A DNA stretch of 64,000 nucleotides from an uncultured Mycoplasmatota bacterium (lineage in GTDB: Bacteria; Bacillota_I; Bacilli_A; RF39; UBA660): the NCBI GenBank assembly GCA_946488855.1, contig CAMLWC010000002.1:7292-71291 (forward strand), read 5' to 3'. The notes beneath the pieces are model-generated. The model searched no databases, was not told the origin of the DNA, and was given only the letters and a program-made list of their open reading frames with translations. Shown here one piece after another: positions 1 to 64,000 of the stretch (position 1 is its first letter; every line of letters begins with the position of its first letter). Made by a program: the position numbers and the translations under genes.

Positions 1-18
1 ATTTAATTATTATATAAA

Positions 19-1887
19 TTATCTGTTATTATAATTATTTTTAATTTTTAAAACTCTTAAAGCATTTACAATGGCTAGCACAGAAACACCAACATCAGCA
101 AATACTGCTTCCCACATAGTTGATACTCCGAATGCACTTAAAATTAAAACTCCAATTTTTACTGCAATAGCAAATACTATATTTTGTTTTACAATTCTCA
201 TTGTTTTTTTAGAAATCTGAACAGAACTTGCAATTTTAGATGGTTCATCTGTCATAATAACCACATCAGCTGCTTCAATAGCTGCATCACTTCCAAGACC
301 ACCCATTGCTACTCCTATATCAGATAGTGCTAGAACTGGAGCATCATTGATTCCATCTCCAACAAAGATAAGTTTTCCTCCAGATGATTTTTGAGTCATT
401 AATTTTTCTACCCAAGAAACTTTATCTTGTGGTAATAATTCTGCGTGATACTCGTCTAAATTAAGTTCATTAGCTATAGACTCACTAATATTATCACGAT
501 CTCCTGTTAACATAACAACTTTTTTAACATTATTGTTTTTAAATAACTTTACTGCTTTATAAGAATCTTCTTTAATTTTATCAGCAATTAATATTGTTCC
601 TGCAAATTCATCATTTATTGCAACATATACTATTGTTCCTGTTTCTTCACTCTTTTGAAATTTAATATTATATTCTTTCATTATTTTTTCGTTTCCAACT
701 AAAACCATCTTTCCATCTACTTTTGCTAAAACACCTTTACCTGAAATTTCTTGTGTTTCAGTAACAAGTTTTTCATTAATTTCTTTATTGTATGCTTGTT
801 TCAATGAAATAGAGATTGGATGATTAGAAAAACCTTCTGCATAAGCTGCATATCTTAATAACTCATCATCAGAGTATCCAATAGCTTTAATTTTTTGAAC
901 CTTAAATACTCCCTCTGTTAATGTTCCTGTCTTATCACACACTACAATTTCAGCACTTGCAAGAGCTTCTAGGTAGTTACTTCCCTTTATTAATACCCCT
1001 ATTTTAGAAGCTGCTCCTATTCCACCAAAGAATGATAAAGGAATAGAAATAACCAAAGCACATGGACAAGAAACAACTAAAAATGACAATGCTCGATATA
1101 ACCAATCACTAAATAAGGCTTCTTTAATAACAAGAGGAGGAATTACTGCTAATGCAACTGATACTATAACTACAATTGGAGTATAGTATTTTGCAAATTT
1201 GCTAATAAAGTTTTCAGACTTCGATTTTCTACTACTAGCATTTTCTACTAAATCTAATATCTTACTAACAGTTGATTCTTCAAATTCTTTACTTACTTTA
1301 ATTTTTAATATTCTATCATTGTTTATACAACCACTTAATACTTCATCATTTACAGTTACTTTTCTTGGTACTGATTCTCCTGTTAATGCTTGTGTATTAA
1401 GCATTGATTCGCCATCTACTACAATTCCATCTAAAGGAATTTTTTCTCCCGGTTTTACTAATATAATTTCTCCAATATTTACTTCATCTGGATCTACTCG
1501 TTCAATTTCATCCTCTCGATATACGTTAGCATAGTCTGGCCTTATATCCATAAGACTTGCAACAGACTTCCTTGATCTATCTACTGCATAGCTTTGAAAT
1601 AATTCTCCTATTTGATAGAAAAGCATTACTGCAACCGCTTCTGGGAATTCTCCAATGCAAAATGCTCCAATTGTTGCAACAGTCATTAAAAAGTTTTCAT
1701 CAAAAACTTTACCTTTAAAAATATTTCTTACTGCCTTCAATACAATGTCATAACCCACAATTATATAAGCAATTACATACAAAATATTACTATATAATTC
1801 GGTATCAAATTTAAGCAATAAGGAAATAACAACCAATAAAAGAGAAATAATTATCTTAATTAATTGCTTACTCATTTTTCGGCTCAT
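19..1887 (-). CDS. cadA: Heavy-metal translocating P1B-type ATPase (Cd/Zn/Co type by context)
   Basis: 622-aa ORF with TGES-type actuator motif (LTGESVP), membrane CPC metal site (SCPCALVISIP), DKTGTLT phosphorylation site and GDGINDAP hinge. Last gene after the ArsR/CadC-like repressor and HMA protein. Metal specificity is inferred from context only. Confidence 0.9.
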   Translation of the reverse strand: MSRKMSKQLIKIIISLLLVVISLLLKFDTELYSNILYVIAYIIVGYDIVLKAVRNIFKGKVFDENFLMTVATIGAFCIGEFPEAVAVMLFYQIGELFQSYAVDRSRKSVASLMDIRPDYANVYREDEIERVDPDEVNIGEIILVKPGEKIPLDGIVVDGESMLNTQALTGESVPRKVTVNDEVLSGCINNDRILKIKVSKEFEESTVSKILDLVENASSRKSKSENFISKFAKYYTPIVVIVSVALAVIPPLVIKEALFSDWLYRALSFLVVSCPCALVISIPLSFFGGIGAASKIGVLIKGSNYLEALASAEIVVCDKTGTLTEGVFKVQKIKAIGYSDDELLRYAAYAEGFSNHPISISLKQAYNKEINEKLVTETQEISGKGVLAKVDGKMVLVGNEKIMKEYNIKFQKSEETGTIVYVAINDEFAGTILIADKIKEDSYKAVKLFKNNNVKKVVMLTGDRDNISESIANELNLDEYHAELLPQDKVSWVEKLMTQKSSGGKLIFVGDGINDAPVLALSDIGVAMGGLGSDAAIEAADVVIMTDEPSKIASSVQISKKTMRIVKQNIVFAIAVKIGVLILSAFGVSTMWEAVFADVGVSVLAIVNALRVLKIKNNYNNR

Positions 1888-1892
1888 GATAA

Positions 1893-2117
1893 CTATACCT
1901 CCTCAATGGTTACATCTGGTTCTTCTTTTTTTATGATTTTTCTAATTTTCTCTAATGCTTGTTCCTTATTTTCTTCAGTACATTCAAAGTTTAATTTTTG
2001 TGTCATAAAACTGATACTAACATTCTCAATAATATCAATTTTTCGTAATGCTTCTTCTAATTCATTTGCACAATTTGCACAATCTAAGTTTTTAATTTTA
2101 AATTTGTATTTGTTCAT
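1893..2117 (-). CDS. Heavy-metal-associated (HMA) domain metallochaperone-like protein
   Basis: 74-aa ORF with a CxxC metal-binding motif near the N-terminus (LDCANCANELE) and the size of a single HMA fold. Sits 5 nt upstream of the P-type ATPase. Confidence 0.7.
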   Translation of the reverse strand: MNKYKFKIKNLDCANCANELEEALRKIDIIENVSISFMTQKLNFECTEENKEQALEKIRKIIKKEEPDVTIEEV

Positions 2118-2141
2118 TTTAATCCTTCTTTCTTTATATTT

Positions 2142-2504
2142 TTAACCTTTATGGTTAATGTGCACTAAACCAATTTCAAACAATTTAACAATATGTTCAT
2201 CATCCAAAGTATAATATACTTCTTTTCCACTTTTTCTGCACTTAACAACTCCACTTCTTCTAAGAACTGCAAGTTGGTGTGAGATAGATGATTTAGTCAT
2301 ATTTAGTATATTTGCTAAATCACAAACACACATTTCGCTTTGATCTAATGCAAATAAAATTCTACATCTTGTTGTATCTCCTATCAGTTTGAATAAATCT
2401 GCTAAATGGTTAAATGTGTCTTCATTTGGCATTTTTTGTAATACCTCATCTACAGCTTCTTGATGAATAACATTACAATCACAAGAAAATTCATTTCTAG
2501 ACAT
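2142..2504 (-). CDS. cadC: ArsR/SmtB-family metalloregulatory repressor (CadC-like)
   Basis: 120-aa ORF with the family motif around EMCVCDLANIL (ELCVCDL-type metal site plus wHTH). It also has an N-terminal Cys pair (FSCDCNV) as in CadC. First gene of the metal operon. Confidence 0.8.
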   Translation of the reverse strand: MSRNEFSCDCNVIHQEAVDEVLQKMPNEDTFNHLADLFKLIGDTTRCRILFALDQSEMCVCDLANILNMTKSSISHQLAVLRRSGVVKCRKSGKEVYYTLDDEHIVKLFEIGLVHINHKG

Positions 2505-2534
2505 AAATTCCCTCCAATAATATTATATGTTTTT

Positions 2535-2554
2535 AGTTGAATATTTGTTCAACT
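2535..2554. promoter_or_regulatory. Candidate ArsR/CadC operator (perfect 7-bp inverted repeat)
   Basis: AGTTGAA-N6-TTCAACT lies about 30 nt upstream of the cadC-like start. A further TTCAACT half-site is at 2579-2585. ArsR/SmtB repressors bind imperfect dyads overlapping their own promoters. Confidence 0.45.
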
Positions 2555-2596
2555 GATTATATTATATATGAATGCATATTCAACTGTCAATGATTT

Positions 2597-2760
2597 TAGA
2601 ACAAAAGTCAAATAAATTTGACTGCATCTAATCTCACGATTAAATATTTCTCCTTCTTCGGTGGCTTTTGCTTTTTCCTCCAGAGACTAATTTCCGATAG
2701 TCGCTACCGTACTTGTTTTTATTTATTTTATTTGCAGTGAAATTTTTTTGAGGTTTGTTC
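2597..2760 (-). ncRNA. Putative omega-RNA (reRNA) scaffold / right end of tnpB element, copy 1
   Basis: About 165 nt of non-coding tail directly 3' of tnpB is conserved almost base-for-base with 42440-42605. TnpB guide RNAs are known to derive from the tnpB 3' end plus the right end. Confidence 0.5.
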
Positions 2761-3904
2761 ATGTAAATAACTTAGTATTATTTATTAAACCTTCCCACAT
2801 TATATTTATTGCTGCATTTATATCTCGATCATTTTCATTGTTGCATTTTGAACATGTCCATTTTCTTTTATTTAAGTCTTTTAATTCTCTATTTTTATTA
2901 TTACAATGACTACATATTTGACTACTTGGATAATATGTGTCTATTTGATAAAAATGTTTGTTTTGCCATTTACTTTTATATTCTAGTTGTCTTATTATTT
3001 CACTTAAACTTGCATCACTTAAATATTTGGACATCTCTTTTTTTTCTATTAGTTTTTTTATTTGTATGGTTTCGGTTATTATTAAGTCGTTAGCACTTAC
3101 TATTTCTTTTGTTATTTTATGAATTGTATAATTTCTTGCATTTTTTAGTTTTTTATATGTTTCTTTTATTTTGTTTTTTATTTTGTAATAATTTTTGCTA
3201 TATTTTTCTTTTTTGCTTAACCATTTTTGTAAATTTTTTATTTTATTTTCATATTTGGTTATTTATTTTTTGTTTTCATATTTTTCACCAAAACTTGTTA
3301 TTACTAAATCTTTTACTCCTAAATCTATTCCAACTATTGTTTTTGGTATTATATTTTTTTCTTCTAAATCTTCCTCATATAACACTGATACATAATATCT
3401 ATTTATTTCTTTACTTATTGTAGCATTTATTATTCTTCCTTTTATTTCTTTTGTTTTACGATATCCTCTTATTTTCATATTCTTTAGTTTTGGTAACGTG
3501 ATTGTTTTGTTTATTATATCTAATTTAATATTTTCATATACTTTATTTTTATAGATGTTTTTTATATAGTTTGTGCGATAACTATTTTTACTATATTTAT
3601 CTTTATATTTTGGATAATTTTTTGTTCTATGAAAATTTTTAAAGGCATTTCCTAAATCAAATATAGTAGTTGATAGAGCCATACTATCTACTTCCATTAA
3701 CCATGGATATGTTTGTTTTAAAAGTGGTAATTCTTTTATACAATCAAATTTTTGCTTAGTCATTTTATTTTCTTTATATAGTTTTTCTTTTTCATATAAC
3801 ATTGTATTATAGATAAATCTAGTACTGCCTAAAGTTTTATTTATTAATTCTTGTTGAATTTTGTTTGGATATAATCTAAATTTATATGCTTTATATATTT
3901 TCAT
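2759..3904 (-). pseudogene. tnpB: tnpB (RNA-guided nuclease / OrfB) with a single in-frame nonsense codon
   Basis: Same 382-codon frame as the intact copy at 42603-43748. TAA at 3263-3265 replaces the Tyr codon TAC of the intact copy (..ENKK*ITKYE vs ..ENKKYITKYE). The C-terminal Zn-finger/RuvC-III region (CSHCNNKN..CSKCNNENDRDINAAINI) is retained. Confidence 0.85.
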
Positions 3905-4010
3905 TTTATCACCACCGTGATTAAATTTTATCATACGTACATATGTTTGTTAATATACTTATTTAAAATTTTTCAAAGCACTTTTCTAGTATATAAAAAA
4001 AAGAAAGGAT

Positions 4011-4853
4011 TTAGCTTTCTATTAAATATAATTTATTTAATTCATTTTTAACATCTATTGCAACGCATCTACTAAGCATATAACTTTTTTTAATATAGGG
4101 AATAATAGTTCCTATGTCATTTCCGTTAGATATTTTATATGTCATACATAAAGGCTCTACTCCTGTTTGATAAGTATAATCTAATATATTTTGATTGTCT
4201 TCTACTTTTAACAATCTGACATATAATCCATATTTTCTTTTAGTAATAGAAATAAAATTTCTTTTCGATTTAAATCTATAATCTCTATATAATTTATTAC
4301 AAACAATATTATTTCCTAATTCCATAATTCTATTTGAAATATTTTTGAACAATAATTCACAAATAGATTCATGTGGCGTTTTAAGATAGCCATATAATTC
4401 TTTAGCTAGTTCAAATGCATATTCCAAATTTTTTATATTTTCTACTAGCAAATAATAGCTTAAAGATGTATTTTCATAACCTTTTCTAATTTTTAATTTG
4501 TTTTGTAAATCAAATTGTTTAACATCTTTTAAAAAACATATATATAAATCATTTTGATTGATTCGAACTTCTATAAATCTCCTTTTTAATTTATATACAA
4601 CATTTTTTAACAAATAATTTCTTATTATATCTTTTTCTATAGAAATAATATACTCATCAAATTTATCAAATAATTTAATAGTTTCATCTTTCTTATTGTA
4701 AGTTATATCTTTATAATTACTAGTATCATTATTATAAATTACATTGTTAATATTATCATCTTCACTTTTAAGCTTACAAATTTCCACTTTAACTTTTCTT
4801 TCTAATTTTGGATACTCCTCATTTTTTGAATAAATAACATTGTTATAGATCAA
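4011..4853 (-). CDS. Hypothetical protein, paralogue of 19644-20423 (two DUF5655-like modules by pattern)
   Basis: 280-aa ORF alignable with the 259-aa ORF at 19644-20423 (IIRNYLLKNVVYKLKRRFIEV.. vs IKRNYLIKNVVYRFGKKIIEI..; RKYGLYVRLLKVEDNQNIL vs RKYGIYVRLLDVEDNNNIL). Both directly follow the 27-nt att-like core. The domain assignment is from memory and weak. Confidence 0.4.
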   Translation of the reverse strand: MIYNNVIYSKNEEYPKLERKVKVEICKLKSEDDNINNVIYNNDTSNYKDITYNKKDETIKLFDKFDEYIISIEKDIIRNYLLKNVVYKLKRRFIEVRINQNDLYICFLKDVKQFDLQNKLKIRKGYENTSLSYYLLVENIKNLEYAFELAKELYGYLKTPHESICELLFKNISNRIMELGNNIVCNKLYRDYRFKSKRNFISITKRKYGLYVRLLKVEDNQNILDYTYQTGVEPLCMTYKISNGNDIGTIIPYIKKSYMLSRCVAIDVKNELNKLYLIES

Positions 4854-4923
4854 ATTAAATGTAGAATAGACTTCTATATTGGAATGACTTTTCTTATTTA
4901 TATAAGCATCTTCGAACTCAAAA

Positions 4924-4950
4924 ATGTTCCTGTGTAACCACCAAGATTGC
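4924..4950 (-). repeat. 27-nt att-like core, copy 1 (junction between two tandem elements)
   Basis: atgttcctgtgtaaccaccaagattgc is identical to 20533-20559. It lies 45 nt beyond the 3' end of the serine recombinase pseudogene and is followed by the paralogous first gene of the next element. Confidence 0.7.
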
Positions 4951-4994
4951 TGGACGTCGATTTTACTTGTAAAAAAAATTATTTGACATAATAT

Positions 4995-6577
4995 TTAATT
5001 TTCAAAATAAATATTTTTTATACTTCCATCTTTAAAATATATTTCTAAATTCATTTTATATCTAGTTTCTAATTTAGTAACTATAATTTTATCTAATAAT
5101 AAGTTTATAAATACATTTAAATTATATTTAACATTTAAAATGTTTTTTATTTCTTTTTCTACATCATTAATACTTGAAGGTATATCAATATCTTTTTTTA
5201 TATTCATTAATTGAGCATTTATTTTATTTATCTCATTTTCATTTTTATCTAGCTTAGTTTTTAAATCTTCATCAGAAATAATTTTAGATAAATTTAAATT
5301 TATTAATTTATCTTTATGACTTATTAATTCTTCAAGTTTGTTTTCTAAATCTATTTTTGTTTTATTATTCGATACAATTAAAACTTCATTATAAAGTTTA
5401 ATCATTTCATTAATTATATCTTTTAAATATTCTTTAATATATTTATTTATTATATTCTCCATTAACTCATCTAGTTTTTTTCCCTAATAATTAGAGATTC
5501 ACAAGTAAGTACTCCTTCATTCTTATATCTTTTGCATACCCAAGTAGGATTACTTCTTCTATTTGATCTAGCACACCTCACAAATATTTCATTATGCTCA
5601 CCACAATATATTTTATATGTATATCTAGATTTATCAATCATTGTCTGGCTCGACATAATATAAGTATTTCTTGCTTTGTGTTTTTTTTCATAAATTAAAT
5701 TTGCTTTATCCCATAATTCTTCAGATACTATTGGTTCAATCAAATCAGTTTTATATATTATATGTTCTTCTTTAGGTACTTTTATTTTTTCATGTGTCTT
5801 ATAACTTTCCACTTTTGTTAAATTAGCTGTATAATAACCCTTATATCTAGGATTAGTAAGGATTTTTTTTTAAGTAGTACCTGAATAGACTTTTCCATTT
5901 TTATTTTTATATCCTTTCTTACATAAGATATCCGCTATCTTTTCAAAAGAATATTTTCCAGTTACATATAAATTAAATAATGTCTCAATAATTGGTCTTT
6001 CTTCTTCATTAATAATCATTCTTCCATCTTTTTTATAATAACCAGTTAAATTACTACCAATTACTTTTCCATCTTTAATCATTCTTTTAATTCCAAATTT
6101 AACTCTTTCAGAAAGTTTTCTTACCTCATCTTGAGCAAGAGATGACATCAAGGTTAATCTGAATTCACTATCTGGATATATAGTATTAATATTATCACTT
6201 ATAAAAAATACTACTGTTCCATTATTTAAAAGTTCTTCAGTATATTTAATACTATCAATTACATTCCTAGAAAATCTAGATATTTCTTTTGTAACTATTA
6301 AATCAAGTTTCCCAGTTTTAGAATCCTCAATCATTCTTAAAAAATTATCTCTATTTTTTATACTAGTTCCACTTATACCTTCATCAATATATTCTCCGAC
6401 TAATTTCCAATTCTTATTTTCATTTATCATTTCTTTAAAATAATTAGATTGATTTTCCAAACTATTTAATTGATCATCTTTATCAGTAGATACTCTTGCA
6501 TAATAACCAACATTTAAATTCATATCAAAAATGGTTTTACCTAATAATAATTCGCTTCTAGTTTTTACAATATTCAT
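4995..6577 (-). pseudogene. Large serine recombinase (integrase), decayed
   Basis: Three consecutive ORF fragments. The first is the resolvase catalytic domain (YYARVSTDKDDQLNSLENQ). An in-frame TAA at 5870-5872 sits just before the ILTNPRYKGYY motif. The second is the recombinase/Zn-ribbon part (CGEHN..CARSN..WVCKRY..C). A frameshift lies around 5462-5473. The third is the coiled-coil C-terminus. Confidence 0.8.
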
Positions 6578-6695
6578 TTTCTTTTTCTTTCATTATTTTT
6601 TCGTTTGCTAATTTAAATTCTTCAAATGTTATTTTACCTTTTTGATATAACTCTTTATTGATTATTAATTTTAATTCTTTTAATATTTTTTTCAT
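6558..6695 (-). CDS. Small 45-aa ORF translationally coupled to the recombinase (function unknown)
   Basis: GGAGGT RBS 6 nt upstream of the ATG at 6695. Hand translation gives MKKILKELKLIINKELYQKGKITFEEFKLANEKIMKEKENEYCKN. It overlaps the recombinase start and is not in the supplied ORF track (too short). Confidence 0.35.
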   Translation of the reverse strand: MKKILKELKLIINKELYQKGKITFEEFKLANEKIMKEKENEYCKN

Positions 6696-6761
6696 ATATA
6701 CCTCCATTTTAATTTTATTAAAATTATTAGTAAATATGAAAAAAACAAGAATTCTTCTTGT

Positions 6762-7562
6762 TCAATAATTATTATTAGTATTATTCAAAAATGCAATTAA
6801 ATAATCAGCAACACCATCTTCATCATTACTTTTAGTAATATAGTCAGCATGCTTTTTTAATTGGTCAGTTGAATTTTCAACAGCTACTCCAATACCAGCA
6901 ATATCAATCATTGATATATCATTATTATCATTGCCAATTGCTATAGTATTCTTTATAGGAATATTTAAGTACTCTGCTAATACTTTTAAAGAATTACCTT
7001 TTGATGAATTAGAACTAATCACACTAAACCATAATTCTTCTTTATCCTCTCTTGATGAATCAACAACACATAAATTAGATTTTTGTTCAATTGATGATTT
7101 ATATTTTTTAACTAATTCTTTTTCTTTACTAATAATCATAATTTGTTTTATCTCTTTTTTTAATAATATATCGAGATTATTATCATCTAATAAAATCTGT
7201 GAATCATTTCTGGTAAACATTGTTACATATTCAGTATTTTCTGATACGAACATAACTCTAAGCCCAAGCTTCTTTGTTTCTTGATATATTATTTTACATT
7301 CCTCTTCTGGTAAATATGTAGAATAAATATTTTTTTTATTAATATTATCATAGATTTCTGTACCATTAGATGATATTAAATATTCATTTAAACCTACTTC
7401 ATTTGAAACCTTTAATGTATAATATCTTGGTCTTGCAGTGCAAATAACAACAGTATTTCCACATTCTACAACCTTTTTTATAATTTTTTTTGTTTTATCA
7501 GAGATATTACCATCAGAATGTCTTAATGTACCATCACTATCAATTGCAATTAAATATTTCAT
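6762..7562 (-). CDS. HAD-superfamily Cof-type (IIB) phosphatase
   Basis: DxDGT nucleophile motif (IAIDSDGTLR) and GDxxND motif (GNDNNDISM). 266 aa. Confidence 0.8.
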   Translation of the reverse strand: MKYLIAIDSDGTLRHSDGNISDKTKKIIKKVVECGNTVVICTARPRYYTLKVSNEVGLNEYLISSNGTEIYDNINKKNIYSTYLPEEECKIIYQETKKLGLRVMFVSENTEYVTMFTRNDSQILLDDNNLDILLKKEIKQIMIISKEKELVKKYKSSIEQKSNLCVVDSSREDKEELWFSVISSNSSKGNSLKVLAEYLNIPIKNTIAIGNDNNDISMIDIAGIGVAVENSTDQLKKHADYITKSNDEDGVADYLIAFLNNTNNNY

Positions 7563-7563
7563 A

Positions 7564-8106
7564 TTAATCTTTATCCATATTAATTATTTTGTTATATTCT
7601 TTAAAAATGTCTAGCATTTCTTCAACAATTACCTTGTTTATTGGATTATCAGGTATACTATCAATTAATACTTGTTCAACGTTTTCAATTGGGAAAGTTT
7701 TAACAGTAAAATTACCATCTTTTTCCCAATCATCTAATTTTGAATTGTTCATATCAAATTTAGCATCAGTATTTATAATATAATAATAAATATCATTTTT
7801 TCTATTCTTACCAGATCCATGATAATTTTTACTATAATAAGTAATTTTTTCAAATGGTTTTAATTTAGCATCTTTTATTTCTATTCCAGTTTCTTCTGAT
7901 ATTTCTCTTAATAAACATTCTTCTAAACTTTCACCATCCTCTAAATGACCACCTGGAAATTGGTAAGTTTTATGAGAATAGCCTAAAGTTATTTCATTAT
8001 TGCTATTGATAATCAAACCTTTTGTTCTAGTAACAACCTCATCAATATCTTCTAATTTTAAATTATCATAATTATATAATATTTCTTTCATACAACTACA
8101 CTCCAT
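7564..8106 (-). CDS. NUDIX hydrolase
   Basis: Complete Nudix box GGHLEDGESLEECLLREISEETGI. Confidence 0.85.
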   Translation of the reverse strand: MECSCMKEILYNYDNLKLEDIDEVVTRTKGLIINSNNEITLGYSHKTYQFPGGHLEDGESLEECLLREISEETGIEIKDAKLKPFEKITYYSKNYHGSGKNRKNDIYYYIINTDAKFDMNNSKLDDWEKDGNFTVKTFPIENVEQVLIDSIPDNPINKVIVEEMLDIFKEYNKIINMDKD

Positions 8107-8133
8107 TCTTTAATCAATTTATATTATATCACA

Positions 8134-9039
8134 TTATCTCAATAATTTTTTACTTTTGTTAAACAAAATATCATTATATAACTCATATTTAGGATACTTT
8201 TCTAGCCACATTAATGAGTTTAAACAATCAAAAAGTAATAATCTGTCATCAAATTTATCACCATTTATCACTTCAAAATTATTTTTTATAAAATTCATAA
8301 TGTTTCGAAAATCATAAGCAGTTAATATTATTTTTGAATTAGTGTTAAAGGAATTAGGATTTCTTGACATACGGTTTATAGGATCTAATTCCCTCTCAAC
8401 AAATGAACGTTTTATTTTTTCAAAATCAATTATTGATATTTTATTATCATCATTAACTAAAATATTATTAAAATGCAAATCCCCATGAATTAATCCAGTT
8501 TTTGCGCCTTCTAATAAATTTGGAATTATATTCTTTAATTCATATAAATAATGTATTTTTTCCTTATTTAAAATATTAGAATCTATAATTTTATTTAAGT
8601 AATTATCATATTCTTTTAACAGCAAATCTAAGCAATTATCATCAAAATGTGAATTATAATCAAGAGAATGTATTTTATCTAACTTTTCCAATAATTGAAC
8701 TAATATCTGTTGTTTTTCACTTTCTTTTAATAATGGCCATTTTAATAATAATGATTCTCCATTAATTTTTCTCTCTAAATAATACACATATGGAAAAGAC
8801 TTTTTCGTAAAATCACTAAATATCACCTTTGGAATAAATTCTAAAGTATCATTATTTAATAAAAATTCCACTTCTTTAATTGTACTATTATCTTTAATAG
8901 GATTAGTGACAATTTTCAAAATATATTTATCATTTATCTGATAAATCATTCTGCTATAACCAGAGGTTATTTGCTTTATACTTGTTATTTTTTCATTTAT
9001 ATTTTTTTCTATTATTTGTATTACTATTTCATTAGGCAT
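8134..9039 (-). CDS. APH/choline-kinase-family phosphotransferase
   Basis: Brenner motif LIHGDLHFNNILV followed by IIDFE (the HGDxxxxN...DFE pattern of aminoglycoside/small-molecule kinases). Confidence 0.75.
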   Translation of the reverse strand: MPNEIVIQIIEKNINEKITSIKQITSGYSRMIYQINDKYILKIVTNPIKDNSTIKEVEFLLNNDTLEFIPKVIFSDFTKKSFPYVYYLERKINGESLLLKWPLLKESEKQQILVQLLEKLDKIHSLDYNSHFDDNCLDLLLKEYDNYLNKIIDSNILNKEKIHYLYELKNIIPNLLEGAKTGLIHGDLHFNNILVNDDNKISIIDFEKIKRSFVERELDPINRMSRNPNSFNTNSKIILTAYDFRNIMNFIKNNFEVINGDKFDDRLLLFDCLNSLMWLEKYPKYELYNDILFNKSKKLLR

Positions 9040-9043
9040 ATAA

Positions 9044-9610
9044 TTACCTCCTTAATACTAATCTTTTATCATCTTTAATTAAATTAATATAATCATTTGG
9101 AGTATTTATATTGACAAATCCATCCCCAACATTAACAAAAGTTCTGTACTCTTCAAAATTATCAAATAAATGATAAAGAGAATGAAGACTATTATCTGAA
9201 TTATCTATTACACTCTTTAACAACTTATAATTATTTACTTTCACAGCAACAATAGCACGTTCATTACCATAAAAGCTTATGTTTTCACATATATCCTTTA
9301 TAATTATATCCATTGTTTTTTCATCATAATATGTATCTCCATATAAATAAGTTGTTGGATCATCAAGATAATCGTAAGCATACTTTTTATGAAAATAATC
9401 ATCATATTTTGAAACTATTCTCTTTGCATATTTACTTTCATGATTTTGATTACTTGATAATATATATATATCATCAGTTGACCTTTCTAAAATCATTCTA
9501 ATAGTTCTATCAATTAATCTTTCATTGTTAATAATAACTTCTTGTTTCGTAATTCCAAGATAATTATTCCATCTTGTTCCTTTGCCATCTGACATTATTA
9601 TATATTTCAT
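9044..9610 (-). CDS. Nucleotidyltransferase-fold protein (NTP-transferase/MobA-like, putative)
   Basis: N-terminal G-rich loop pattern IIMSDGKGTRWNNYLGITKQEVIINNERLIDRTI resembles sugar-/small-molecule nucleotidyltransferases. Confidence 0.5.
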   Translation of the reverse strand: MKYIIMSDGKGTRWNNYLGITKQEVIINNERLIDRTIRMILERSTDDIYILSSNQNHESKYAKRIVSKYDDYFHKKYAYDYLDDPTTYLYGDTYYDEKTMDIIIKDICENISFYGNERAIVAVKVNNYKLLKSVIDNSDNSLHSLYHLFDNFEEYRTFVNVGDGFVNINTPNDYINLIKDDKRLVLRR

Positions 9611-9619
9611 AATTCCACC

Positions 9620-10387
9620 CTAAAATTTACTAATTATCTTTTGAAGTTTTTTTGTTCTAGTTGAAAGATATTCTTGCTTATTCTCGATTGGCTCATAATA
9701 ATTTGTACCAGTGATCAATGAATCAGATATTACTAAAATTGGAAACCCTTCTTTTCCCATAATTTTCATACATTTACCAAATGAAGCAGTTTCTTGTTCA
9801 ATGCAAGACGCACCAAGTTTCATTATTTCTTGCATATGATAATATTCGCCTATTAATGTATCTGTCGAATAAACTCCACCATTTTTATACGAAAAATTAC
9901 TATTTTTTAAAACTCTCTCGATATGTTGTTTAATTTCAGTGCTAAAAAACATTTTATTAAAAAAATTGGCAGTTTCTATTTTCTTTTCAAAATATAATGA
10001 TGCCCCATCACCTGAAATGGAATAACATGGCATAAAAATGTCTCCTTCATGAACATTTTTATCCAAAGAACCAGCAGAACCTAAAAATATATATGGTGCA
10101 TCAATATTTCGCAATAGTAGTAAATTATCAAACATATTTGGTGCTCCTTTGCCAGTCTTAATAAATAATATTTTTTTATTATTATAATACAAAATAAATG
10201 TAGAAGTGCTTCCTATTTTCAAATTTTCAACACTATATTCTTCATTAAATACAAAATGTGGTTTCCAAGTTGGTGAAACAATCACTAAATCAAAATGTTG
10301 CTTATCATCTATATTCAATTTACTCATAGCTACATCGCTAAAAGAATAGTACTTTTTTAGTATATTATTTAATTCATTCTTATTCAT
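9620..10387 (-). CDS. Phosphorylase-superfamily (PNP/UDP/MTAN-fold) protein
   Basis: FLGSAGSLD and CIEQETASF resemble the GSxGxL and E(M/Q)E(x)A motifs of nucleoside phosphorylase/nucleosidase-fold enzymes. Confidence 0.5.
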   Translation of the reverse strand: MNKNELNNILKKYYSFSDVAMSKLNIDDKQHFDLVIVSPTWKPHFVFNEEYSVENLKIGSTSTFILYYNNKKILFIKTGKGAPNMFDNLLLLRNIDAPYIFLGSAGSLDKNVHEGDIFMPCYSISGDGASLYFEKKIETANFFNKMFFSTEIKQHIERVLKNSNFSYKNGGVYSTDTLIGEYYHMQEIMKLGASCIEQETASFGKCMKIMGKEGFPILVISDSLITGTNYYEPIENKQEYLSTRTKKLQKIISKF

Positions 10388-10500
10388 ATTAAATCTTTCT
10401 AACTAAACTTTTTATTTTTGGATTATTAAGATCCTGAATATTTTCGATGCCTAATTCACCCATTTTATCGCCTAAACACCATGTGCGATCATTTTCAAAA

Positions 10501-11313
10501 TCAGAATATATATATTTCACCATCAATTATTTCTCCAACTTCATAACCAGGTTTACAAATACATGTACATCCATAAATTTTATCATCAGGTGTAATACAA
10601 ACTTTTTTTACACCAGCACTACATCTGAAATTATTTGGTTTATTGACAGTATCACAACCAAAAGTTCCACTTCTTCTTACATCAAAATCATTTATATCAT
10701 ATTTATCTCTGGCTTGCTTTAATTGTGTAAAGAAACTATCATAATCTTCCCTTACTAATCCTATATTAGATAAATTTTTAGCTCTTCCTTGAATAAATAT
10801 TTTATTAAATTCAATTCCAGATGCACCTAGTTGATATGCGTTATCACATATTTGCAAAGTATCTTTTGCATTTTTATTTGTTATTGTTGTCATTAGAACA
10901 ACTCTAAGTCCTTTTTCTCTTAGCATTTTAATAACTGTATTTAACATCTCGTTGGTAATACCATTTAAGCTATCTTGTATTTCAAAATGATAAGACATAA
11001 ATACATTCCTTATTCCATTTTCTAATAATAAATCTATTATCTCTGGTTCTTGAAATATCCTAAGTCCATTTGTCATAATCCAATCTTGTCCAATTATTTT
11101 GTAAGAAGGTAAATATCCCAAGTCAACAAGTGGTTCGGCACCATCTATTCTTACTAATTTATATCTATTTTTATAATATTCTGCTAATTTTTTTAGTTCT
11201 TCTGGAGTTCTATTTCCAGTATATCCTATGTAACAATGATTGCAAGCAACATTACATTTTGAACAAGCCATTAATATAACTCTATTTCCTTCATATTTTT
11301 TCAACTCTCTCAT
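10501..11313 (-). CDS. Radical SAM enzyme with Cys-rich (SPASM/twitch-like) C-terminus
   Basis: CxxxCxxC cluster motif CNVACNHCY near the N-terminus. The C-terminal region holds several cysteines (FGCD..FRCSAGVKKVCITPDDKIYGCTCICKPG). Confidence 0.8.
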   Translation of the reverse strand: MRELKKYEGNRVILMACSKCNVACNHCYIGYTGNRTPEELKKLAEYYKNRYKLVRIDGAEPLVDLGYLPSYKIIGQDWIMTNGLRIFQEPEIIDLLLENGIRNVFMSYHFEIQDSLNGITNEMLNTVIKMLREKGLRVVLMTTITNKNAKDTLQICDNAYQLGASGIEFNKIFIQGRAKNLSNIGLVREDYDSFFTQLKQARDKYDINDFDVRRSGTFGCDTVNKPNNFRCSAGVKKVCITPDDKIYGCTCICKPGYEVGEIIDGEIYIF

Positions 11314-11315
11314 AT

Positions 11316-12200
11316 CTATTTTTCCTTTCTTAAAATCTTACTATTATCAAACCACCTGGGTTTCAACGAACTAAATTCATCTGAATAATCTAAAAATTTA
11401 TTAACAACTGTAACACCATCTTCCAATGTTTTATTACCCATTCTATTACAATAAAGTATATAATCCAAACAATATAATGAACCATATAAATTATATATTA
11501 TCCAAAAATTATCTGGGATACTATTATTAAAATATTCATTTATTAAAATTGTGTAAAATTTAGGATAATCTAAATTACAAGCATTTGTTGATAAATCTAT
11601 CCAGGCAAAATCGTTCTTACATACATCTAAATCTATAAAACAAATTCTATCATCATTAACTATTATATTTCCAGGATGAAAATCGCCATGTATAATACTT
11701 ATATCTAATTCTTTTAAATACTTAATATTATCTAAAACAAATGATTCTAAAACAGAAGATGTATAATCTATACCAAGATTTTTTAATTTATTTATTTTTT
11801 TATTAAATGACTTTATAAACTTATCATATATATCTGTTTTTGCATTTGTATCTATATTATGCATTTTTAATAGTTCTTCTGCAACTATTTTTCCATATTT
11901 AATAATTAAACTATCATCAATTAATAAATTATCTAAAGAAACTCCATCAATCCAATCTACAACAGCATAACCATGTTTATTATCAGAAAATTAACCAAAA
12001 TCATATATTTCAGGAACTGCTATTCCCTTATCATGTAAAATCCTAATATTATTAAAAGCTCTATATCTACTATCCATAAATCTTATATCATATAATCTTA
12101 GCATAAATATCTTATTATCTCTTTCAACAATATATTTTTGAACAGATGAACCACCTAATGGAAATTTTTTTATAATCTTATAACTATTAATACTATCCAT
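11316..12200 (-). pseudogene. APH-family phosphotransferase interrupted by one in-frame stop
   Basis: A single 295-codon frame from the ATG at 12200 (MDSINSYKII..). TAA at 11991-11993 falls between ..EIYDFG and FSDNKHGYAVVDW... Catalytic motif IIHGDFHPGNIIV..FIDLD lies downstream of the stop. Confidence 0.7.
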
Positions 12201-12864
12201 GTTTTTTCTCAAATAAAGTATGCTTATTAAAACTAAATATTCTATCTGACACTTTATCAATAAACTCATCTTCGTGTGATACTACAATTAAAGTCATATC
12301 TTCATCAACAAGTTCATTAATTAATTCCAGTACATTATCTTTCATTTCTTTATCTAAAGCACTTGTAGGTTCATCTAATAGGATAATATCTGGTTCCATT
12401 AATAAAGTTCTAGCAATAGCAACTCTTTGCTTTTGCCCTCCAGATAATTCATCTGGATATTTATCTTTTTTATCATCCAAATCTACTTTTTTTAAAATAT
12501 TTAAAGCTTTATGAACACTATCTTTTTTAGAATAACCCTTTATTTTAATTAAACCTATTATAAGATTATCTAATACAGTTAAGTGTTCAAATAAATTATA
12601 ATCTTGAAATACTATACCAATTTTTTGTCTTAATTCCACAAGAGATATTTCAGATATATCCATTCCTTTAAACTTTATCTTACCATCATTAATATTTTCT
12701 AAACGATTTATACACTTTAATAAAGTACTCTTTCCACTTCCACTTTTTCCTATTATAGAAATCACTTCTCCAGTTTTTATCTTTAAATTAACATTATTAA
12801 ATACCAGTTCATCTCCAAAATATTTAGATACATTTTCAAATTCTAATATGAAATCTTTTTTCAC
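12193..12864 (-). CDS. Amino-acid ABC transporter ATP-binding protein
   Basis: Walker A GKSGSGKST, ABC signature LSGGQKQR, Walker B ILLDEPTSALD. GlnQ/HisP-like size (223 aa). Confidence 0.9.
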   Translation of the reverse strand: MKKDFILEFENVSKYFGDELVFNNVNLKIKTGEVISIIGKSGSGKSTLLKCINRLENINDGKIKFKGMDISEISLVELRQKIGIVFQDYNLFEHLTVLDNLIIGLIKIKGYSKKDSVHKALNILKKVDLDDKKDKYPDELSGGQKQRVAIARTLLMEPDIILLDEPTSALDKEMKDNVLELINELVDEDMTLIVVSHEDEFIDKVSDRIFSFNKHTLFEKKHG

Positions 12865-13652
12865 GATTTCTTCACCACCCTCGGATTAATTTTCTTATAC
12901 ACTAAATCCAATAGTTTACAAAATGCATAACAAATTATAAAATATATAAGTGCTGTAAAGATTAATGGAAAGAATGCTTCATAAGTCCTATTTCTTATGA
13001 TATCAGTTGCTTTAGTTAATTCTATTACAGATATATAGCCGGCTATAGAAGTTGATTTTATTAATGAAACACTTTCATTTTTATAAACTGGTATTACATA
13101 CGAAAGCACTTGAGGAATAATTATATATCTAACTGTTTGAAGTTTAGTAAAACCTAAAGCATAAGCAGAATCAATTTGTGTTCTATTAATTGATAAAAAA
13201 GCTCCTTTAACAATCTCAGAAACATATGCAGAAAAATATATTGAGAATGCTATTATTGCAACTAAAATAGGTTCTATACTTATATCTCCAAAAATCCCAA
13301 AATAGAATGTTAATAATAATACTGTTACTGGAACCCCCTGTAAAAATCGTACTATTATATATGACAATATATTTAAAACCTTTATCTTTGATTTCTGTAA
13401 TAAGAACAAAATAAATCCTAATAGTGTGCCAAATACAATTGATAAGAATGAAATTAATAGAGTTGATTTTAATCCTTTAAAAAATAAAATATATCTTTTT
13501 TCAACAATTACTGTTCGATTAAAACTATCACTAATATCTTTAAAAAAATCGATAATTACATCTATACTAATAACTGTAACTATTAGTATAAGAAGTAATA
13601 TAATGAAGTACTTTATAAATTTAGTTTTGTTTTTCATTTTTTCCTCTAACAA
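12861..13652 (-). CDS. Amino-acid ABC transporter permease
   Basis: Multi-pass hydrophobic ORF with an EAA-loop-like IDSAYALGFTKLQTVRYIIIPQ, typical of the His/Glu/Gln/Arg permease family. Confidence 0.8.
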   Translation of the reverse strand: MLEEKMKNKTKFIKYFIILLLILIVTVISIDVIIDFFKDISDSFNRTVIVEKRYILFFKGLKSTLLISFLSIVFGTLLGFILFLLQKSKIKVLNILSYIIVRFLQGVPVTVLLLTFYFGIFGDISIEPILVAIIAFSIYFSAYVSEIVKGAFLSINRTQIDSAYALGFTKLQTVRYIIIPQVLSYVIPVYKNESVSLIKSTSIAGYISVIELTKATDIIRNRTYEAFFPLIFTALIYFIICYAFCKLLDLVYKKINPRVVKKS

Positions 13653-14418
13653 CTACTACAATTCCACCAGTATAATCCGGTTCTGAAAATAAAACAGATT
13701 TTTTTCTTTCTTCAGTAACTATAATCGAACATCCAGCTATATCTACCTTCCCTGATTTTAATGCTGGTATTATTCCATCAAATGACATTTCTATAACTTC
13801 CAATTTATAACCTAATTCTTTACAAATATAACTAATTACATCAATATCATATCCTACTATTTTATTGTTTTTCATATAAGCAAATGGTGCTGAACCAGAT
13901 ACTGTAGCGAATTTAACCACGCCTTTTGAATCATCATAATGGTAAACTTCTAATTCTTTCTTGCTTTCATCATTACCCATCCATTTATCCTCAAATATTT
14001 TTAATTTACCATTTTTATTCATCTTAACTAATTCTTTATTAATCTCATCCTGTAAATTACTTTTCGATGGATTAATAGCAAATGCATAACTATCCTCTGT
14101 TAATTTCTCTTTTAATATTCTTAAATCTTTATTTTCTTTTATTATTTCTTTAGCTAAAGGCTCATCTGTTAAGAAACCATCTATCTTACCAGATTTTAAA
14201 GCAGATATTTGATCACTATAACTGTTATAATATAAGATTTTAGGATTTTCTATATTATCTTGTGCTATAGTGTCATATTCAGAACCTGTATAAACGCCAA
14301 TATTTTTATTATTTAAATCATCTTTAGTTTCGATAATATTTAGTTTTTTTGAACAACCAGTTGTTATTAATATGACAGATATAATTATTAATAAATATTT
14401 ACTAAATTTTTTTAACAT
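13621..14418 (-). CDS. Amino-acid ABC transporter substrate-binding lipoprotein (family 3 SBP)
   Basis: Lipobox ITTGC after the signal peptide. Two-lobed SBP pattern (KIDGFLTDEP.., VDIAGCSIIVTEERK). Adjacent to the permease and ATPase. Confidence 0.75.
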   Translation of the reverse strand: MLKKFSKYLLIIISVILITTGCSKKLNIIETKDDLNNKNIGVYTGSEYDTIAQDNIENPKILYYNSYSDQISALKSGKIDGFLTDEPLAKEIIKENKDLRILKEKLTEDSYAFAINPSKSNLQDEINKELVKMNKNGKLKIFEDKWMGNDESKKELEVYHYDDSKGVVKFATVSGSAPFAYMKNNKIVGYDIDVISYICKELGYKLEVIEMSFDGIIPALKSGKVDIAGCSIIVTEERKKSVLFSEPDYTGGIVVVVRGKNEKQN

Positions 14419-15661
14419 ATTTTCTTTCTCCTATATCATCTGATGATACTATTTCAAAAGCATCATAAACTGCTTGCATCTTTCTTAATGTATCAAATTC
14501 ATCTACACCAGAAATTTGAACCCAACCAGATGCATCATTTCCAACCCGTCTTTTTTCACAATATTCTCCAGGTTTAACAAACATCTCTCCATCAATTACA
14601 CCATCCATTTTAAGAAGTTCTTCTAATGATGTAACTTTTTCTATTAAACCTGACTTATTAGGTAAATATAAATCACCTACACTAATAATGTCATCTCTAT
14701 ATTTTAAATTAACCTTTTTATGAATTGATATATCTATTAATGCATTAATCATATCAAATCCATATGATAAACTATGATTCTTAGTTGCTTGACAACCAGG
14801 TAATCTCCAACCTAATTCACTTGGCATTACGTTACCATCTCTATCAATAAAGACCTCTATTGTCATTGCTCCATTTTTCAAATTCATACCATCAACTATT
14901 TTTTGAATTAATTCTTTAGGAACAAATTTGAAATACTCAGGAACTTTTGGAACCGTCATATGACAATTTAATTTATTATCCATAGCCGCCCACAAAGTTC
15001 TATTTGGAATATATGTAACATATGAATCTAAAACAACACCATCTTGAACTAAACTTTCTATTGACCATTCTTGATCAGAGCAATATGATTCAACCATATA
15101 TTTTTCAGTTGTTAAATCAATATTTATCTGTTCTAATTCATCTAATGACTCTATTTTATAAACATTTTTACTATTCATTAAATCTCTTGGTTTAAATATA
15201 ATTGGCTCACCAACATGTTTTCTCATAAATTGTAAAATATCCTTTTTAGAAGTAACAACTTGATAATCAACTGTTTTCAAACCAATTTGATTAAATTTAT
15301 CTTTCATAGCAACTTTATCTCTTACCCAACTAACTTGATCTTCACTTAATGCATCAAGTCCAATACTTCTAGCAACCTTATTAGCAAATTCCATATAAAA
15401 TTCTGAATTATTTAAGAAATAATCAATTTTATATCCTTTATGCTGTAACCAATTATCACGGAATATATGAATATCAAAATCGGTATATGAATAAGGAAAT
15501 GCATAAAAATCTCTATATTTATCCATATACTCCTTACTGAAATATCTAAAACTCTTAACATTTCTAAAAAAAAGCGTGTTAATATCATCCCTTTTACGTA
15601 ATGCATATGAAAGATCAGAATCGTACTCTTCAAAACATAACAGCATTTTTTTATCCGCCAT
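14402..15661 (-). CDS. ATP-grasp-fold ligase (putative)
   Basis: 419 aa with ATP-grasp-like segments (PIIFKPRDLMNSKNVYKIES.., TIEVFIDRDGNVMPSELGWRLPG). Assigned by pattern only. Confidence 0.55.
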   Translation of the reverse strand: MADKKMLLCFEEYDSDLSYALRKRDDINTLFFRNVKSFRYFSKEYMDKYRDFYAFPYSYTDFDIHIFRDNWLQHKGYKIDYFLNNSEFYMEFANKVARSIGLDALSEDQVSWVRDKVAMKDKFNQIGLKTVDYQVVTSKKDILQFMRKHVGEPIIFKPRDLMNSKNVYKIESLDELEQINIDLTTEKYMVESYCSDQEWSIESLVQDGVVLDSYVTYIPNRTLWAAMDNKLNCHMTVPKVPEYFKFVPKELIQKIVDGMNLKNGAMTIEVFIDRDGNVMPSELGWRLPGCQATKNHSLSYGFDMINALIDISIHKKVNLKYRDDIISVGDLYLPNKSGLIEKVTSLEELLKMDGVIDGEMFVKPGEYCEKRRVGNDASGWVQISGVDEFDTLRKMQAVYDAFEIVSSDDIGERKYVKKI

Positions 15662-15663
15662 AT

Positions 15664-16575
15664 TTATCTAATTCTCCTTTCAATTGTTTTGGCAAATGTT
15701 CTTATAGCATTAGCCTTAATATCTTCATCATCAATATACTTTATTAAAAGATCTGGCTCTGATAATTCAACTTCCATTATCATAGGTTTATTATCAACCA
15801 ACACCATATCTACTCTCATGTATAAATAATTATTAAACTCTGGTATTTTCTCTACCTTTTTAGCTAGTTGAATTATACTTTCTGGAACTTTTTTAACTAA
15901 ATAAGTTTTTTTCTTTTCATGAAATACATTTGGAAATCTAAGCATAGTATGAGTTAATACACCACCTATAAAGATACATGAATATTCACCATCATTTATA
16001 TTAGATATAAATGGTTGAACCATTAACATACAATCTTTATTTTTTTCTAATATAGCTTTATATGTTTTTAAAATATCTGATTTTTTTAACGTATTTGGTG
16101 TATTATTACTATTAAATTCATCTACAAGATAAGTATTTTCACCACTTCCTGATATTGTTGGTTTTATTACATAAGGTTTATTATCAAATAAATCTATTTT
16201 TTTTAAGTTAGATAGATTTAAAAACATTGTATTTATAAAGTTTATATTATTCTTTTTCAATATTTCAAATTGAATATTTTTCATAATATTCTTTAAAATC
16301 ATATCAGGATTATTTAATAAAAGAATATTGTTATTTTTTATATATAATAACCAATTTTTAAATTTTTCAAAATCGTTTTGATATCCCCATACTGATCTTA
16401 ATATGAGTGCATCATAATTGCCATCAACTGGTTGTTGCCAAGAAATAATTTTAGTTTCTATACCCAAATCACTTAATGCATTTTTTAAAAACATATCTTC
16501 ATCTATTTTATTAATCCATTTATCACAAGATACTATTGCTACTTTTTTCATACTTATCTCAACTTTCTTAAACAT
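15664..16575 (-). CDS. ATP-grasp-fold ligase (RimK-like, putative)
   Basis: YVIKPTISGSGENTYLV, MLMVQPFISNINDGEYSCIFIGG and YMRVDMVLVDNKPMIMEVELSEP match the usual ATP-grasp strand pattern. Confidence 0.55.
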   Translation of the reverse strand: MFKKVEISMKKVAIVSCDKWINKIDEDMFLKNALSDLGIETKIISWQQPVDGNYDALILRSVWGYQNDFEKFKNWLLYIKNNNILLLNNPDMILKNIMKNIQFEILKKNNINFINTMFLNLSNLKKIDLFDNKPYVIKPTISGSGENTYLVDEFNSNNTPNTLKKSDILKTYKAILEKNKDCMLMVQPFISNINDGEYSCIFIGGVLTHTMLRFPNVFHEKKKTYLVKKVPESIIQLAKKVEKIPEFNNYLYMRVDMVLVDNKPMIMEVELSEPDLLIKYIDDEDIKANAIRTFAKTIERRIR

Positions 16576-18074
16576 TTATTCATCGCACTAAAGTGTTCTA
16601 CTAAATCTTCCCTTGGTAATGCTGTAGTAACTCTTCCTATAAGTTGTTCCTCATTTGGCCATGATATTGATTGTCCTAAAATAAGTTTAATTTTTTCTTG
16701 TTCATACATATATTTAAGCAATTCTTTCTCATCACTAATTATTCTTCCATTTTCTGCAACTTTATTTTTTAATTGGGTAAAATCTAACATTTCAAAAAAG
16801 CCTGAATCTGGTAATGTTCCATTTACAAAGTCAACATTTTGTATTCCATCTAAAATTTGACTTATGTTATAACCAAAACCATAATTTCTTATATCACTCT
16901 CAATTTGTACTTTTACGTTACTATCTTCAATAAAATCTATACCATTAATTAATGCTTTCAATAATTCTAAACGATATTTATATTCAGCAATAATTGGATT
17001 AAAATAGTTATCATATTCTTTTTTTCGTCTTTCAGATACATTAAATGCACCAGCTAATGCTCTACCTTGTAATACTGGTGAAGAATCCATTGTCTGAAAA
17101 ATCCTATTTCGTATTGCCCTAATTATTATTTCATTTGCAACTATCATACCAGATCTAATTGACGCTAAACCATAAGATTTTGATAAACCAGTTATTGTTA
17201 TTGTATTGTCAAAAAATTTTTCATAAGATGCCATTGGCTTTGCTAAATTGTCTCTATCATAAGTTAAATCTCTATATATTAAGTCATCTATAACAAATAC
17301 ACCTTTTGATAAACACACATTTCCAATACCCTCAAGTATTTCTTTATTATTTTCATTCATCACTTTTCCTAAAGGATTATGTGGGTTTTCATTTAAAAAT
17401 GCAACAACTTTTGGTGTATACCCTAAAGATTCACCGTATTTATCTTTTAAATTTAAATTAATTTCATCTATTCTTTTAGATAGTTTTTGTGGATTAACAT
17501 ACCAATTATCTTCTTCAGATAACGGTAATATCTCAACAGTTGCTCCAGAAATACGTTCAGGAACAAAAGTAAATAAGCCATAATTAGGGCCAGTCATCAA
17601 TATTACATCATGAGGCCTAGCAATAATGCTTGAAATAATATTAAATGCATGTGTAGAGGAAACCGTAAAGATAATATTATCTTTTGATAATTCACTATTA
17701 CTCTTAAATCCTTCTTGTTTTAAATACTCTAAAATTGTTATTCTTGATTCTTCGTCACCGGCTGCCATAGGATAATCTGATAGTTCATCGCTATCAATTA
17801 TCTTAATTAGTTCTTCTTTACATAAAGGAAATGCAGGTGTTCTCATTGGACTACCACCACCAAGTGATCTAGAAGATATGTTTTTTATTCTTTCATTTTC
17901 AAGTGCATATAAATCATTTCCATATAATCCAAAAGCATCATAAATTTTACTAACTTCTTTAGAAAAGTGACCATCAACTAAGTTTTCTCCTAAATTGGGT
18001 AACCCTCTAACAGGATGTTCTAAAATTGGATTTTTTTCTATAACTCGTTTTAATGAATCAGGTATACTTTGCAT
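16554..18074 (-). CDS. PLP-dependent aminotransferase, class I/II fold
   Basis: 506 aa. PLP-lysine context ITGLSKSYGLASIRSG, NENPHNPLG (the NPxNPTG-like motif) and VIDDLIYRDL. Confidence 0.8.
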   Translation of the reverse strand: MQSIPDSLKRVIEKNPILEHPVRGLPNLGENLVDGHFSKEVSKIYDAFGLYGNDLYALENERIKNISSRSLGGGSPMRTPAFPLCKEELIKIIDSDELSDYPMAAGDEESRITILEYLKQEGFKSNSELSKDNIIFTVSSTHAFNIISSIIARPHDVILMTGPNYGLFTFVPERISGATVEILPLSEEDNWYVNPQKLSKRIDEINLNLKDKYGESLGYTPKVVAFLNENPHNPLGKVMNENNKEILEGIGNVCLSKGVFVIDDLIYRDLTYDRDNLAKPMASYEKFFDNTITITGLSKSYGLASIRSGMIVANEIIIRAIRNRIFQTMDSSPVLQGRALAGAFNVSERRKKEYDNYFNPIIAEYKYRLELLKALINGIDFIEDSNVKVQIESDIRNYGFGYNISQILDGIQNVDFVNGTLPDSGFFEMLDFTQLKNKVAENGRIISDEKELLKYMYEQEKIKLILGQSISWPNEEQLIGRVTTALPREDLVEHFSAMNKCLRKLR

Positions 18075-18159
18075 ATAATCACCTCAAACTACAAATATTA
18101 TATAATAATAAAGTTCATTTTAATCATTCAAAAATTCGATAAACTATATATAAAAAACT

Positions 18160-18191
18160 AATAATAAAAGACTAATTAAATCAATTAGTCT
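18160..18191 (-). terminator. Putative rho-independent terminator after the LysR-Nudix unit
   Basis: 9-bp perfect stem agactaatt/aattagtct (18169-18191) overlapping the stop codon, followed on the minus strand by a T-rich tract. Confidence 0.5.
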
Positions 18192-18696
18192 CTTTCATTA
18201 AAGGTATTACATACTCTTCTATTCTTGGAATTAAAACCCATGCTATTTCACCATTTTCAATCATATTATACAACTCTTTCAAATCAATCCATTTTGCTTG
18301 AACAGCGGTATTGTCTACAAAACATATATCATTTAAATCAATATCTTTATTAACAATATAAGTTTCATAAATATAATGATAAGGATCACGTAATTTTGTA
18401 TCTATTTTTTTAATATCAAAATTTGAAATTTTTATTCCAATTTTAGCAGCAATTGCCCTAATACATGTATCAGTTGGACTTTCACCACTTAAAACATTGC
18501 CATTAATACTATTCCAAAAACCAGGATAATGTATATTATAATTTAAAGTATTTCGTATTAATAGTAATTGATTTTTTGAATTTAAAATCCATGTATTTAT
18601 AGAGTAATGATACTTACCATCTGGTATTTCATCAGTATCATTTATAACGATTCCAGTATTATTAAATTTATCATCATATAAATCCCATCTACTCAT
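18181..18696 (-). CDS. Nudix-like protein with degenerate Nudix box
   Basis: GNVLSGESPTDTCIRAIAAKIGI keeps the G..GE spacing but lacks the REUxEE acidic residues. ATGA-type overlap with the LysR gene. Confidence 0.45.
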   Translation of the reverse strand: MSRWDLYDDKFNNTGIVINDTDEIPDGKYHYSINTWILNSKNQLLLIRNTLNYNIHYPGFWNSINGNVLSGESPTDTCIRAIAAKIGIKISNFDIKKIDTKLRDPYHYIYETYIVNKDIDLNDICFVDNTAVQAKWIDLKELYNMIENGEIAWVLIPRIEEYVIPLMKETN

Positions 18697-19592
18697 TATA
18701 ATTCCTCCTTATATTGTTTTTTTAATATGTTTATAAATCTAGAGATATTTTTAGAATTTTTTGATTTTTTGTGAACAATATATATATTATCATTAAATAA
18801 TTCTTCTGTTACTTTTATTTCTTTTATTTCACCACTTGCAATTTCTTCTTTAAAAAACTCTTTATTTCCAAAACATAATCCTAAATTGTTTTTTACTAAT
18901 TCTTTAGATAATATACTATCATTAATTGAAATAACATTTTCAAATAATATTCCATTTTCAAAACACATTTTTTGGAATTTACCATTTTTCTTATTTGGAC
19001 ACATTGATATTAGTTTTGTATTTCCAAGTTCTTTAATAGATACAACAAATTCATAATTTTTGGATAACTCTTTACCTGAAACAAAAACATTACTTAATGT
19101 ACATAATAACTCTTTATTATCAGCATTTATTAAATTTGTATAATCTTCGTAGTCAATAACAATATCATATTCATCCTCATATTTTTTTACATCTAATTTT
19201 GAATAAAGTTTCATATTAATATGAATATTTGGATACATATTCATAAATTCAACTATAGCATCTTTAAATATAAAATCAGATAGGTAATGTCTAATTCCAA
19301 TAGTTATTTCCATAGTATTTGGATTATCAAATTGTTCTAAATTTTGATTTAAAATACTAAAAGCTGATTTTAGATTTTCATATAAGTTATATCCATCTTC
19401 AGTTAATTCAAAATTTTTATTATCTCTAATAATTAATACTTTATCTAATTGCAGTTCTAATTGTTTAATATTGTAACTTAAGGATGATTGAGCAATATTT
19501 AAATTTTTTGATGCATTTGTAAAGCCATTATAATAAACTACATAATAAAAATATTTAAACAAATTTAAATTAAAATTATTCATAAATATCAC
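18696..19592 (-). CDS. LysR-family transcriptional regulator
   Basis: N-terminal wHTH FTNASKNLNIAQSSLSYNIKQLE followed by a roughly 200-aa substrate-binding-type domain. 298 aa. Confidence 0.8.
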   Translation of the reverse strand: MIFMNNFNLNLFKYFYYVVYYNGFTNASKNLNIAQSSLSYNIKQLELQLDKVLIIRDNKNFELTEDGYNLYENLKSAFSILNQNLEQFDNPNTMEITIGIRHYLSDFIFKDAIVEFMNMYPNIHINMKLYSKLDVKKYEDEYDIVIDYEDYTNLINADNKELLCTLSNVFVSGKELSKNYEFVVSIKELGNTKLISMCPNKKNGKFQKMCFENGILFENVISINDSILSKELVKNNLGLCFGNKEFFKEEIASGEIKEIKVTEELFNDNIYIVHKKSKNSKNISRFINILKKQYKEEL

Positions 19593-19643
19593 CTATTAAC
19601 ATATATTATAACATACATCATTCATTTATATAAATACGTTAAC

Positions 19644-20423
19644 TTATTTTTTTTCTAAATAATATAAATCAATAGATTTATATTTTGATATTTCATAACT
19701 CATTATAATATATGGCATTATAATATCTATATCTTCTTCTTTTAACACTTTAAAATATCTACATAAAGGCTCATAATTAGTTCTACTTACTATATTAAGA
19801 ATATTATTGTTATCTTCAACATCTAATAATCTAACATAAATACCATATTTCCTTTTAGATAAAATAGTAAAGTTTCTTTTATTTCTAAATACTAATCCTT
19901 TATTTGTAGTATGGAAAGTAACATTAGAATTAATAGAATTAATTTTAAATGATAAAGTATTAAATAAGTTATCTATTGAATCAATATTAGATTCTGATAT
20001 ATATGAATAATAATTTCTAATTAACTCAATTACATAATTTAAATTTTCTAATTTATCTACTTTAAAATAATAACAAAAACTAGATTTTTCATAGCCTTTT
20101 CTTATTAAGAGTTTATCATCATAATCAAATTGCTTTATATTCTTATGTAATGAGATTAAAATATCTGATTGATCTACTTGTATTTCGATTATCTTTTTAC
20201 CAAATCTATAAACAACATTTTTTATTAAATAGTTTCTTTTAATATTGTCACTAATACTTAAAATTTGCTTATCAAACTCATCAAACAATTCAATGGCAAT
20301 ATCTTTTTTATTATAAATTATATCTTCATAACAACTTGTATCTACATTTAGTAATTTAGTTTTTCTTTCTGATTCTTCTTTATCAATACTAGAAATAACA
20401 TTAACATCAAACATATCAATCAC
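19644..20423 (-). CDS. Hypothetical protein, paralogue of 4011-4853 (first gene of inner element)
   Basis: See 4011-4853. It begins about 110 nt after the 27-nt att-like core at 20533-20559. Confidence 0.4.
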   Translation of the reverse strand: MIDMFDVNVISSIDKEESERKTKLLNVDTSCYEDIIYNKKDIAIELFDEFDKQILSISDNIKRNYLIKNVVYRFGKKIIEIQVDQSDILISLHKNIKQFDYDDKLLIRKGYEKSSFCYYFKVDKLENLNYVIELIRNYYSYISESNIDSIDNLFNTLSFKINSINSNVTFHTTNKGLVFRNKRNFTILSKRKYGIYVRLLDVEDNNNILNIVSRTNYEPLCRYFKVLKEEDIDIIMPYIIMSYEISKYKSIDLYYLEKK

Positions 20424-20532
20424 TTCATTATTTGAATATTGTACTCCATTGTATATTAAATTATATGTAGAACAAACCTCTAGTTTGGTAGATTAATTTA
20501 TATTATTTGTAAGTTTTTCAACAAACACAAAT

Positions 20533-20559
20533 ATGTTCCTGTGTAACCACCAAGATTGC
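20533..20559 (-). repeat. 27-nt att-like core, copy 2 (junction PBP gene / inner element)
   Basis: Identical to 4924-4950. Its upstream side reads in frame as the end of the PBP remnant (..VVENSC-N). Confidence 0.7.
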
Positions 20560-21613
20560 AAGAGTTTTCAACAACCTGTAAGAATGTTTGATCTCCATGA
20601 CCGCCATGTTTCTAACAATGAATAGTAGCCCCACCTACTTTAACAGCACCACTATCAAAAAAATGTTCTTCTTCTAAATTGACAATATTTTCTTCTAAAG
20701 CTGTTGCTAGAGTAATTATTTTGAAAGTAGAACCTGGTTCATATGTCATCCATATAGGTAAATTACGATTAATAATTTCAGTTGAATAATTCTCATAGTT
20801 ACTAGGTTCAAATGTAGGACGTGAAGCCATTGCTAATACTTCTCCAGTTTTAGGATTCATAACAATACCTAACGCTTGATCAGGATTATATTTACTAACT
20901 GCATTATCTAGTTCTCTTTCCAAAGCAGATTGAATATTATAATCAACTGTTAAATAAACATCTATACCATCTTGTGGTTGTTCATATATTTCGGACAATT
21001 CTAATTTATTCCCTTTAGCATCACTAAAAAATTTAATAGCTCCATAACTTCCTGTTAAATAATCATCATACATAAGTTCTAAACCAGATAATCCTTGATT
21101 ATCGATACCTACAAAACCTAAAGTATGAGCAAGCATACTACCATATGGATAATATCGTTTACTTTCTTTTAATAAATATACTCCTGGTAAATCAAGATCA
21201 TTTATTTTATCTGCTGTTTCATAATCTAATCTTCTACCTTCAGGATGAACTCTTTCAATAGAAGATTTTACTGAAACATGATCATACATTTCTTCATAAG
21301 TAACACCTAAAATAGGTGCGATTAATTCAGCAGTTTTTTCTTTATCTTCAATTTGATTAGGTATTAAAACTAAAGAAGTTGTTGTTATATTATCAGCTAA
21401 TACAACACCGTTTCGATCGTATATTTTTCCCCTATTAGCTTCAATTGGTAAATTTCTACTCCATAAACTAGTAGCATAATTATTTAATTTTTCATAAGAA
21501 AATACTTGAATATAAAAAACTTTACCAATTATCAAAATAAAAAATAAAAATATAACTAACATAACTATTTTAATTCTTATATGAATATTTTTAAAAAACA
21601 TATACTCACCCAT
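20555..21613 (-). pseudogene. Class B penicillin-binding protein (SpoVD/PBP2B-like), truncated at SxN motif and carrying a nonsense codon
   Basis: N-terminal TM helix, dimerisation domain and SxxK active site (EPGSTFKIITLA). TAG at 20612-20614 sits where homologues have Trp (..IHC*KHGGHGDQTFLQVVENSCN). Homology ends at SCN (the SxN motif) where the att-like core begins. No KTG region is present in the window. Confidence 0.85.
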
Positions 21614-21664
21614 TTAAGTATATGTTTTATTTATAATATTTTTACTTTATGAATATTTACTTAA

Positions 21665-22009
21665 CTACTCATATAATTCATAATTCCAATCTTTTATTTC
21701 GCCAAAAGTATATATATTATCATACCCATTTTCAGCTAAAATTTCTAAAGCAATTTGAGCACGATTACCAGATAAACAATAAACAATTATTTTTTTATTT
21801 TTATCTATTTCATTTAATTTTTCTTCTAAATCTTCTAAAGGAATATTAATTGCATTTTCTAAGTGTCCACTGTTATATTCAAAATATTCTCTAACATCTA
21901 TTATAACAACATCTTCGTTTCCCATCATCTTATAAGCTTGTTCTGGTGAAATATTTTGTTTATCACAGCCAACTAATAATAAAATTAAACAAATAATTAT
22001 ATATTTCAT
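21665..22009 (-). CDS. Rhodanese-domain lipoprotein
   Basis: Lipobox LLVGC. Rhodanese active-site loop CLSGNRA. 114 aa. Confidence 0.75.
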   Translation of the reverse strand: MKYIIICLILLLVGCDKQNISPEQAYKMMGNEDVVIIDVREYFEYNSGHLENAINIPLEDLEEKLNEIDKNKKIIVYCLSGNRAQIALEILAENGYDNIYTFGEIKDWNYELYE

Positions 22010-22230
22010 TATTATTCCTCCTTTTATTATAAACTTTTTTTTATTCCATATAATATTTTACACTTTTTTTGTAATTATTCAATATTATTTTCTTTATATA
22101 ATCAAATAAAATTGTTTTATGCATAATATATTCATAAGTATCAAAAAGAGTAGATTTTCATCCACCCTTCAATTAATCATTTATCATTAATTTTATTTTC
22201 AATAAAAATATTTGATAAAAAATTACATCT

Positions 22231-23442
22231 TTAAACTAATAAATTAGATTTAGATACAATAATAACAGGCACAACTTTACAACTATCAGTTTTTAAACCT
22301 TTATAATATTTTGAAGTATTATCGTCAATTTTTAGATATTGAAATGCACCATCATTATATTCATTATTAATCCAATAACAACTATTAGAAACTAAATAAC
22401 TAAAATTAGAATTATTAAATTTATAATATCCATCATTTGTGATTGCATAATTTAATTCATTATTTAATCTATCTTGATAATTTAAATTTCCAATTATAAC
22501 ATCTGATAAATTATTTCTTACTAAAACAGAATTATTAACATCTTTAGAAATAACAGATAATATATCACTCATTTCTAATGGTTTTGAAGTAACTTTCCAA
22601 TTTTTAGTTATTTGATTCATAGTAGTAGTATAATTTTCATATGTACTTACATCAAAGCCACTATTTAAATCAGGTAATAACTTAACTGTAGTATCACCTA
22701 CTTTATTTCTTGAATCAATTACATAAGTTTTTAAACAAAAAGCACTTACTTGATCACAAACTTTATTATTAATAACATCATACAAAACAACATCACCTAA
22801 ATTATAATTAGTGTCTGATGTTTCATTAGTAATCATCATTTGTTCTGCTTTTATTTCGATAACAACTTCTAAAGAAGATCTTATTTCATAATCAGGATTA
22901 GATTGTTTTTTTTGTTGTTCTTCCATATAAAATTGATATGCTTTATTTCCCCATTCACTATCTAATTCATCATTATTAGAATCAAGTGGCCATGATATAG
23001 AAACATTAAACTTACCACTATCACCATGGGCTAAAGCGTAATCTTTATCCAAACTCATATTAATATGAAATGGATAATCATGAGATAATTTATCTATTAA
23101 TTTCTCATTAGAATTATTATTTAAAACTTCATTTAAAACTCTAACTGATTTAATATTATAACTAATTTGAGCATCAGAATCTCCTAAATTAGATATATCA
23201 ACATCTTTAAATTCATTATCCATACCAGGATGAATATCTGATAATGAGATAACAATTTCATTTGAAACAACTTGTTCACCATTTTTAAATTCAATGTTCC
23301 AAGCTTTGATATCGACATCAACAGTAGCGCTTGATAAACCACTATAAGCAAACCAAGCTAAAGTAATAGAAACAAAAGAAATTGCAACAAAAAATAGCGA
23401 CATCAAATTTAATTTCAAAAATAATTTATGTTTTCTTTCCAC
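22231..23442 (-). CDS. Secreted TasA/camelysin-like protein with SipW-cognate-type signal peptide
   Basis: N-terminus K-rich, then hydrophobic, then ..SITLAWFAYS. The following segment LSDIHPGMDNEFKDVDISNLGDSDAQISYNI parallels TasA LSNLKPGDKLTKDFQFENNGSL. Last gene of the McrB-like unit. Confidence 0.5.
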   Translation of the reverse strand: MERKHKLFLKLNLMSLFFVAISFVSITLAWFAYSGLSSATVDVDIKAWNIEFKNGEQVVSNEIVISLSDIHPGMDNEFKDVDISNLGDSDAQISYNIKSVRVLNEVLNNNSNEKLIDKLSHDYPFHINMSLDKDYALAHGDSGKFNVSISWPLDSNNDELDSEWGNKAYQFYMEEQQKKQSNPDYEIRSSLEVVIEIKAEQMMITNETSDTNYNLGDVVLYDVINNKVCDQVSAFCLKTYVIDSRNKVGDTTVKLLPDLNSGFDVSTYENYTTTMNQITKNWKVTSKPLEMSDILSVISKDVNNSVLVRNNLSDVIIGNLNYQDRLNNELNYAITNDGYYKFNNSNFSYLVSNSCYWINNEYNDGAFQYLKIDDNTSKYYKGLKTDSCKVVPVIIVSKSNLLV

Positions 23443-23461
23443 TGTTACAACTCCTTTTCTT

Positions 23462-24025
23462 TTACGCTTTTTTTCTTCTTTTTTCTTCTTTTTCTAACAT
23501 AGTCATAAGTATTTCAGAACCAATAATATATAAAAGTGGTATAAATATTAGGAAAAACATTCCAAATTTTGTAGCAACTATTTTATATATAAATGATAAT
23601 ATTATGCATTTATATATAATTTTGCCATACACTTGATTTTCATAAACTATTGGATCTGGTGCATCATTGGCGATACCTTGTGTATGAAAAATATATTTTC
23701 CATCCTCATCTTGTTCGATATTAATAACTTCATGAGTTACAACTTTCCCAGCTAAAGTACCTTGCTTACCTAAATAAGAAATAGAATCTCCAATTTCAAT
23801 TTTAGATGGTTCAATCTCTTTAGCAATTAAAACGTCACCTATTTTATATTTTGGATCCATACTTCCAGAAACAACAGTAAACATTCTAAAACTTAAAAAT
23901 GATATTTTATTATTACTAAATCTTTGTAAAGCAACTACTAACAAAAATAAAATAATAAATATTGCAACAAATATATTTAAAATTGTTTTAATTATTTTAA
24001 AAGCTTTATTATTCATACTAACCAC
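23462..24025 (-). CDS. sipW: Signal peptidase I, SipW (ER/archaeal S26B) type
   Basis: TM helix, then VVSGSMDPKYKIGDVL (catalytic Ser box), VVTHEVI (His box), GIANDAPDP and a C-terminal TM. The track start is GTG at 24025; an alternative ATG is at 24016. Confidence 0.75.
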   Translation of the reverse strand: MVSMNNKAFKIIKTILNIFVAIFIILFLLVVALQRFSNNKISFLSFRMFTVVSGSMDPKYKIGDVLIAKEIEPSKIEIGDSISYLGKQGTLAGKVVTHEVINIEQDEDGKYIFHTQGIANDAPDPIVYENQVYGKIIYKCIILSFIYKIVATKFGMFFLIFIPLLYIIGSEILMTMLEKEEKRRKKA

Positions 24026-25149
24026 TACAAGTATTCTTGTGCCCTTTCTAAGTATTCTTCCATTGCATTTTTAAATTTTTTCTTAACATCATCCATACCA
24101 ACCAATCTTTCACTCTTATCTTTTTTTATTTCTTTAGCTATCATATTTAATAATTCTTCATCAGTTATTTCAATACCTGCACTTAATAATAAATCAACTA
24201 TTCTTCTTATTTCTTCCCTTAACAATAAAACTGCATTTTTAGCCATTTTTTTCTTTTGTTCTCTTTTAGAAGGAACTAAAGAATCTAAAACTAAATAATC
24301 TATTAAGAATGAATGATCCAAAAATCCTTTTAATACATCATTACCATTATCAGTATCATTTTCTTTTTTATCTTCATCATCTTCAAATTTTAATAAGTAT
24401 TCCCATAATTTAACAGCAATTCTAAAGTTAGGATTCTTTAAAATGATATTAGTTTTCTTAATTGGTGGCTTTATGAATGACACATGTGCTTTATCTAAAG
24501 CCTTATACATTTCACTTCTTTGCCAACTAGAAATATATTCTTTAATTCTTTTAATTCTAGCTTTGATTTTTTTAATTTCATCTTTAATTTTTTTGTCAAC
24601 TTTTGCAGTTGGTAAAGTTTCTGATGTAACTTTTAATTCAACATCTATTTTTTCAAAATCAGTTACTGTTTTAGCAGAATACTCTAATACTTTATCATCA
24701 CTTAATTCAAAATTATTAAGTAATTCTTCTTTTTCTAAAACAAATTTTAATAAAGAATCTATTAGAGTATAGAGAAACCTATTTTCATATATATTATAGG
24801 TTTCTTCATTTCTAACATCCAATATTTTTTTAGGTTCAACACTTTTAGTTTTCTTATCAACTTTATTAATATATTCAGTATGTTTACTCAAATCCTTGAT
24901 ACTTGCTACAGTAATTTTTTTAGACTTTTCAATTTTAACAGTATTTTCTTCTCTAATAAGAGCGATTTTAGGTTGTCTTACAATAATATCAATATATGGA
25001 CAAGCATCTTCTATTACATCAACCCAATCAAAAGATACTAAATTACCTTCATAATCAGATTTAAAAAACATTTCAGAACCTAATTTTTTTAAAAATATAT
25101 CAGTTCTATCTTTTACATCTTTTTCAACTTCACATTTAAAATTGTCCAT
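24025..25149 (-). CDS. McrC-N-terminal/DUF2357-like protein without recognisable nuclease domain
   Basis: 374-aa soluble ORF immediately downstream of the McrB-like gene. It contains NIYENRFLYTLIDSL, resembling the xENRF/LxK motif I associate with McrC/DUF2357 N-domains. I could not find a PD-(D/E)xK pattern. The C-terminal half is K/E-rich and helical. Confidence 0.4.
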   Translation of the reverse strand: MDNFKCEVEKDVKDRTDIFLKKLGSEMFFKSDYEGNLVSFDWVDVIEDACPYIDIIVRQPKIALIREENTVKIEKSKKITVASIKDLSKHTEYINKVDKKTKSVEPKKILDVRNEETYNIYENRFLYTLIDSLLKFVLEKEELLNNFELSDDKVLEYSAKTVTDFEKIDVELKVTSETLPTAKVDKKIKDEIKKIKARIKRIKEYISSWQRSEMYKALDKAHVSFIKPPIKKTNIILKNPNFRIAVKLWEYLLKFEDDEDKKENDTDNGNDVLKGFLDHSFLIDYLVLDSLVPSKREQKKKMAKNAVLLLREEIRRIVDLLLSAGIEITDEELLNMIAKEIKKDKSERLVGMDDVKKKFKNAMEEYLERAQEYL

Positions 25150-25166
25150 ATAATATCAACCCCTAA

Positions 25167-26696
25167 CTATATGCTTTTCTTAAGATTTTGTAAATATGCA
25201 ATACATTCTTTCATTACATCTTTACCAAATTTTTTATTCAAATAAGAAATAAATGGATCAATTTCATCTCTTAATAATGCAACACTTAATTGATCAAATT
25301 TTCTTAATATTTTTTTAGCAATAAAGTAATCAATTGCTTCTATTTCTTTACCACCACAAGCTACATAAACAGGAGTGAATACCCCTAATTGTTTCATAAT
25401 ACGATTACCAAAAGCAATTCTAAAATGTTCAATAACGTAATCATCTATTTCTCCAACATAATTTAATCCTTTATCAGATAATGGATATTTTTCAACTGCA
25501 TCAGCAAACAAACTGTCTAAATAACTTGAATTAATTTTTACTACATCCTGTTCACGACATTTAAATGGATCTACTTTAGTATTAATATCGATAGGCATAG
25601 CCCTATCATATACTTTATCAGTAACCATAAATGTTGAGTCATCATTATTAATAGTACCAATATACCAAAGATTTCCTGGTAATTTAATTTTTCCTTTAAT
25701 TAATTTTTTAGGATCATCTGGCCAAGCACTAGGAACTAAATCTACTAACCATTCATCACGACTAGGCATTTCAAGAATTGATAATAAATCTGCAAAATAA
25801 TATTCAACACGAGCTAAGTTCATTTCATCTAGAATAATTGTGTGAACATCATCATCAAATGAAGCAGCATATATTTCACCTAAAGCTTTAGTTTCATTGA
25901 ACTTTTTAGTAAATTCATTGAAATATCCTAAGAAATCTGATTTATCTCTCCAAGATGGTTCAACAGATGATACACAAGCATCCATACCCATAAATTTTCC
26001 CCAAGCATATGCTAAGGAAGTTTTACCTGTACCAGAGATACCTTGTAAAATAATTAACTTGCCACAAGCTAACCCACCAAAGAAAGGTCTTAAAATTGAA
26101 AAATCATAATATAAATGTAATTGACTAGCTGCAAAACATCTAAAATCATCAATTAATTGTGCTAAAGTTGTATCGTTTTCATATTTTTTAATTTTATAAC
26201 CTTCAAATTGTTCATCGATAGCCACCAATTTAGGAAATCTAATTCCTTTAATAGCAGCATCTTCTTCTTCAGGTTTTTCTTCTTCTTTATTTTCTTCAGT
26301 TTCTTCCTCAGGATTAATTCCTAATTGAGAAACTTTCATAGCCATTAATTCTTCTCTTTCTTTCATTAACTTTCTAACTTGATCATTTAAATTACCAATT
26401 TCAGTTAATAATTCATCTTTGCTTAAATTATTATTTAATTTTCTTATAATTTTTTTAACTAATAAGAAGATTAATAATGCTATTAATAAAACAATTATTA
26501 TTAAACAAACAACACACATAACAACAAATATTTTTTCATTACCATTAAAATTATCTTTATAACTTTCGATTATTTTAGCGTAATCACCAAAACTAAACAT
26601 CTGTTTAATACCATTAATAAATCCTTTAAAAGCATTAAACAATCCATCAAAAAAGATAGATATAAATTCGTAAAAAAATCTTAAAAATGTATTCAT
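25167..26696 (-). CDS. Membrane-anchored McrB-family AAA+ GTPase-like protein
   Basis: One TM helix (VVMCVVCLIIIVLLIALLIFLLV), a coiled coil and an acidic linker precede the AAA+ core. The core has Walker A GISGTGKTS, EPSWRDKSDFLGYFNEF, Walker B IILDEMNLARVEYYFADLLSILE and NLWYIGTINNDDSTF..YDRAMPIDI, paralleling the McrB GTMNxxDRS and RRF blocks. No DNA-binding N-domain. Confidence 0.7.
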   Translation of the reverse strand: MNTFLRFFYEFISIFFDGLFNAFKGFINGIKQMFSFGDYAKIIESYKDNFNGNEKIFVVMCVVCLIIIVLLIALLIFLLVKKIIRKLNNNLSKDELLTEIGNLNDQVRKLMKEREELMAMKVSQLGINPEEETEENKEEEKPEEEDAAIKGIRFPKLVAIDEQFEGYKIKKYENDTTLAQLIDDFRCFAASQLHLYYDFSILRPFFGGLACGKLIILQGISGTGKTSLAYAWGKFMGMDACVSSVEPSWRDKSDFLGYFNEFTKKFNETKALGEIYAASFDDDVHTIILDEMNLARVEYYFADLLSILEMPSRDEWLVDLVPSAWPDDPKKLIKGKIKLPGNLWYIGTINNDDSTFMVTDKVYDRAMPIDINTKVDPFKCREQDVVKINSSYLDSLFADAVEKYPLSDKGLNYVGEIDDYVIEHFRIAFGNRIMKQLGVFTPVYVACGGKEIEAIDYFIAKKILRKFDQLSVALLRDEIDPFISYLNKKFGKDVMKECIAYLQNLKKSI

Positions 26697-26699
26697 AAA

Positions 26700-28742
26700 C
26701 TACTCTCCCCAATAACTTCCTATTTTACTTGCTATATCATCATAAGCAATTTTATTGTGTAATTCTTCTTTAATTGATGATAAAACATCAATTGATTCAA
26801 ACATTTTCCCTTTTACTCTTTTATCGACAAATATGTATTCCATTGCTTCAACAATACCTTGATCTTTTGCTTTAACTGCTGAAGTTTTTAAATCAACGGC
26901 AAATCTATATCCATCTTTAATTAATGATTTAATAACCTTTTTATTCTTTGATAATTCTTCATATTGCGCTAAAACAATAATATTATTTTTAGCATATTCA
27001 TCACCAAATAAATTAAATATTTTATCTAATTTATTAGATTTAGTATATAAACTTTCTGGTATATAGAATATATATTTTTTATTAAAATCAGCATTCAACA
27101 TATCTTTAACAACTTGTACCAATAATAATGTTAATAAAACTTCTATTTTATCTTCAGCAACAATGCCATCATAATATGTTTTATCTACAATATAATCACT
27201 ATATACTTTACTAAAATTGATATTATGATTTAGTTCAACAGCATAAGTATTTTTTATTGATAAACTATTATAATTTAATTCAAATAAACTTGTTTCTAAT
27301 TTTTCAATTGTTTCCTTAACAATAGATTTATAAGTTTTTTGAATTTTTAATATACTACTAATCATAGTATTCATTGTTTTTGGATCAACTTCAGTTCCAA
27401 TTAATTTAACCATCTTATTTTTATAAGTTTGTTTTTTTATTTTAGTATCATCAATAACTAGATAAGTGTGTTCTAAATGCATAATTAAAGTAAATATATT
27501 AGTGTATTTTTTAACCTTTTCACTATATTTATTATCAGTACCTTTATATACTTTAATCATTTTTTCTGCTGCTTCTTTTAATGCATTTTCAATTCTAGTA
27601 TTCATATTACGGCCATTATATTCAACATTGACATCTCCGCAATAATTATAATATTTACCATCAATATAAACACTCATAAAGTTTTCTCTAATCGTTGCTT
27701 CATTAGTTTTTAAAGTTTCATCATTATTTAAAACTTCAATAATTTCCTTTAATTCTTCTTCTTTCATAAACATAATTTTTTCGATTATATTTTTGAATTT
27801 TTTCTTTTTATTTTGTAACATTTCTAATTTTAATTCAACTTCAGCAACTTTAGGTTCTTCTTCTTTTTCTACAACGACTGGTTGTTCTTCTTCAATTTCA
27901 ATTTTTTTAGCATAAGCATTTTCGATTTCATCTTTATCAACTTGAATCATTCTAAAATACATAGTTTTATCTAAATCTTCTGCTTCTAAAGGTTTTAAAT
28001 CAGTAATTGTTTCATCAATTTTTTCATCTTTTACTTCTTCAACCTTAGTAACTTTTACTTCTTCATCTTCTTCTTTTATATTATTTTGAATTTTTTCTGG
28101 TTCTGATTTTTCTTTAATATATTCATCATTAACTATTTTTTTCTTATCCTTTTTAATTAATTTAATAATATTTTTTATAAATATTTTTATTTTTTTAACT
28201 ACATTTGCCATAAATACATCAAATTTCTTCATATCTTTTTCCTTCTTATTCTTCTTAATTGTTAATGTTACTAAATAAACAGTAATAATAATTGCAACTA
28301 AAACATAAGGATTAAATATTGTTTTTTTAAATATACCAAAAGCAGGTAATACTTTAACAACTTTTCCAACTATTTGTTCTTGTGTAATTGGATCATCCTT
28401 AGCATCATTAGCATCACCTTTAGTTACATAAGTACCTTGGTATGCCTCAATAACTCTATGAGTTATAAATTCACCATCTTGCTTAAATGTAATAATATCA
28501 TCTAATTTTATATTTTTAGAATACTTAACAACTATCCAATCACCAGGTTCAACTGCTTCACCCATACTTCCTGTTTGCACTTCAAATACAGAGTAACCAA
28601 AAAAACTAGAGTAATCATTACCTAATAATTTAACTTGGATATTGTTATATATAGAAATTAATAATACTATTCCAAAAATAAAAATCAAAATATTTAAAAT
28701 AATATTAGTAATTTTTTCTAATATTTTACCTTTATTTACCAT
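26700..28742 (-). CDS. SipW-type signal peptidase fused to a large cytoplasmic domain of unknown function
   Basis: The first roughly 160 residues are TM, then QTGSMGEAVEPGDWIVV, ITHRVIEA, TKGDANDAKDDP and a second TM, a complete S26B peptidase. About 520 further residues follow: a K/E-rich low-complexity stretch and then a roughly 330-aa globular part. Confidence 0.7.
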   Translation of the reverse strand: MVNKGKILEKITNIILNILIFIFGIVLLISIYNNIQVKLLGNDYSSFFGYSVFEVQTGSMGEAVEPGDWIVVKYSKNIKLDDIITFKQDGEFITHRVIEAYQGTYVTKGDANDAKDDPITQEQIVGKVVKVLPAFGIFKKTIFNPYVLVAIIITVYLVTLTIKKNKKEKDMKKFDVFMANVVKKIKIFIKNIIKLIKKDKKKIVNDEYIKEKSEPEKIQNNIKEEDEEVKVTKVEEVKDEKIDETITDLKPLEAEDLDKTMYFRMIQVDKDEIENAYAKKIEIEEEQPVVVEKEEEPKVAEVELKLEMLQNKKKKFKNIIEKIMFMKEEELKEIIEVLNNDETLKTNEATIRENFMSVYIDGKYYNYCGDVNVEYNGRNMNTRIENALKEAAEKMIKVYKGTDNKYSEKVKKYTNIFTLIMHLEHTYLVIDDTKIKKQTYKNKMVKLIGTEVDPKTMNTMISSILKIQKTYKSIVKETIEKLETSLFELNYNSLSIKNTYAVELNHNINFSKVYSDYIVDKTYYDGIVAEDKIEVLLTLLLVQVVKDMLNADFNKKYIFYIPESLYTKSNKLDKIFNLFGDEYAKNNIIVLAQYEELSKNKKVIKSLIKDGYRFAVDLKTSAVKAKDQGIVEAMEYIFVDKRVKGKMFESIDVLSSIKEELHNKIAYDDIASKIGSYWGE

Positions 28743-28782
28743 ACTATATCAACCCTATCTTTGACTCTTTTCTTACTATATA

Positions 28783-28800
28783 TAATTTTACCATATTCGA
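28783..28800 (-). promoter_or_regulatory. Putative extended -10 promoter with abutting Spo0A-box heptamer (McrB-like unit)
   Basis: The minus strand reads TGTCGAA-TA-TGG-TAAAAT, about 40 nt upstream of the 680-aa ORF start: a perfect 0A-box heptamer (28794-28800), then a TGn extended -10. Confidence 0.45.
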
Positions 28801-28837
28801 CATTTTTTTACAATACTAAAAATTAAAAAAAGAATGT

Positions 28838-30448
28838 TTAATCATTCTCTTTAATTTCTTTAGCAACAATTTTTTCAACTTGCACAATAAACCAAATCTT
28901 TTCAATTGTTGTCTCACTTTTTTCTATTTTATTTACTCTTAATATTAATAATATCTTATTAAGTAAATTTTTAAGATTATCTTCATTTAAATCATCTTCA
29001 CTAATATTAATACTATTTAATCGATATTTATTACTAATTGTTTTAGCAATATTATTACTAGAAAAAATTGGTACACCAGTAATAATAATATTAGTTGGAT
29101 TCATTGCAAATAAATCAAAATTATCGCTATATTTAATAATTTCATCATAATCAGTTATATTATAAACTTTTTGAATAGTTAATTTTTTAAAATAATCAAA
29201 ACTATAATATAAATTCAAAACATCAGATATAGTTAATGTATCATTTAATATCATCATTACTTTATCCTTAAAATATTCAACATCATAAGTTTTATATAAC
29301 TCATATAATTCTTTTGCTTTTAAAACTGATTGTAATTTTAATTGTTTTAAAGCACTATCAGATCTAAACTCAAATAATCCTGGTTTACCACTAAAGATTT
29401 TCTTATTTAATTTTTCTAATTCATTTTCTTTAGTTTCTATTTGATCAATAATAGTTTTTAAACCTTTATATTCTTTTTTATCAGTTGTAAGTAATTTTTC
29501 ATATTCATCTTTAAAATATTTAAACATTGGATAAAATTCTAAATAATTTTGATATTCTAAAATATTTAGTTTTAATTTTTCTAAAGCAGGCGCTACTTTA
29601 TCAACATCAGTAACTTCTGGAATTAAAGTTTCAAACGCTGTTTTGCGTCCTTTACTATCACTTAAATATTGTTCGATATCTAATTCTTTAGTTTTAGCCA
29701 TAGCTATTATGTCACTAATAGTTTCTTTACTTGCCATATTTAAATCAATATAAGCATCTTGTAATTTTTCTAAACAATGAGCATAATCTCTAATTTTATT
29801 TTTCTCCATTACTTCTTTTTGTAATGTTAAAATATAATTATTAAATTTACGGCTATTTTTCTTAATTAACTTTCTAAAATTTAACTCTATATGTTGAATA
29901 AGTTCAGGATTTACCCAATAAATTTGTTCAAAAATTTCTGATACTTTATCATAACTACTTAATCTTCTATTTCTTACTTCTAAAAAAGCAGTCATATATT
30001 CATGAACATAACAAGTATAATTAAAATCATCACTTTCTAAATGAATACCTGCTTGTTCAAATTTATCTAATAAACCATTTATTATTTCATTTAAAGATTT
30101 AAAATTAAATGTATCATAATTATTAATTTGATATAGTAAATCATCAAAACACATTTTTTCGACATAAGTATTAGTTGGGTTTAAAAGAAATTTAACATTT
30201 TCTAAAGTTTCTAATTTTTCAGTTAATTTATCTAAATCAGTTGATTCCTTAACTTCAAAACTTTTAGCTTTAGCAATTAAATAATTTCTAGTGCTAGTTT
30301 TATATTCGTCATATCTTTCAATTATATTATCAATTGTTTCATTAAATTTCTTTTTATTTGTTTTAGTTTTAGTAGGCATAGTGGAAATTAATGTTTTTTT
30401 TGCTTCAATATCTTTATTTATAAATTCTAAAAAATTATTCATCTTCAT
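28838..30448 (-). CDS. Hypothetical cytoplasmic protein, 536 aa, helical/coiled-coil character
   Basis: No TM segment or signal peptide and no motif I recognise. Last gene of fibre operon A. A weak hairpin plus T-run overlaps its stop. Confidence 0.5.
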   Translation of the reverse strand: MKMNNFLEFINKDIEAKKTLISTMPTKTKTNKKKFNETIDNIIERYDEYKTSTRNYLIAKAKSFEVKESTDLDKLTEKLETLENVKFLLNPTNTYVEKMCFDDLLYQINNYDTFNFKSLNEIINGLLDKFEQAGIHLESDDFNYTCYVHEYMTAFLEVRNRRLSSYDKVSEIFEQIYWVNPELIQHIELNFRKLIKKNSRKFNNYILTLQKEVMEKNKIRDYAHCLEKLQDAYIDLNMASKETISDIIAMAKTKELDIEQYLSDSKGRKTAFETLIPEVTDVDKVAPALEKLKLNILEYQNYLEFYPMFKYFKDEYEKLLTTDKKEYKGLKTIIDQIETKENELEKLNKKIFSGKPGLFEFRSDSALKQLKLQSVLKAKELYELYKTYDVEYFKDKVMMILNDTLTISDVLNLYYSFDYFKKLTIQKVYNITDYDEIIKYSDNFDLFAMNPTNIIITGVPIFSSNNIAKTISNKYRLNSINISEDDLNEDNLKNLLNKILLILRVNKIEKSETTIEKIWFIVQVEKIVAKEIKEND

Positions 30449-30578
30449 TTTCCTCTTCTAACTCTATTTTACTTTCAACTAAAAATTGCGAAAAATCTGT
30501 AATATTTTGATAAACTTCAATCAATTCTTTTAAAGTTAGTGTCGATAAATCGAAATCTACTTTCTCTTCCCTTTTCAT
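30435..30578 (-). CDS. Small acidic 47-aa ORF (unannotated)
   Basis: AAAGGTGA RBS, ATG at 30578. Hand translation gives MKREEKVDFDLSTLTLKELIEVYQNITDFSQFLVESKIELEEENEDE. It overlaps the 536-aa ORF start by 14 nt. Confidence 0.4.
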   Translation of the reverse strand: MKREEKVDFDLSTLTLKELIEVYQNITDFSQFLVESKIELEEENEDE

Positions 30579-30595
30579 CTTATCACCTTTTTCCC

Positions 30596-31642
30596 CTATT
30601 CATATCCTTGTGTATCTTTTAAGAAATTTAATGAAATATATATTTCAGCGCCATCAGAATCTGTTTCTAGACTATCAATATCTTGTCCTTCAATCCAAAC
30701 ATATACTCTTGTTTTAGTTATACCATCTGGTACAGTAAATAAAGGTTGTTCGAAATCTTCATCAGTCATTGTTTCTTGTAATTCAAAATAATTTGGATCA
30801 AGATTTGGTGAACCAGATACTGTATTAGCTACAAATATAGGACCACCTGCTCTTGTAAATGCATATGTTGGAAACTCTTGTCCATCAATTAAATTAACGC
30901 CATATTTAGTAGCTCTTTCAATAGATAAATCAGAATGTGCTTTACTATTTGGTTCAAAAATAATAGAATAACAATTATTATTACATTCAATATTTTGAAC
31001 TTCATCTGCTGATGCATCTTTAGCAACAGATCCTAACTTAACAATACCAATACGAGCAGAATTTAATAAACCAATCATTTCTTCATCTGCATCTTTTTCC
31101 ATTGTGATTGAAGTACCATATTCAAAATATAAATTATCACTTACTGGAGAACCAGAATCATTTTTGAAAAACAAATCAAATGCTATATAATTATTGTACT
31201 CATTTCTGCCACCTTCATGCATTAAATTAGTTCTTATATAACCATTATTTTTATCCTTATTTGGATATCTAACCCCACTACTTGAAAACATATTAAATAT
31301 CGGACTATCATGATTAGTAATTCCATTTGAAGAAATAGGTACTAATCCACCACCTGCCCATTGACTTGTATTATTAGGATAAGTATATCTTAATCCTCTT
31401 ATAAGTTCATCAGCAGATATAATTAAATCAGTATCAAAATTAATCCCATCTAAAGAAATAGATAATCCAGTATTCTTTTTAACCGTCATAGTAAATGTTT
31501 TTACTCTAACATTTAAATTGGTTGAAAACCACGCATATGTTGAAAAAATAAGCAAAATACCTACTAATACCATAATAGTGATAGTAACTTTTTTATTTGT
31601 TTTTTCGATAATTCTTTGTCTAAAAGTATTTTGTTTTTTCAT
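30596..31642 (-). CDS. Secreted 'STYAWF' family protein (divergent, short member)
   Basis: Signal region ..LLIFSTYAWFSTNLNVRVKTFTMTV. Shared family blocks include LSISLDGINF, GLVPISSNG, YIAFDLFFKNDSG, ARIGIVKLG and the C-terminal ITKTRVYVWIEGQDIDS. Confidence 0.55.
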   Translation of the reverse strand: MKKQNTFRQRIIEKTNKKVTITIMVLVGILLIFSTYAWFSTNLNVRVKTFTMTVKKNTGLSISLDGINFDTDLIISADELIRGLRYTYPNNTSQWAGGGLVPISSNGITNHDSPIFNMFSSSGVRYPNKDKNNGYIRTNLMHEGGRNEYNNYIAFDLFFKNDSGSPVSDNLYFEYGTSITMEKDADEEMIGLLNSARIGIVKLGSVAKDASADEVQNIECNNNCYSIIFEPNSKAHSDLSIERATKYGVNLIDGQEFPTYAFTRAGGPIFVANTVSGSPNLDPNYFELQETMTDEDFEQPLFTVPDGITKTRVYVWIEGQDIDSLETDSDGAEIYISLNFLKDTQGYE

Positions 31643-31665
31643 TTTTCACCACCTAATTAATAAAG

Positions 31666-31692
31666 GAAGAGTAATTAACCAAATTACTCTTC
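31666..31692 (-). promoter_or_regulatory. Intercistronic hairpin between the 441-aa and 348-aa genes
   Basis: 11-bp perfect stem gaagagtaatt/aattactcttc with a 5-nt loop. Only a weak T-tract follows on the minus strand. Candidate partial terminator or mRNA-stabilising element. Confidence 0.45.
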
Positions 31693-31703
31693 TTTATTAT
31701 CAA

Positions 31704-33029
31704 TTATTCACCGTTTGTTGGAGTAATATCTGTACTTGGTCCATCATAACCTGGAATATCAGATTCATTATATCTTTCTTTAGTGAATCCAAAATTAACT
31801 GTAATTTTCTTTCCTAATGAAGCAAAGTCGTAATTATCGATATCTTGTCCTTCAATCCAAATGTAAACTCTAACTTTTGTAATACTATTTGGAGCTAAAG
31901 TCATAAATTGTGGACGATCTTTACCAGCAACATTTTTCATTGTATCAGTAAAGTACCCAATACCATCTGCTTTAGAATAAGTCATATCAACTAAATTATA
32001 TGTACTTCTTACTCCTTCTGTATAAGTTTTATAATCTACAGTATTTTTTGTATAAGTATTGTAAGCAGCACCATCATAAATATTAACATTATCAGCAATT
32101 TCAATATTATTACTGATTGCATATGTTGGATAAGCTGTTCCATCTTCTACAGCAGTACATTTTGAACCAGCAGTATATGAATCTGGATCATTAACATCGT
32201 CACCATCAGTAGATGCTTTTCTTAATAAACAAGATTTTTGATACCAATTAATAGCATTTTGTACGTGTTTAGTATCGTTTGGTTCCCAAATTTGAGCATC
32301 TCTACAAATTCCAGTTACTTGAACTTGGCCATCAGCAGCAGGTACATTAGCACAAGTTATTTTTGTGATATTATCAGCTGAAGTTGTATCTGCTTTAACA
32401 CGCCCGATTTGTGCGAAAGCAACTCTTACTGAATTTTCAATACCAGCTTTTTCTTTTCCACCATTTGCAGAAACTTTAACTTCTGAATTAGTAGTTAAAT
32501 AAATTGCTTCTTCATTTAATGGATTATTATCAGTATAATAAGCATTTCCTGATAAGTTTTTAATGAACAAGTCAAATGCTACATAACCATTTCCTTCTTC
32601 ATATTCAACACCACCAGCATTTAAAGTTGTATGATTATCAACTTGTTCAGATAATAATCTATAACCACCAGTAACAGCAGTTAAACTTCCTTTTTCATAT
32701 AATTTCATTCTTGATGAAGCTTTATCCATATCACCAACAGATGACATTGGAATTAATCCTTCGCCAGGTTGATCTAACCATTGGTTAGCATTTCCTTCAT
32801 AAGGATCAGCATTTCTTGCATCTAATGTATATTTCCAGTTTTCTCCATCCATAGATAAGAATAAACCTTCTGTTGTTGCTATATTAACACTAAATTCTGC
32901 AACATTAACAGTTTTCATACCAATAAACCATGCATAGGTTGAAACTGATAATAAAATTGCACACAAAGAACAAATAGCAACTAAATCTCTAATTCTTTTA
33001 CTTTTTTTACTATTATGTTTTTTTGCCAT
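31704..33029 (-). CDS. Secreted 'STYAWF' family protein, operon A copy (paralogue of 43873-45189)
   Basis: Signal region RIRDLVAICSLCAILLSVSTYAWFIGMKTVNV. Family blocks: GLIPMSSVGDMD, GGYRLLSEQV, GYVAFDLFIKNLSGNAYY, AGIENSVRVAFAQIGRV, IWEPNDTKHVQNAINWY, YPTYAIS and LAPNSITKVRVYIWIEGQDIDNYDFASLGKKITVNFGFTKE. Confidence 0.6.
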   Translation of the reverse strand: MAKKHNSKKSKRIRDLVAICSLCAILLSVSTYAWFIGMKTVNVAEFSVNIATTEGLFLSMDGENWKYTLDARNADPYEGNANQWLDQPGEGLIPMSSVGDMDKASSRMKLYEKGSLTAVTGGYRLLSEQVDNHTTLNAGGVEYEEGNGYVAFDLFIKNLSGNAYYTDNNPLNEEAIYLTTNSEVKVSANGGKEKAGIENSVRVAFAQIGRVKADTTSADNITKITCANVPAADGQVQVTGICRDAQIWEPNDTKHVQNAINWYQKSCLLRKASTDGDDVNDPDSYTAGSKCTAVEDGTAYPTYAISNNIEIADNVNIYDGAAYNTYTKNTVDYKTYTEGVRSTYNLVDMTYSKADGIGYFTDTMKNVAGKDRPQFMTLAPNSITKVRVYIWIEGQDIDNYDFASLGKKITVNFGFTKERYNESDIPGYDGPSTDITPTNGE

Positions 33030-33059
33030 AATTTCCTCCTATATTTAAATTTTAGTAAC

Positions 33060-33085
33060 CTAGAAGATTAATTAAAATCTTCTAG
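33060..33085 (-). promoter_or_regulatory. Intercistronic hairpin between the 414-aa and 441-aa genes
   Basis: 10-bp perfect stem ctagaagatt/aatcttctag with a 6-nt loop in the 64-nt gap. No strong T-run. Confidence 0.45.
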
Positions 33086-33093
33086 TTACCTTA

Positions 33094-34338
33094 TTATTCA
33101 CCTAATGTTGGTCTCTTATCAACATCACTTGGTAATGCTGGATCACCATCATAGTTGATATCTTCACCATATAATTGTTCTTTAGTAAATCCGAATGAAA
33201 GTGAGATTTGTCCTCCTAGTGAAGCAAAATCATAATTATCAACGTCTTGTCCTTCAATCCAAATATAAACTCTAATTTTTGTAATACTATTTGGAGCTAA
33301 ATAGAATAATTCTGGTCTTTCAGTTCCTTTTAAATTTTTCATTGTATCTGTGAAAGTAGATACTTTCATTAATTTGCCTTTAGTAGCAGTCATAGCAACT
33401 GAATTAGTATAACCATTGTATTCAGTACCATCATATACATCTACTTGATCAGTGTAATTAATTTCACCACTTACTGCATATGTTGGAACAAAAGTACCAT
33501 CAGTAACAGCACCACATGCACCACTAAATGAACTTGGATTAGTAATATCAGCCGCATTTCTCTTTAAGCATGATTTTGTATACCATTGAATTGCATTATT
33601 TACGTGTTTTGTATCATTTGGTTCCCAAATTGTAGCATCTCTATTTGTACAAATACTAGAAACGCCATTACCACCTGTACAATTAATTCCTTGAATTTTT
33701 GAAGTATTTTCTTCAGTTGCAACTACACGTCCGATTTGTGCGAAAGCAACTCTTACTGAATTTTCAATACCAGCTGTTTTTTGTCCAGCAGCACCAGTTT
33801 TAACAACTGATTGTGGAGTTAAATAAATTCCTTCTTCATTTTTTATATCAACTGTATCATAATAAGCATTTCCTGATAAGTTTTTAACAAATAAATCAAA
33901 TGCTACATATCCATCTTGTTCATCTGTATCATTTTCAACTTGGCTAGCCATTACACGATAACCACCAGGTGATGCAGTGAAGCTTCCTTTTTCAAATAAA
34001 ATTAAGTTTGAAGAATCAGTGTCGATTTTTCCAACTGTTGACATTGGAATTAATCCTTTACCACCCCAACTGTTTGTATTAGTCAAATATGTTCCTTTAA
34101 CACCAGGATCACTATAATTACTTTCGTTAATTGTTACTGTGTCACCAAAATTTTTACCATCTAATGAAAGTGATAAACCATCGATTGCAGCAATTTCTAC
34201 ATCGAATGCGGTAACATTAACAGTTTTCATACCAATAAACCATGCATAAGTTGAAACTGATAAAATAGTAGCACATAAACCAGCTCCAACAAGCAATCTT
34301 TTGACACGTTTTTCATGTCTTCTATTTCTTTTTTCCAT
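33094..34338 (-). CDS. Secreted 'STYAWF' family protein, operon A copy (paralogue of 45200-46594)
   Basis: Signal region RVKRLLVGAGLCATILSVSTYAWFIGMKTVNV and the same conserved blocks as 31704-33029 (e.g. AGIENSVRVAFAQIGRV, IWEPNDTKHVNNAIQWY, ITKIRVYIWIEGQDVDNYDFASLG). Confidence 0.6.
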   Translation of the reverse strand: MEKRNRRHEKRVKRLLVGAGLCATILSVSTYAWFIGMKTVNVTAFDVEIAAIDGLSLSLDGKNFGDTVTINESNYSDPGVKGTYLTNTNSWGGKGLIPMSTVGKIDTDSSNLILFEKGSFTASPGGYRVMASQVENDTDEQDGYVAFDLFVKNLSGNAYYDTVDIKNEEGIYLTPQSVVKTGAAGQKTAGIENSVRVAFAQIGRVVATEENTSKIQGINCTGGNGVSSICTNRDATIWEPNDTKHVNNAIQWYTKSCLKRNAADITNPSSFSGACGAVTDGTFVPTYAVSGEINYTDQVDVYDGTEYNGYTNSVAMTATKGKLMKVSTFTDTMKNLKGTERPELFYLAPNSITKIRVYIWIEGQDVDNYDFASLGGQISLSFGFTKEQLYGEDINYDGDPALPSDVDKRPTLGE

Positions 34339-34357
34339 ATGTACCTCTCTCTTTTCA

Positions 34358-35053
34358 TTAATTTTCTACGTACTCTGAATTGAAATCCATATAAACAGAG
34401 AATTCTCCACCTAAGATATCATCTGTACATTCAGGATCACTACCTTCAACCCAAATGACAATTGTGTATTTATCGATATCTCCAGGTTTAAAATTATCAA
34501 CTTTATTACGAGCAACTAATTTTTCTTCTTCAAACGGAATAGTATCTGGCTCATTTCTTCCATTAGAAGCTTTCTTAGCATATGTAACAGGTTGTCCGTT
34601 TCGATAGACTCTAATTCTTACAGCACTGTCAATTTTTTTGATAACATCTGTGATAAAAAGTTCACTCCAATAGCTTGTGATTTCATCTCCAACATTCTCA
34701 ACAAAAAATGTATAAGCAAGGTATTCAGAACCATTGTGAGAACCACCAGTAGAATCATCTAAATTATCAGGTAACCAATTACCAGATATATTAGTGAATG
34801 TTTTAGGCGAAGCAACTGATAATTCTGCTTGATACACTTTATAATTAGGATCATCGTAAATGATAATACCTCTACTAAAGTATAAGTTTTTATCCAGTGT
34901 TATACTAAAATTACCACTATTATAAATAATACCTATAACTAAATACAAAAGAATAAATAGGAAAAGAAATATTAATAAAGCTATTCTAAAGATCTTTTTA
35001 AGTTTTCTTTCATTTTTGATTTTCTTTGAACTAAGCTTAATCTTATCTTCCAT
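34358..35053 (-). CDS. Signal-anchored small fibre-locus protein (paralogue of 46608-47300)
   Basis: K-rich N-terminus, one TM helix, then IIYNSGNFSITLDKNLYF. C-terminal DIDKYTIVIWVEGSDPECTDDILGGEFSVYMDF shares the WxEGxD strand motif of the larger family. First gene of operon A. Confidence 0.5.
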   Translation of the reverse strand: MEDKIKLSSKKIKNERKLKKIFRIALLIFLFLFILLYLVIGIIYNSGNFSITLDKNLYFSRGIIIYDDPNYKVYQAELSVASPKTFTNISGNWLPDNLDDSTGGSHNGSEYLAYTFFVENVGDEITSYWSELFITDVIKKIDSAVRIRVYRNGQPVTYAKKASNGRNEPDTIPFEEEKLVARNKVDNFKPGDIDKYTIVIWVEGSDPECTDDILGGEFSVYMDFNSEYVEN

Positions 35054-35118
35054 AACTCTACCCCTTCATATTACCCTATAGACTAGGGTCACTATGATAT
35101 TCTTTACAATACAATATA

Positions 35119-35170
35119 ATTATAACATACATATTTTTTTTGTCAATATAATATGTCGATAATTGTCGAA
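35119..35170 (-). promoter_or_regulatory. Operon A promoter: TTGACA / TGn-TATAAT with two 0A-box-like heptamers upstream
   Basis: On the minus strand the -35 TTGACA is at 35141-35146, with a 16-nt spacer and TGT-TATAAT (-10 at 35119-35124). On the plus strand TGTCGAT is at 35154-35160 and a perfect TGTCGAA at 35164-35170, 10 bp apart. The whole block is duplicated at 47354-47405. Confidence 0.6.
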
Positions 35171-35210
35171 TTTAATTTTACTTTATTTTTCTTTAGTTTA
35201 CAATACTTTT

Positions 35211-35336
35211 TGTAAATCTTTTACATTATTTGAATACATTTATTAAATATTTTACATATATTGACATATACAAAATCATATTTTACATTTTTATGTTGAT
35301 TTTTTACATATATATATGTATAATAAAGATGTAAAA
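35211..35336 (+). promoter_or_regulatory. Cluster of TTTTACAT motifs plus sigma-A-like promoters upstream of the 203-aa gene
   Basis: TTTTACAT occurs at 35219-35226, 35250-35257, 35281-35288 and 35302-35309, with an inverted ATGTAAAA at 35329-35336. The dyad TGTAAA-N3-TTTACA is at 35211-35225. Candidate promoters are TTGACA-17-TACATT and TTGATT-17-TATAAT. Confidence 0.45.
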
Positions 35337-35355
35337 GAAGAAAGAAGGGTTTTAA

Positions 35356-35967
35356 ATGGCAATGAAATTTAAAATATTGTTAGTTATTAGTTCTTTGGCA
35401 TTGACATTAAGTTTAATGAGTAATACTTATTCAAGATATGTTGCTGATGTTGATAGCAATATTGATTTGTTATTTGCTAAGTGGCAAATTTTAGTTAATG
35501 AAAATGATATTACCAATAATACTACAACTTCTATCAATATTACTCCAGTAATGGAAGAAAATGTTAACGTTGCTGAAAATACAGTAGCCCCTTCTTCTAA
35601 AGGTTATTTTGATATTGATATTGATCCTTCTAACGCCGGTGTTTCATTTGATTATTCAATCAACTTAAATGTTGAAGATGAAAATATGCCTGATTTAATG
35701 ATCAGTAAATACGCAGTTTTAGATAAGGATTATAACGAAGGAGATCAAATAACTACAACCACTATTTTAAATAATACAATAGATGGAACTGTTGATTATA
35801 ATGCTACAGCACACGAACCATTTACAATAAGAGTATTCTTTGAATGGTATGAAGGTGTTGATGAAAAAATGGATGATGAAGCAGATACAAATATAGGTTA
35901 TGAAGCTGCATTAAATAATAAATCATTATTAGTGAATGCATCAATTAGTTTCAATCAAAAAATGTAG
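35356..35967 (+). CDS. Secreted TasA-like small protein (SipW-cognate-type signal)
   Basis: Signal ..LTLSLMSNTYSRYVADVD. IDLLFAKWQILVNEND and APSSKGYFDIDIDPSNAGVSFDYSINL parallel the 403-aa ORF at 22231-23442. C-terminal FTIRVFFEWYEGVDEKMDDE. Confidence 0.5.
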   Translation: MAMKFKILLVISSLALTLSLMSNTYSRYVADVDSNIDLLFAKWQILVNENDITNNTTTSINITPVMEENVNVAENTVAPSSKGYFDIDIDPSNAGVSFDYSINLNVEDENMPDLMISKYAVLDKDYNEGDQITTTTILNNTIDGTVDYNATAHEPFTIRVFFEWYEGVDEKMDDEADTNIGYEAALNNKSLLVNASISFNQKM

Positions 35968-35990
35968 AGATTATTAAATCTCTTTTTTTT
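35966..35990 (+). terminator. Rho-independent terminator of the 203-aa gene
   Basis: 7-bp stem agagatt/aatctct with a 4-nt loop, followed by a run of 7 T. Confidence 0.6.
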
Positions 35991-36000
35991 ATACATAAAA

Positions 36001-36022
36001 AAACACAATTTTTATTGTGTTT
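36001..36022 (-). terminator. Hairpin terminator after the 177-aa gene
   Basis: 9-bp stem aaacacaat/attgtgttt with a 4-nt loop. T-tracts lie on both sides, so it may act bidirectionally. Confidence 0.5.
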
Positions 36023-36555
36023 TATTCTTCTACATCTACTTCATCACCATATTTAATTTCAACTATTAATGCATATAATTCATAGATAAAGATTAAGAAA
36101 CAAGGTACTAATACGATAAATAAGAAGCCCCATTGTGATTCAATAATTCCTAAAACTGTTCCAATATCATTATATACTTTAGTAGGTCTACCAATTAAAT
36201 ATTTAATTGAATATGTTTCACCATTTTCTAATGTAAGATAATCATCCATAACTTCTCCAACTTTGCCAATATTTATATCAGCAGTTTTAGACATCTTATC
36301 AACTTTATAAACGAATACTTCTTCACCTTTTTGTAAATTTTCTGGTGCTGCTGCTTCAACTAAAACTAAATCACCTTTTTGATATTCTTCATGACTTACT
36401 TTATCTTTTAAAATTACTAATGAAGTTTCACCAAATACTGTTACACGATAATCATTAAAGTTTAATAAGAGAATTGTCATAAATAATGCAAAGGTAAAAT
36501 AAACAATTCCTAATGTTACTAATAATACTTTCTTAATTTTTTTTAAAACTTTCAT
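36022..36555 (-). CDS. SipW-like protein lacking the canonical catalytic motifs (pseudo-peptidase?)
   Basis: Same size and topology (N- and C-terminal TM helices) and the same GD..V / G..V..V strand pattern as SipW paralogues. However, SGSM(E/D)P is replaced by GETSLVIL, and no THRV/THEV His box is recognisable. Confidence 0.45.
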   Translation of the reverse strand: MKVLKKIKKVLLVTLGIVYFTFALFMTILLLNFNDYRVTVFGETSLVILKDKVSHEEYQKGDLVLVEAAAPENLQKGEEVFVYKVDKMSKTADINIGKVGEVMDDYLTLENGETYSIKYLIGRPTKVYNDIGTVLGIIESQWGFLFIVLVPCFLIFIYELYALIVEIKYGDEVDVEE

Positions 36556-36564
36556 ACTTCCTCC

Positions 36565-37422
36565 TTAATTACATTCTACTTCTAATAAAGAAAATTCATT
36601 TATATCATAAGTAGCATCTTTATCTACTTTATAAAATATATAACTTAAATTATCTTTACTAGGTATTTCTAAAATTATTTCATTAATATAACCATTTGAC
36701 ATATTATAATTTGTTATATTTTCGTTATCAATTCTTAATTTATTAGCATCCCAATTTATTTTAACACATTTTTTAGTGTCAGAAGAATTAATTACTGTTA
36801 ATCGATCATAATTAGAAAATGATTGATATAACATATCTGTTTTTTCTATTAAGTTTTTATCTTTTTTAAGAATAAATATTCCTGTTAGTTTTTTTTCATA
36901 TGGTTCAGTAGTAACAACTTCAATGTTAGCAGTTACATTATCATTTTCTACATCAAAATATATATCTGAAGTAGCTTTTTGAATAACCCAATCATAACCT
37001 TTTACTTCACAAGTTGCTTTATCAAAATCGGTTGTATCTATACCATCATTTGTATTATTTACACAACTATTATAACTAGATAATGTCCCATAATAAACAT
37101 TCGAATCAGTTCCATTGACTTTACAATTACTACCATCATCTAATATACAAGTTACTTTATATTTTATATCATAATCAGTAACTAAAACATCATTGATATT
37201 ATTTTTTAAATTAAAATGAATACTTGTTCCATCCCAAACATTATTAACATTTTTAACGTTATTTCCTAGTTGATCACTACTTAAATAAAATCCTTGAGAA
37301 TTTAAATAATAATTCCAAACTGTATTAGATACGTATTTTGCTAATGTAAAACCGTTTGTAATAAGTAAGATTGTACCTAAAAATATAACAATCATTATTA
37401 AATATTTGCGCATTTTAATCAC
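36565..37422 (-). CDS. Secreted protein with SipW-cognate-like signal peptide, 285 aa
   Basis: N-terminus ..IFLGTILLITNGFTLAKYVSNT. N/T/D-rich mature part. No other motif recognised. Confidence 0.4.
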   Translation of the reverse strand: MIKMRKYLIMIVIFLGTILLITNGFTLAKYVSNTVWNYYLNSQGFYLSSDQLGNNVKNVNNVWDGTSIHFNLKNNINDVLVTDYDIKYKVTCILDDGSNCKVNGTDSNVYYGTLSSYNSCVNNTNDGIDTTDFDKATCEVKGYDWVIQKATSDIYFDVENDNVTANIEVVTTEPYEKKLTGIFILKKDKNLIEKTDMLYQSFSNYDRLTVINSSDTKKCVKINWDANKLRIDNENITNYNMSNGYINEIILEIPSKDNLSYIFYKVDKDATYDINEFSLLEVECN

Positions 37423-37951
37423 CTAACTTCTGCCAACTATTTATTTCTACATCAATGAAATCAGCTAAATTTGTATATTCTAATGAATTATATTCACTAG
37501 GAAAAGTTACTTTTAATTTGTAATTATCTAATGTTTCCTCGGTATGTTCTAGTGTTTGAATTGAAGAATTACATACTAATTCATTTTTTTCATTTCTTGA
37601 ATAAGTTTCATCACATTTCATTATCAATTCTTCTGTTTCCCCTACTTTGTATAACTCAATATCTAAAGGCATAAAATGAAATGTTTTAATAGTAATTTGA
37701 TATTCAACTGTTACGTTACTTAATTCATTATCTTTATTAGTAACTGAAAATAAGTATTCATCATTACTACCAGGATTTAGATTACTTAAATTTAATTCCA
37801 AATGATCTAATTGTTTACTTTCAAATACAAATTTAGCTATTTTTTGATCTATTTTTACATTAATGTTAGAATTAAACATTGAATATGTAACACCAGTACC
37901 TAAAAATATAGTTATTAAAATAAATAAAATTATCAATACTTTATGTTTCAT
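37415..37951 (-). CDS. TasA/camelysin-like small secreted protein
   Basis: Signal ..IFLGTGVTYSMFNSN (compare TasA GGGTWAAFND). LNLSNLNPGSNDEYLFSVTNKDN parallels TasA VNLSNLKPGDKLTKDFQFENNG. 178 aa. Confidence 0.6.
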   Translation of the reverse strand: MKHKVLIILFILITIFLGTGVTYSMFNSNINVKIDQKIAKFVFESKQLDHLELNLSNLNPGSNDEYLFSVTNKDNELSNVTVEYQITIKTFHFMPLDIELYKVGETEELIMKCDETYSRNEKNELVCNSSIQTLEHTEETLDNYKLKVTFPSEYNSLEYTNLADFIDVEINSWQKLGD

Positions 37952-37960
37952 GATTCCCTC

Positions 37961-40900
37961 CTATCTAACAATAAATTTCTTTTCGATTGTTCCTATTTTA
38001 GTTGTACCATCATACAATTCAAATACAAATTTGTAACCACCTAACATATTTTTAATTTCTAATTTATTAGGTAATTCATAAATGTTATCAGTTATTTTAT
38101 TTAATTTTGTATTAGTATAACTACTTAAATCAACTAATGAATAATCTTGATTATAAGCTGATAAAACTTGTTTTTTATATAATGAAACTCTTACAGTTGG
38201 ATTAGTAAAATTACCAGTTTTAATTATATCAAAATTAATTATATTGTCTGTTATAACATTATCAAATGATACATCAAATCCATAATCAATTGTAACATTG
38301 TTAGTTACTGTTACTGGAACAGTTATTTCATTACTATATGTATTAGCATATTTTCCATCGTAAGATGAAAGTGCTTTTATTTTAAAATAATAACTTCCTG
38401 TTTTTAATTTACTATTATCAGCTGAAGTAGTTATTTCTAAATTACCAATATCAGGTATTCTAACTATACCATCATTACTTGGTGAGTATTCTTTTCCATT
38501 TATTTTAAATGTTAAATTTTTCAAATATTCCTTATTCACTATATTTCCATTTTTATCAACTAAACTAATATTTAATCCCATTATTTTATCTTCATAAGTT
38601 GTATCATTTATTTGATTTCCATTTATAAAATCATATACTAAATTACTTGTAATATCAATTGTATTAGTAGAATCACTATTATAAATAATTGTGTCACTAT
38701 AATTGGTACTAATATTTATACTAGCACTACTTTCATAAATATTAAATGGTTTTAAAGTAGTTGTTAAAGTTTTAATTACACTATCCTGATTATTTAATTC
38801 CATAGCTATTTTAATATCTTCAATATTAGTTATATCAGTATTCTTAAAATCTAAAACAATAGTAAAATTCTCATTTATTTGATTTGTATAATTATCTTCA
38901 CTAAATAAATTATCGCTACCTACTTCTTTAAATAAAGTTAAATTATAAATTGTATCTTGTTTGTCAACTGTATATGTATATACTCTATTTTGATTGTTAT
39001 CAATTAAAGTTATTTTTGTATTAAGTGGTAAAGAAGTATTAGATACAATACTATGTGTTTTTCCTTCGTTATAATTATAACTTGATTGATAACTTACATT
39101 CAAAGTAACAGATGATTTATTTGTTATATAATTTGTAGTAAATTTATTATTTCTACCAGCGCTTAAACTATCAATACTATAACCATCAAATATTATATAT
39201 TCACTATTAACATAAGTAATATAATCAGCATTATCAATTACTTTAACATATAAAATATAAGTACCTTTATTATTAATAGTTATTTTATCATTATAAGTAT
39301 TCCAACTAACACTATCTAATTTATCTTCATTTATTATTTCATTAGATAAATAATATTCAACACTTTTAATACCAGATAAATTATCAATAGCAGTTATTGT
39401 TAAATCAGTATTTTCATTTATATAATTTTTAATAGTTGGATTATTTAAAGTATTCCAATTCTTGTCATTCATATTAATAGTAACATCAGAACCAGATAAA
39501 TCCACTATAATTAAATCAGAATTTAAATAATAGATATTATCATTATTATCGACTACTTTAACATATATAACATATTTTCCTTCATTATTCAAATCAACTA
39601 TACTTTCGTAATTAGTAAAAGTTAAATTAAGTATTTCTTCTTTTGTTAACTCTTTATCACTAATATAATAACTAACTTCTTTAAATGGTCTTAATGGATC
39701 AATTTGTTCGATACTAAAAGCAGTTGTCTTATTAAACTTAATTGAATTTAATTCATATCCTAAATTATTCCATGAATATGTTCCTACATGAATATTAGCA
39801 ATTGGATTATTTATATCGTCAGTAGCTAATATAGGAAAACTTCCTTCTTCATAAACCCAAACATTTTCTGCGTTATTAGCCAAATCTGTACTATCAATAA
39901 ATTCATTAAATTGTAAATTATTGATAACAAAATCTTTATCTTTTAAATTATTAACATCTGTTAAAGTAACACTTCCAAATATACTTCCTTGATTTGTTAT
40001 ATTACCATCAGTATAATATGAATTATTAAAACTAACAACACTACTTATAATAGAATTTACTAAATATGTTGTTTCTGTAGCAAAAGAATTATTAATAGTT
40101 AAATTACCATTTGTAACATTATTAATTAAATGAGTAACATTACCTGTACTATAAACTTTATTTAGTGTTCCTTTACCATGAAGTTTATTAATTAATCCAG
40201 ATGTTTTATCACCTGATAATGTTCCATTATTATAAGATTTATTAATTGTAATATCATTAGTATATCCTACTAAACCAACACTATTTTTACCTATAACATT
40301 AGCTTTATTGATAACATTATTTAAAGTAATTTTATCAGCCTTAGCAACTATTCCACTACTAACACCATAATTATAAGTTACATCATAAGTTAAATTATCT
40401 AATTTTATATTAGTATCTATAACTATTTTACTAATATTTCCTAAATCGAGACTAAAATTACCACTTACTTCATTATTATTAATTTTTATTTTATTTTCAC
40501 CAATACTACCTTTAATTGTAACATTAATTATATCACCCTTTATATAAGGAATCATTATATTAGAAAAATTAGATATTGTAGGAACATTAAATGTTTCTGT
40601 TTTAGTTAATTCTTCATTAGTACCAACTACATAACCATTATATAAAACATTAGTTATTTTAGAATTAGTGGCACTGGATGCAATTCCAGCAGTAATGTTA
40701 CCACCATAAATCATAGCATTTTCAACATACAAATTACTTACATTACCACTTAAATTAGTAAATAAACCTACTTCTTCATTTTCACTAGAAATATATAATC
40801 CATATATTCTAAAATAATTACCATCTAAATTACCCTTAAAATTATTTAAAGATTCAAATAAATTAATAGTTTTTATTTTAGTACCAGTTTTATCTACATT

Positions 40901-41290
40901 ATCATATATTTCATTAGTATTTTCTTTTATATAAAATGTTGTATTATTTAATTTGTATTTAATACCTTCTTCATCATAACTAAATGTACCATCATTTAAA
41001 ACAATATCCTTATTTAATTCAAAATATGTATCAGCATAATCAGTAGTTTTTAACATTTGTGCAAAATAAGCTAATTCATTACCATTAGAAATAATATAAG
41101 GATCATCAATTGTACCACTACCACTTCGATAACTAGTAGCTACATTGCCATCCCAAACTTCAATATCTTTGATAGTATTTCTATTTTTATAGCGCGCTAA
41201 ACTAGGTATCATAATAGAACAAACTAATATTAAACCTAAAATTAAAATTAAATAATTCTGCTTAGGTATTCTTTTCAACAAATTTTTCAT
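37961..41290 (-). CDS. Large (1109 aa) surface/fibre-associated protein: beta-helix-like N-terminal region plus tandem Ig-like repeats
   Basis: Signal ..VCSIMIPSLARYKNRN, then GSGTIDDPYIISNGNELAYFAQML, typical of the start of parallel beta-helix adhesin-like proteins. Two roughly 100-aa repeats are present (..VSYYISDKELTKEEI..GKYVIYVKVVDNNDNIYYLNSDLIIVD and ..VEYYLSNEIINEDKL..GTYILYVKVIDNADYITYVNSEYIIFD). No LPXTG motif. Confidence 0.55.
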   Translation of the reverse strand: MKNLLKRIPKQNYLILILGLILVCSIMIPSLARYKNRNTIKDIEVWDGNVATSYRSGSGTIDDPYIISNGNELAYFAQMLKTTDYADTYFELNKDIVLNDGTFSYDEEGIKYKLNNTTFYIKENTNEIYDNVDKTGTKIKTINLFESLNNFKGNLDGNYFRIYGLYISSENEEVGLFTNLSGNVSNLYVENAMIYGGNITAGIASSATNSKITNVLYNGYVVGTNEELTKTETFNVPTISNFSNIMIPYIKGDIINVTIKGSIGENKIKINNNEVSGNFSLDLGNISKIVIDTNIKLDNLTYDVTYNYGVSSGIVAKADKITLNNVINKANVIGKNSVGLVGYTNDITINKSYNNGTLSGDKTSGLINKLHGKGTLNKVYSTGNVTHLINNVTNGNLTINNSFATETTYLVNSIISSVVSFNNSYYTDGNITNQGSIFGSVTLTDVNNLKDKDFVINNLQFNEFIDSTDLANNAENVWVYEEGSFPILATDDINNPIANIHVGTYSWNNLGYELNSIKFNKTTAFSIEQIDPLRPFKEVSYYISDKELTKEEILNLTFTNYESIVDLNNEGKYVIYVKVVDNNDNIYYLNSDLIIVDLSGSDVTINMNDKNWNTLNNPTIKNYINENTDLTITAIDNLSGIKSVEYYLSNEIINEDKLDSVSWNTYNDKITINNKGTYILYVKVIDNADYITYVNSEYIIFDGYSIDSLSAGRNNKFTTNYITNKSSVTLNVSYQSSYNYNEGKTHSIVSNTSLPLNTKITLIDNNQNRVYTYTVDKQDTIYNLTLFKEVGSDNLFSEDNYTNQINENFTIVLDFKNTDITNIEDIKIAMELNNQDSVIKTLTTTLKPFNIYESSASINISTNYSDTIIYNSDSTNTIDITSNLVYDFINGNQINDTTYEDKIMGLNISLVDKNGNIVNKEYLKNLTFKINGKEYSPSNDGIVRIPDIGNLEITTSADNSKLKTGSYYFKIKALSSYDGKYANTYSNEITVPVTVTNNVTIDYGFDVSFDNVITDNIINFDIIKTGNFTNPTVRVSLYKKQVLSAYNQDYSLVDLSSYTNTKLNKITDNIYELPNKLEIKNMLGGYKFVFELYDGTTKIGTIEKKFIVR

Positions 41291-41342
41291 AAATATCTTC
41301 CTTTACCACTTATTTATTCTTTAACCTCTTACTCTTATATCA

Positions 41343-41361
41343 ATTATAACATAATTCGACA
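41343..41361 (-). promoter_or_regulatory. Putative extended -10 promoter with abutting Spo0A-box heptamer (1109-aa operon)
   Basis: The minus strand reads TGTCGAA-TTA-TGT-TATAAT: a perfect 0A box at 41355-41361 and a -10 at 41343-41348, about 50 nt upstream of the ORF start. Confidence 0.45.
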
Positions 41362-41464
41362 TCTTTTGCACTATGTTTCAACTAATTTATATAAATAATT
41401 AGTTGGAAAAATTATTTAATAAATTATTTCTTTCATAAAATAAATTTTGAAAGGAGGTAATAAA

Positions 41465-42439
41465 ATGACAAATATAGAACTCAAAAATAAATTATTAGAT
41501 ATAGTTAATAATTATAAAACAATTTATGGTATGGGCACTTGGGGTTGGATAGTAACGAAATCAGCTATTGAAAGAAAGAAAAAAGAAAGCTCTTGGTGGA
41601 CAACTTCTAGGATTAATACTATTTCTAAAGTAATTGATAAAAATTATTTCATGTTTGATTGTATTGGATTAATTAAAGGTATACTATGGGGTTGGAACGG
41701 AAATAGTAAAGCAATATATGGTGGTGCTGGATATAATATAAATAAAGTTCCTGATGTAAATACTGAAGGTATGCTTGCTAAATGTACTAATGTTTCAACT
41801 AATTTTAAAACCATAGAAATTGGAGAATATTTATGGATGAGTGGTCATTGCGCTATTTATATTGGTGATGGATTATGTGTTGAATGTACTCCAAAATGGA
41901 CTAACAATGTTCAAATAACTGCGGTAGCAAATATAGGCAATAAAAAAGGTTATAATTCCAGAAATTGGACTAAGCATGGAAAATTACCTTATATTACCTA
42001 TTTAAAAGAAGAAAGTAAAACTTATAAAATAATTGTTGAAAAAATACCAACATACACTAATTCAGAAAATGCAAAAAATAAAAAAAATCCAATCGGTACA
42101 TATAAAAAAGATACTTATTTTATTTTTAACGAAGCAAATGGTATGATCAATATTACTAAAATAAAAAATACTCCAGGTGCTTGGATTAATCCTAATGACA
42201 ATATAATTAAAGAAAATATAGAAAATCCAATTGAAGAAACACCAGTTTCTCCTGAAATGCCGGTTGAACCTGAAATACCTATCGATGTTGAAATACCTAT
42301 TGAAGAACCTAATACTACACCACCAATTGAAACACCAGAAGAATCAATTGAAGAAAATCCTGATGAAAATAAAGAAAACATTTTTATTAGAATTTTCAAA
42401 TTAATTATCAATTTCATATCTAATTTATTTAAAAAATAA
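41465..42439 (+). CDS. NlpC/P60-like cell-wall hydrolase with Pro/Glu-rich linker and C-terminal hydrophobic helix
   Basis: AAAGGAGG RBS before the ATG at 41465. Cys box FDCIGLIKG, His box GHCAIYIGDG. PE-rich tract PIEETPVSPEMPVEPEIPIDVEIPIEEPNTTPPIETPEES. Terminal FIRIFKLIINFISNLF. Confidence 0.55.
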   Translation: MTNIELKNKLLDIVNNYKTIYGMGTWGWIVTKSAIERKKKESSWWTTSRINTISKVIDKNYFMFDCIGLIKGILWGWNGNSKAIYGGAGYNINKVPDVNTEGMLAKCTNVSTNFKTIEIGEYLWMSGHCAIYIGDGLCVECTPKWTNNVQITAVANIGNKKGYNSRNWTKHGKLPYITYLKEESKTYKIIVEKIPTYTNSENAKNKKNPIGTYKKDTYFIFNEANGMINITKIKNTPGAWINPNDNIIKENIENPIEETPVSPEMPVEPEIPIDVEIPIEEPNTTPPIETPEESIEENPDENKENIFIRIFKLIINFISNLFKK

Positions 42440-42605
42440 TAGAACAAAAATCAAATAAATTTGACTGCATCTAATCTCACGATTAGATATTTCTCCTTCT
42501 TTGGTGGCTTTCGCGTTTTCCTCTAGAGACTAATTTCCGATAGTTGCTACCGTACTTGTTTTTATTTTATCTTTTTTTGCAGTGAAATTTTTCGAGGTTT
42601 GTTCA
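42440..42605 (-). ncRNA. Putative omega-RNA scaffold / right end of tnpB element, copy 2
   Basis: Non-coding tail nearly identical to 2597-2760, e.g. the shared ttgactgcatctaatctcacgatta and agagactaatttccgatag. Confidence 0.5.
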
Positions 42606-43748
42606 TGTAAACAACTTAGTATTATTTATTAACCCTTCCCACATTATATTTATTGCCGCATTTATATCTCTATCATTTTCATTTTTGCATTTTGAACATG
42701 TCCAGTTTCGTTTGCTTAAGTCTTTAATTTCTTCATTTTTAGTATTGCAATGACTGCATATTTGACTACTTGGATAATATGTATCTATTTGATAAAAATG
42801 TTTATTTTTCCATTTACTTTTATACTCTAATTGTCTTATTATTTCGCTTAAACTTGCATCACTTATATATTTGGACATTTCTTTTCTTTCTATTAATTTT
42901 TTTGTTTGTAGTTTTTCGGTTATTATTAAGTCGTTTTCATTCACTATTTTTTTTGTGATTTTATGTATTGTATAAATTCTAGCATTTTTTAGTTTCTTAT
43001 ATGTTTCCTTTATTTTGTTTTTCACTTTATAATAATTTTTACTTCCTTTTACTTTTTTACTTAACCATTTTTGTAAATTTTTTATTCTTTTTTCATATTT
43101 GGTTATGTATTTTTTATTTTCATATTTTTCGCCGAAACTTGTTATTACTAAATCTTTTACTCCTAAGTCTATTCCTACTACCTTTGTTGGTATTATATTT
43201 TTTTCTTCTAAATCTTCCTCATATAATACTGATACATAGTATCTATTTATTTTTTTACTTATTGTAGCGTTTATTATTCTTCCTTTTATTTCTTTTGTTT
43301 TTCGATAGCCTCTTATTTTCATATTCTTTAATTTTGGTAAGGTAATTGTTTTATTTGTCATATCCAATTTAATATTTTCATATATCTTATTTTTATAATT
43401 ATTTTTTATATAGTTTGTACGATAACTATTTTTACTATATTTATCTTTATATTTTGGATAATGTTTGGTTCTATAAAAATTTTTAAAAGCTTCTTCCAAA
43501 TCAAATATAGTAGTTGATAGTGCCATACTATCTATCTCAGTTAACCATGGATACGTTTGTTTTAAAAGTGGTAATTCTTTTATACAATCTTTTTTTGTTT
43601 TAGTTATTTTGTTTTGTTTATATAATTTTTCTTTTTCATATAACATTGTATTATAAATAAATCTAGTACATCCTAAAGTTTTATTTATTAATTCTTGTTG
43701 TATTTTATTTGGATATAATCTAAATTTATATGTTTTATATATCTTCAT
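42603..43748 (-). CDS. tnpB: TnpB (IS605 OrfB) RNA-guided nuclease-family protein
   Basis: 381 aa from the ATG at 43748 (GGTGGTGA RBS). MKIYKTYKFRLYPN N-terminus, VGIDLGVKDL (RuvC-I), Zn finger CSHCNTKN..CSKCKNEN, DRDINAAINI (RuvC-III). Confidence 0.9.
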   Translation of the reverse strand: MKIYKTYKFRLYPNKIQQELINKTLGCTRFIYNTMLYEKEKLYKQNKITKTKKDCIKELPLLKQTYPWLTEIDSMALSTTIFDLEEAFKNFYRTKHYPKYKDKYSKNSYRTNYIKNNYKNKIYENIKLDMTNKTITLPKLKNMKIRGYRKTKEIKGRIINATISKKINRYYVSVLYEEDLEEKNIIPTKVVGIDLGVKDLVITSFGEKYENKKYITKYEKRIKNLQKWLSKKVKGSKNYYKVKNKIKETYKKLKNARIYTIHKITKKIVNENDLIITEKLQTKKLIERKEMSKYISDASLSEIIRQLEYKSKWKNKHFYQIDTYYPSSQICSHCNTKNEEIKDLSKRNWTCSKCKNENDRDINAAINIMWEGLINNTKLFT

Positions 43749-43843
43749 TGTATCACCACCATAATAAAATTTTACTATACACACATATGTTTGTCAACAC
43801 ATTTATTTAAAATTTTGCAAAGAACTTTCCTAGTATATAAAAA

Positions 43844-43866
43844 ATATCACACAAATTGTGTGATAT
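43844..43866 (-). terminator. Rho-independent terminator of fibre operon B
   Basis: 10-bp perfect stem atatcacaca/tgtgtgatat with a 3-nt loop, 7 nt after the 438-aa stop, followed on the minus strand by TTTTTT. Confidence 0.7.
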
Positions 43867-43872
43867 TTTAAA

Positions 43873-45189
43873 TTATTCATTTGTTGTTGGAACATCTGGT
43901 CCATCATAATCAGGGAAATCTGATTGATTATATCTTTCTTTAGTGAATCCAAAATTAATAGTAATTTTCTTTCCTAATGAAGCAAAATCATAGTTATCAA
44001 TATCTTGTCCTTCAATCCATACATAAACTCTTAATTTAGTAATACTATTTGGAGCTAACGTCATAAATTGTGGACGATCTTTGCCTTCAACATTTTTCAT
44101 TGTATCAGTAAAGTATGGGAATTCAATTAATTTCATTGCACCTTTTTGTCCCGGATCAGTTCCTTCTGCAGCAGCATTGTATTCTGCTAATGTATTAGTA
44201 TTAGCTGTATAACTATTATAAGCTGTACCATCGTAAATATTAACATTATCAGCAATACCAATTGTTCTACTAATAGCATATGTTGGATAAGCAGTTGTTG
44301 TATTTAATGTTTTACATGGTGTAGCATCAGTATAAGATGCACTTGAATTAACATCTGCACCTGTTCTTTTTAAACAAGATTCATTATACCAATTAATAGC
44401 ATTTTGTACGTGTTTAGTATCATTTGGTTCCCAAATTTGAGCATCTCTACAAATACCTGTAACATGTTCTGGATCATCATCATCATCTAAACTATCAGCA
44501 CAAGTCATACTTGTTACTAATTTTTGATTTTTTGGTACATCTGTATCTAAAGCAGCACTTACACGACCTAATTGAACAAATCCAACTCTTACTGAATTTT
44601 CAATACCAGCTTTACCTTCACCATCTAAAGCAACTGTAACAGCTGAATTAGTATTTAAATAAATTGCTTCTTCATTTAAAACATTATTTTCTGGATAATA
44701 AGGATTTCCTGATAAGTTCTTAACAAATAAGTCAAATGCTATATATCCATCACCTTCAACATATTCTTTTGAACTAGTTGTTCCACCTACTTGTTTAGTA
44801 TGATTATCAACTTGACTAGATAATAATCTATAACCACCAGTAACAGCAGTTAAACTTCCTTTTTCATATAATTTCATTCTTGATGAAGTTGCATCCATTT
44901 CACCAATTGAAGACATTGGAATTAATCCTTGTTTTTCTTGATCTAGCCATTGATTTGCATTTCCTTCATAAGCAGTTGCATTTTTAGCGTCTAATGTATA
45001 AACCCAATCCTTACCATCCATAGATAAGAATAACCCTTCTGTTGTTGCAATATTAATATCGAATTCTGTTACATTAACAGTTTTCATACCTATAAACCAT
45101 GCATAAGTTGAAACTGATAATAAAATAGCACATAAAGCACAAAGAGTAATCAGATTTCTTACTTTTTGATTTTTCTTTCTTCTTTTCAT
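43873..45189 (-). CDS. Secreted 'STYAWF' family protein, operon B copy (paralogue of 31704-33029)
   Basis: VRNLITLCALCAILLSVSTYAWFIGMKTVNVTEF and the same blocks (AGIENSVRVGFVQLGRV, IWEPNDTKHVQNAINWY, ITKLRVYVWIEGQDIDNYDFASLGKKITINFGFTKE). Confidence 0.6.
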   Translation of the reverse strand: MKRRKKNQKVRNLITLCALCAILLSVSTYAWFIGMKTVNVTEFDINIATTEGLFLSMDGKDWVYTLDAKNATAYEGNANQWLDQEKQGLIPMSSIGEMDATSSRMKLYEKGSLTAVTGGYRLLSSQVDNHTKQVGGTTSSKEYVEGDGYIAFDLFVKNLSGNPYYPENNVLNEEAIYLNTNSAVTVALDGEGKAGIENSVRVGFVQLGRVSAALDTDVPKNQKLVTSMTCADSLDDDDDPEHVTGICRDAQIWEPNDTKHVQNAINWYNESCLKRTGADVNSSASYTDATPCKTLNTTTAYPTYAISRTIGIADNVNIYDGTAYNSYTANTNTLAEYNAAAEGTDPGQKGAMKLIEFPYFTDTMKNVEGKDRPQFMTLAPNSITKLRVYVWIEGQDIDNYDFASLGKKITINFGFTKERYNQSDFPDYDGPDVPTTNE

Positions 45190-45199
45190 TTTATACCTC

Positions 45200-46594
45200 C
45201 TAATTTATTGTCCATATATCATCTACTCGCGTAGCTGTTTTAACTACTCCACCATCTTTAAATGTAAATTTAGTCATCCAATTTGGTAAAGTAAATTCTT
45301 TTTTATCATTGTCATAAGTAATTTTTGAATTTGAAATATCAGTTATTTCACCAGTATTAACATAAGATACTGTTTGGTCTCTAACTACATCATCTGGTAA
45401 TTCTGGATCACCATCATAATCGATATCTTCTCCATAGAATCTTTCTTTAGTAAATCCAAATGATACAGAGATCTTTCTTCCTAACGAAGCAAAATCATAG
45501 TTGTCTATATCTTGTCCTTCTATATAAATATAGATTCTTACCTTAGTAATACTATTTGGAGCAAGTGTTATAAAATCAGGTCTATTAACTCCTTCATTAA
45601 ATTTATCAGTATCAGTAAAGTAATCTACTTTGTATAATTTACCTTTTTGATATGAACTTGCTATTGAATTTGTATAGCCGTTATATTCATAGCCATCATA
45701 CACATCAACTTGATCTGTATAATCAATTTCACCACTTACTGCATAAGTTGGATAATAAACTCCATCTTTAATAGTTTTACAAGGTCCACTAAATGAAGCA
45801 GGATTAGTTATATCACTGCCAATTCTTTTACGACATGATGTTGTATACCAACTAATAGCATTAGTAACATGTTTGGTGTCATTAGGTTCCCAAATTTGAG
45901 CATCCCTATCAGCACATATACCAGTAACATCATCATTTGATTTACAAGTAATGCCTGTAATAACATCAACATCATCTTCTACTGCTATAACACGTCCAAT
46001 TTGTGCAAAAGCCACTCTTACTGAATTTTCAATACCAGCCTTTATTTCGCCATCTTCAGCAACTTTTACTTCTGATTCTGGATCTAAATAAATTGCTTCT
46101 TCATTTTTAGGGTTTAATTCTTTATAATATGCATGACCTGATTTATTTTTAATAAATAAATCGAACGCAACATATCCATCAACCTCTTTGGCACCAGTAT
46201 TTTTTACTCTTGCAGCCATTACACGATAACCACCAGGTGATGCTGTAAAACTTCCTTTTTCATACATTATAAGTCTTGATGAGCCAGTATCAATCTTACC
46301 AACTGATGAAACAGGAACTAATCCTTTGCCACCCCAACTGTTAGTGTTTCCAGGATAACTTACAGTTTTATGATTTTTTTCATTAATAGTTACTGTTGTT
46401 TCCCAATTTTCTCCATCTAATGATAATAATAAACTATCAATAGCAGCAATGGAAACATCAAAACTAGAAACATTAACAACCTTCATACCAATAAACCATG
46501 CATAAGTTGAAACGGTTAGAATAATCGTACATAAAACAGCAGCAACAAGTAATTTCTTTACTCTTGTTTCATGTTTTTTCTTACGTCTTCTCAT
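45200..46594 (-). CDS. Secreted 'STYAWF' family protein, operon B copy with C-terminal extension (paralogue of 33094-34338)
   Basis: Start moved to the ATG at 46594 (GAAGGGA RBS, 13 nt after the upstream stop). LCTIILTVSTYAWFIGMKVVNV and the same blocks. An extra roughly 60-aa tail (..VSYVNTGEITDISNSKITYDNDKKEFTLPNW..). Confidence 0.6.
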   Translation of the reverse strand: MRRRKKKHETRVKKLLVAAVLCTIILTVSTYAWFIGMKVVNVSSFDVSIAAIDSLLLSLDGENWETTVTINEKNHKTVSYPGNTNSWGGKGLVPVSSVGKIDTGSSRLIMYEKGSFTASPGGYRVMAARVKNTGAKEVDGYVAFDLFIKNKSGHAYYKELNPKNEEAIYLDPESEVKVAEDGEIKAGIENSVRVAFAQIGRVIAVEDDVDVITGITCKSNDDVTGICADRDAQIWEPNDTKHVTNAISWYTTSCRKRIGSDITNPASFSGPCKTIKDGVYYPTYAVSGEIDYTDQVDVYDGYEYNGYTNSIASSYQKGKLYKVDYFTDTDKFNEGVNRPDFITLAPNSITKVRIYIYIEGQDIDNYDFASLGRKISVSFGFTKERFYGEDIDYDGDPELPDDVVRDQTVSYVNTGEITDISNSKITYDNDKKEFTLPNWMTKFTFKDGGVVKTATRVDDIWTIN

Positions 46595-46607
46595 AATCCC
46601 TTCTTTC

Positions 46608-47300
46608 TTATTCTGCAACTATTGGTTTAAAATTCATACGAACTTTAAATTCACCACCTAAAATATTATCAGTACAATCAGGATCTTCGCCTTCAATCCA
46701 TAAAACTATTGTATACTTGTCAATATCGTTAGGTTTAAAATTAGTAACATCTTCACTCATGATTATCTTATCATCAATAAATGGAACTGTATTTGGTTCT
46801 ACTTCTCCTTCACTTGATAATTTTGCATAAGTTTGATATTCTCCATTCTTATAAATTCTAACTCTGATGGCAGCATCAACATCCTTGATAACATCATCGA
46901 TAATAACCTCTCTAGTATAACCAGCAACTTCATCTCCAGTATTTTCAATATAAAATGTATATACTAAATAACTATCGCCATTATGTGATCCACCTTCATA
47001 ATCTTTGATTTCTTCCGGTAACCATATTTCCTTGATACTGTTAAAAGTTTCAGGTGCTTTAGCTAATAATTCTGTACGATATACTTTATATTGAAAATCG
47101 TCATAAATAATTATGCCATTATCTAAATAAAGATTTTTATCGAGTGTTATGCTAAAATTACCACTATTATAAACAATACCTATTACAAAATATAAAATAA
47201 GTAAAAGCAAAAGTAATAATATCACAGCTAGTTTAAATTTTTTCTTGAGTTTTTTTTCTTTTTTTAATTTATCGGTAGTTTTAGTAAATTTACTTTCCAT
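46608..47300 (-). CDS. Signal-anchored small fibre-locus protein (paralogue of 34358-35053)
   Basis: IGIVYNSGNFSITLDKNLYL.. and DIDKYTIVLWIEGEDPDCTDNILGGEFKVRMNF. First gene of operon B. Confidence 0.5.
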   Translation of the reverse strand: MESKFTKTTDKLKKEKKLKKKFKLAVILLLLLLLILYFVIGIVYNSGNFSITLDKNLYLDNGIIIYDDFQYKVYRTELLAKAPETFNSIKEIWLPEEIKDYEGGSHNGDSYLVYTFYIENTGDEVAGYTREVIIDDVIKDVDAAIRVRIYKNGEYQTYAKLSSEGEVEPNTVPFIDDKIIMSEDVTNFKPNDIDKYTIVLWIEGEDPDCTDNILGGEFKVRMNFKPIVAE

Positions 47301-47353
47301 CTTTTACCTACACCCCTTTTTGTACACTACGATATCCTTTACAATACAATATA

Positions 47354-47405
47354 ATTATAACATACCTTCTTTTTTTGTCAATATTAATTGTCGACTATTG
47401 TCGAA
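47354..47405 (-). promoter_or_regulatory. Operon B promoter: duplicated TTGACA / TGn-TATAAT with two 0A-box-like heptamers
   Basis: -10 at 47354-47359 and -35 at 47376-47381, with a 16-nt spacer. TGTCGAC at 47389-47395 and a perfect TGTCGAA at 47399-47405. The geometry is identical to 35119-35170. The boxes face the divergent nuclease gene in forward orientation. Confidence 0.6.
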
Positions 47406-47465
47406 AATTGTGTTATTTTTGTGAAAATATCATGTCAAATTTGTTATAATATAATTGGTGGTAAA

Positions 47466-48050
47466 ATGAAAGTTATATATGCTATTTTTATTAGTTTTTT
47501 ATTTGTTGTTAATGTAAATGCTGAAAAATTAGAAGTTACTTTAGATAGTTGTGTCGATGGAGATACTGCTTGGTTTATTTTAGATAATGAAAGAATTAAA
47601 ACAAGATTTTTGGCCATTGATACTCCTGAATCTACAACTAAAAAAGAACCATATGGTAAAGAAGCAAGTGATTTTACTTGCAATATATTAAGTAATGCTA
47701 ATAAAATTGAAATTGAATATGATCCTAATAGTGATAAATTAGATAAATATGATAGACATTTAGTTTGGGTATTTGTCGATGACACATTACTACAAGATTT
47801 GATCATTAAAAAAGGACTTGGCAAAGTCGCTTATTTATATGCTGATTATCAATATACATATATTCTAGAAACAAGTGAATTAATTGCTAAAACTAGCAAA
47901 ATTGGTATTTGGAGCGATACAAATGATTATTTATATGTTATACTAAGTATTATTATTTTCGTTATAATTTTAATAATTTGTATTTTTAACAAAAAAGTTA
48001 GAAAAAAAGTATTCAAAAAAATAACAAAAAAGTTAGGAGTTAATATATGA
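47466..48050 (+). CDS. Secreted, membrane-anchored thermonuclease (SNase/micrococcal-nuclease family)
   Basis: Start moved to the ATG at 47466 (GGTGG RBS). Signal peptide, VDGDTAWF, RFLAIDTPES, YDRHLVWVF. C-terminal TM helix followed by a K-rich tail. Confidence 0.85.
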   Translation: MKVIYAIFISFLFVVNVNAEKLEVTLDSCVDGDTAWFILDNERIKTRFLAIDTPESTTKKEPYGKEASDFTCNILSNANKIEIEYDPNSDKLDKYDRHLVWVFVDDTLLQDLIIKKGLGKVAYLYADYQYTYILETSELIAKTSKIGIWSDTNDYLYVILSIIIFVIILIICIFNKKVRKKVFKKITKKLGVNI

Positions 48051-48463
48051 AATATTATTTAGTACCAATTGAAGAATTAAGAACATTTGATGGAAAAGTC
48101 AATAAATTTTTAAAAAATATGTATCCTAAAATATATAGTTTATATAGAGTAAATTGTAAAATTGACAAGACATTTTTAGAAATTTTAAATAAAAACAATT
48201 TACCAACTCATATATTATTTCAATCAAAACAATTTATTCCTAAAAAAAAAATAAAAGTGGTTGAGCCAATAACAGAAATTGAATTACAATTTCCATTATT
48301 TTATTGCCTTGCTCACGAAGTTACCAAACAACAAGCTTTATTTTATTTAAGAAATTTAAGTGAACAACAAATTGAAAGTATAGCCATTTCATTTTATAAA
48401 TTTATTTATGAAAAAAAAGAAAATAAATGTAAAATCATTCAATTTCCAATAAAAAAACTTTAG
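48047..48463 (+). CDS. Hypothetical protein, 138 aa
   Basis: ATGA overlap with the nuclease gene. No motif recognised. Confidence 0.4.
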   Translation: MKYYLVPIEELRTFDGKVNKFLKNMYPKIYSLYRVNCKIDKTFLEILNKNNLPTHILFQSKQFIPKKKIKVVEPITEIELQFPLFYCLAHEVTKQQALFYLRNLSEQQIESIAISFYKFIYEKKENKCKIIQFPIKKL

Positions 48464-48477
48464 ATTAATTTCTAAAG

Positions 48478-48618
48478 TTATTTTAAATTACAAGATATAT
48501 ATTCCTCATTTATATCTTTTGTTTCTTCTAATTTGGTACTAGGTGTACTAATGATTGTTATTCCTAACATAATAATAATAAAGGCAATAATAGTTTTATC
48601 TTTTAACATTTCTTTCAT
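48478..48618 (-). CDS. Small 46-aa single-pass membrane protein (unannotated), second gene of the SOS-boxed divergent unit
   Basis: ATGA overlap with the upstream 60-aa ORF. Hand translation gives MKEMLKDKTIIAFIIIMLGITIISTPSTKLEETKDINEEYISCNLK. Confidence 0.45.
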   Translation of the reverse strand: MKEMLKDKTIIAFIIIMLGITIISTPSTKLEETKDINEEYISCNLK

Positions 48619-48797
48619 AATTCAATCTCCATTCTTTTAATAAAATAAATTTTTTCAATTTTGTTTTCAAATATTACTGGTTTATAATTTTTATATCTTT
48701 CTTTAATTTCCTGATTTAATTTTTTAATCAGCAGGCAAACTTTTCTTTTACTATAACCAGTTAATAATTGAATATCTTTAATTGTATAGTATTCCAT
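48615..48797 (-). CDS. Small HTH-like protein (60 aa from the RBS-supported start)
   Basis: GGAAGGG RBS before the ATG at 48797. MEYYTIKDIQLLTGYSKRKVCLLIKKLNQEIKE resembles short Xis/DUF3173-type DNA-binding proteins. The longer track start at 48836 would lie inside the promoter. Confidence 0.4.
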   Translation of the reverse strand: MEYYTIKDIQLLTGYSKRKVCLLIKKLNQEIKERYKNYKPVIFENKIEKIYFIKRMEIEL

Positions 48798-48820
48798 AGC
48801 ACCCTTCCTTTCATGTTTTA

Positions 48821-48849
48821 ATTTTATCACGAACAAACATTCGTGTCAA
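48821..48849 (-). promoter_or_regulatory. Sigma-A-type promoter with a LexA (Cheo) box in the spacer
   Basis: The minus strand reads TTGACA (48844-48849), a 17-nt spacer, then TAAAAT (48821-48826). The spacer contains CGAACAAACATTCG (48830-48843), one mismatch from the Gram-positive SOS box CGAAC-N4-GTTCG. Confidence 0.65.
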
Positions 48850-48867
48850 TGTGTTTTTATAAAAAAA

Positions 48868-48907
48868 CGAAAATTTGTTTGACAAATGTAAAATTATATG
48901 TTAAGAT
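48868..48907 (+). promoter_or_regulatory. lexA promoter with overlapping LexA box
   Basis: CGAAAATTTGTTTG (48868-48881, two symmetric mismatches) overlaps the -35 TTGACA (48879-48884). A 17-nt spacer precedes TAAGAT (48902-48907). Confidence 0.55.
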
Positions 48908-48938
48908 GTTACTAGAAAGTTAAAAGGAGGTTTTTACT

Positions 48939-49556
48939 TTGGAAAAATTAACTAACCAACAAGAAAAAATGTTAGATATAATTAAAAAATATGTTGTCGC
49001 CCATGGATACTCACCTACTGTAAGAGAATTATGTCAAGAAATGAATTTATCAAGTACAGCTACTGTCCAAGTTCATTTAAATAACTTAGAAAAAAAAGGA
49101 TATATAAAAAAGGAAGAAAGTAAAAATAGAACAATTGAAATATTAGTTGATAATGAATATGAAATTAAAAATGAATTAATTACTGAAGTACCATTACTAG
49201 GTAAAATTACAGCTGGTAATCCTATTGAAGCAATCGAAAGACCAGATGAATATTTCAGTCTACCATCTTATTTGATTCCTAAAAATAAAGAAGTTTTTAC
49301 ACTATTAGTAAGTGGTGAAAGTATGATTAATGCTGGTATTTTAGATGGCGATATCGTTATTGTTGAAAGAAAAAATACTGCTAATAATGGTGAAATAGTT
49401 GTAGCAATGACTGATGAAAATGAAGTAACTTTAAAAACATTTTATAAAGAAAAAGATCATTTTAGATTACAACCAGAAAATGACACAATGGCACCATTTA
49501 TTATGAATAATGTTACAATTTTAGGCAAAGCAATTGGATTATATAGAAAAATATAA
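48939..49556 (+). CDS. lexA: LexA repressor
   Basis: TTG start after an AAGGAGG RBS. N-terminal wHTH (GYSPTVRELCQEMNLSSTATVQVHLNNLEKKGYI), cleavage-region ITAGNP, S24 peptidase Ser (VSGESM) and Lys (TLKTF). Confidence 0.95.
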   Translation: MEKLTNQQEKMLDIIKKYVVAHGYSPTVRELCQEMNLSSTATVQVHLNNLEKKGYIKKEESKNRTIEILVDNEYEIKNELITEVPLLGKITAGNPIEAIERPDEYFSLPSYLIPKNKEVFTLLVSGESMINAGILDGDIVIVERKNTANNGEIVVAMTDENEVTLKTFYKEKDHFRLQPENDTMAPFIMNNVTILGKAIGLYRKI

Positions 49557-49566
49557 AAATCAGGAT

Positions 49567-51780
49567 TTATTCCTGATTTTTTTCTAACTTAACTAATACT
49601 TCTCTTGGTTTAGATCCATTAGAAGGTCCGATTATACCTCTTTCTTCTAATAAATCAATTGCTCTAGCAGCTCTATTATATCCTAATCTAAATCTTCTTT
49701 GTAATAATGAAGCACTTGCTTTTCCTTGGGTTACAACAAATTCTACTATTTCATTATATAATGGTTCTTCCATAGCATCATCAGTCATTGTTGTTGCACC
49801 TTTTACATCTTCAGAAGCAACTGTTAAAGATTCATCATATCTAGCTTTTTGTTGTGATATAGTATAGTCTGCTACCGCTTTAATTTCTTCATCAGATATA
49901 AAAGTTCCTTGTACTCTTATTGGAACATTTTCTCCTTGTGGTAAAAATAACATATCACCTTTACCTAATAATTTTTCTGCTCCTGTCATATCTAATATTG
50001 TTCTTGAATCAATACTTGAAGAAACCGCAAATGAAATACGAGATGGAATATTAGCTTTTACAACACCTGTAATTACATCAGTTGATGGTCTTTGAGTTGC
50101 AACAATCAAATGAATACCAGCTGCTCTTGCCATTTGAGTAATTCGCATAATAGATTCTTCAACTTCTTTAGCTGCAACTAACATTAAATCTGCTAATTCA
50201 TCGATTATAACTACAATGTATGGTAGTTTTTTTATTTGACCATATTCATCTTTTGTTTTATTTTTCTTTTCTAAATAAGCATTATATCCAGCAATATTTT
50301 TTGTTCCAGATTGTTCAAATAAATCATATCTATGTTCCATTTCTGTAACTATTTTTTTAAGAACTATGTTAGCTTTTTTAGGATCAGTTACTACAGGTGT
50401 TAATAAATGTGGAACACCATTATACATAGATAATTCAACTTTTTTAGGATCAACTAATACTAATTTTACTTCATCTGGTTTAGTACGCATTAATATTGAT
50501 ACCAACATACTATTAATACATACAGATTTACCTGAACCAGTAGAACCTGCTACTAATAAATGTGGTGTTTTATTTATTTCACAATAAATAGGTTTTCCCA
50601 TTATATCTTTACCTAATGTTACTAACAATTTAGAATCTTCCATACCTTTAGGAACACTTTCTAATATTTCTCTTACACTAACCATTGTTACAGATTTATT
50701 AGGTATTTCTACACCAACAGTTTTTTTACCAGGAATAGGAGCTTGAATATGAACACTTTTAGCAGCTAAAGCTAAAGCAATTTCTTTATCTAAACTTACT
50801 ATTCTACTTAATTTAGTACCTGCTTTAATATCTAACTCATATTGGGTTACTGCTGGTCCAATATTAATAGCTACAACTTTAGCTTCAATTCCAAAATCAC
50901 GAAATACCGTTTGTAATATATCAACAGTATCCTTGATAGCATCTTGATTTTCCTTATTATTTTTCTTAGTAGGTTTACTAAGTAAATTAATAGGCGGATA
51001 TTTATAATTAATATTTGTATCACTTACCTCATCTTTTATTTCATCTAATTCAATTGTTTCAATGTCATCTTTTTTAGATTCTTCATTTTGAATTATTTCA
51101 TCCATACTAGAAATTACAATTTTATCGTCCTTTTCATATTCATCTTCTACTTTTTTAATATGTTCTTTGTCTTTTGTTTTATGCGCTAAATTAACTGTTC
51201 CTTGAACTGTTTTTTTAACCCCATTTTCTAATGACTTAATAATATCGTAAATAGTTATTCCAGTAAATAAAATAAATCCACATATTATTAAAGCAATACT
51301 TACAACATTAGCGCCTTGTAAAGATACTAATTTTACCATTGTTACACTAAGAACTGCACCAATCATTCCTCCACCTTGAATATCCATAGAACCATCAATA
51401 AAATAATTTAAATTATTAAATGTTTCTTCAATAACAGCACCATAACCTACAGTATCATTAATAGCTAATTGTTTAATATATCCTAAATGAAATAAACATA
51501 ATATACCTAATATAATTATATATAATCCAATTAATTTACTAGTTAATAAATCAGGTTTTGTTCTTTTTACAATCATATAGCCACCAATAATACCGACTAA
51601 GATTAATAAAATTGACCATAAAACACCAACTAAGAAGCCAGCAAATCCAACTATAATATTAGATAATAAACCAAATCTACAGCAACCAATTATGGCAGCT
51701 AAAATCAATAATATTCCATATATCTCTACTCTTGCATTATTATCTTTCTTTACTTCTTTTCTTACTTTTTTCTTAGTCAT
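49567..51780 (-). CDS. ftsK: DNA translocase FtsK/SpoIIIE
   Basis: Four or five N-terminal TM helices and a linker. Motor domain with Walker A GSTGSGKS and Walker B VVIIDELADL. C-terminal gamma wHTH (ASASLLQRRFRLGYNRAARAIDLLEERGIIG). Confidence 0.95.
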   Translation of the reverse strand: MTKKKVRKEVKKDNNARVEIYGILLILAAIIGCCRFGLLSNIIVGFAGFLVGVLWSILLILVGIIGGYMIVKRTKPDLLTSKLIGLYIIILGILCLFHLGYIKQLAINDTVGYGAVIEETFNNLNYFIDGSMDIQGGGMIGAVLSVTMVKLVSLQGANVVSIALIICGFILFTGITIYDIIKSLENGVKKTVQGTVNLAHKTKDKEHIKKVEDEYEKDDKIVISSMDEIIQNEESKKDDIETIELDEIKDEVSDTNINYKYPPINLLSKPTKKNNKENQDAIKDTVDILQTVFRDFGIEAKVVAINIGPAVTQYELDIKAGTKLSRIVSLDKEIALALAAKSVHIQAPIPGKKTVGVEIPNKSVTMVSVREILESVPKGMEDSKLLVTLGKDIMGKPIYCEINKTPHLLVAGSTGSGKSVCINSMLVSILMRTKPDEVKLVLVDPKKVELSMYNGVPHLLTPVVTDPKKANIVLKKIVTEMEHRYDLFEQSGTKNIAGYNAYLEKKNKTKDEYGQIKKLPYIVVIIDELADLMLVAAKEVEESIMRITQMARAAGIHLIVATQRPSTDVITGVVKANIPSRISFAVSSSIDSRTILDMTGAEKLLGKGDMLFLPQGENVPIRVQGTFISDEEIKAVADYTISQQKARYDESLTVASEDVKGATTMTDDAMEEPLYNEIVEFVVTQGKASASLLQRRFRLGYNRAARAIDLLEERGIIGPSNGSKPREVLVKLEKNQE

Positions 51781-51850
51781 CTTAAATCACCTTCTACAAT
51801 AAAATTATATCATATTTTATAATAAAAAGAGTATTAAAAATACTCTTTAT

Positions 51851-52465
51851 TTAAATTTCACTATTAGTTTTAACATTTATATTTATATCATTAATACCAT
51901 TTACTCTAAAAAATGTCCCATTTACATTTAAATCATCTACTGTATATATAATTTTATATATATTATTATTTTCTAAATATATTTTACCACTTGCTTCATT
52001 ATAACTATTAATATAACCTAATTTATTTAACAATTCTTTTATATATTCGTCTTTCAATTCTACTTCATATAATTTTAATTCTTTACCTTCAATATCATTT
52101 TCTATTTCTGTTTTTGATGTTATATTATTTAATCCATCTAATATTATATTTGTATCATAAAATATGTTTTGCTTTGTTTCATTATATTGAATTTCTTCCA
52201 TAATTTCTTTTTCTTCATACATTTTTCCGTCTATGAAATAGTATGTCAAATCAAATGTATCTATTTTATATTTTTGATTTTCATAATTATCTATTTTATA
52301 CATTTCATTTATTCTTTTATTATCAATACTACCATAGATTCTTAAATCTAATTGATAACTTTCAATATTTTTTCCTATATTCATATTTTTATATGCTTCT
52401 TTAAATTCTTTGTTGCCACATCCTGTTAATAAGAATAAACTTAATACTATTAATATTTTTTTCAT
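51851..52465 (-). CDS. Lipoprotein of unknown function
   Basis: Signal peptide with lipobox LLTGC. 204 aa. Confidence 0.6.
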   Translation of the reverse strand: MKKILIVLSLFLLTGCGNKEFKEAYKNMNIGKNIESYQLDLRIYGSIDNKRINEMYKIDNYENQKYKIDTFDLTYYFIDGKMYEEKEIMEEIQYNETKQNIFYDTNIILDGLNNITSKTEIENDIEGKELKLYEVELKDEYIKELLNKLGYINSYNEASGKIYLENNNIYKIIYTVDDLNVNGTFFRVNGINDININVKTNSEI

Positions 52466-52753
52466 AAAAAGACCTTTCTATTTCACTATTTTTACTTTAC
52501 CATCACTATTAACTAATACTCTTATTTCAAAATTATATCCACTTTCAAATTCATAATTAATCCCTAATCAAATACCTTACAAGTTTAATTTGTAATTGTA
52601 ATTACAAATAATCTTAAATTAAATGATATTAATATTCGCAACATCCTAATTAAGATATAGTCATAAAAATAATCATCCAATTTTTTTATATTTCAACTCC
52701 TATTCTTATATAAAATTATATACTATTTTTTTATTTAAGCAATAAAAAAGGAA

Positions 52754-54431
<1,678 letters not shown>

Positions 54432-54441
<10 letters not shown>

Positions 54442-55253
54442 TTTATTTCCTTTCTTGTTTTTATATACTCATACATATTTTTTATATATTCCATTATATA
54501 TTTCTTTTTTTCCTCTTTTATTTCATAATTAATTAAAATATTATCTAATTCTTCTATAAAATTATCTAAATTTACAATTATATCATCAACAAATTCGAAA
54601 TAATTATCAACAATATAATTAATTATATCAGGAATTTCAAAATATTGATACCCAACACAACAATATGGAATACCAATTGATTTAAAACTATTAAATGAAA
54701 AACCATTATCATATGAAGGTGGTAATCTATATTGTTTAGTTTTCTCATTAAATATCAATCCAATATTTTCTAATTTAGCATCAATATTTTCAGTTAAACA
54801 TTTACCAAATAATATTCTTATATATTGTTTTTTTAATTGCTCACCGTTATCTTTAGAAATCATATTTAAACTAAAAAATTTATTAAATATTTGTTCAAAG
54901 CATAAATGTAATTCTTTTTCTTTTGTATTATCCTTTATTGGTATCCACTCTAAAATATCATATGATACATCAGCTTCATCTATTAAAAAATTGGTAATTA
55001 AGCAACAATTATGTCGAGCATAAAGATCATATCCTAATTGTACATCAACACAAGATATGTTTAATTTTTTTAAAATAACACTAGTCAAATGTTCCATAAT
55101 ATCTTGATCACTATTATTACTAACTTTTACTAATTTTTTGACACCATTATCAATTACCCAAAATTTTTCATTTACGGCTTTACCACGAGGTTCAATTCTT
55201 AAAAAATCTAATTTTGAAACATCTATTCGTTGCATATTATCTTTCTCTTTCAT
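54432..55253 (-). CDS. HipA-like kinase-fold protein (putative)
   Basis: RGKAVNEKFWVIDNGVKKLVKV and ENIDAKLENIGLIFNEKTKQYRLPPSYDNGFSF parallel the short HipA-like pattern (..KfW....LvK.. / ..DRH..N.G......laP.YDnG.S), with K in place of the usual H. Confidence 0.4.
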
Positions 55254-55536
55254 ACTTTATCAAAATTTTATCAGTGATCAATTCACCATAATCTTTTTTC
55301 ATTAATTCTATACTAAAATCATAGTATCTATTTTTAAAAACATTAAATAAATCAATATTTTCATATATTTTATCTTTATTTAACATATCAGGAAATAATC
55401 TAAAACCATCTTTTATTGCTTTATCAATACAATTATTATTATATTTAAAATACCATAATTTATCATAAACTAAAAAGCCAATTACATATTTAACTGTTTC
55501 GTCATAATTACGCCATATAACATAAAATACTTCCAT
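55237..55536 (-). CDS. Hypothetical 99-aa protein, overlapping partner of the HipA-like ORF
   Basis: 17-nt overlap with the downstream ORF. No motif recognised. Confidence 0.35.
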   Translation of the reverse strand: MEVFYVIWRNYDETVKYVIGFLVYDKLWYFKYNNNCIDKAIKDGFRLFPDMLNKDKIYENIDLFNVFKNRYYDFSIELMKKDYGELITDKILIKYERER

Positions 55537-55539
55537 AAA

Positions 55540-56877
55540 TCACCTCAAATTGTTGATTACTCTTTTAAAGTCATCTCCTCTATCTTCAAATTTCTCATAT
55601 TGATCCCAAGAAGCACAAGCTGGACTTAATAATATAACATCATCTTCTTTAGAATTATTGTAGGCTAAAATTGTAGATTCTTCTAAATTATCTTTTTTAT
55701 AGCAAACTATATTATTTTTATTACAAAAATCTAATATTCTATCTTTAGTTTGCCCATAACATACAACAAATTTTACATTTTTCATATGTGGTAATAACTC
55801 ATCAAAGGAATGTCCTCTATCTAATCCACCTAATAATAAAATAGTTGGTTTTTTAAATGATTCCAAAGCAATAATTGTTGAAGTTACATTAGTAGCTTTA
55901 GAATCATTATAAAATTCTCTTTTATTTAACTCTTTAACAAATTCCAATCTATGTTCAACACCTGTAAATTTAGTCAACACATCTTTAATAACTTCATTAG
56001 AAACATTAAATTGTTTTGCTACTACAATTGCGCACATAATATTTTCATAATTATGATTACCCTTTAATTTGATATCATCTAACTTAATAATTTCTTCATT
56101 ATAATAAATCGCATCATTTTTAATACAAATATCACAATCTTTAGAAGAAGAAAAATAAACCTTTTTAGAATTAATATCATTAGTCAAATCTAAAACATCT
56201 TGATTACCACCATTTAAAATAGCTAAATCTAAATTAGTATGATGATTAAATATTTTTTTCTTACATCTTTTGTAGTTTTCATATGTTTTAAAATGATCTA
56301 GATGAACTGGAGTTAAATTAGTTAAAACACCAATATCTGTTTTAAAATCATAAAAATCATGTAGTTGTTGAGCAGATAATTCAATTACAATTATTTCGTT
56401 TTCTTTTAATTCATTTAATAAAGAACACATAGGAAATCCTATATTACCACCCAAATGAACTGGCAAATTAGCATGTTTTAATATTTCATAAGTTAATGTT
56501 GTAGTTGTAGTCTTACCATTACTACCAGTTATAGCTATTATTTTAGTATTTTTTGGCAAATAATGATAAGCTACTTCTAATTCATTAATAACAGGTATAT
56601 TTAATTCATTTGCTTTTAAACAAACTTTATGATCCACTTTTATACCTGGATTTTTAACAACATAAGAAAAACTATTATCTAACAATTCTTCTGGTTTATC
56701 TGTTATTATTAAATTAATACCTAATTCTTTTAATTCATTTACTTTTTCTTCATCTTGTTCTTTCATATCAGTAATTAAAATTTCACAATTATGTTTAGCT
56801 AAAACTTTAGCTACTTCATAACCAGATCTTGCCATACCTAATATGAATATTTTCTTATTGTCATACATTTTTATCAC
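55540..56877 (-). CDS. murD: UDP-N-acetylmuramoyl-L-alanine--D-glutamate ligase
   Basis: N-terminal Rossmann GMARSG, Mur ligase P-loop GSNGKTTTTTL, and a C-terminal domain ending ..SPACASWDQYEKFEDRGDDF. Confidence 0.92.
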   Translation of the reverse strand: MIKMYDNKKIFILGMARSGYEVAKVLAKHNCEILITDMKEQDEEKVNELKELGINLIITDKPEELLDNSFSYVVKNPGIKVDHKVCLKANELNIPVINELEVAYHYLPKNTKIIAITGSNGKTTTTTLTYEILKHANLPVHLGGNIGFPMCSLLNELKENEIIVIELSAQQLHDFYDFKTDIGVLTNLTPVHLDHFKTYENYKRCKKKIFNHHTNLDLAILNGGNQDVLDLTNDINSKKVYFSSSKDCDICIKNDAIYYNEEIIKLDDIKLKGNHNYENIMCAIVVAKQFNVSNEVIKDVLTKFTGVEHRLEFVKELNKREFYNDSKATNVTSTIIALESFKKPTILLLGGLDRGHSFDELLPHMKNVKFVVCYGQTKDRILDFCNKNNIVCYKKDNLEESTILAYNNSKEDDVILLSPACASWDQYEKFEDRGDDFKRVINNLR

Positions 56878-56941
56878 CTACTAACATTATATCATTATTT
56901 ATTATAAAATATAAAAAAATTGTAATATTTCATACAATTTT

Positions 56942-57385
56942 TTACAAATTATTTAATCTTTCTTTAACTAATTTATTAACTAAAGACATATCGGCTTTAC
57001 CTTTAAGTAATGGTGAAATTTTACCCATAACTTTTCCTGTGTCAGCAGCACTAGTTGGATTTACTTCATTAAATACTTCTTCAATTACTTTATTTATTTC
57101 TTCTTCACTCATCATAGCAGGCATATATTTTTCTAATATAGAAATTTCCTTTTCTGTTTGTTTAATTAATTCTGTTCTACCACTTTTTTCTAAATCAGAG
57201 ATAGTTTCTTTTCTTGTTTTTATTTGTTTAGAAATTACAGCTACTACTTCTTCATCAGTTAATTCTCTTTTTTTACTAATTTCTTCTAATTGAATAGCAC
57301 CTTTAACCATTCTTACAACATTAAGTAAATCTTTATTTTGATTTTTCATCGCATTTTTCAAGTCAATTAATATTCTTTCTTTCAT
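56942..57385 (-). CDS. GatB/YqeY-domain protein
   Basis: MKERILIDLKNAMKNQNKDLLNVVRMVKGAIQ..EEVVAVISKQIKTRKE is the typical YqeY pattern. It sits next to rpsU, as in many Bacillota. Confidence 0.85.
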   Translation of the reverse strand: MKERILIDLKNAMKNQNKDLLNVVRMVKGAIQLEEISKKRELTDEEVVAVISKQIKTRKETISDLEKSGRTELIKQTEKEISILEKYMPAMMSEEEINKVIEEVFNEVNPTSAADTGKVMGKISPLLKGKADMSLVNKLVKERLNNL

Positions 57386-57420
57386 ATTTTTCCCTTCCTA
57401 TTTAAAAAAGCCCAAAAGGC

Positions 57421-57612
57421 TTAATTATAATTTCTTTCACGACGACGACTATTTTTAATAGCTTCTTTTTTAGCTTCTCTTCTTCTTTCTCCAGGTTTAC
57501 TATAGTGTTCTCTTTTTCTTACTTCTTTTAGGAGGCCATCTTTAACATTTTTTTGTTTAAACATTTTTAATGCACCATCAACATTACCATTTTTAACTAC
57601 AACTTTTGACAT
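57421..57612 (-). CDS. rpsU: 30S ribosomal protein S21
   Basis: GGAAGGAGGGA RBS, ATG at 57612. MSKVVVKNGNVDGALKMFKQK..KREHYSKPGERRREAKKEA. Confidence 0.92.
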   Translation of the reverse strand: MSKVVVKNGNVDGALKMFKQKNVKDGLLKEVRKREHYSKPGERRREAKKEAIKNSRRRERNYN

Positions 57613-57860
57613 ATGATCCCTCCTTCCACACAACTACTTGTGATTATATCACTTTTTTCTTTGTTTTACAATAGTTTTTAATCAAAATAAATAAAAAAGA
57701 ATGATTTTCATCACTCTTTTACATTGGACAAGAAGTTAAACACCTAATAGAAGAACCTACTAAATTTCCAAACTTAAATATAATTTCTACACATATAGGA
57801 AATAGAGGCAATAAACAAACTATTATAATAGCTAATATAATTTGTTTATAATAACTTTTT

Positions 57861-58023
57861 ATTATACTGGACACATCGAACCTGATATAGCTCTTCTAAT
57901 AGCACTTCCTAAACTTCTTCCCACGTCCATTATTGCATTAATTCCTTTATAAATTGAACTTAACAAACTTCCTGTAATATTAATTCCGCCAACTATTTGT
58001 AACAATTCTTCTTTTTCTAACAT
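57861..58023 (-). pseudogene. Double-glycine-leader bacteriocin precursor, apparently frameshifted
   Basis: GGAGGTG RBS, ATG at 58023. As written it encodes MLEKEELLQIVGG-INITGSLLKFNL with a stop at 57946-57948. Removing one A in TTAAAG (about 57958-57961) restores a 53-aa precursor that continues SSIYKGINAIMDVGRSLGSAIRRAISGSMCPV to the TAA at 57861. Confidence 0.55.
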
Positions 58024-58033
58024 AATACACCTC

Positions 58034-58168
58034 CTAGTTACATTTAAGTGGTCTTATATAACCATCAATTACACCGATTAAAAATATAACACCGGCTCCA
58101 ATTAACAAACCTAAACCTAAGCCACCACCTGATATTTTTTTTAATTCTTTATTTTCTAACCTTTCCAT
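58034..58168 (-). CDS. Double-glycine-leader class II bacteriocin precursor (44 aa)
   Basis: Codon-by-codon hand translation gives MERLENKELKKISGG-GLGLGLLIGAGVIFLIGVIDGYIRPLKCN. The leader ends in GG. The mature part is hydrophobic with GxxxG repeats. It lies immediately downstream of the C39-ABC exporter and accessory gene. Confidence 0.7.
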   Translation of the reverse strand: MERLENKELKKISGGGLGLGLLIGAGVIFLIGVIDGYIRPLKCN

Positions 58169-58614
58169 TTCTCAAACCCTTTCCTTAATTGTTGATAAAT
58201 TGTTGTTTTACTATTTTTTAAAACTATATCAATAATATTATTTTCAATTTTATATTCTTCTTTTAAATCGAAATCTAATATTACTTGATAACACAATTTA
58301 TTATTTACTGCAAAATATTCTTCACTTATTGAAACAACTTTAAAACTATATTCTTCATTATCAATTAATAAATTACTTTTAGATAATTCATTTACATTAT
58401 CTTTTTCAACATATATAATAGTATAAAATGAATTATCTATTTTTTTTACATATCCAAAATATGATTGATACAAATAATACTCATATTTTAAAGAAATAAT
58501 TATAAATGTAATAAAACTAATAACTAATAATATTATCCATAAAATAATTGATGGTGAAGATTTTTTATTAATAATATAAGAGAAGTTATTATATATTTTT
58601 GGATAAATCATCAA
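58156..58614 (-). CDS. Small membrane protein, possible bacteriocin export accessory protein
   Basis: 152 aa with one N-terminal TM helix followed by a beta-rich domain. It overlaps both the ABC exporter gene and the bacteriocin gene. It is much shorter than LcnD/ComB-type proteins, so the assignment rests mostly on position. Confidence 0.35.
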   Translation of the reverse strand: MMIYPKIYNNFSYIINKKSSPSIILWIILLVISFITFIIISLKYEYYLYQSYFGYVKKIDNSFYTIIYVEKDNVNELSKSNLLIDNEEYSFKVVSISEEYFAVNNKLCYQVILDFDLKEEYKIENNIIDIVLKNSKTTIYQQLRKGFEKWKG

Positions 58615-60625
58615 TTATTTTTCCTTTCTCTATTTTTATAACTTGATTAAATAAATCAATATTATCTAATCTATGTGATATAAAAATTATTGTTTTATCT
58701 TTATATTCTTTTAAAATATTTTTTATAATTATTCTTTCCATATTTGTATCAACTTGATTTAATCCTTCATCTATTATTAAAATATCAAAAGGATTTACTA
58801 AAGCACGACCTAAAATAATTCTTTGTTTCTCACCACCTGATAAATTAAAACCATTTTCTTCAATTAAAGTTTTATATCCTAATTGTGTTTTTTTTACTAT
58901 TTCATCAATCAAACATATTTTAGATACTTTATAAATATCGTTACCAATATTGTTCTCGATTGTATCAGAAAATAAAATTTCATTTTGTGACACATAAACA
59001 ATATTATTTAATTTATAATCGTTAATATCAATACCATTAATATATACTTTATCTCTTTTGATTTCATAGTGCTGTTTTAAAATTTTAAATAAAGTACTTT
59101 TCCCACTACCACTACTTCCTAATACCATAACTTTATTTTTATTTTTTATTGTTAAATTGATATCTGATAATACATTATTAACATCATCAAAACTATAACT
59201 TAAATTTTTAAATACTATATCTCCTACTATAGCATTAGTTTGAATACTATTTTTTTTATAATATAAATATAATATTTTTTTTATAGATATTTTAGCTTGT
59301 TTTAAATTATTATCTAAATCAATAATACTTCTAATAGGACTTAAAAAATAAACGAGTAATGAATTAAATGATAATAATGTACCAATTGTTATTTTGTTAT
59401 CCATTACTAAAATAATGCCTACTAATATAATGATTAAAAAACCAATATTATTTATTAATTCTTTTAGTAAATACTGATAATTATAACTTTCATCTAATTC
59501 ACATATTTTATTAGAATAAGTAGCATATTTATCTTCAAAATTATGAATAATTTTATTTTCCATATTACATCCTTTTATTGTTTCATAGCCATTAATTGAT
59601 TCAACCATATAAGATGTAACAGAAGCTTTATTTAATGTTGCTTCATCAATTAAATCATTAAACTTATTTTTAAATATAACAATTATAAATAAATATAAAA
59701 GCATAATTATCAAACTTATAAAAAATAAAGTATTATTTAATATATACATAATTATTAAAGATAAAATAGTGAGCGGTAAATCGATAAATAAACTTAAAGA
59801 TACTTTAGAAATAACTTGCCTTACAGCTTCTAAATCATTTATCTTTGATATTATTTCTCCAGTTGTATTATTTTTATAGTAACGATAAGGGAGATTAATA
59901 ATTTGTTTAAAAGTATTAAAAGTAAGATTAAAATCAACTTTTTGATTAATTAAAATTAATATTTTATTTCTAAAAAAATCAGATATTATTTTTAACAGAT
60001 AAATAATCAAAAACAATATAAATATAAGTATAATTTTTTGCTTAGAAAACATAATGTTGTCTATCATATATTGCATATAAAATGATGTGATAATAGAAAA
60101 AATTGTAATAAAAATAGATATAAAAATAACTTGAATTAATTGTTTTGTTGAGGATTTAATTATTTCTAAAATAAATTTTATAAATGAGTTATTAGGGGTA
60201 TTTATTATTTTTTTTATAGGGTATAAATAAATTAGTATATTATTAAAAATTTTATCGAATTCTGTATACGAGCAATATTTATGTTTTCCAATTGGATCAT
60301 TTACCAATATTCTTTTCTTTTTAAAATCTATTTTTTCAATTACAACATAATGATTGTAGGAGTTATTTATAATTACATGGGCAATACATGGAAGAATTAC
60401 ATTTTCTTTTTTTAAATCATTTAAATTACATTTAATTCCATAACTTTCAAAACCAAGTTTTTTACTTGCTTCAATTAAATGATAAGCCGTAGTTCCAAAT
60501 TTATCAGTTTTACACATTTCTTTTAATTCATTAATATCAACATATCCTTTATAATGTTTTATTATATTAAGTAAACAACTTGGGCCACAATCTTTAAAAC
60601 CTTCTTGCTTAATTCTTTTAAACAC
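58589..60625 (-). CDS. Bacteriocin-processing ABC transporter with N-terminal C39 peptidase domain
   Basis: C39 catalytic Cys (QEGFKDCGPSCLLNII), His (NHYVVIEK) and Asp (VNDPIG). Six-TM domain. Walker A GSSGSGKST, signature LSGGEKQR, Walker B ILIIDEGLNQVD. Confidence 0.9.
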   Translation of the reverse strand: MFKRIKQEGFKDCGPSCLLNIIKHYKGYVDINELKEMCKTDKFGTTAYHLIEASKKLGFESYGIKCNLNDLKKENVILPCIAHVIINNSYNHYVVIEKIDFKKKRILVNDPIGKHKYCSYTEFDKIFNNILIYLYPIKKIINTPNNSFIKFILEIIKSSTKQLIQVIFISIFITIFSIITSFYMQYMIDNIMFSKQKIILIFILFLIIYLLKIISDFFRNKILILINQKVDFNLTFNTFKQIINLPYRYYKNNTTGEIISKINDLEAVRQVISKVSLSLFIDLPLTILSLIIMYILNNTLFFISLIIMLLYLFIIVIFKNKFNDLIDEATLNKASVTSYMVESINGYETIKGCNMENKIIHNFEDKYATYSNKICELDESYNYQYLLKELINNIGFLIIILVGIILVMDNKITIGTLLSFNSLLVYFLSPIRSIIDLDNNLKQAKISIKKILYLYYKKNSIQTNAIVGDIVFKNLSYSFDDVNNVLSDINLTIKNKNKVMVLGSSGSGKSTLFKILKQHYEIKRDKVYINGIDINDYKLNNIVYVSQNEILFSDTIENNIGNDIYKVSKICLIDEIVKKTQLGYKTLIEENGFNLSGGEKQRIILGRALVNPFDILIIDEGLNQVDTNMERIIIKNILKEYKDKTIIFISHRLDNIDLFNQVIKIEKGKIIDDLSKNI

Positions 60626-60713
60626 TTTTTTACCTCCCTACTAGTTATATTAGACAAAAGTATTATGAATTCCTGCAAGAAAATAAAAAAAATTGCATTT
60701 TTTTGCAATTTTA

Positions 60714-61430
60714 TTAAACATTAGCAACATTATGATATACATTAGATACATCTTCAACATCATCTAACATAGTTAATAATTTTTTAAATAAATCTAAATC
60801 TTCACCACTTAATTCAACTTTTTCCTTAGCTAACATAGTTATTTCATCCATATCAAAAGTAACATTAGGTAATACTTTAGTTATACTTTCTTTTATTTTA
60901 AATAAATCTTGAGGATCACCATAAATAACAATACCATCATCTTCTTCAATATCTTTAACATCAACATCATTTTCAATTAAAGCATTAATAGTATCATCCA
61001 TACTTAATCCTTTAAAACTTACAATACATAAATTATCATAATTATAAGAAACACTACCAACATTACCCATTTTAATATGACATTTATTAACTACAGCTCT
61101 TAATTCACTAACACTTCTATTAACATTGTCAGTTAAACATTCAACAATTAAAGTTGAACCACTTGGACCAAATAATTCATATGTATTTTTAATATAATTT
61201 TCATCTATACCACTATTTACTTTATCAATAGCTCTTTTAATAATATCAGATGGTACTTGTTCTTTCTTAGCTCTTTCTACCAATCTTTTTAAAGATGCAT
61301 TAGCTTCTAAACTAGTTCCACCATTTTTAGCTGCTTGATATATTTCTTTAGCATACATACTATAGATTTTACCACGTGCTGCTCCTGTTTTTTGAATACT
61401 TGCTTTTCTTACTTCATAAGCTCTTCCCAT
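60714..61430 (-). CDS. YebC/PmpR-family transcriptional regulator
   Basis: MGRAYEVRKASIQKTGAARGKIYSMYAKEIY.. with family size and architecture (238 aa). Confidence 0.8.
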   Translation of the reverse strand: MGRAYEVRKASIQKTGAARGKIYSMYAKEIYQAAKNGGTSLEANASLKRLVERAKKEQVPSDIIKRAIDKVNSGIDENYIKNTYELFGPSGSTLIVECLTDNVNRSVSELRAVVNKCHIKMGNVGSVSYNYDNLCIVSFKGLSMDDTINALIENDVDVKDIEEDDGIVIYGDPQDLFKIKESITKVLPNVTFDMDEITMLAKEKVELSGEDLDLFKKLLTMLDDVEDVSNVYHNVANV

Positions 61431-61457
61431 TTCAAATCACCTTTCTATATTTTACAT

Positions 61458-62471
61458 TTATTTTATTATTTTATCAATACCTAAAGTTTCAAAAATATCA
61501 AATTCAAATGGTTTTAATTCTATATTCATATATTCTTCACCTTCAAAAGGAACTGATACAATTTCAATATTTGAAAAATGATAACACAATCTAAAAAAAT
61601 TTCTAATAAATTTTTGAGTTAAATTATTTTGAATTCGTAAATGTTCGTCTTGATAAAATTTAATTAATTCCTGTTTTTGTATTTCATTTAAATTATCTTT
61701 TTTTGTTAAATAATCAATTTTATTTTTATACGCTTTCTTTTTAGCATTATACCTTACTGGCAAAAAAGGTACCACTTTAACATTATTTATATTTTTATCT
61801 AATAATTCTTTAAAAAACAAACTTAATACCAAAATAGCACTTGGTGAAACATCGCTAATATTTTCTGGATAATAGTTGCTTTCTCCTTTTTTATATTGTT
61901 CATATTCAACACTTTCTTTAATACCACTATTCATTTTATACAAAATTCTTTTTATCTTTTTACTAAAACTAGAAGATTTATCTTTATTCTTATCTTGTAC
62001 AGCATAGATATAACATATTCCATTATCTATTCCATAATATACAAGTGGTAATTCATATTCATAATTATTTTCTACTATAGTTACTTTAAAGCAATAAGGA
62101 GTTTCTTGAAAAGATTCTAATATTGAAATTTTTATTTTGGTTTCTAAGTAATTATATTCGCGGGCACTCAATATTTTATTTTTTACAAACATTATATTTC
62201 TTCTTATATATTCTAAAATATTATCATAATCAGTAAAAGTTAAATTAGAAAACAAATAAATTAATTTTATATATATTTCATCTATACTTTGAATTTGAAA
62301 TAATCTAAGAAATTCATTAATATAATTATATAACAATTTTTTATCTTTTATGTTTATGTTTACATATTCACTAGTTCCTTTTAAAGATAATTGTAAATTA
62401 TAATATATTTCACCAACTTGTACCTTTCCCTTTTCACATTGTTCAAAAAAAGAATCTAATATTTTATCCAT
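61458..62471 (-). CDS. Hypothetical protein, 337 aa
   Basis: 8-nt overlap with rnc upstream. No motif recognised. Confidence 0.45.
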   Translation of the reverse strand: MDKILDSFFEQCEKGKVQVGEIYYNLQLSLKGTSEYVNINIKDKKLLYNYINEFLRLFQIQSIDEIYIKLIYLFSNLTFTDYDNILEYIRRNIMFVKNKILSAREYNYLETKIKISILESFQETPYCFKVTIVENNYEYELPLVYYGIDNGICYIYAVQDKNKDKSSSFSKKIKRILYKMNSGIKESVEYEQYKKGESNYYPENISDVSPSAILVLSLFFKELLDKNINNVKVVPFLPVRYNAKKKAYKNKIDYLTKKDNLNEIQKQELIKFYQDEHLRIQNNLTQKFIRNFFRLCYHFSNIEIVSVPFEGEEYMNIELKPFEFDIFETLGIDKIIK

Positions 62472-63129
62472 TTTGAGCCTTCTTTAAAGCATCATGAGCA
62501 GCTTTTTGTTCAGCTTCCTTTTTACTATGAGCAATACCTTCACCATATATAATATCATCTATTTTAACTATTACTTTAAATGTTTTATTATGAGCAGGTC
62601 CAAACTCATCTACTACAACATATTCTAATGATCTTTTATCCGTTTGAACTAATTCTTGTAAAACAGATTTATAATCATTATCAAATTCTATTTCTTTATT
62701 TTCAATTAATGGTATAACATTGTCATAAATAAATTTTTTAACAGTTTCAAATCCCAAATCTAAATACATAGCACCAATAAAAGCTTCAAATATATCAGCA
62801 ACAATTGCTTTTCTATATCTTCCACCATTTTCTTCTTCACCATGGCCTAATCTTAAATATTTATTTAAATTTAATCTTTTGGCATATTCAAAATTAGCAT
62901 CTTCACAAACATATTTAGCTCGTAATTTAGTCATAATACCTTCTTCAAATGTAGTATTTTTATATAAATATTCACTGATAACCAATTCCATAACAGCGTC
63001 ACCCAAATATTCTAATCTTTCATAACTTTTTTCATTATTTTCATTAGCAAATGAAGTATGAGTAAGAGCTGTTAAATATAACTTTTCATTATTATAATTT
63101 ATTTTTAAATCATCTAATAGTTTCATCAA
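62464..63129 (-). CDS. rnc: Ribonuclease III
   Basis: RNase III signature [13 protein letters not shown] and a C-terminal dsRBD (..[38 protein letters not shown]). Confidence 0.95.
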
Positions 63130-63190
63130 ATCACCACATCTATTATACTATAAATTTATTAAAAATAAAATTTACTTTTTACTTTTTTTA

Positions 63191-63427
63191 ATGTATAATT
63201 ATTGTATGAAATATTTTTTATTAGGATTTATCAAAACATATCAAATGATACCAGGACCTTGGCATAATTGTTGTAGGCACACTCCTACTTGCTCAAATTA
63301 TGGTATTGAAGCAATAATTAAACATGGTTCTTTTAAAGGAAGTATCTTAACTATTAAAAGAATAATTAGGTGTAACCCATTTGGTAGTTGTGGTTATGAT
63401 CCAGTACCAGAGAGGAGAAAAAAATGA
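63191..63427 (+). CDS. yidD: Membrane protein insertion efficiency factor YidD
   Basis: [19 protein letters not shown] and RCNPF motifs. 78 aa (a later ATG at 63206 is also possible). Confidence 0.9.
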
Positions 63428-64000
63428 AAAAAATTATTTTATTAATTATTAGTATTTTATGTTTAACAGGATGTTTCAAAAGAGACACTATGGAAGGGAT
63501 AAATATTTATACAACAATATATCCTATTACCTATATAACTGAAAGATTATATGGTGATTATAGTAATATAGAAAGTATTTATCCTAATGGCGTTAATGTT
63601 CAGTTAGAAAAATGTGAAGAATGTGACAACTTATTATATACGTTAACTGACAAACAATTAAGTGATTATAGTAAAACTGATTTATTTATATTTAATTCAT
63701 TATTATATGAAGGTGAATATGTTAAACCGATGTTTGAAAATAATAAAAATCTAAAAATAATTAATGCTACAGATAATTTAACTATGGAAGAATTTTATGG
63801 TTTAGAAGAAATTTGGTTTGATCCATCAAGATTATTAACAGTAGCTAGAAATATAAAAAATGGATTAGATGAATATGTTACTAATTATTATTTAAAACAA
63901 AATATTGAAAATAATTTTAACACCTTAAAAGAAGAGTTAGATAAAATTGGTTCTAAGTTAGCTGATACGACTAAAGAAGCAACTAATAAAATATTGGTTA
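63424..64000 (+). CDS. Lipoprotein, putative metal ABC-transporter substrate-binding protein (ZnuA/TroA-like), 5' partial in window
   Basis: ATGA overlap with yidD. Signal plus lipobox [26 protein letters not shown] resembles the N-terminal strand pattern of cluster-9 metal SBPs. The ORF runs off the window end. Confidence 0.45.

Follow-up and report, generated by a model that had tools for sequence, protein, structure and literature searches.

The five paralogous genes found in the 64-kb window (the whole stretch of DNA that was analysed, 64,000 nucleotides) are members of a large, unannotated protein family limited to uncultured gut Bacilli. Its approximately 3,000 relatives all come from low-GC uncultured gut and rumen Bacilli, and the large proteins have no match in Pfam, NCBIfam or the PDB, a profile search of PDB sequences included. 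They can be assigned to three ancient classes (A, B and C) within a new protein family whose members are secreted, acidic and built on a beta-sandwich. The reading that we put forward, and to which we give about an even chance, is that classes A and B are the major subunits and class C the minor subunit of a surface filament or similar polymer, that all three are processed by a SipW-type peptidase, and that a non-cleavable paralogue forms the base.

Two operons of paralogous genes and their neighbourhood

The initial annotation had described five open reading frames sharing long identical blocks. All five are present on the minus strand (Table 1), and about 80 alignment columns are invariant among them. 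Identities to the 441-aa member are 71, 58, 58 and 34% for the other four paralogues; the shared blocks hold for the four members that are 58-71% identical, but not for the class C protein (34%), which contains only degenerate versions such as STYAWFSTNLNV, IFEPNSKAHS and FPTYAFT. The patterns EGQD[IV]D.. or AFD[LI]F.KN gave 275 matches in 596 Gb of genomes, 242 of which are family members, and the motif is thus not a generic repeat. The mature proteins are acidic (pI ~4.5) and contain 2-4 conserved Cys residues. For the class A gene of operon 2, the ORF tool places a TTG start at 46618 (472 aa); the ATG, which is served by an AGAAGGG ribosome-binding site and located 13 nt past the upstream stop, is the better start.

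Table 1. Features of the two operons and of neighbouring genes (positions in the window).
Feature	Coordinates	Strand	Remarks
Class A large subunit, operon 1	33094..34338	-	414 aa
Class B large subunit, operon 1	31704..33029	-	441 aa; member used for modelling
Class C subunit, operon 1	30596..31642	-	348 aa; divergent and shorter
Class A large subunit, operon 2	45200..46594	-	464 aa from ATG; C-terminal extension of ~50 aa
Class B large subunit, operon 2	43873..45189	-	438 aa
Promoter, operon 1	35119..35146	-	TTGACA, 16-nt spacer, TG-n-TATAAT; 12/12 matches, extended -10
Promoter, operon 2	47354..47381	-	Same perfect consensus as operon 1 promoter
Intercistronic hairpin 3′ of class A gene, operon 1	33030..33093	-	15-bp stem, no U-run; -16.2 kcal/mol, z-score -4.0
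Class B/class C hairpin with U-rich tail, operon 1	31666..31692	-	Terminator scan; -16.7 kcal/mol, z-score -4.1
Hairpin and U-run 3′ of operon 2	43800..43872	-	13-bp stem, then UUUUUU; -13.4 kcal/mol, z-score -2.75
231-aa membrane-anchored paralogue, operon 1	34358..35053	-	N-terminal TM helix, no YAWF motif; minimal beta-sandwich ectodomain ending in WVEGSDPECTDD module
230-aa membrane-anchored paralogue, operon 2	46608..47300	-	56% identical to 231-aa protein
536-aa coiled-coil protein	28838..30448	-	Conserved; immediately downstream of class C
680-aa protein with S24/S26-type signal peptidase domain	26700..28742	-	Candidate processing enzyme; Pfam PF00717, 26 bits, above curated cut-off
177-aa SipW-like protein	36022..36555	-	Weak TIGR02228 match, E 2e-4, below cut-off
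178-aa protein	37415..37951	-	Only locus protein with detectable TasA-family relation

The gene order is fixed in 73 related loci: the 231-aa membrane protein (first gene in 63 of them), class A (414/472 aa), class B (441/438 aa), class C (348 aa) and the coiled-coil protein. Pairs of A and B genes are amplified up to three times in these loci, and class C is always the final family gene of the operon. In a phylogenetic tree, class B forms a pure clade of 66 sequences (support 0.8) and class C is monophyletic (58/58, support 1.0). The coiled-coil gene occurs in 55 of the 73 loci, nearly always directly 3′ of class C, and its 536-aa product has no match in a Pfam search. Beyond it, genes for secreted proteins of 1109, 178 and 285 aa, SipW-like genes and an McrB/McrC-like module are syntenic. 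An S26B-like (archaeal-type) signal peptidase adjoins the family in a conserved operon context, represented by the PF00717 domain of the 680-aa protein, whose gene is syntenic in longer related loci, and by the weak TIGR02228 match of the 177-aa protein, whose gene is kept in 37 related loci.

Expression and base composition

The promoters of both operons are the only two perfect sigma-A consensus promoters in the window, where 0.07 would be expected by chance. In gut metatranscriptomes, contig depth (an assembler value from metagenomes of related strains, and not quantitative) was 10-43 across both operons versus 0-4 on the neighbouring operon and on the majority of housekeeping genes; a single 2.5-kb polycistronic contig was also found. 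High expression of the family operons, as suggested in the initial annotation, is plausible, since both the only two perfect promoters and the deepest metatranscriptome contigs lie at these operons. The class B/class C hairpin is likely to be a partial terminator or attenuator, and that 3′ of operon 2 is likely to be an intrinsic terminator. Past the former, the same non-quantitative contig depth in the metatranscriptome of related strains falls from ~26 to ~3, and RNA depth on the class C gene, downstream of this hairpin, is 5-9 times lower. Class C is probably a minor subunit.

The impression that these genes are less AT-rich than their neighbours is borne out by whole-gene GC contents of 0.307 for the family genes versus 0.236±0.034 in a set of 51 other ORFs. 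This difference is confined to codon positions 1 and 2 (GC2 of 0.393 versus 0.250), and GC3 is unchanged (0.104 versus 0.112). Thus, the higher GC content stems from the amino-acid composition of the proteins rather than from a foreign source, contrary to the distinct origin considered earlier.

N-terminal junction, membrane-anchored paralogues and a proposed assembly

Each family protein has an N-terminal hydrophobic helix, and conservation is among the highest at residues 30-46 (0.78, versus 0.47 for the signal peptide proper). The invariant S-T-Y-A-W-F can be aligned via the 178-aa protein (VTYS-MFNS) to GTWA-AFND of TasA, whose mature N-terminus AFND was confirmed against PDB 8AUR; the match of the family N-terminus to the 178-aa protein is weak (hhalign 38%). 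A Phe at P2′ is a hallmark of SipW processing (PMC10269814). Among the curated NCBIfam SipW-signal models, only a sub-threshold trace of TIGR04090 (E 0.087) was obtained, at the class C N-terminus. The AlphaFold model of the 441-aa class B protein (pLDDT 84.7, pTM 0.84) drops to pLDDT values under 50 for residues 34-36, exactly where this junction lies.

It had also been proposed that a C-terminal strand-loop-strand module joins the large proteins to the 231/230-aa and 203-aa proteins, in one superfamily with TasA whose large members carry insertions of roughly 200 aa. For the 231/230-aa proteins, an hhalign comparison with the large family gave a probability of 81-84% (P ~1e-5) and a score of 48.3, against 15.7±2.5 for column shuffles (maximum 21.2) and 18.4 for the reversed alignment. 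The two groups are collinear in four blocks (YxAFxxFxxN, SVRV/AVRIR, PTYA/VTYA and the WIEGxD module), and an insertion of ~165 residues before the C-terminal module accounts for most of the extra length of the large proteins, which are judged from these profile alignments to be homologous to the anchors. This part of the proposal stands; the link to the 203-aa protein does not, the hhalign probability being 2% with the full profile, which is not significant, and at best 25% (P 8e-4, 13 columns only) with a core-only profile, and neither does the link to TasA.

A feasible model may be that the subunits are exported by Sec via the N-terminal hydrophobic helix and that the later steps, which we infer for this family by analogy, resemble those of known donor-strand fibres. 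A SipW-type (S26B-like) peptidase encoded in the cluster would cut S-T-Y-A↓W-F, the counterpart of G-T-W-A↓A-F in the alignment, and the freed, near-invariant arm WFIGMKTVNV would enter the sandwich of the next subunit in a donor-strand exchange like that of TasA and BsaA, whose fibres provide the mechanistic precedent (PMC9674648; 10.1101/2024.11.04.621531). Classes A and B would be the abundant repeats and class C a minor adaptor or tip, as the gene order, the hairpin and the RNA depth suggest. The homologous 231/230-aa paralogue, which has retained the sandwich core and the acidic-loop module at its C-terminus but is devoid of the cleavage motif, would stay in the membrane and be the acceptor-only base on which the polymer is built. 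The invariant E-G-Q-D-x-D loop probably binds Ca2+, as is common for sites of this type in PA14/CBM sandwiches. In the monomer model, the WFIGMKTVNV arm is predicted with low confidence. A Foldseek search of the PDB with the class B model gave nothing at E≤0.001 (best E 0.89, TM ≤0.16, among the 50 matches listed); because no structural analogue was found for the large protein, a donor-strand groove cannot be demonstrated. The proposed logic is that of the sipW-bsaA-bsaB-bsaC system of C. perfringens (TIGR04090; 10.1101/2024.11.04.621531), which likewise encodes several paralogous matrix proteins per operon: Sec export, a membrane-held precursor, SipW cleavage, N-terminal arm exchange and surface-attached oligomers. 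In contrast, the family subunits are much larger than BsaA, only the sub-threshold N-terminal trace connects the two, and no analysis of the family gave any sign of an N-E-K isopeptide triad.

The anchors also bear on a second reading, which we consider rather unlikely, namely that the proteins form a non-filamentous surface coat or are membrane-tethered glycan-binding adhesins. In that case the N-terminal helix would act as a signal-anchor that stays uncleaved, the YAWF segment would be the membrane/ectodomain junction, and the paralogues would be PA14/CBM-like Ca2+-dependent lectins or S-layer-like units on the cell surface, diversified in their ligands or antigens through the multiple classes and tandem copies. 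The AlphaFold model of the 231-aa protein (pLDDT 81, helix at residues 9-44) has PA14/CBM-type jelly-roll sandwiches as the best structural matches of its ectodomain (3AC0, 2XVK, Cea1A 5A3L, CBM51/61 and BcsB), with seven hits at E≤1e-3 (probabilities of 0.6-0.97), and these proteins also have an acidic-loop, Ca2+-type motif close to the C-terminal strands. Such matches would suit glycan-binding surface proteins no less well. The invariant acidic loop, the gut habitat, the amplified A-B cassettes and the high expression agree with a coat or adhesin as well. However, the anchor matches are weak (TM ≤0.28, E ~1e-4 to 1e-2), the large-protein model retrieves none of these folds, and the anchor is a free-standing membrane protein rather than a domain inserted into an enzyme or adhesin. 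Moreover, the fixed A-B-C order with one motif-less paralogue suggests co-assembly and not independent adhesins, the putative T-Y-A↓x-F junction recurs in TasA and in the remaining secreted proteins that the cluster encodes, and the three SipW-like genes of the cluster need substrates.

Relation to TasA and other surface systems

A third reading, which we regard as improbable, holds that the proteins are highly diverged true members of the TasA/camelysin superfamily, with a jelly-roll core, ~200-aa insertions and the C-terminal strand-loop-strand in common with TasA, as the initial annotation had it. The context is of the same kind (SipW-type peptidases and the TasA-like 178-aa neighbour), the junction motif is similar, the TIGR04090 trace belongs to the BsaA family, and, on inspection of the sequences, the Y-x-A-F-x-x-F-x-x-N-x-S-G strand recalls F-Q-F-E-N-N-G-S of TasA. 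Against this, PF12389 (Peptidase_M73), which all true TasA relatives retrieved carry, had no match at E≤0.1, whether in the five paralogues, in the anchors or in 10 distantly related proteins. With a profile of 59 TasA/CalY/camelysin sequences, hhalign gave 0.3% for the whole family, 0.6, 0.3 and 0.3% for classes A, B and C, 0.1% for the core-only and mature-only profiles, so that removing the insertion made no difference, and 0.5% for the anchors, whereas the 178-aa protein, as positive control, reached 81% (P 1.2e-5) over 78 columns comprising the signal peptide and N-terminal half. The profile search of PDB sequences was empty, and TasA was absent from the Foldseek matches listed for both models (for class B, neither 5OF1 nor 8AUR was among the 50 listed). 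The family resembles the TasA system in its presumed way of working, and homology to TasA is not demonstrable.

As in B. subtilis tapA-sipW-tasA and B. cereus CalY, genes for secreted beta-sandwich proteins, strongly transcribed in operons, adjoin genes for archaeal-type SipW peptidases, an analogous T-aromatic-A↓x-F junction (cleavage predicted here) is followed by a conserved N-terminal segment, and an anchor-like accessory protein is present (TapA and the 231-aa paralogue, respectively). Unlike in those systems, the subunits reach ~45 kDa, roughly double the size, three subunit classes are obligate and accompanied by a homologous membrane anchor, the cluster adds an McrBC-like GTPase module, a coiled-coil protein and the 1109-aa secreted protein, and the hosts are uncultured gut Bacilli only. 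That the proteins are secreted enzymes, for example glycan-active or proteolytic ones, using the invariant E249/H255/D153/N199/R202, is very improbable: several polar residues are indeed invariant, including an E-P-N...H block, in proteins that are secreted and acidic, but no enzyme family or solved enzyme fold was matched, and structural subunits are what one typically finds with three obligate classes in fixed order, a membrane-anchored paralogue, very strong promoters and amplified cassettes. Type IV and Tad pilins were also considered; the N-termini have no class III signal (G↓F/M-x-x-x-E), and prepilin peptidase and TadA/PilB had no match among the 20 locus proteins scanned. The gut 'pilin' cluster of TANB77 is of Tad type and unrelated to the family.

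It is also tempting to speculate, although we hold this to be unlikely, that the two operons encode a new class of Gram-positive surface filament, an alternating heteropolymer of ~45-kDa A and B subunits with C as cap or adaptor, grown from the non-cleavable membrane paralogue and driven or gated by the McrBC-like GTPase (CoCoPALM) and SipW-type peptidases. If true, this would be an NTP-dependent pathway of fibre assembly unrelated to sortase, type IV, chaperone-usher and curli systems and evolutionarily independent of TasA, with heteropolymer subunits whose fold lacks a solved analogue. The CoCoPALM study gives the McrBC-peptidase association a name in a single paragraph and leaves the analysis for later (PMC11090510), and a follow-up was not found in the literature. 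The neighbourhood is alike in its putative membrane McrB-like GTPase, DUF2357 McrC-like protein and signal-peptidase-family proteins, and differs in the putative fibre subunits, which are absent from that paper. In the window, Pfam detects DUF2357 (McrC-like) in a 374-aa protein, and no GTPase domain in the 509-aa protein at E≤0.01. The McrBC-like module and the peptidase-family genes lie 2-10 kb downstream of the family genes, and those related loci that extend far enough to include the module keep the CoCoPALM-type gene order.

The paralogues and their conserved cluster

All five ORFs that the initial annotation had grouped as one family were found on the minus strand where it had placed them. 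The ATG at 46594 is the credible start for the class A gene of operon 2 on sequence grounds, since it comes with an AGAAGGG ribosome-binding site and begins 13 nt past the upstream stop codon, whereas the TTG called by the tool sits inside the upstream gene. In a MAFFT alignment of the five paralogues, about 80 columns are invariant, and identity to the 441-aa member is 71, 58, 58, and 34%. The long identical blocks described earlier are exact or near-exact in four of the proteins, whereas the 348-aa protein carries degenerate versions only. These blocks are family-specific rather than a generic repeat: two of them, written as degenerate patterns, gave 275 matches in species-representative genomes (596 Gb), and 242 of these were confirmed relatives. 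The 464-aa class A product of operon 2 (45200-46594) has an additional C-terminal segment of about 50 aa, …YVNTGEITDISNSKITYDNDKKEFTLPNWMTKFTFKDGGVVKTATRVDDIWTIN, absent from the other four, and some relatives in the representative search are far longer (up to 1,017 aa).

Positions of the features discussed in the text
Feature	Coordinates	Strand	Remark
Class C, 348 aa	30596-31642	-	ORF call
Class B, 441 aa	31704-33029	-	ORF call
Class A, 414 aa	33094-34338	-	ORF call
203-aa protein	35356-35967	-	178-aa protein group
285-aa protein	36565-37422	-	178-aa protein group
178-aa protein	37415-37951	-	178-aa protein group
Class B of operon 2, 438 aa	43873-45189	-	ORF call
Class A of operon 2	45200-46618 or 45200-46594	-	TTG start (tool) or ATG start (initial annotation)
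Operon 2 (anchor-A-B)	43873-47300		second such operon in this genome
Promoters	35119-35146 and 47354-47381	-	directly upstream of the two operons
TnpB-like ORF, 393 aa	42603-43784	-	between operon 2 and the 1109-aa operon
330-aa ORF, Pro/Glu-rich tail	41447-42439	+	between operon 2 and the 1109-aa operon
Penicillin-binding-protein dimerisation and transpeptidase domains	20612-21613	-	one ORF

The ORFs of 73 related public loci were all translated and searched with the window proteins, TnpB not being among the queries. The cluster runs in the order 231-aa protein (63 loci), class A (414/472 type), class B (441/438 type), class C (348 type), 536-aa coiled-coil protein (55 loci), 1109-aa protein followed by the 178- and 285-aa proteins, and a 177-aa SipW-like protein (37-39 loci), after which come, where the flank permits, a 680-aa peptidase fusion and McrB-like, DUF2357/McrC-like, 187-aa, and 403-aa proteins. 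In a Pfam search, the 680-aa protein showed an S24/S26 peptidase domain, and a 374-aa protein matched DUF2357. A-B pairs occur in tandem up to three times (loci L018 and L020), and this genome has a second operon consisting of an anchor (a 231/230-aa membrane paralogue), class A, and class B. A phylogeny of 224 members made with FastTree puts all of class C in one clean clade (58/58, support 1.0); class B is likewise clean (66 sequences, support 0.8), and class A is paraphyletic around it. As judged from sequence, this clade pattern together with the fixed cluster indicates that the A/B/C paralogy is ancient and that the classes are obligate partners. The 330-aa ORF, one of two that separate operon 2 from the 1109-aa operon, has its only counterpart in locus L001; in loci L002 and L003 such a counterpart is missing, and the 1109-aa gene comes next after the 438-aa gene.

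The neighbourhood is probably the one that Bell et al. named CoCoPALM in 2024, in one paragraph with no description of any fibre proteins (PMC11090510), and no subsequent paper on CoCoPALM was present in the literature searched. The family would supply the missing “cargo” for the McrBC-peptidase association of CoCoPALM, and with this cargo the function of the CoCoPALM GTPase becomes directly testable. The “conserved gut pilin” of TANB77 was considered and rejected, as it belongs to a Tad-type system.

Relationship to the anchor proteins and to TasA

Profiles made from the loci were compared by hhalign. The C-terminal 41-42 columns of the large family match the 231/230-aa proteins (probability 81%, P 1.3e-5), LAPNSITKVRVYIWIEGQDIDNYD...ITVNFGFTKE being aligned with FKPGDIDKYTIVIWVEGSDPECTDD...FSVYMDFNSE. 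The real score of 48.3 far exceeds those of 40 column shuffles (15.7±2.5, maximum 21.2), 40 block shuffles (19.0±3.9, maximum 28.4), and the reversed alignment (18.4), so that the proposed sharing of a C-terminal module by these two groups is borne out. When the alignment threshold was lowered, the match extended collinearly across the whole 231-aa protein, through the blocks GYVAFDLFIKN/EYLAYTFFVEN, SVRV/AVRIR, and PTYA/VTYA (large protein/anchor), and the extra length of the large proteins is mostly one insertion from the SVRV block to the C-terminal module. The same module had also been assigned to the 203-aa protein, a link that did not reach significance either with the full profile (2%) or with the core-only profile (at best 25%, P 8e-4, 13 columns at the motif).

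For TasA, the mature Bacillus subtilis sequence was confirmed to be identical to PDB 8AUR chain A, and 62 TasA/CalY/camelysin relatives (29-99% identity, all with PF12389) were collected, of which the 59 of ≥195 aa formed the TasA-family profile. Against this profile the family as a whole had an HMM-HMM probability of 0.3%, class A one of 0.6%, classes B and C 0.3% each, and the anchors 0.5%; core-only and mature-only family profiles gave 0.1% against TasA. A TasA-like core hidden by the insertion was also considered and discarded: removal of the insertion from the family profile exposed none. Comparison of all locus families with a single TasA sequence, and then with the 59-sequence profile, linked only the 178-aa protein to TasA (81%, P 1.2e-5, over 78 columns covering the signal peptide and N-terminal half); the 203- and 285-aa proteins scored 3 and 2%. 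By hhalign the 178-aa protein is related to the 285-aa (95%) and 203-aa (79%) proteins, and none of the three gave a direct PF12389 match. At the level of sequence profiles, the cluster thus holds two lineages, one genuinely TasA-like (178/285/203 aa) and the other made up of the anchor and A/B/C, with no detectable homology between them.

Predicted structures and a candidate surface polymer

A confident AlphaFold2 model of the 441-aa protein (52-sequence alignment; mean pLDDT 84.7, pTM 0.84) starts with an N-terminal helix (residues 7-37), drops to pLDDT <50 at residues 34-36, and continues as a beta-rich domain; the conserved C-terminal module forms the last two long strands of this domain. 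A Foldseek search of this model returned no match at E≤0.001 in the PDB (best 0.89, TM ≤0.16), with TasA absent among the PDB matches listed, and none at E≤0.001 in BFVD. The model of the 231-aa protein (45-sequence alignment; pLDDT 81.2, pTM 0.72) consists of a transmembrane helix (residues 9-44) and a compact sandwich of about 11 strands, the best matches of which are PA14/CBM-type sandwiches (the 3AC0 insert, 2XVK, Cea1A 5A3L, BcsB, and CBM51/61; E from 3.5e-4, probability up to 0.97, TM ≤0.28); TasA is not among its matches. As far as these tools reach, the family has no structural similarity to TasA-superfamily folds, and the membership of the TasA superfamily suggested by the initial annotation was not upheld (HMM-HMM 0.1-0.6%, no TasA entry among the Foldseek matches listed). 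A reading of the proteins as true TasA homologues is less likely, as is an enzymatic role.

Conservation across the 224 members is among the highest at residues 30-46 (vSTYAWFigMxtVxVxxF), where the mean top-residue frequency is 0.78; the charged and the hydrophobic segments of the signal reach 0.47-0.48. In hhalign, the family segment ...VSTYAWFIG aligned to the 178-aa protein, whose ...GVTYSMFNS in turn aligned to ...GGTWAAFND of TasA. TasA is cleaved between TWA and AFND (precursor P0389 compared with the 8AUR chain), and a Phe at P2′ is a SipW-specific feature (PMC10269814). By analogy, the family would be cleaved at STYA|WF, and the cut would free the arm WFIGMKTVNV; this segment hardly varies, and the monomer model packs it poorly. 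The 231/230-aa proteins, which have IIYNSGNF in place of the STYAWF junction, would for this reason remain in the membrane. Among the curated SipW-related models of NCBIfam, N-terminal 60-mers gave only a trace match (TIGR04090, E 0.087).

The reading that fits best is that the family provides the structural subunits of a surface polymer, for which we infer cleavage, polymerisation, and location. Assembly would proceed by Sec export, a SipW-type cut, and then N-terminal arm exchange, as in TasA/BsaA (PMC9674648). The mode of assembly would be alike, but on profile evidence the putative building blocks come from a family unrelated or undetectably related to TasA, in which the membrane-anchored 231-aa paralogue represents the minimal form. 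The foremost competing reading, raised by the PA14/CBM resemblance of the 231-aa model, is a surface coat that does not polymerise or a set of lectin-like adhesins. With regard to the surface polymer, the penicillin-binding-protein domains suggest that the organism makes peptidoglycan, which bears on how a 45-kDa subunit or a polymer would cross the wall. Four Cys positions are conserved in classes A and B (C226 and C242 in the 441-aa numbering, plus two) and two in class C; the anchors carry a single Cys, in the acidic loop. The conserved Cys of the family probably form extracellular disulfides, which is notable in an anaerobe.

Composition, expression, and distribution

The lower AT content noticed earlier holds over whole genes (GC 0.307 in the five genes vs. 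0.236±0.034 in 51 other window ORFs), whereas the distinct origin offered for it does not. The entire difference lies in GC1 (0.42 vs. 0.35) and GC2 (0.39 vs. 0.25), and GC3 is flat (0.104 vs. 0.112); foreign origin was rejected on GC3, and the pattern indicates that amino-acid composition is behind the excess. The mature proteins are rich in Gly/Ala/Thr/Ser/Asp/Asn, with a pI of ~4.5.

The 64 kb contain exactly two matches to TTGACA-N16-TATAAT (0.07 expected), both with an extended -10 TG, and they lie directly upstream of the two operons. The spacers of both promoters are nearly identical (AAAAAA..GTATGT), which implies that the promoter was duplicated along with the operon. The class A gene (-16.2 kcal/mol, z -4.0) and the class B gene (-16.7 kcal/mol, z -4.1, with a U-rich tail) are each followed by a stable hairpin, and a hairpin with a U-run comes after operon 2. 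In the chicken-gut metatranscriptome X24, the strains of which differ from this genome and in which contig depth is a rough measure, both operons are covered by contigs of 95-99% identity at a word depth of 10-43; one of these contigs (2,489 nt) extends over the 230-aa and class A genes into the beginning of class B. Depth was ~3-8 for the class C gene, 0-4 for the 1109/178/285-aa operon, 5-16 for the McrBC-peptidase part, and 0-3.5 for most of 7.4-21 kb. This uneven pattern argues for RNA rather than DNA carry-over and, together with the two perfect promoters, supports the earlier suggestion of high expression, with A and B well above C.

The family proteins appear to be among the most strongly expressed products of the lineage and would dominate the cell surface; they are thus prime candidates for host or immune contact, for phage receptors, and for enrichment or cultivation handles. 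A SipW-linked secreted fibre cluster is a known type of system; the protein family itself is undescribed in the literature searched and in curated libraries. The five large proteins have no match in Pfam, NCBIfam, or phmmer and profile searches of the PDB, and 10 remote relatives gave none in Pfam. No name or domain is attached to any of the 2,961 clusters (90% identity) retrieved with the 441-aa query or the 537 retrieved with the 348-aa query; at 50% identity there are 1,742 representatives (E≤0.001). A family with neither annotation nor solved structural analogue merits a family definition and a structure.

All 73 loci recovered are from gut, rumen, or digester MAGs labelled, with few exceptions, as uncultured Bacilli, Mollicutes, or Tenericutes. 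The exceptions are labelled Muribaculaceae (L037, L038, L047, L057, L066, and L070), Ignavibacteriales (L065), Actinomycetes (L068), and Clostridium (L029); these bin labels are probably wrong, since the contigs share the operon of the Bacilli MAGs and have about 25-30% GC. The carrier lineage, which is uncultured and may be RF39-like, is widespread in human, chicken, and ruminant guts, and near-identical DNA was found chiefly in chicken-gut metagenomes.
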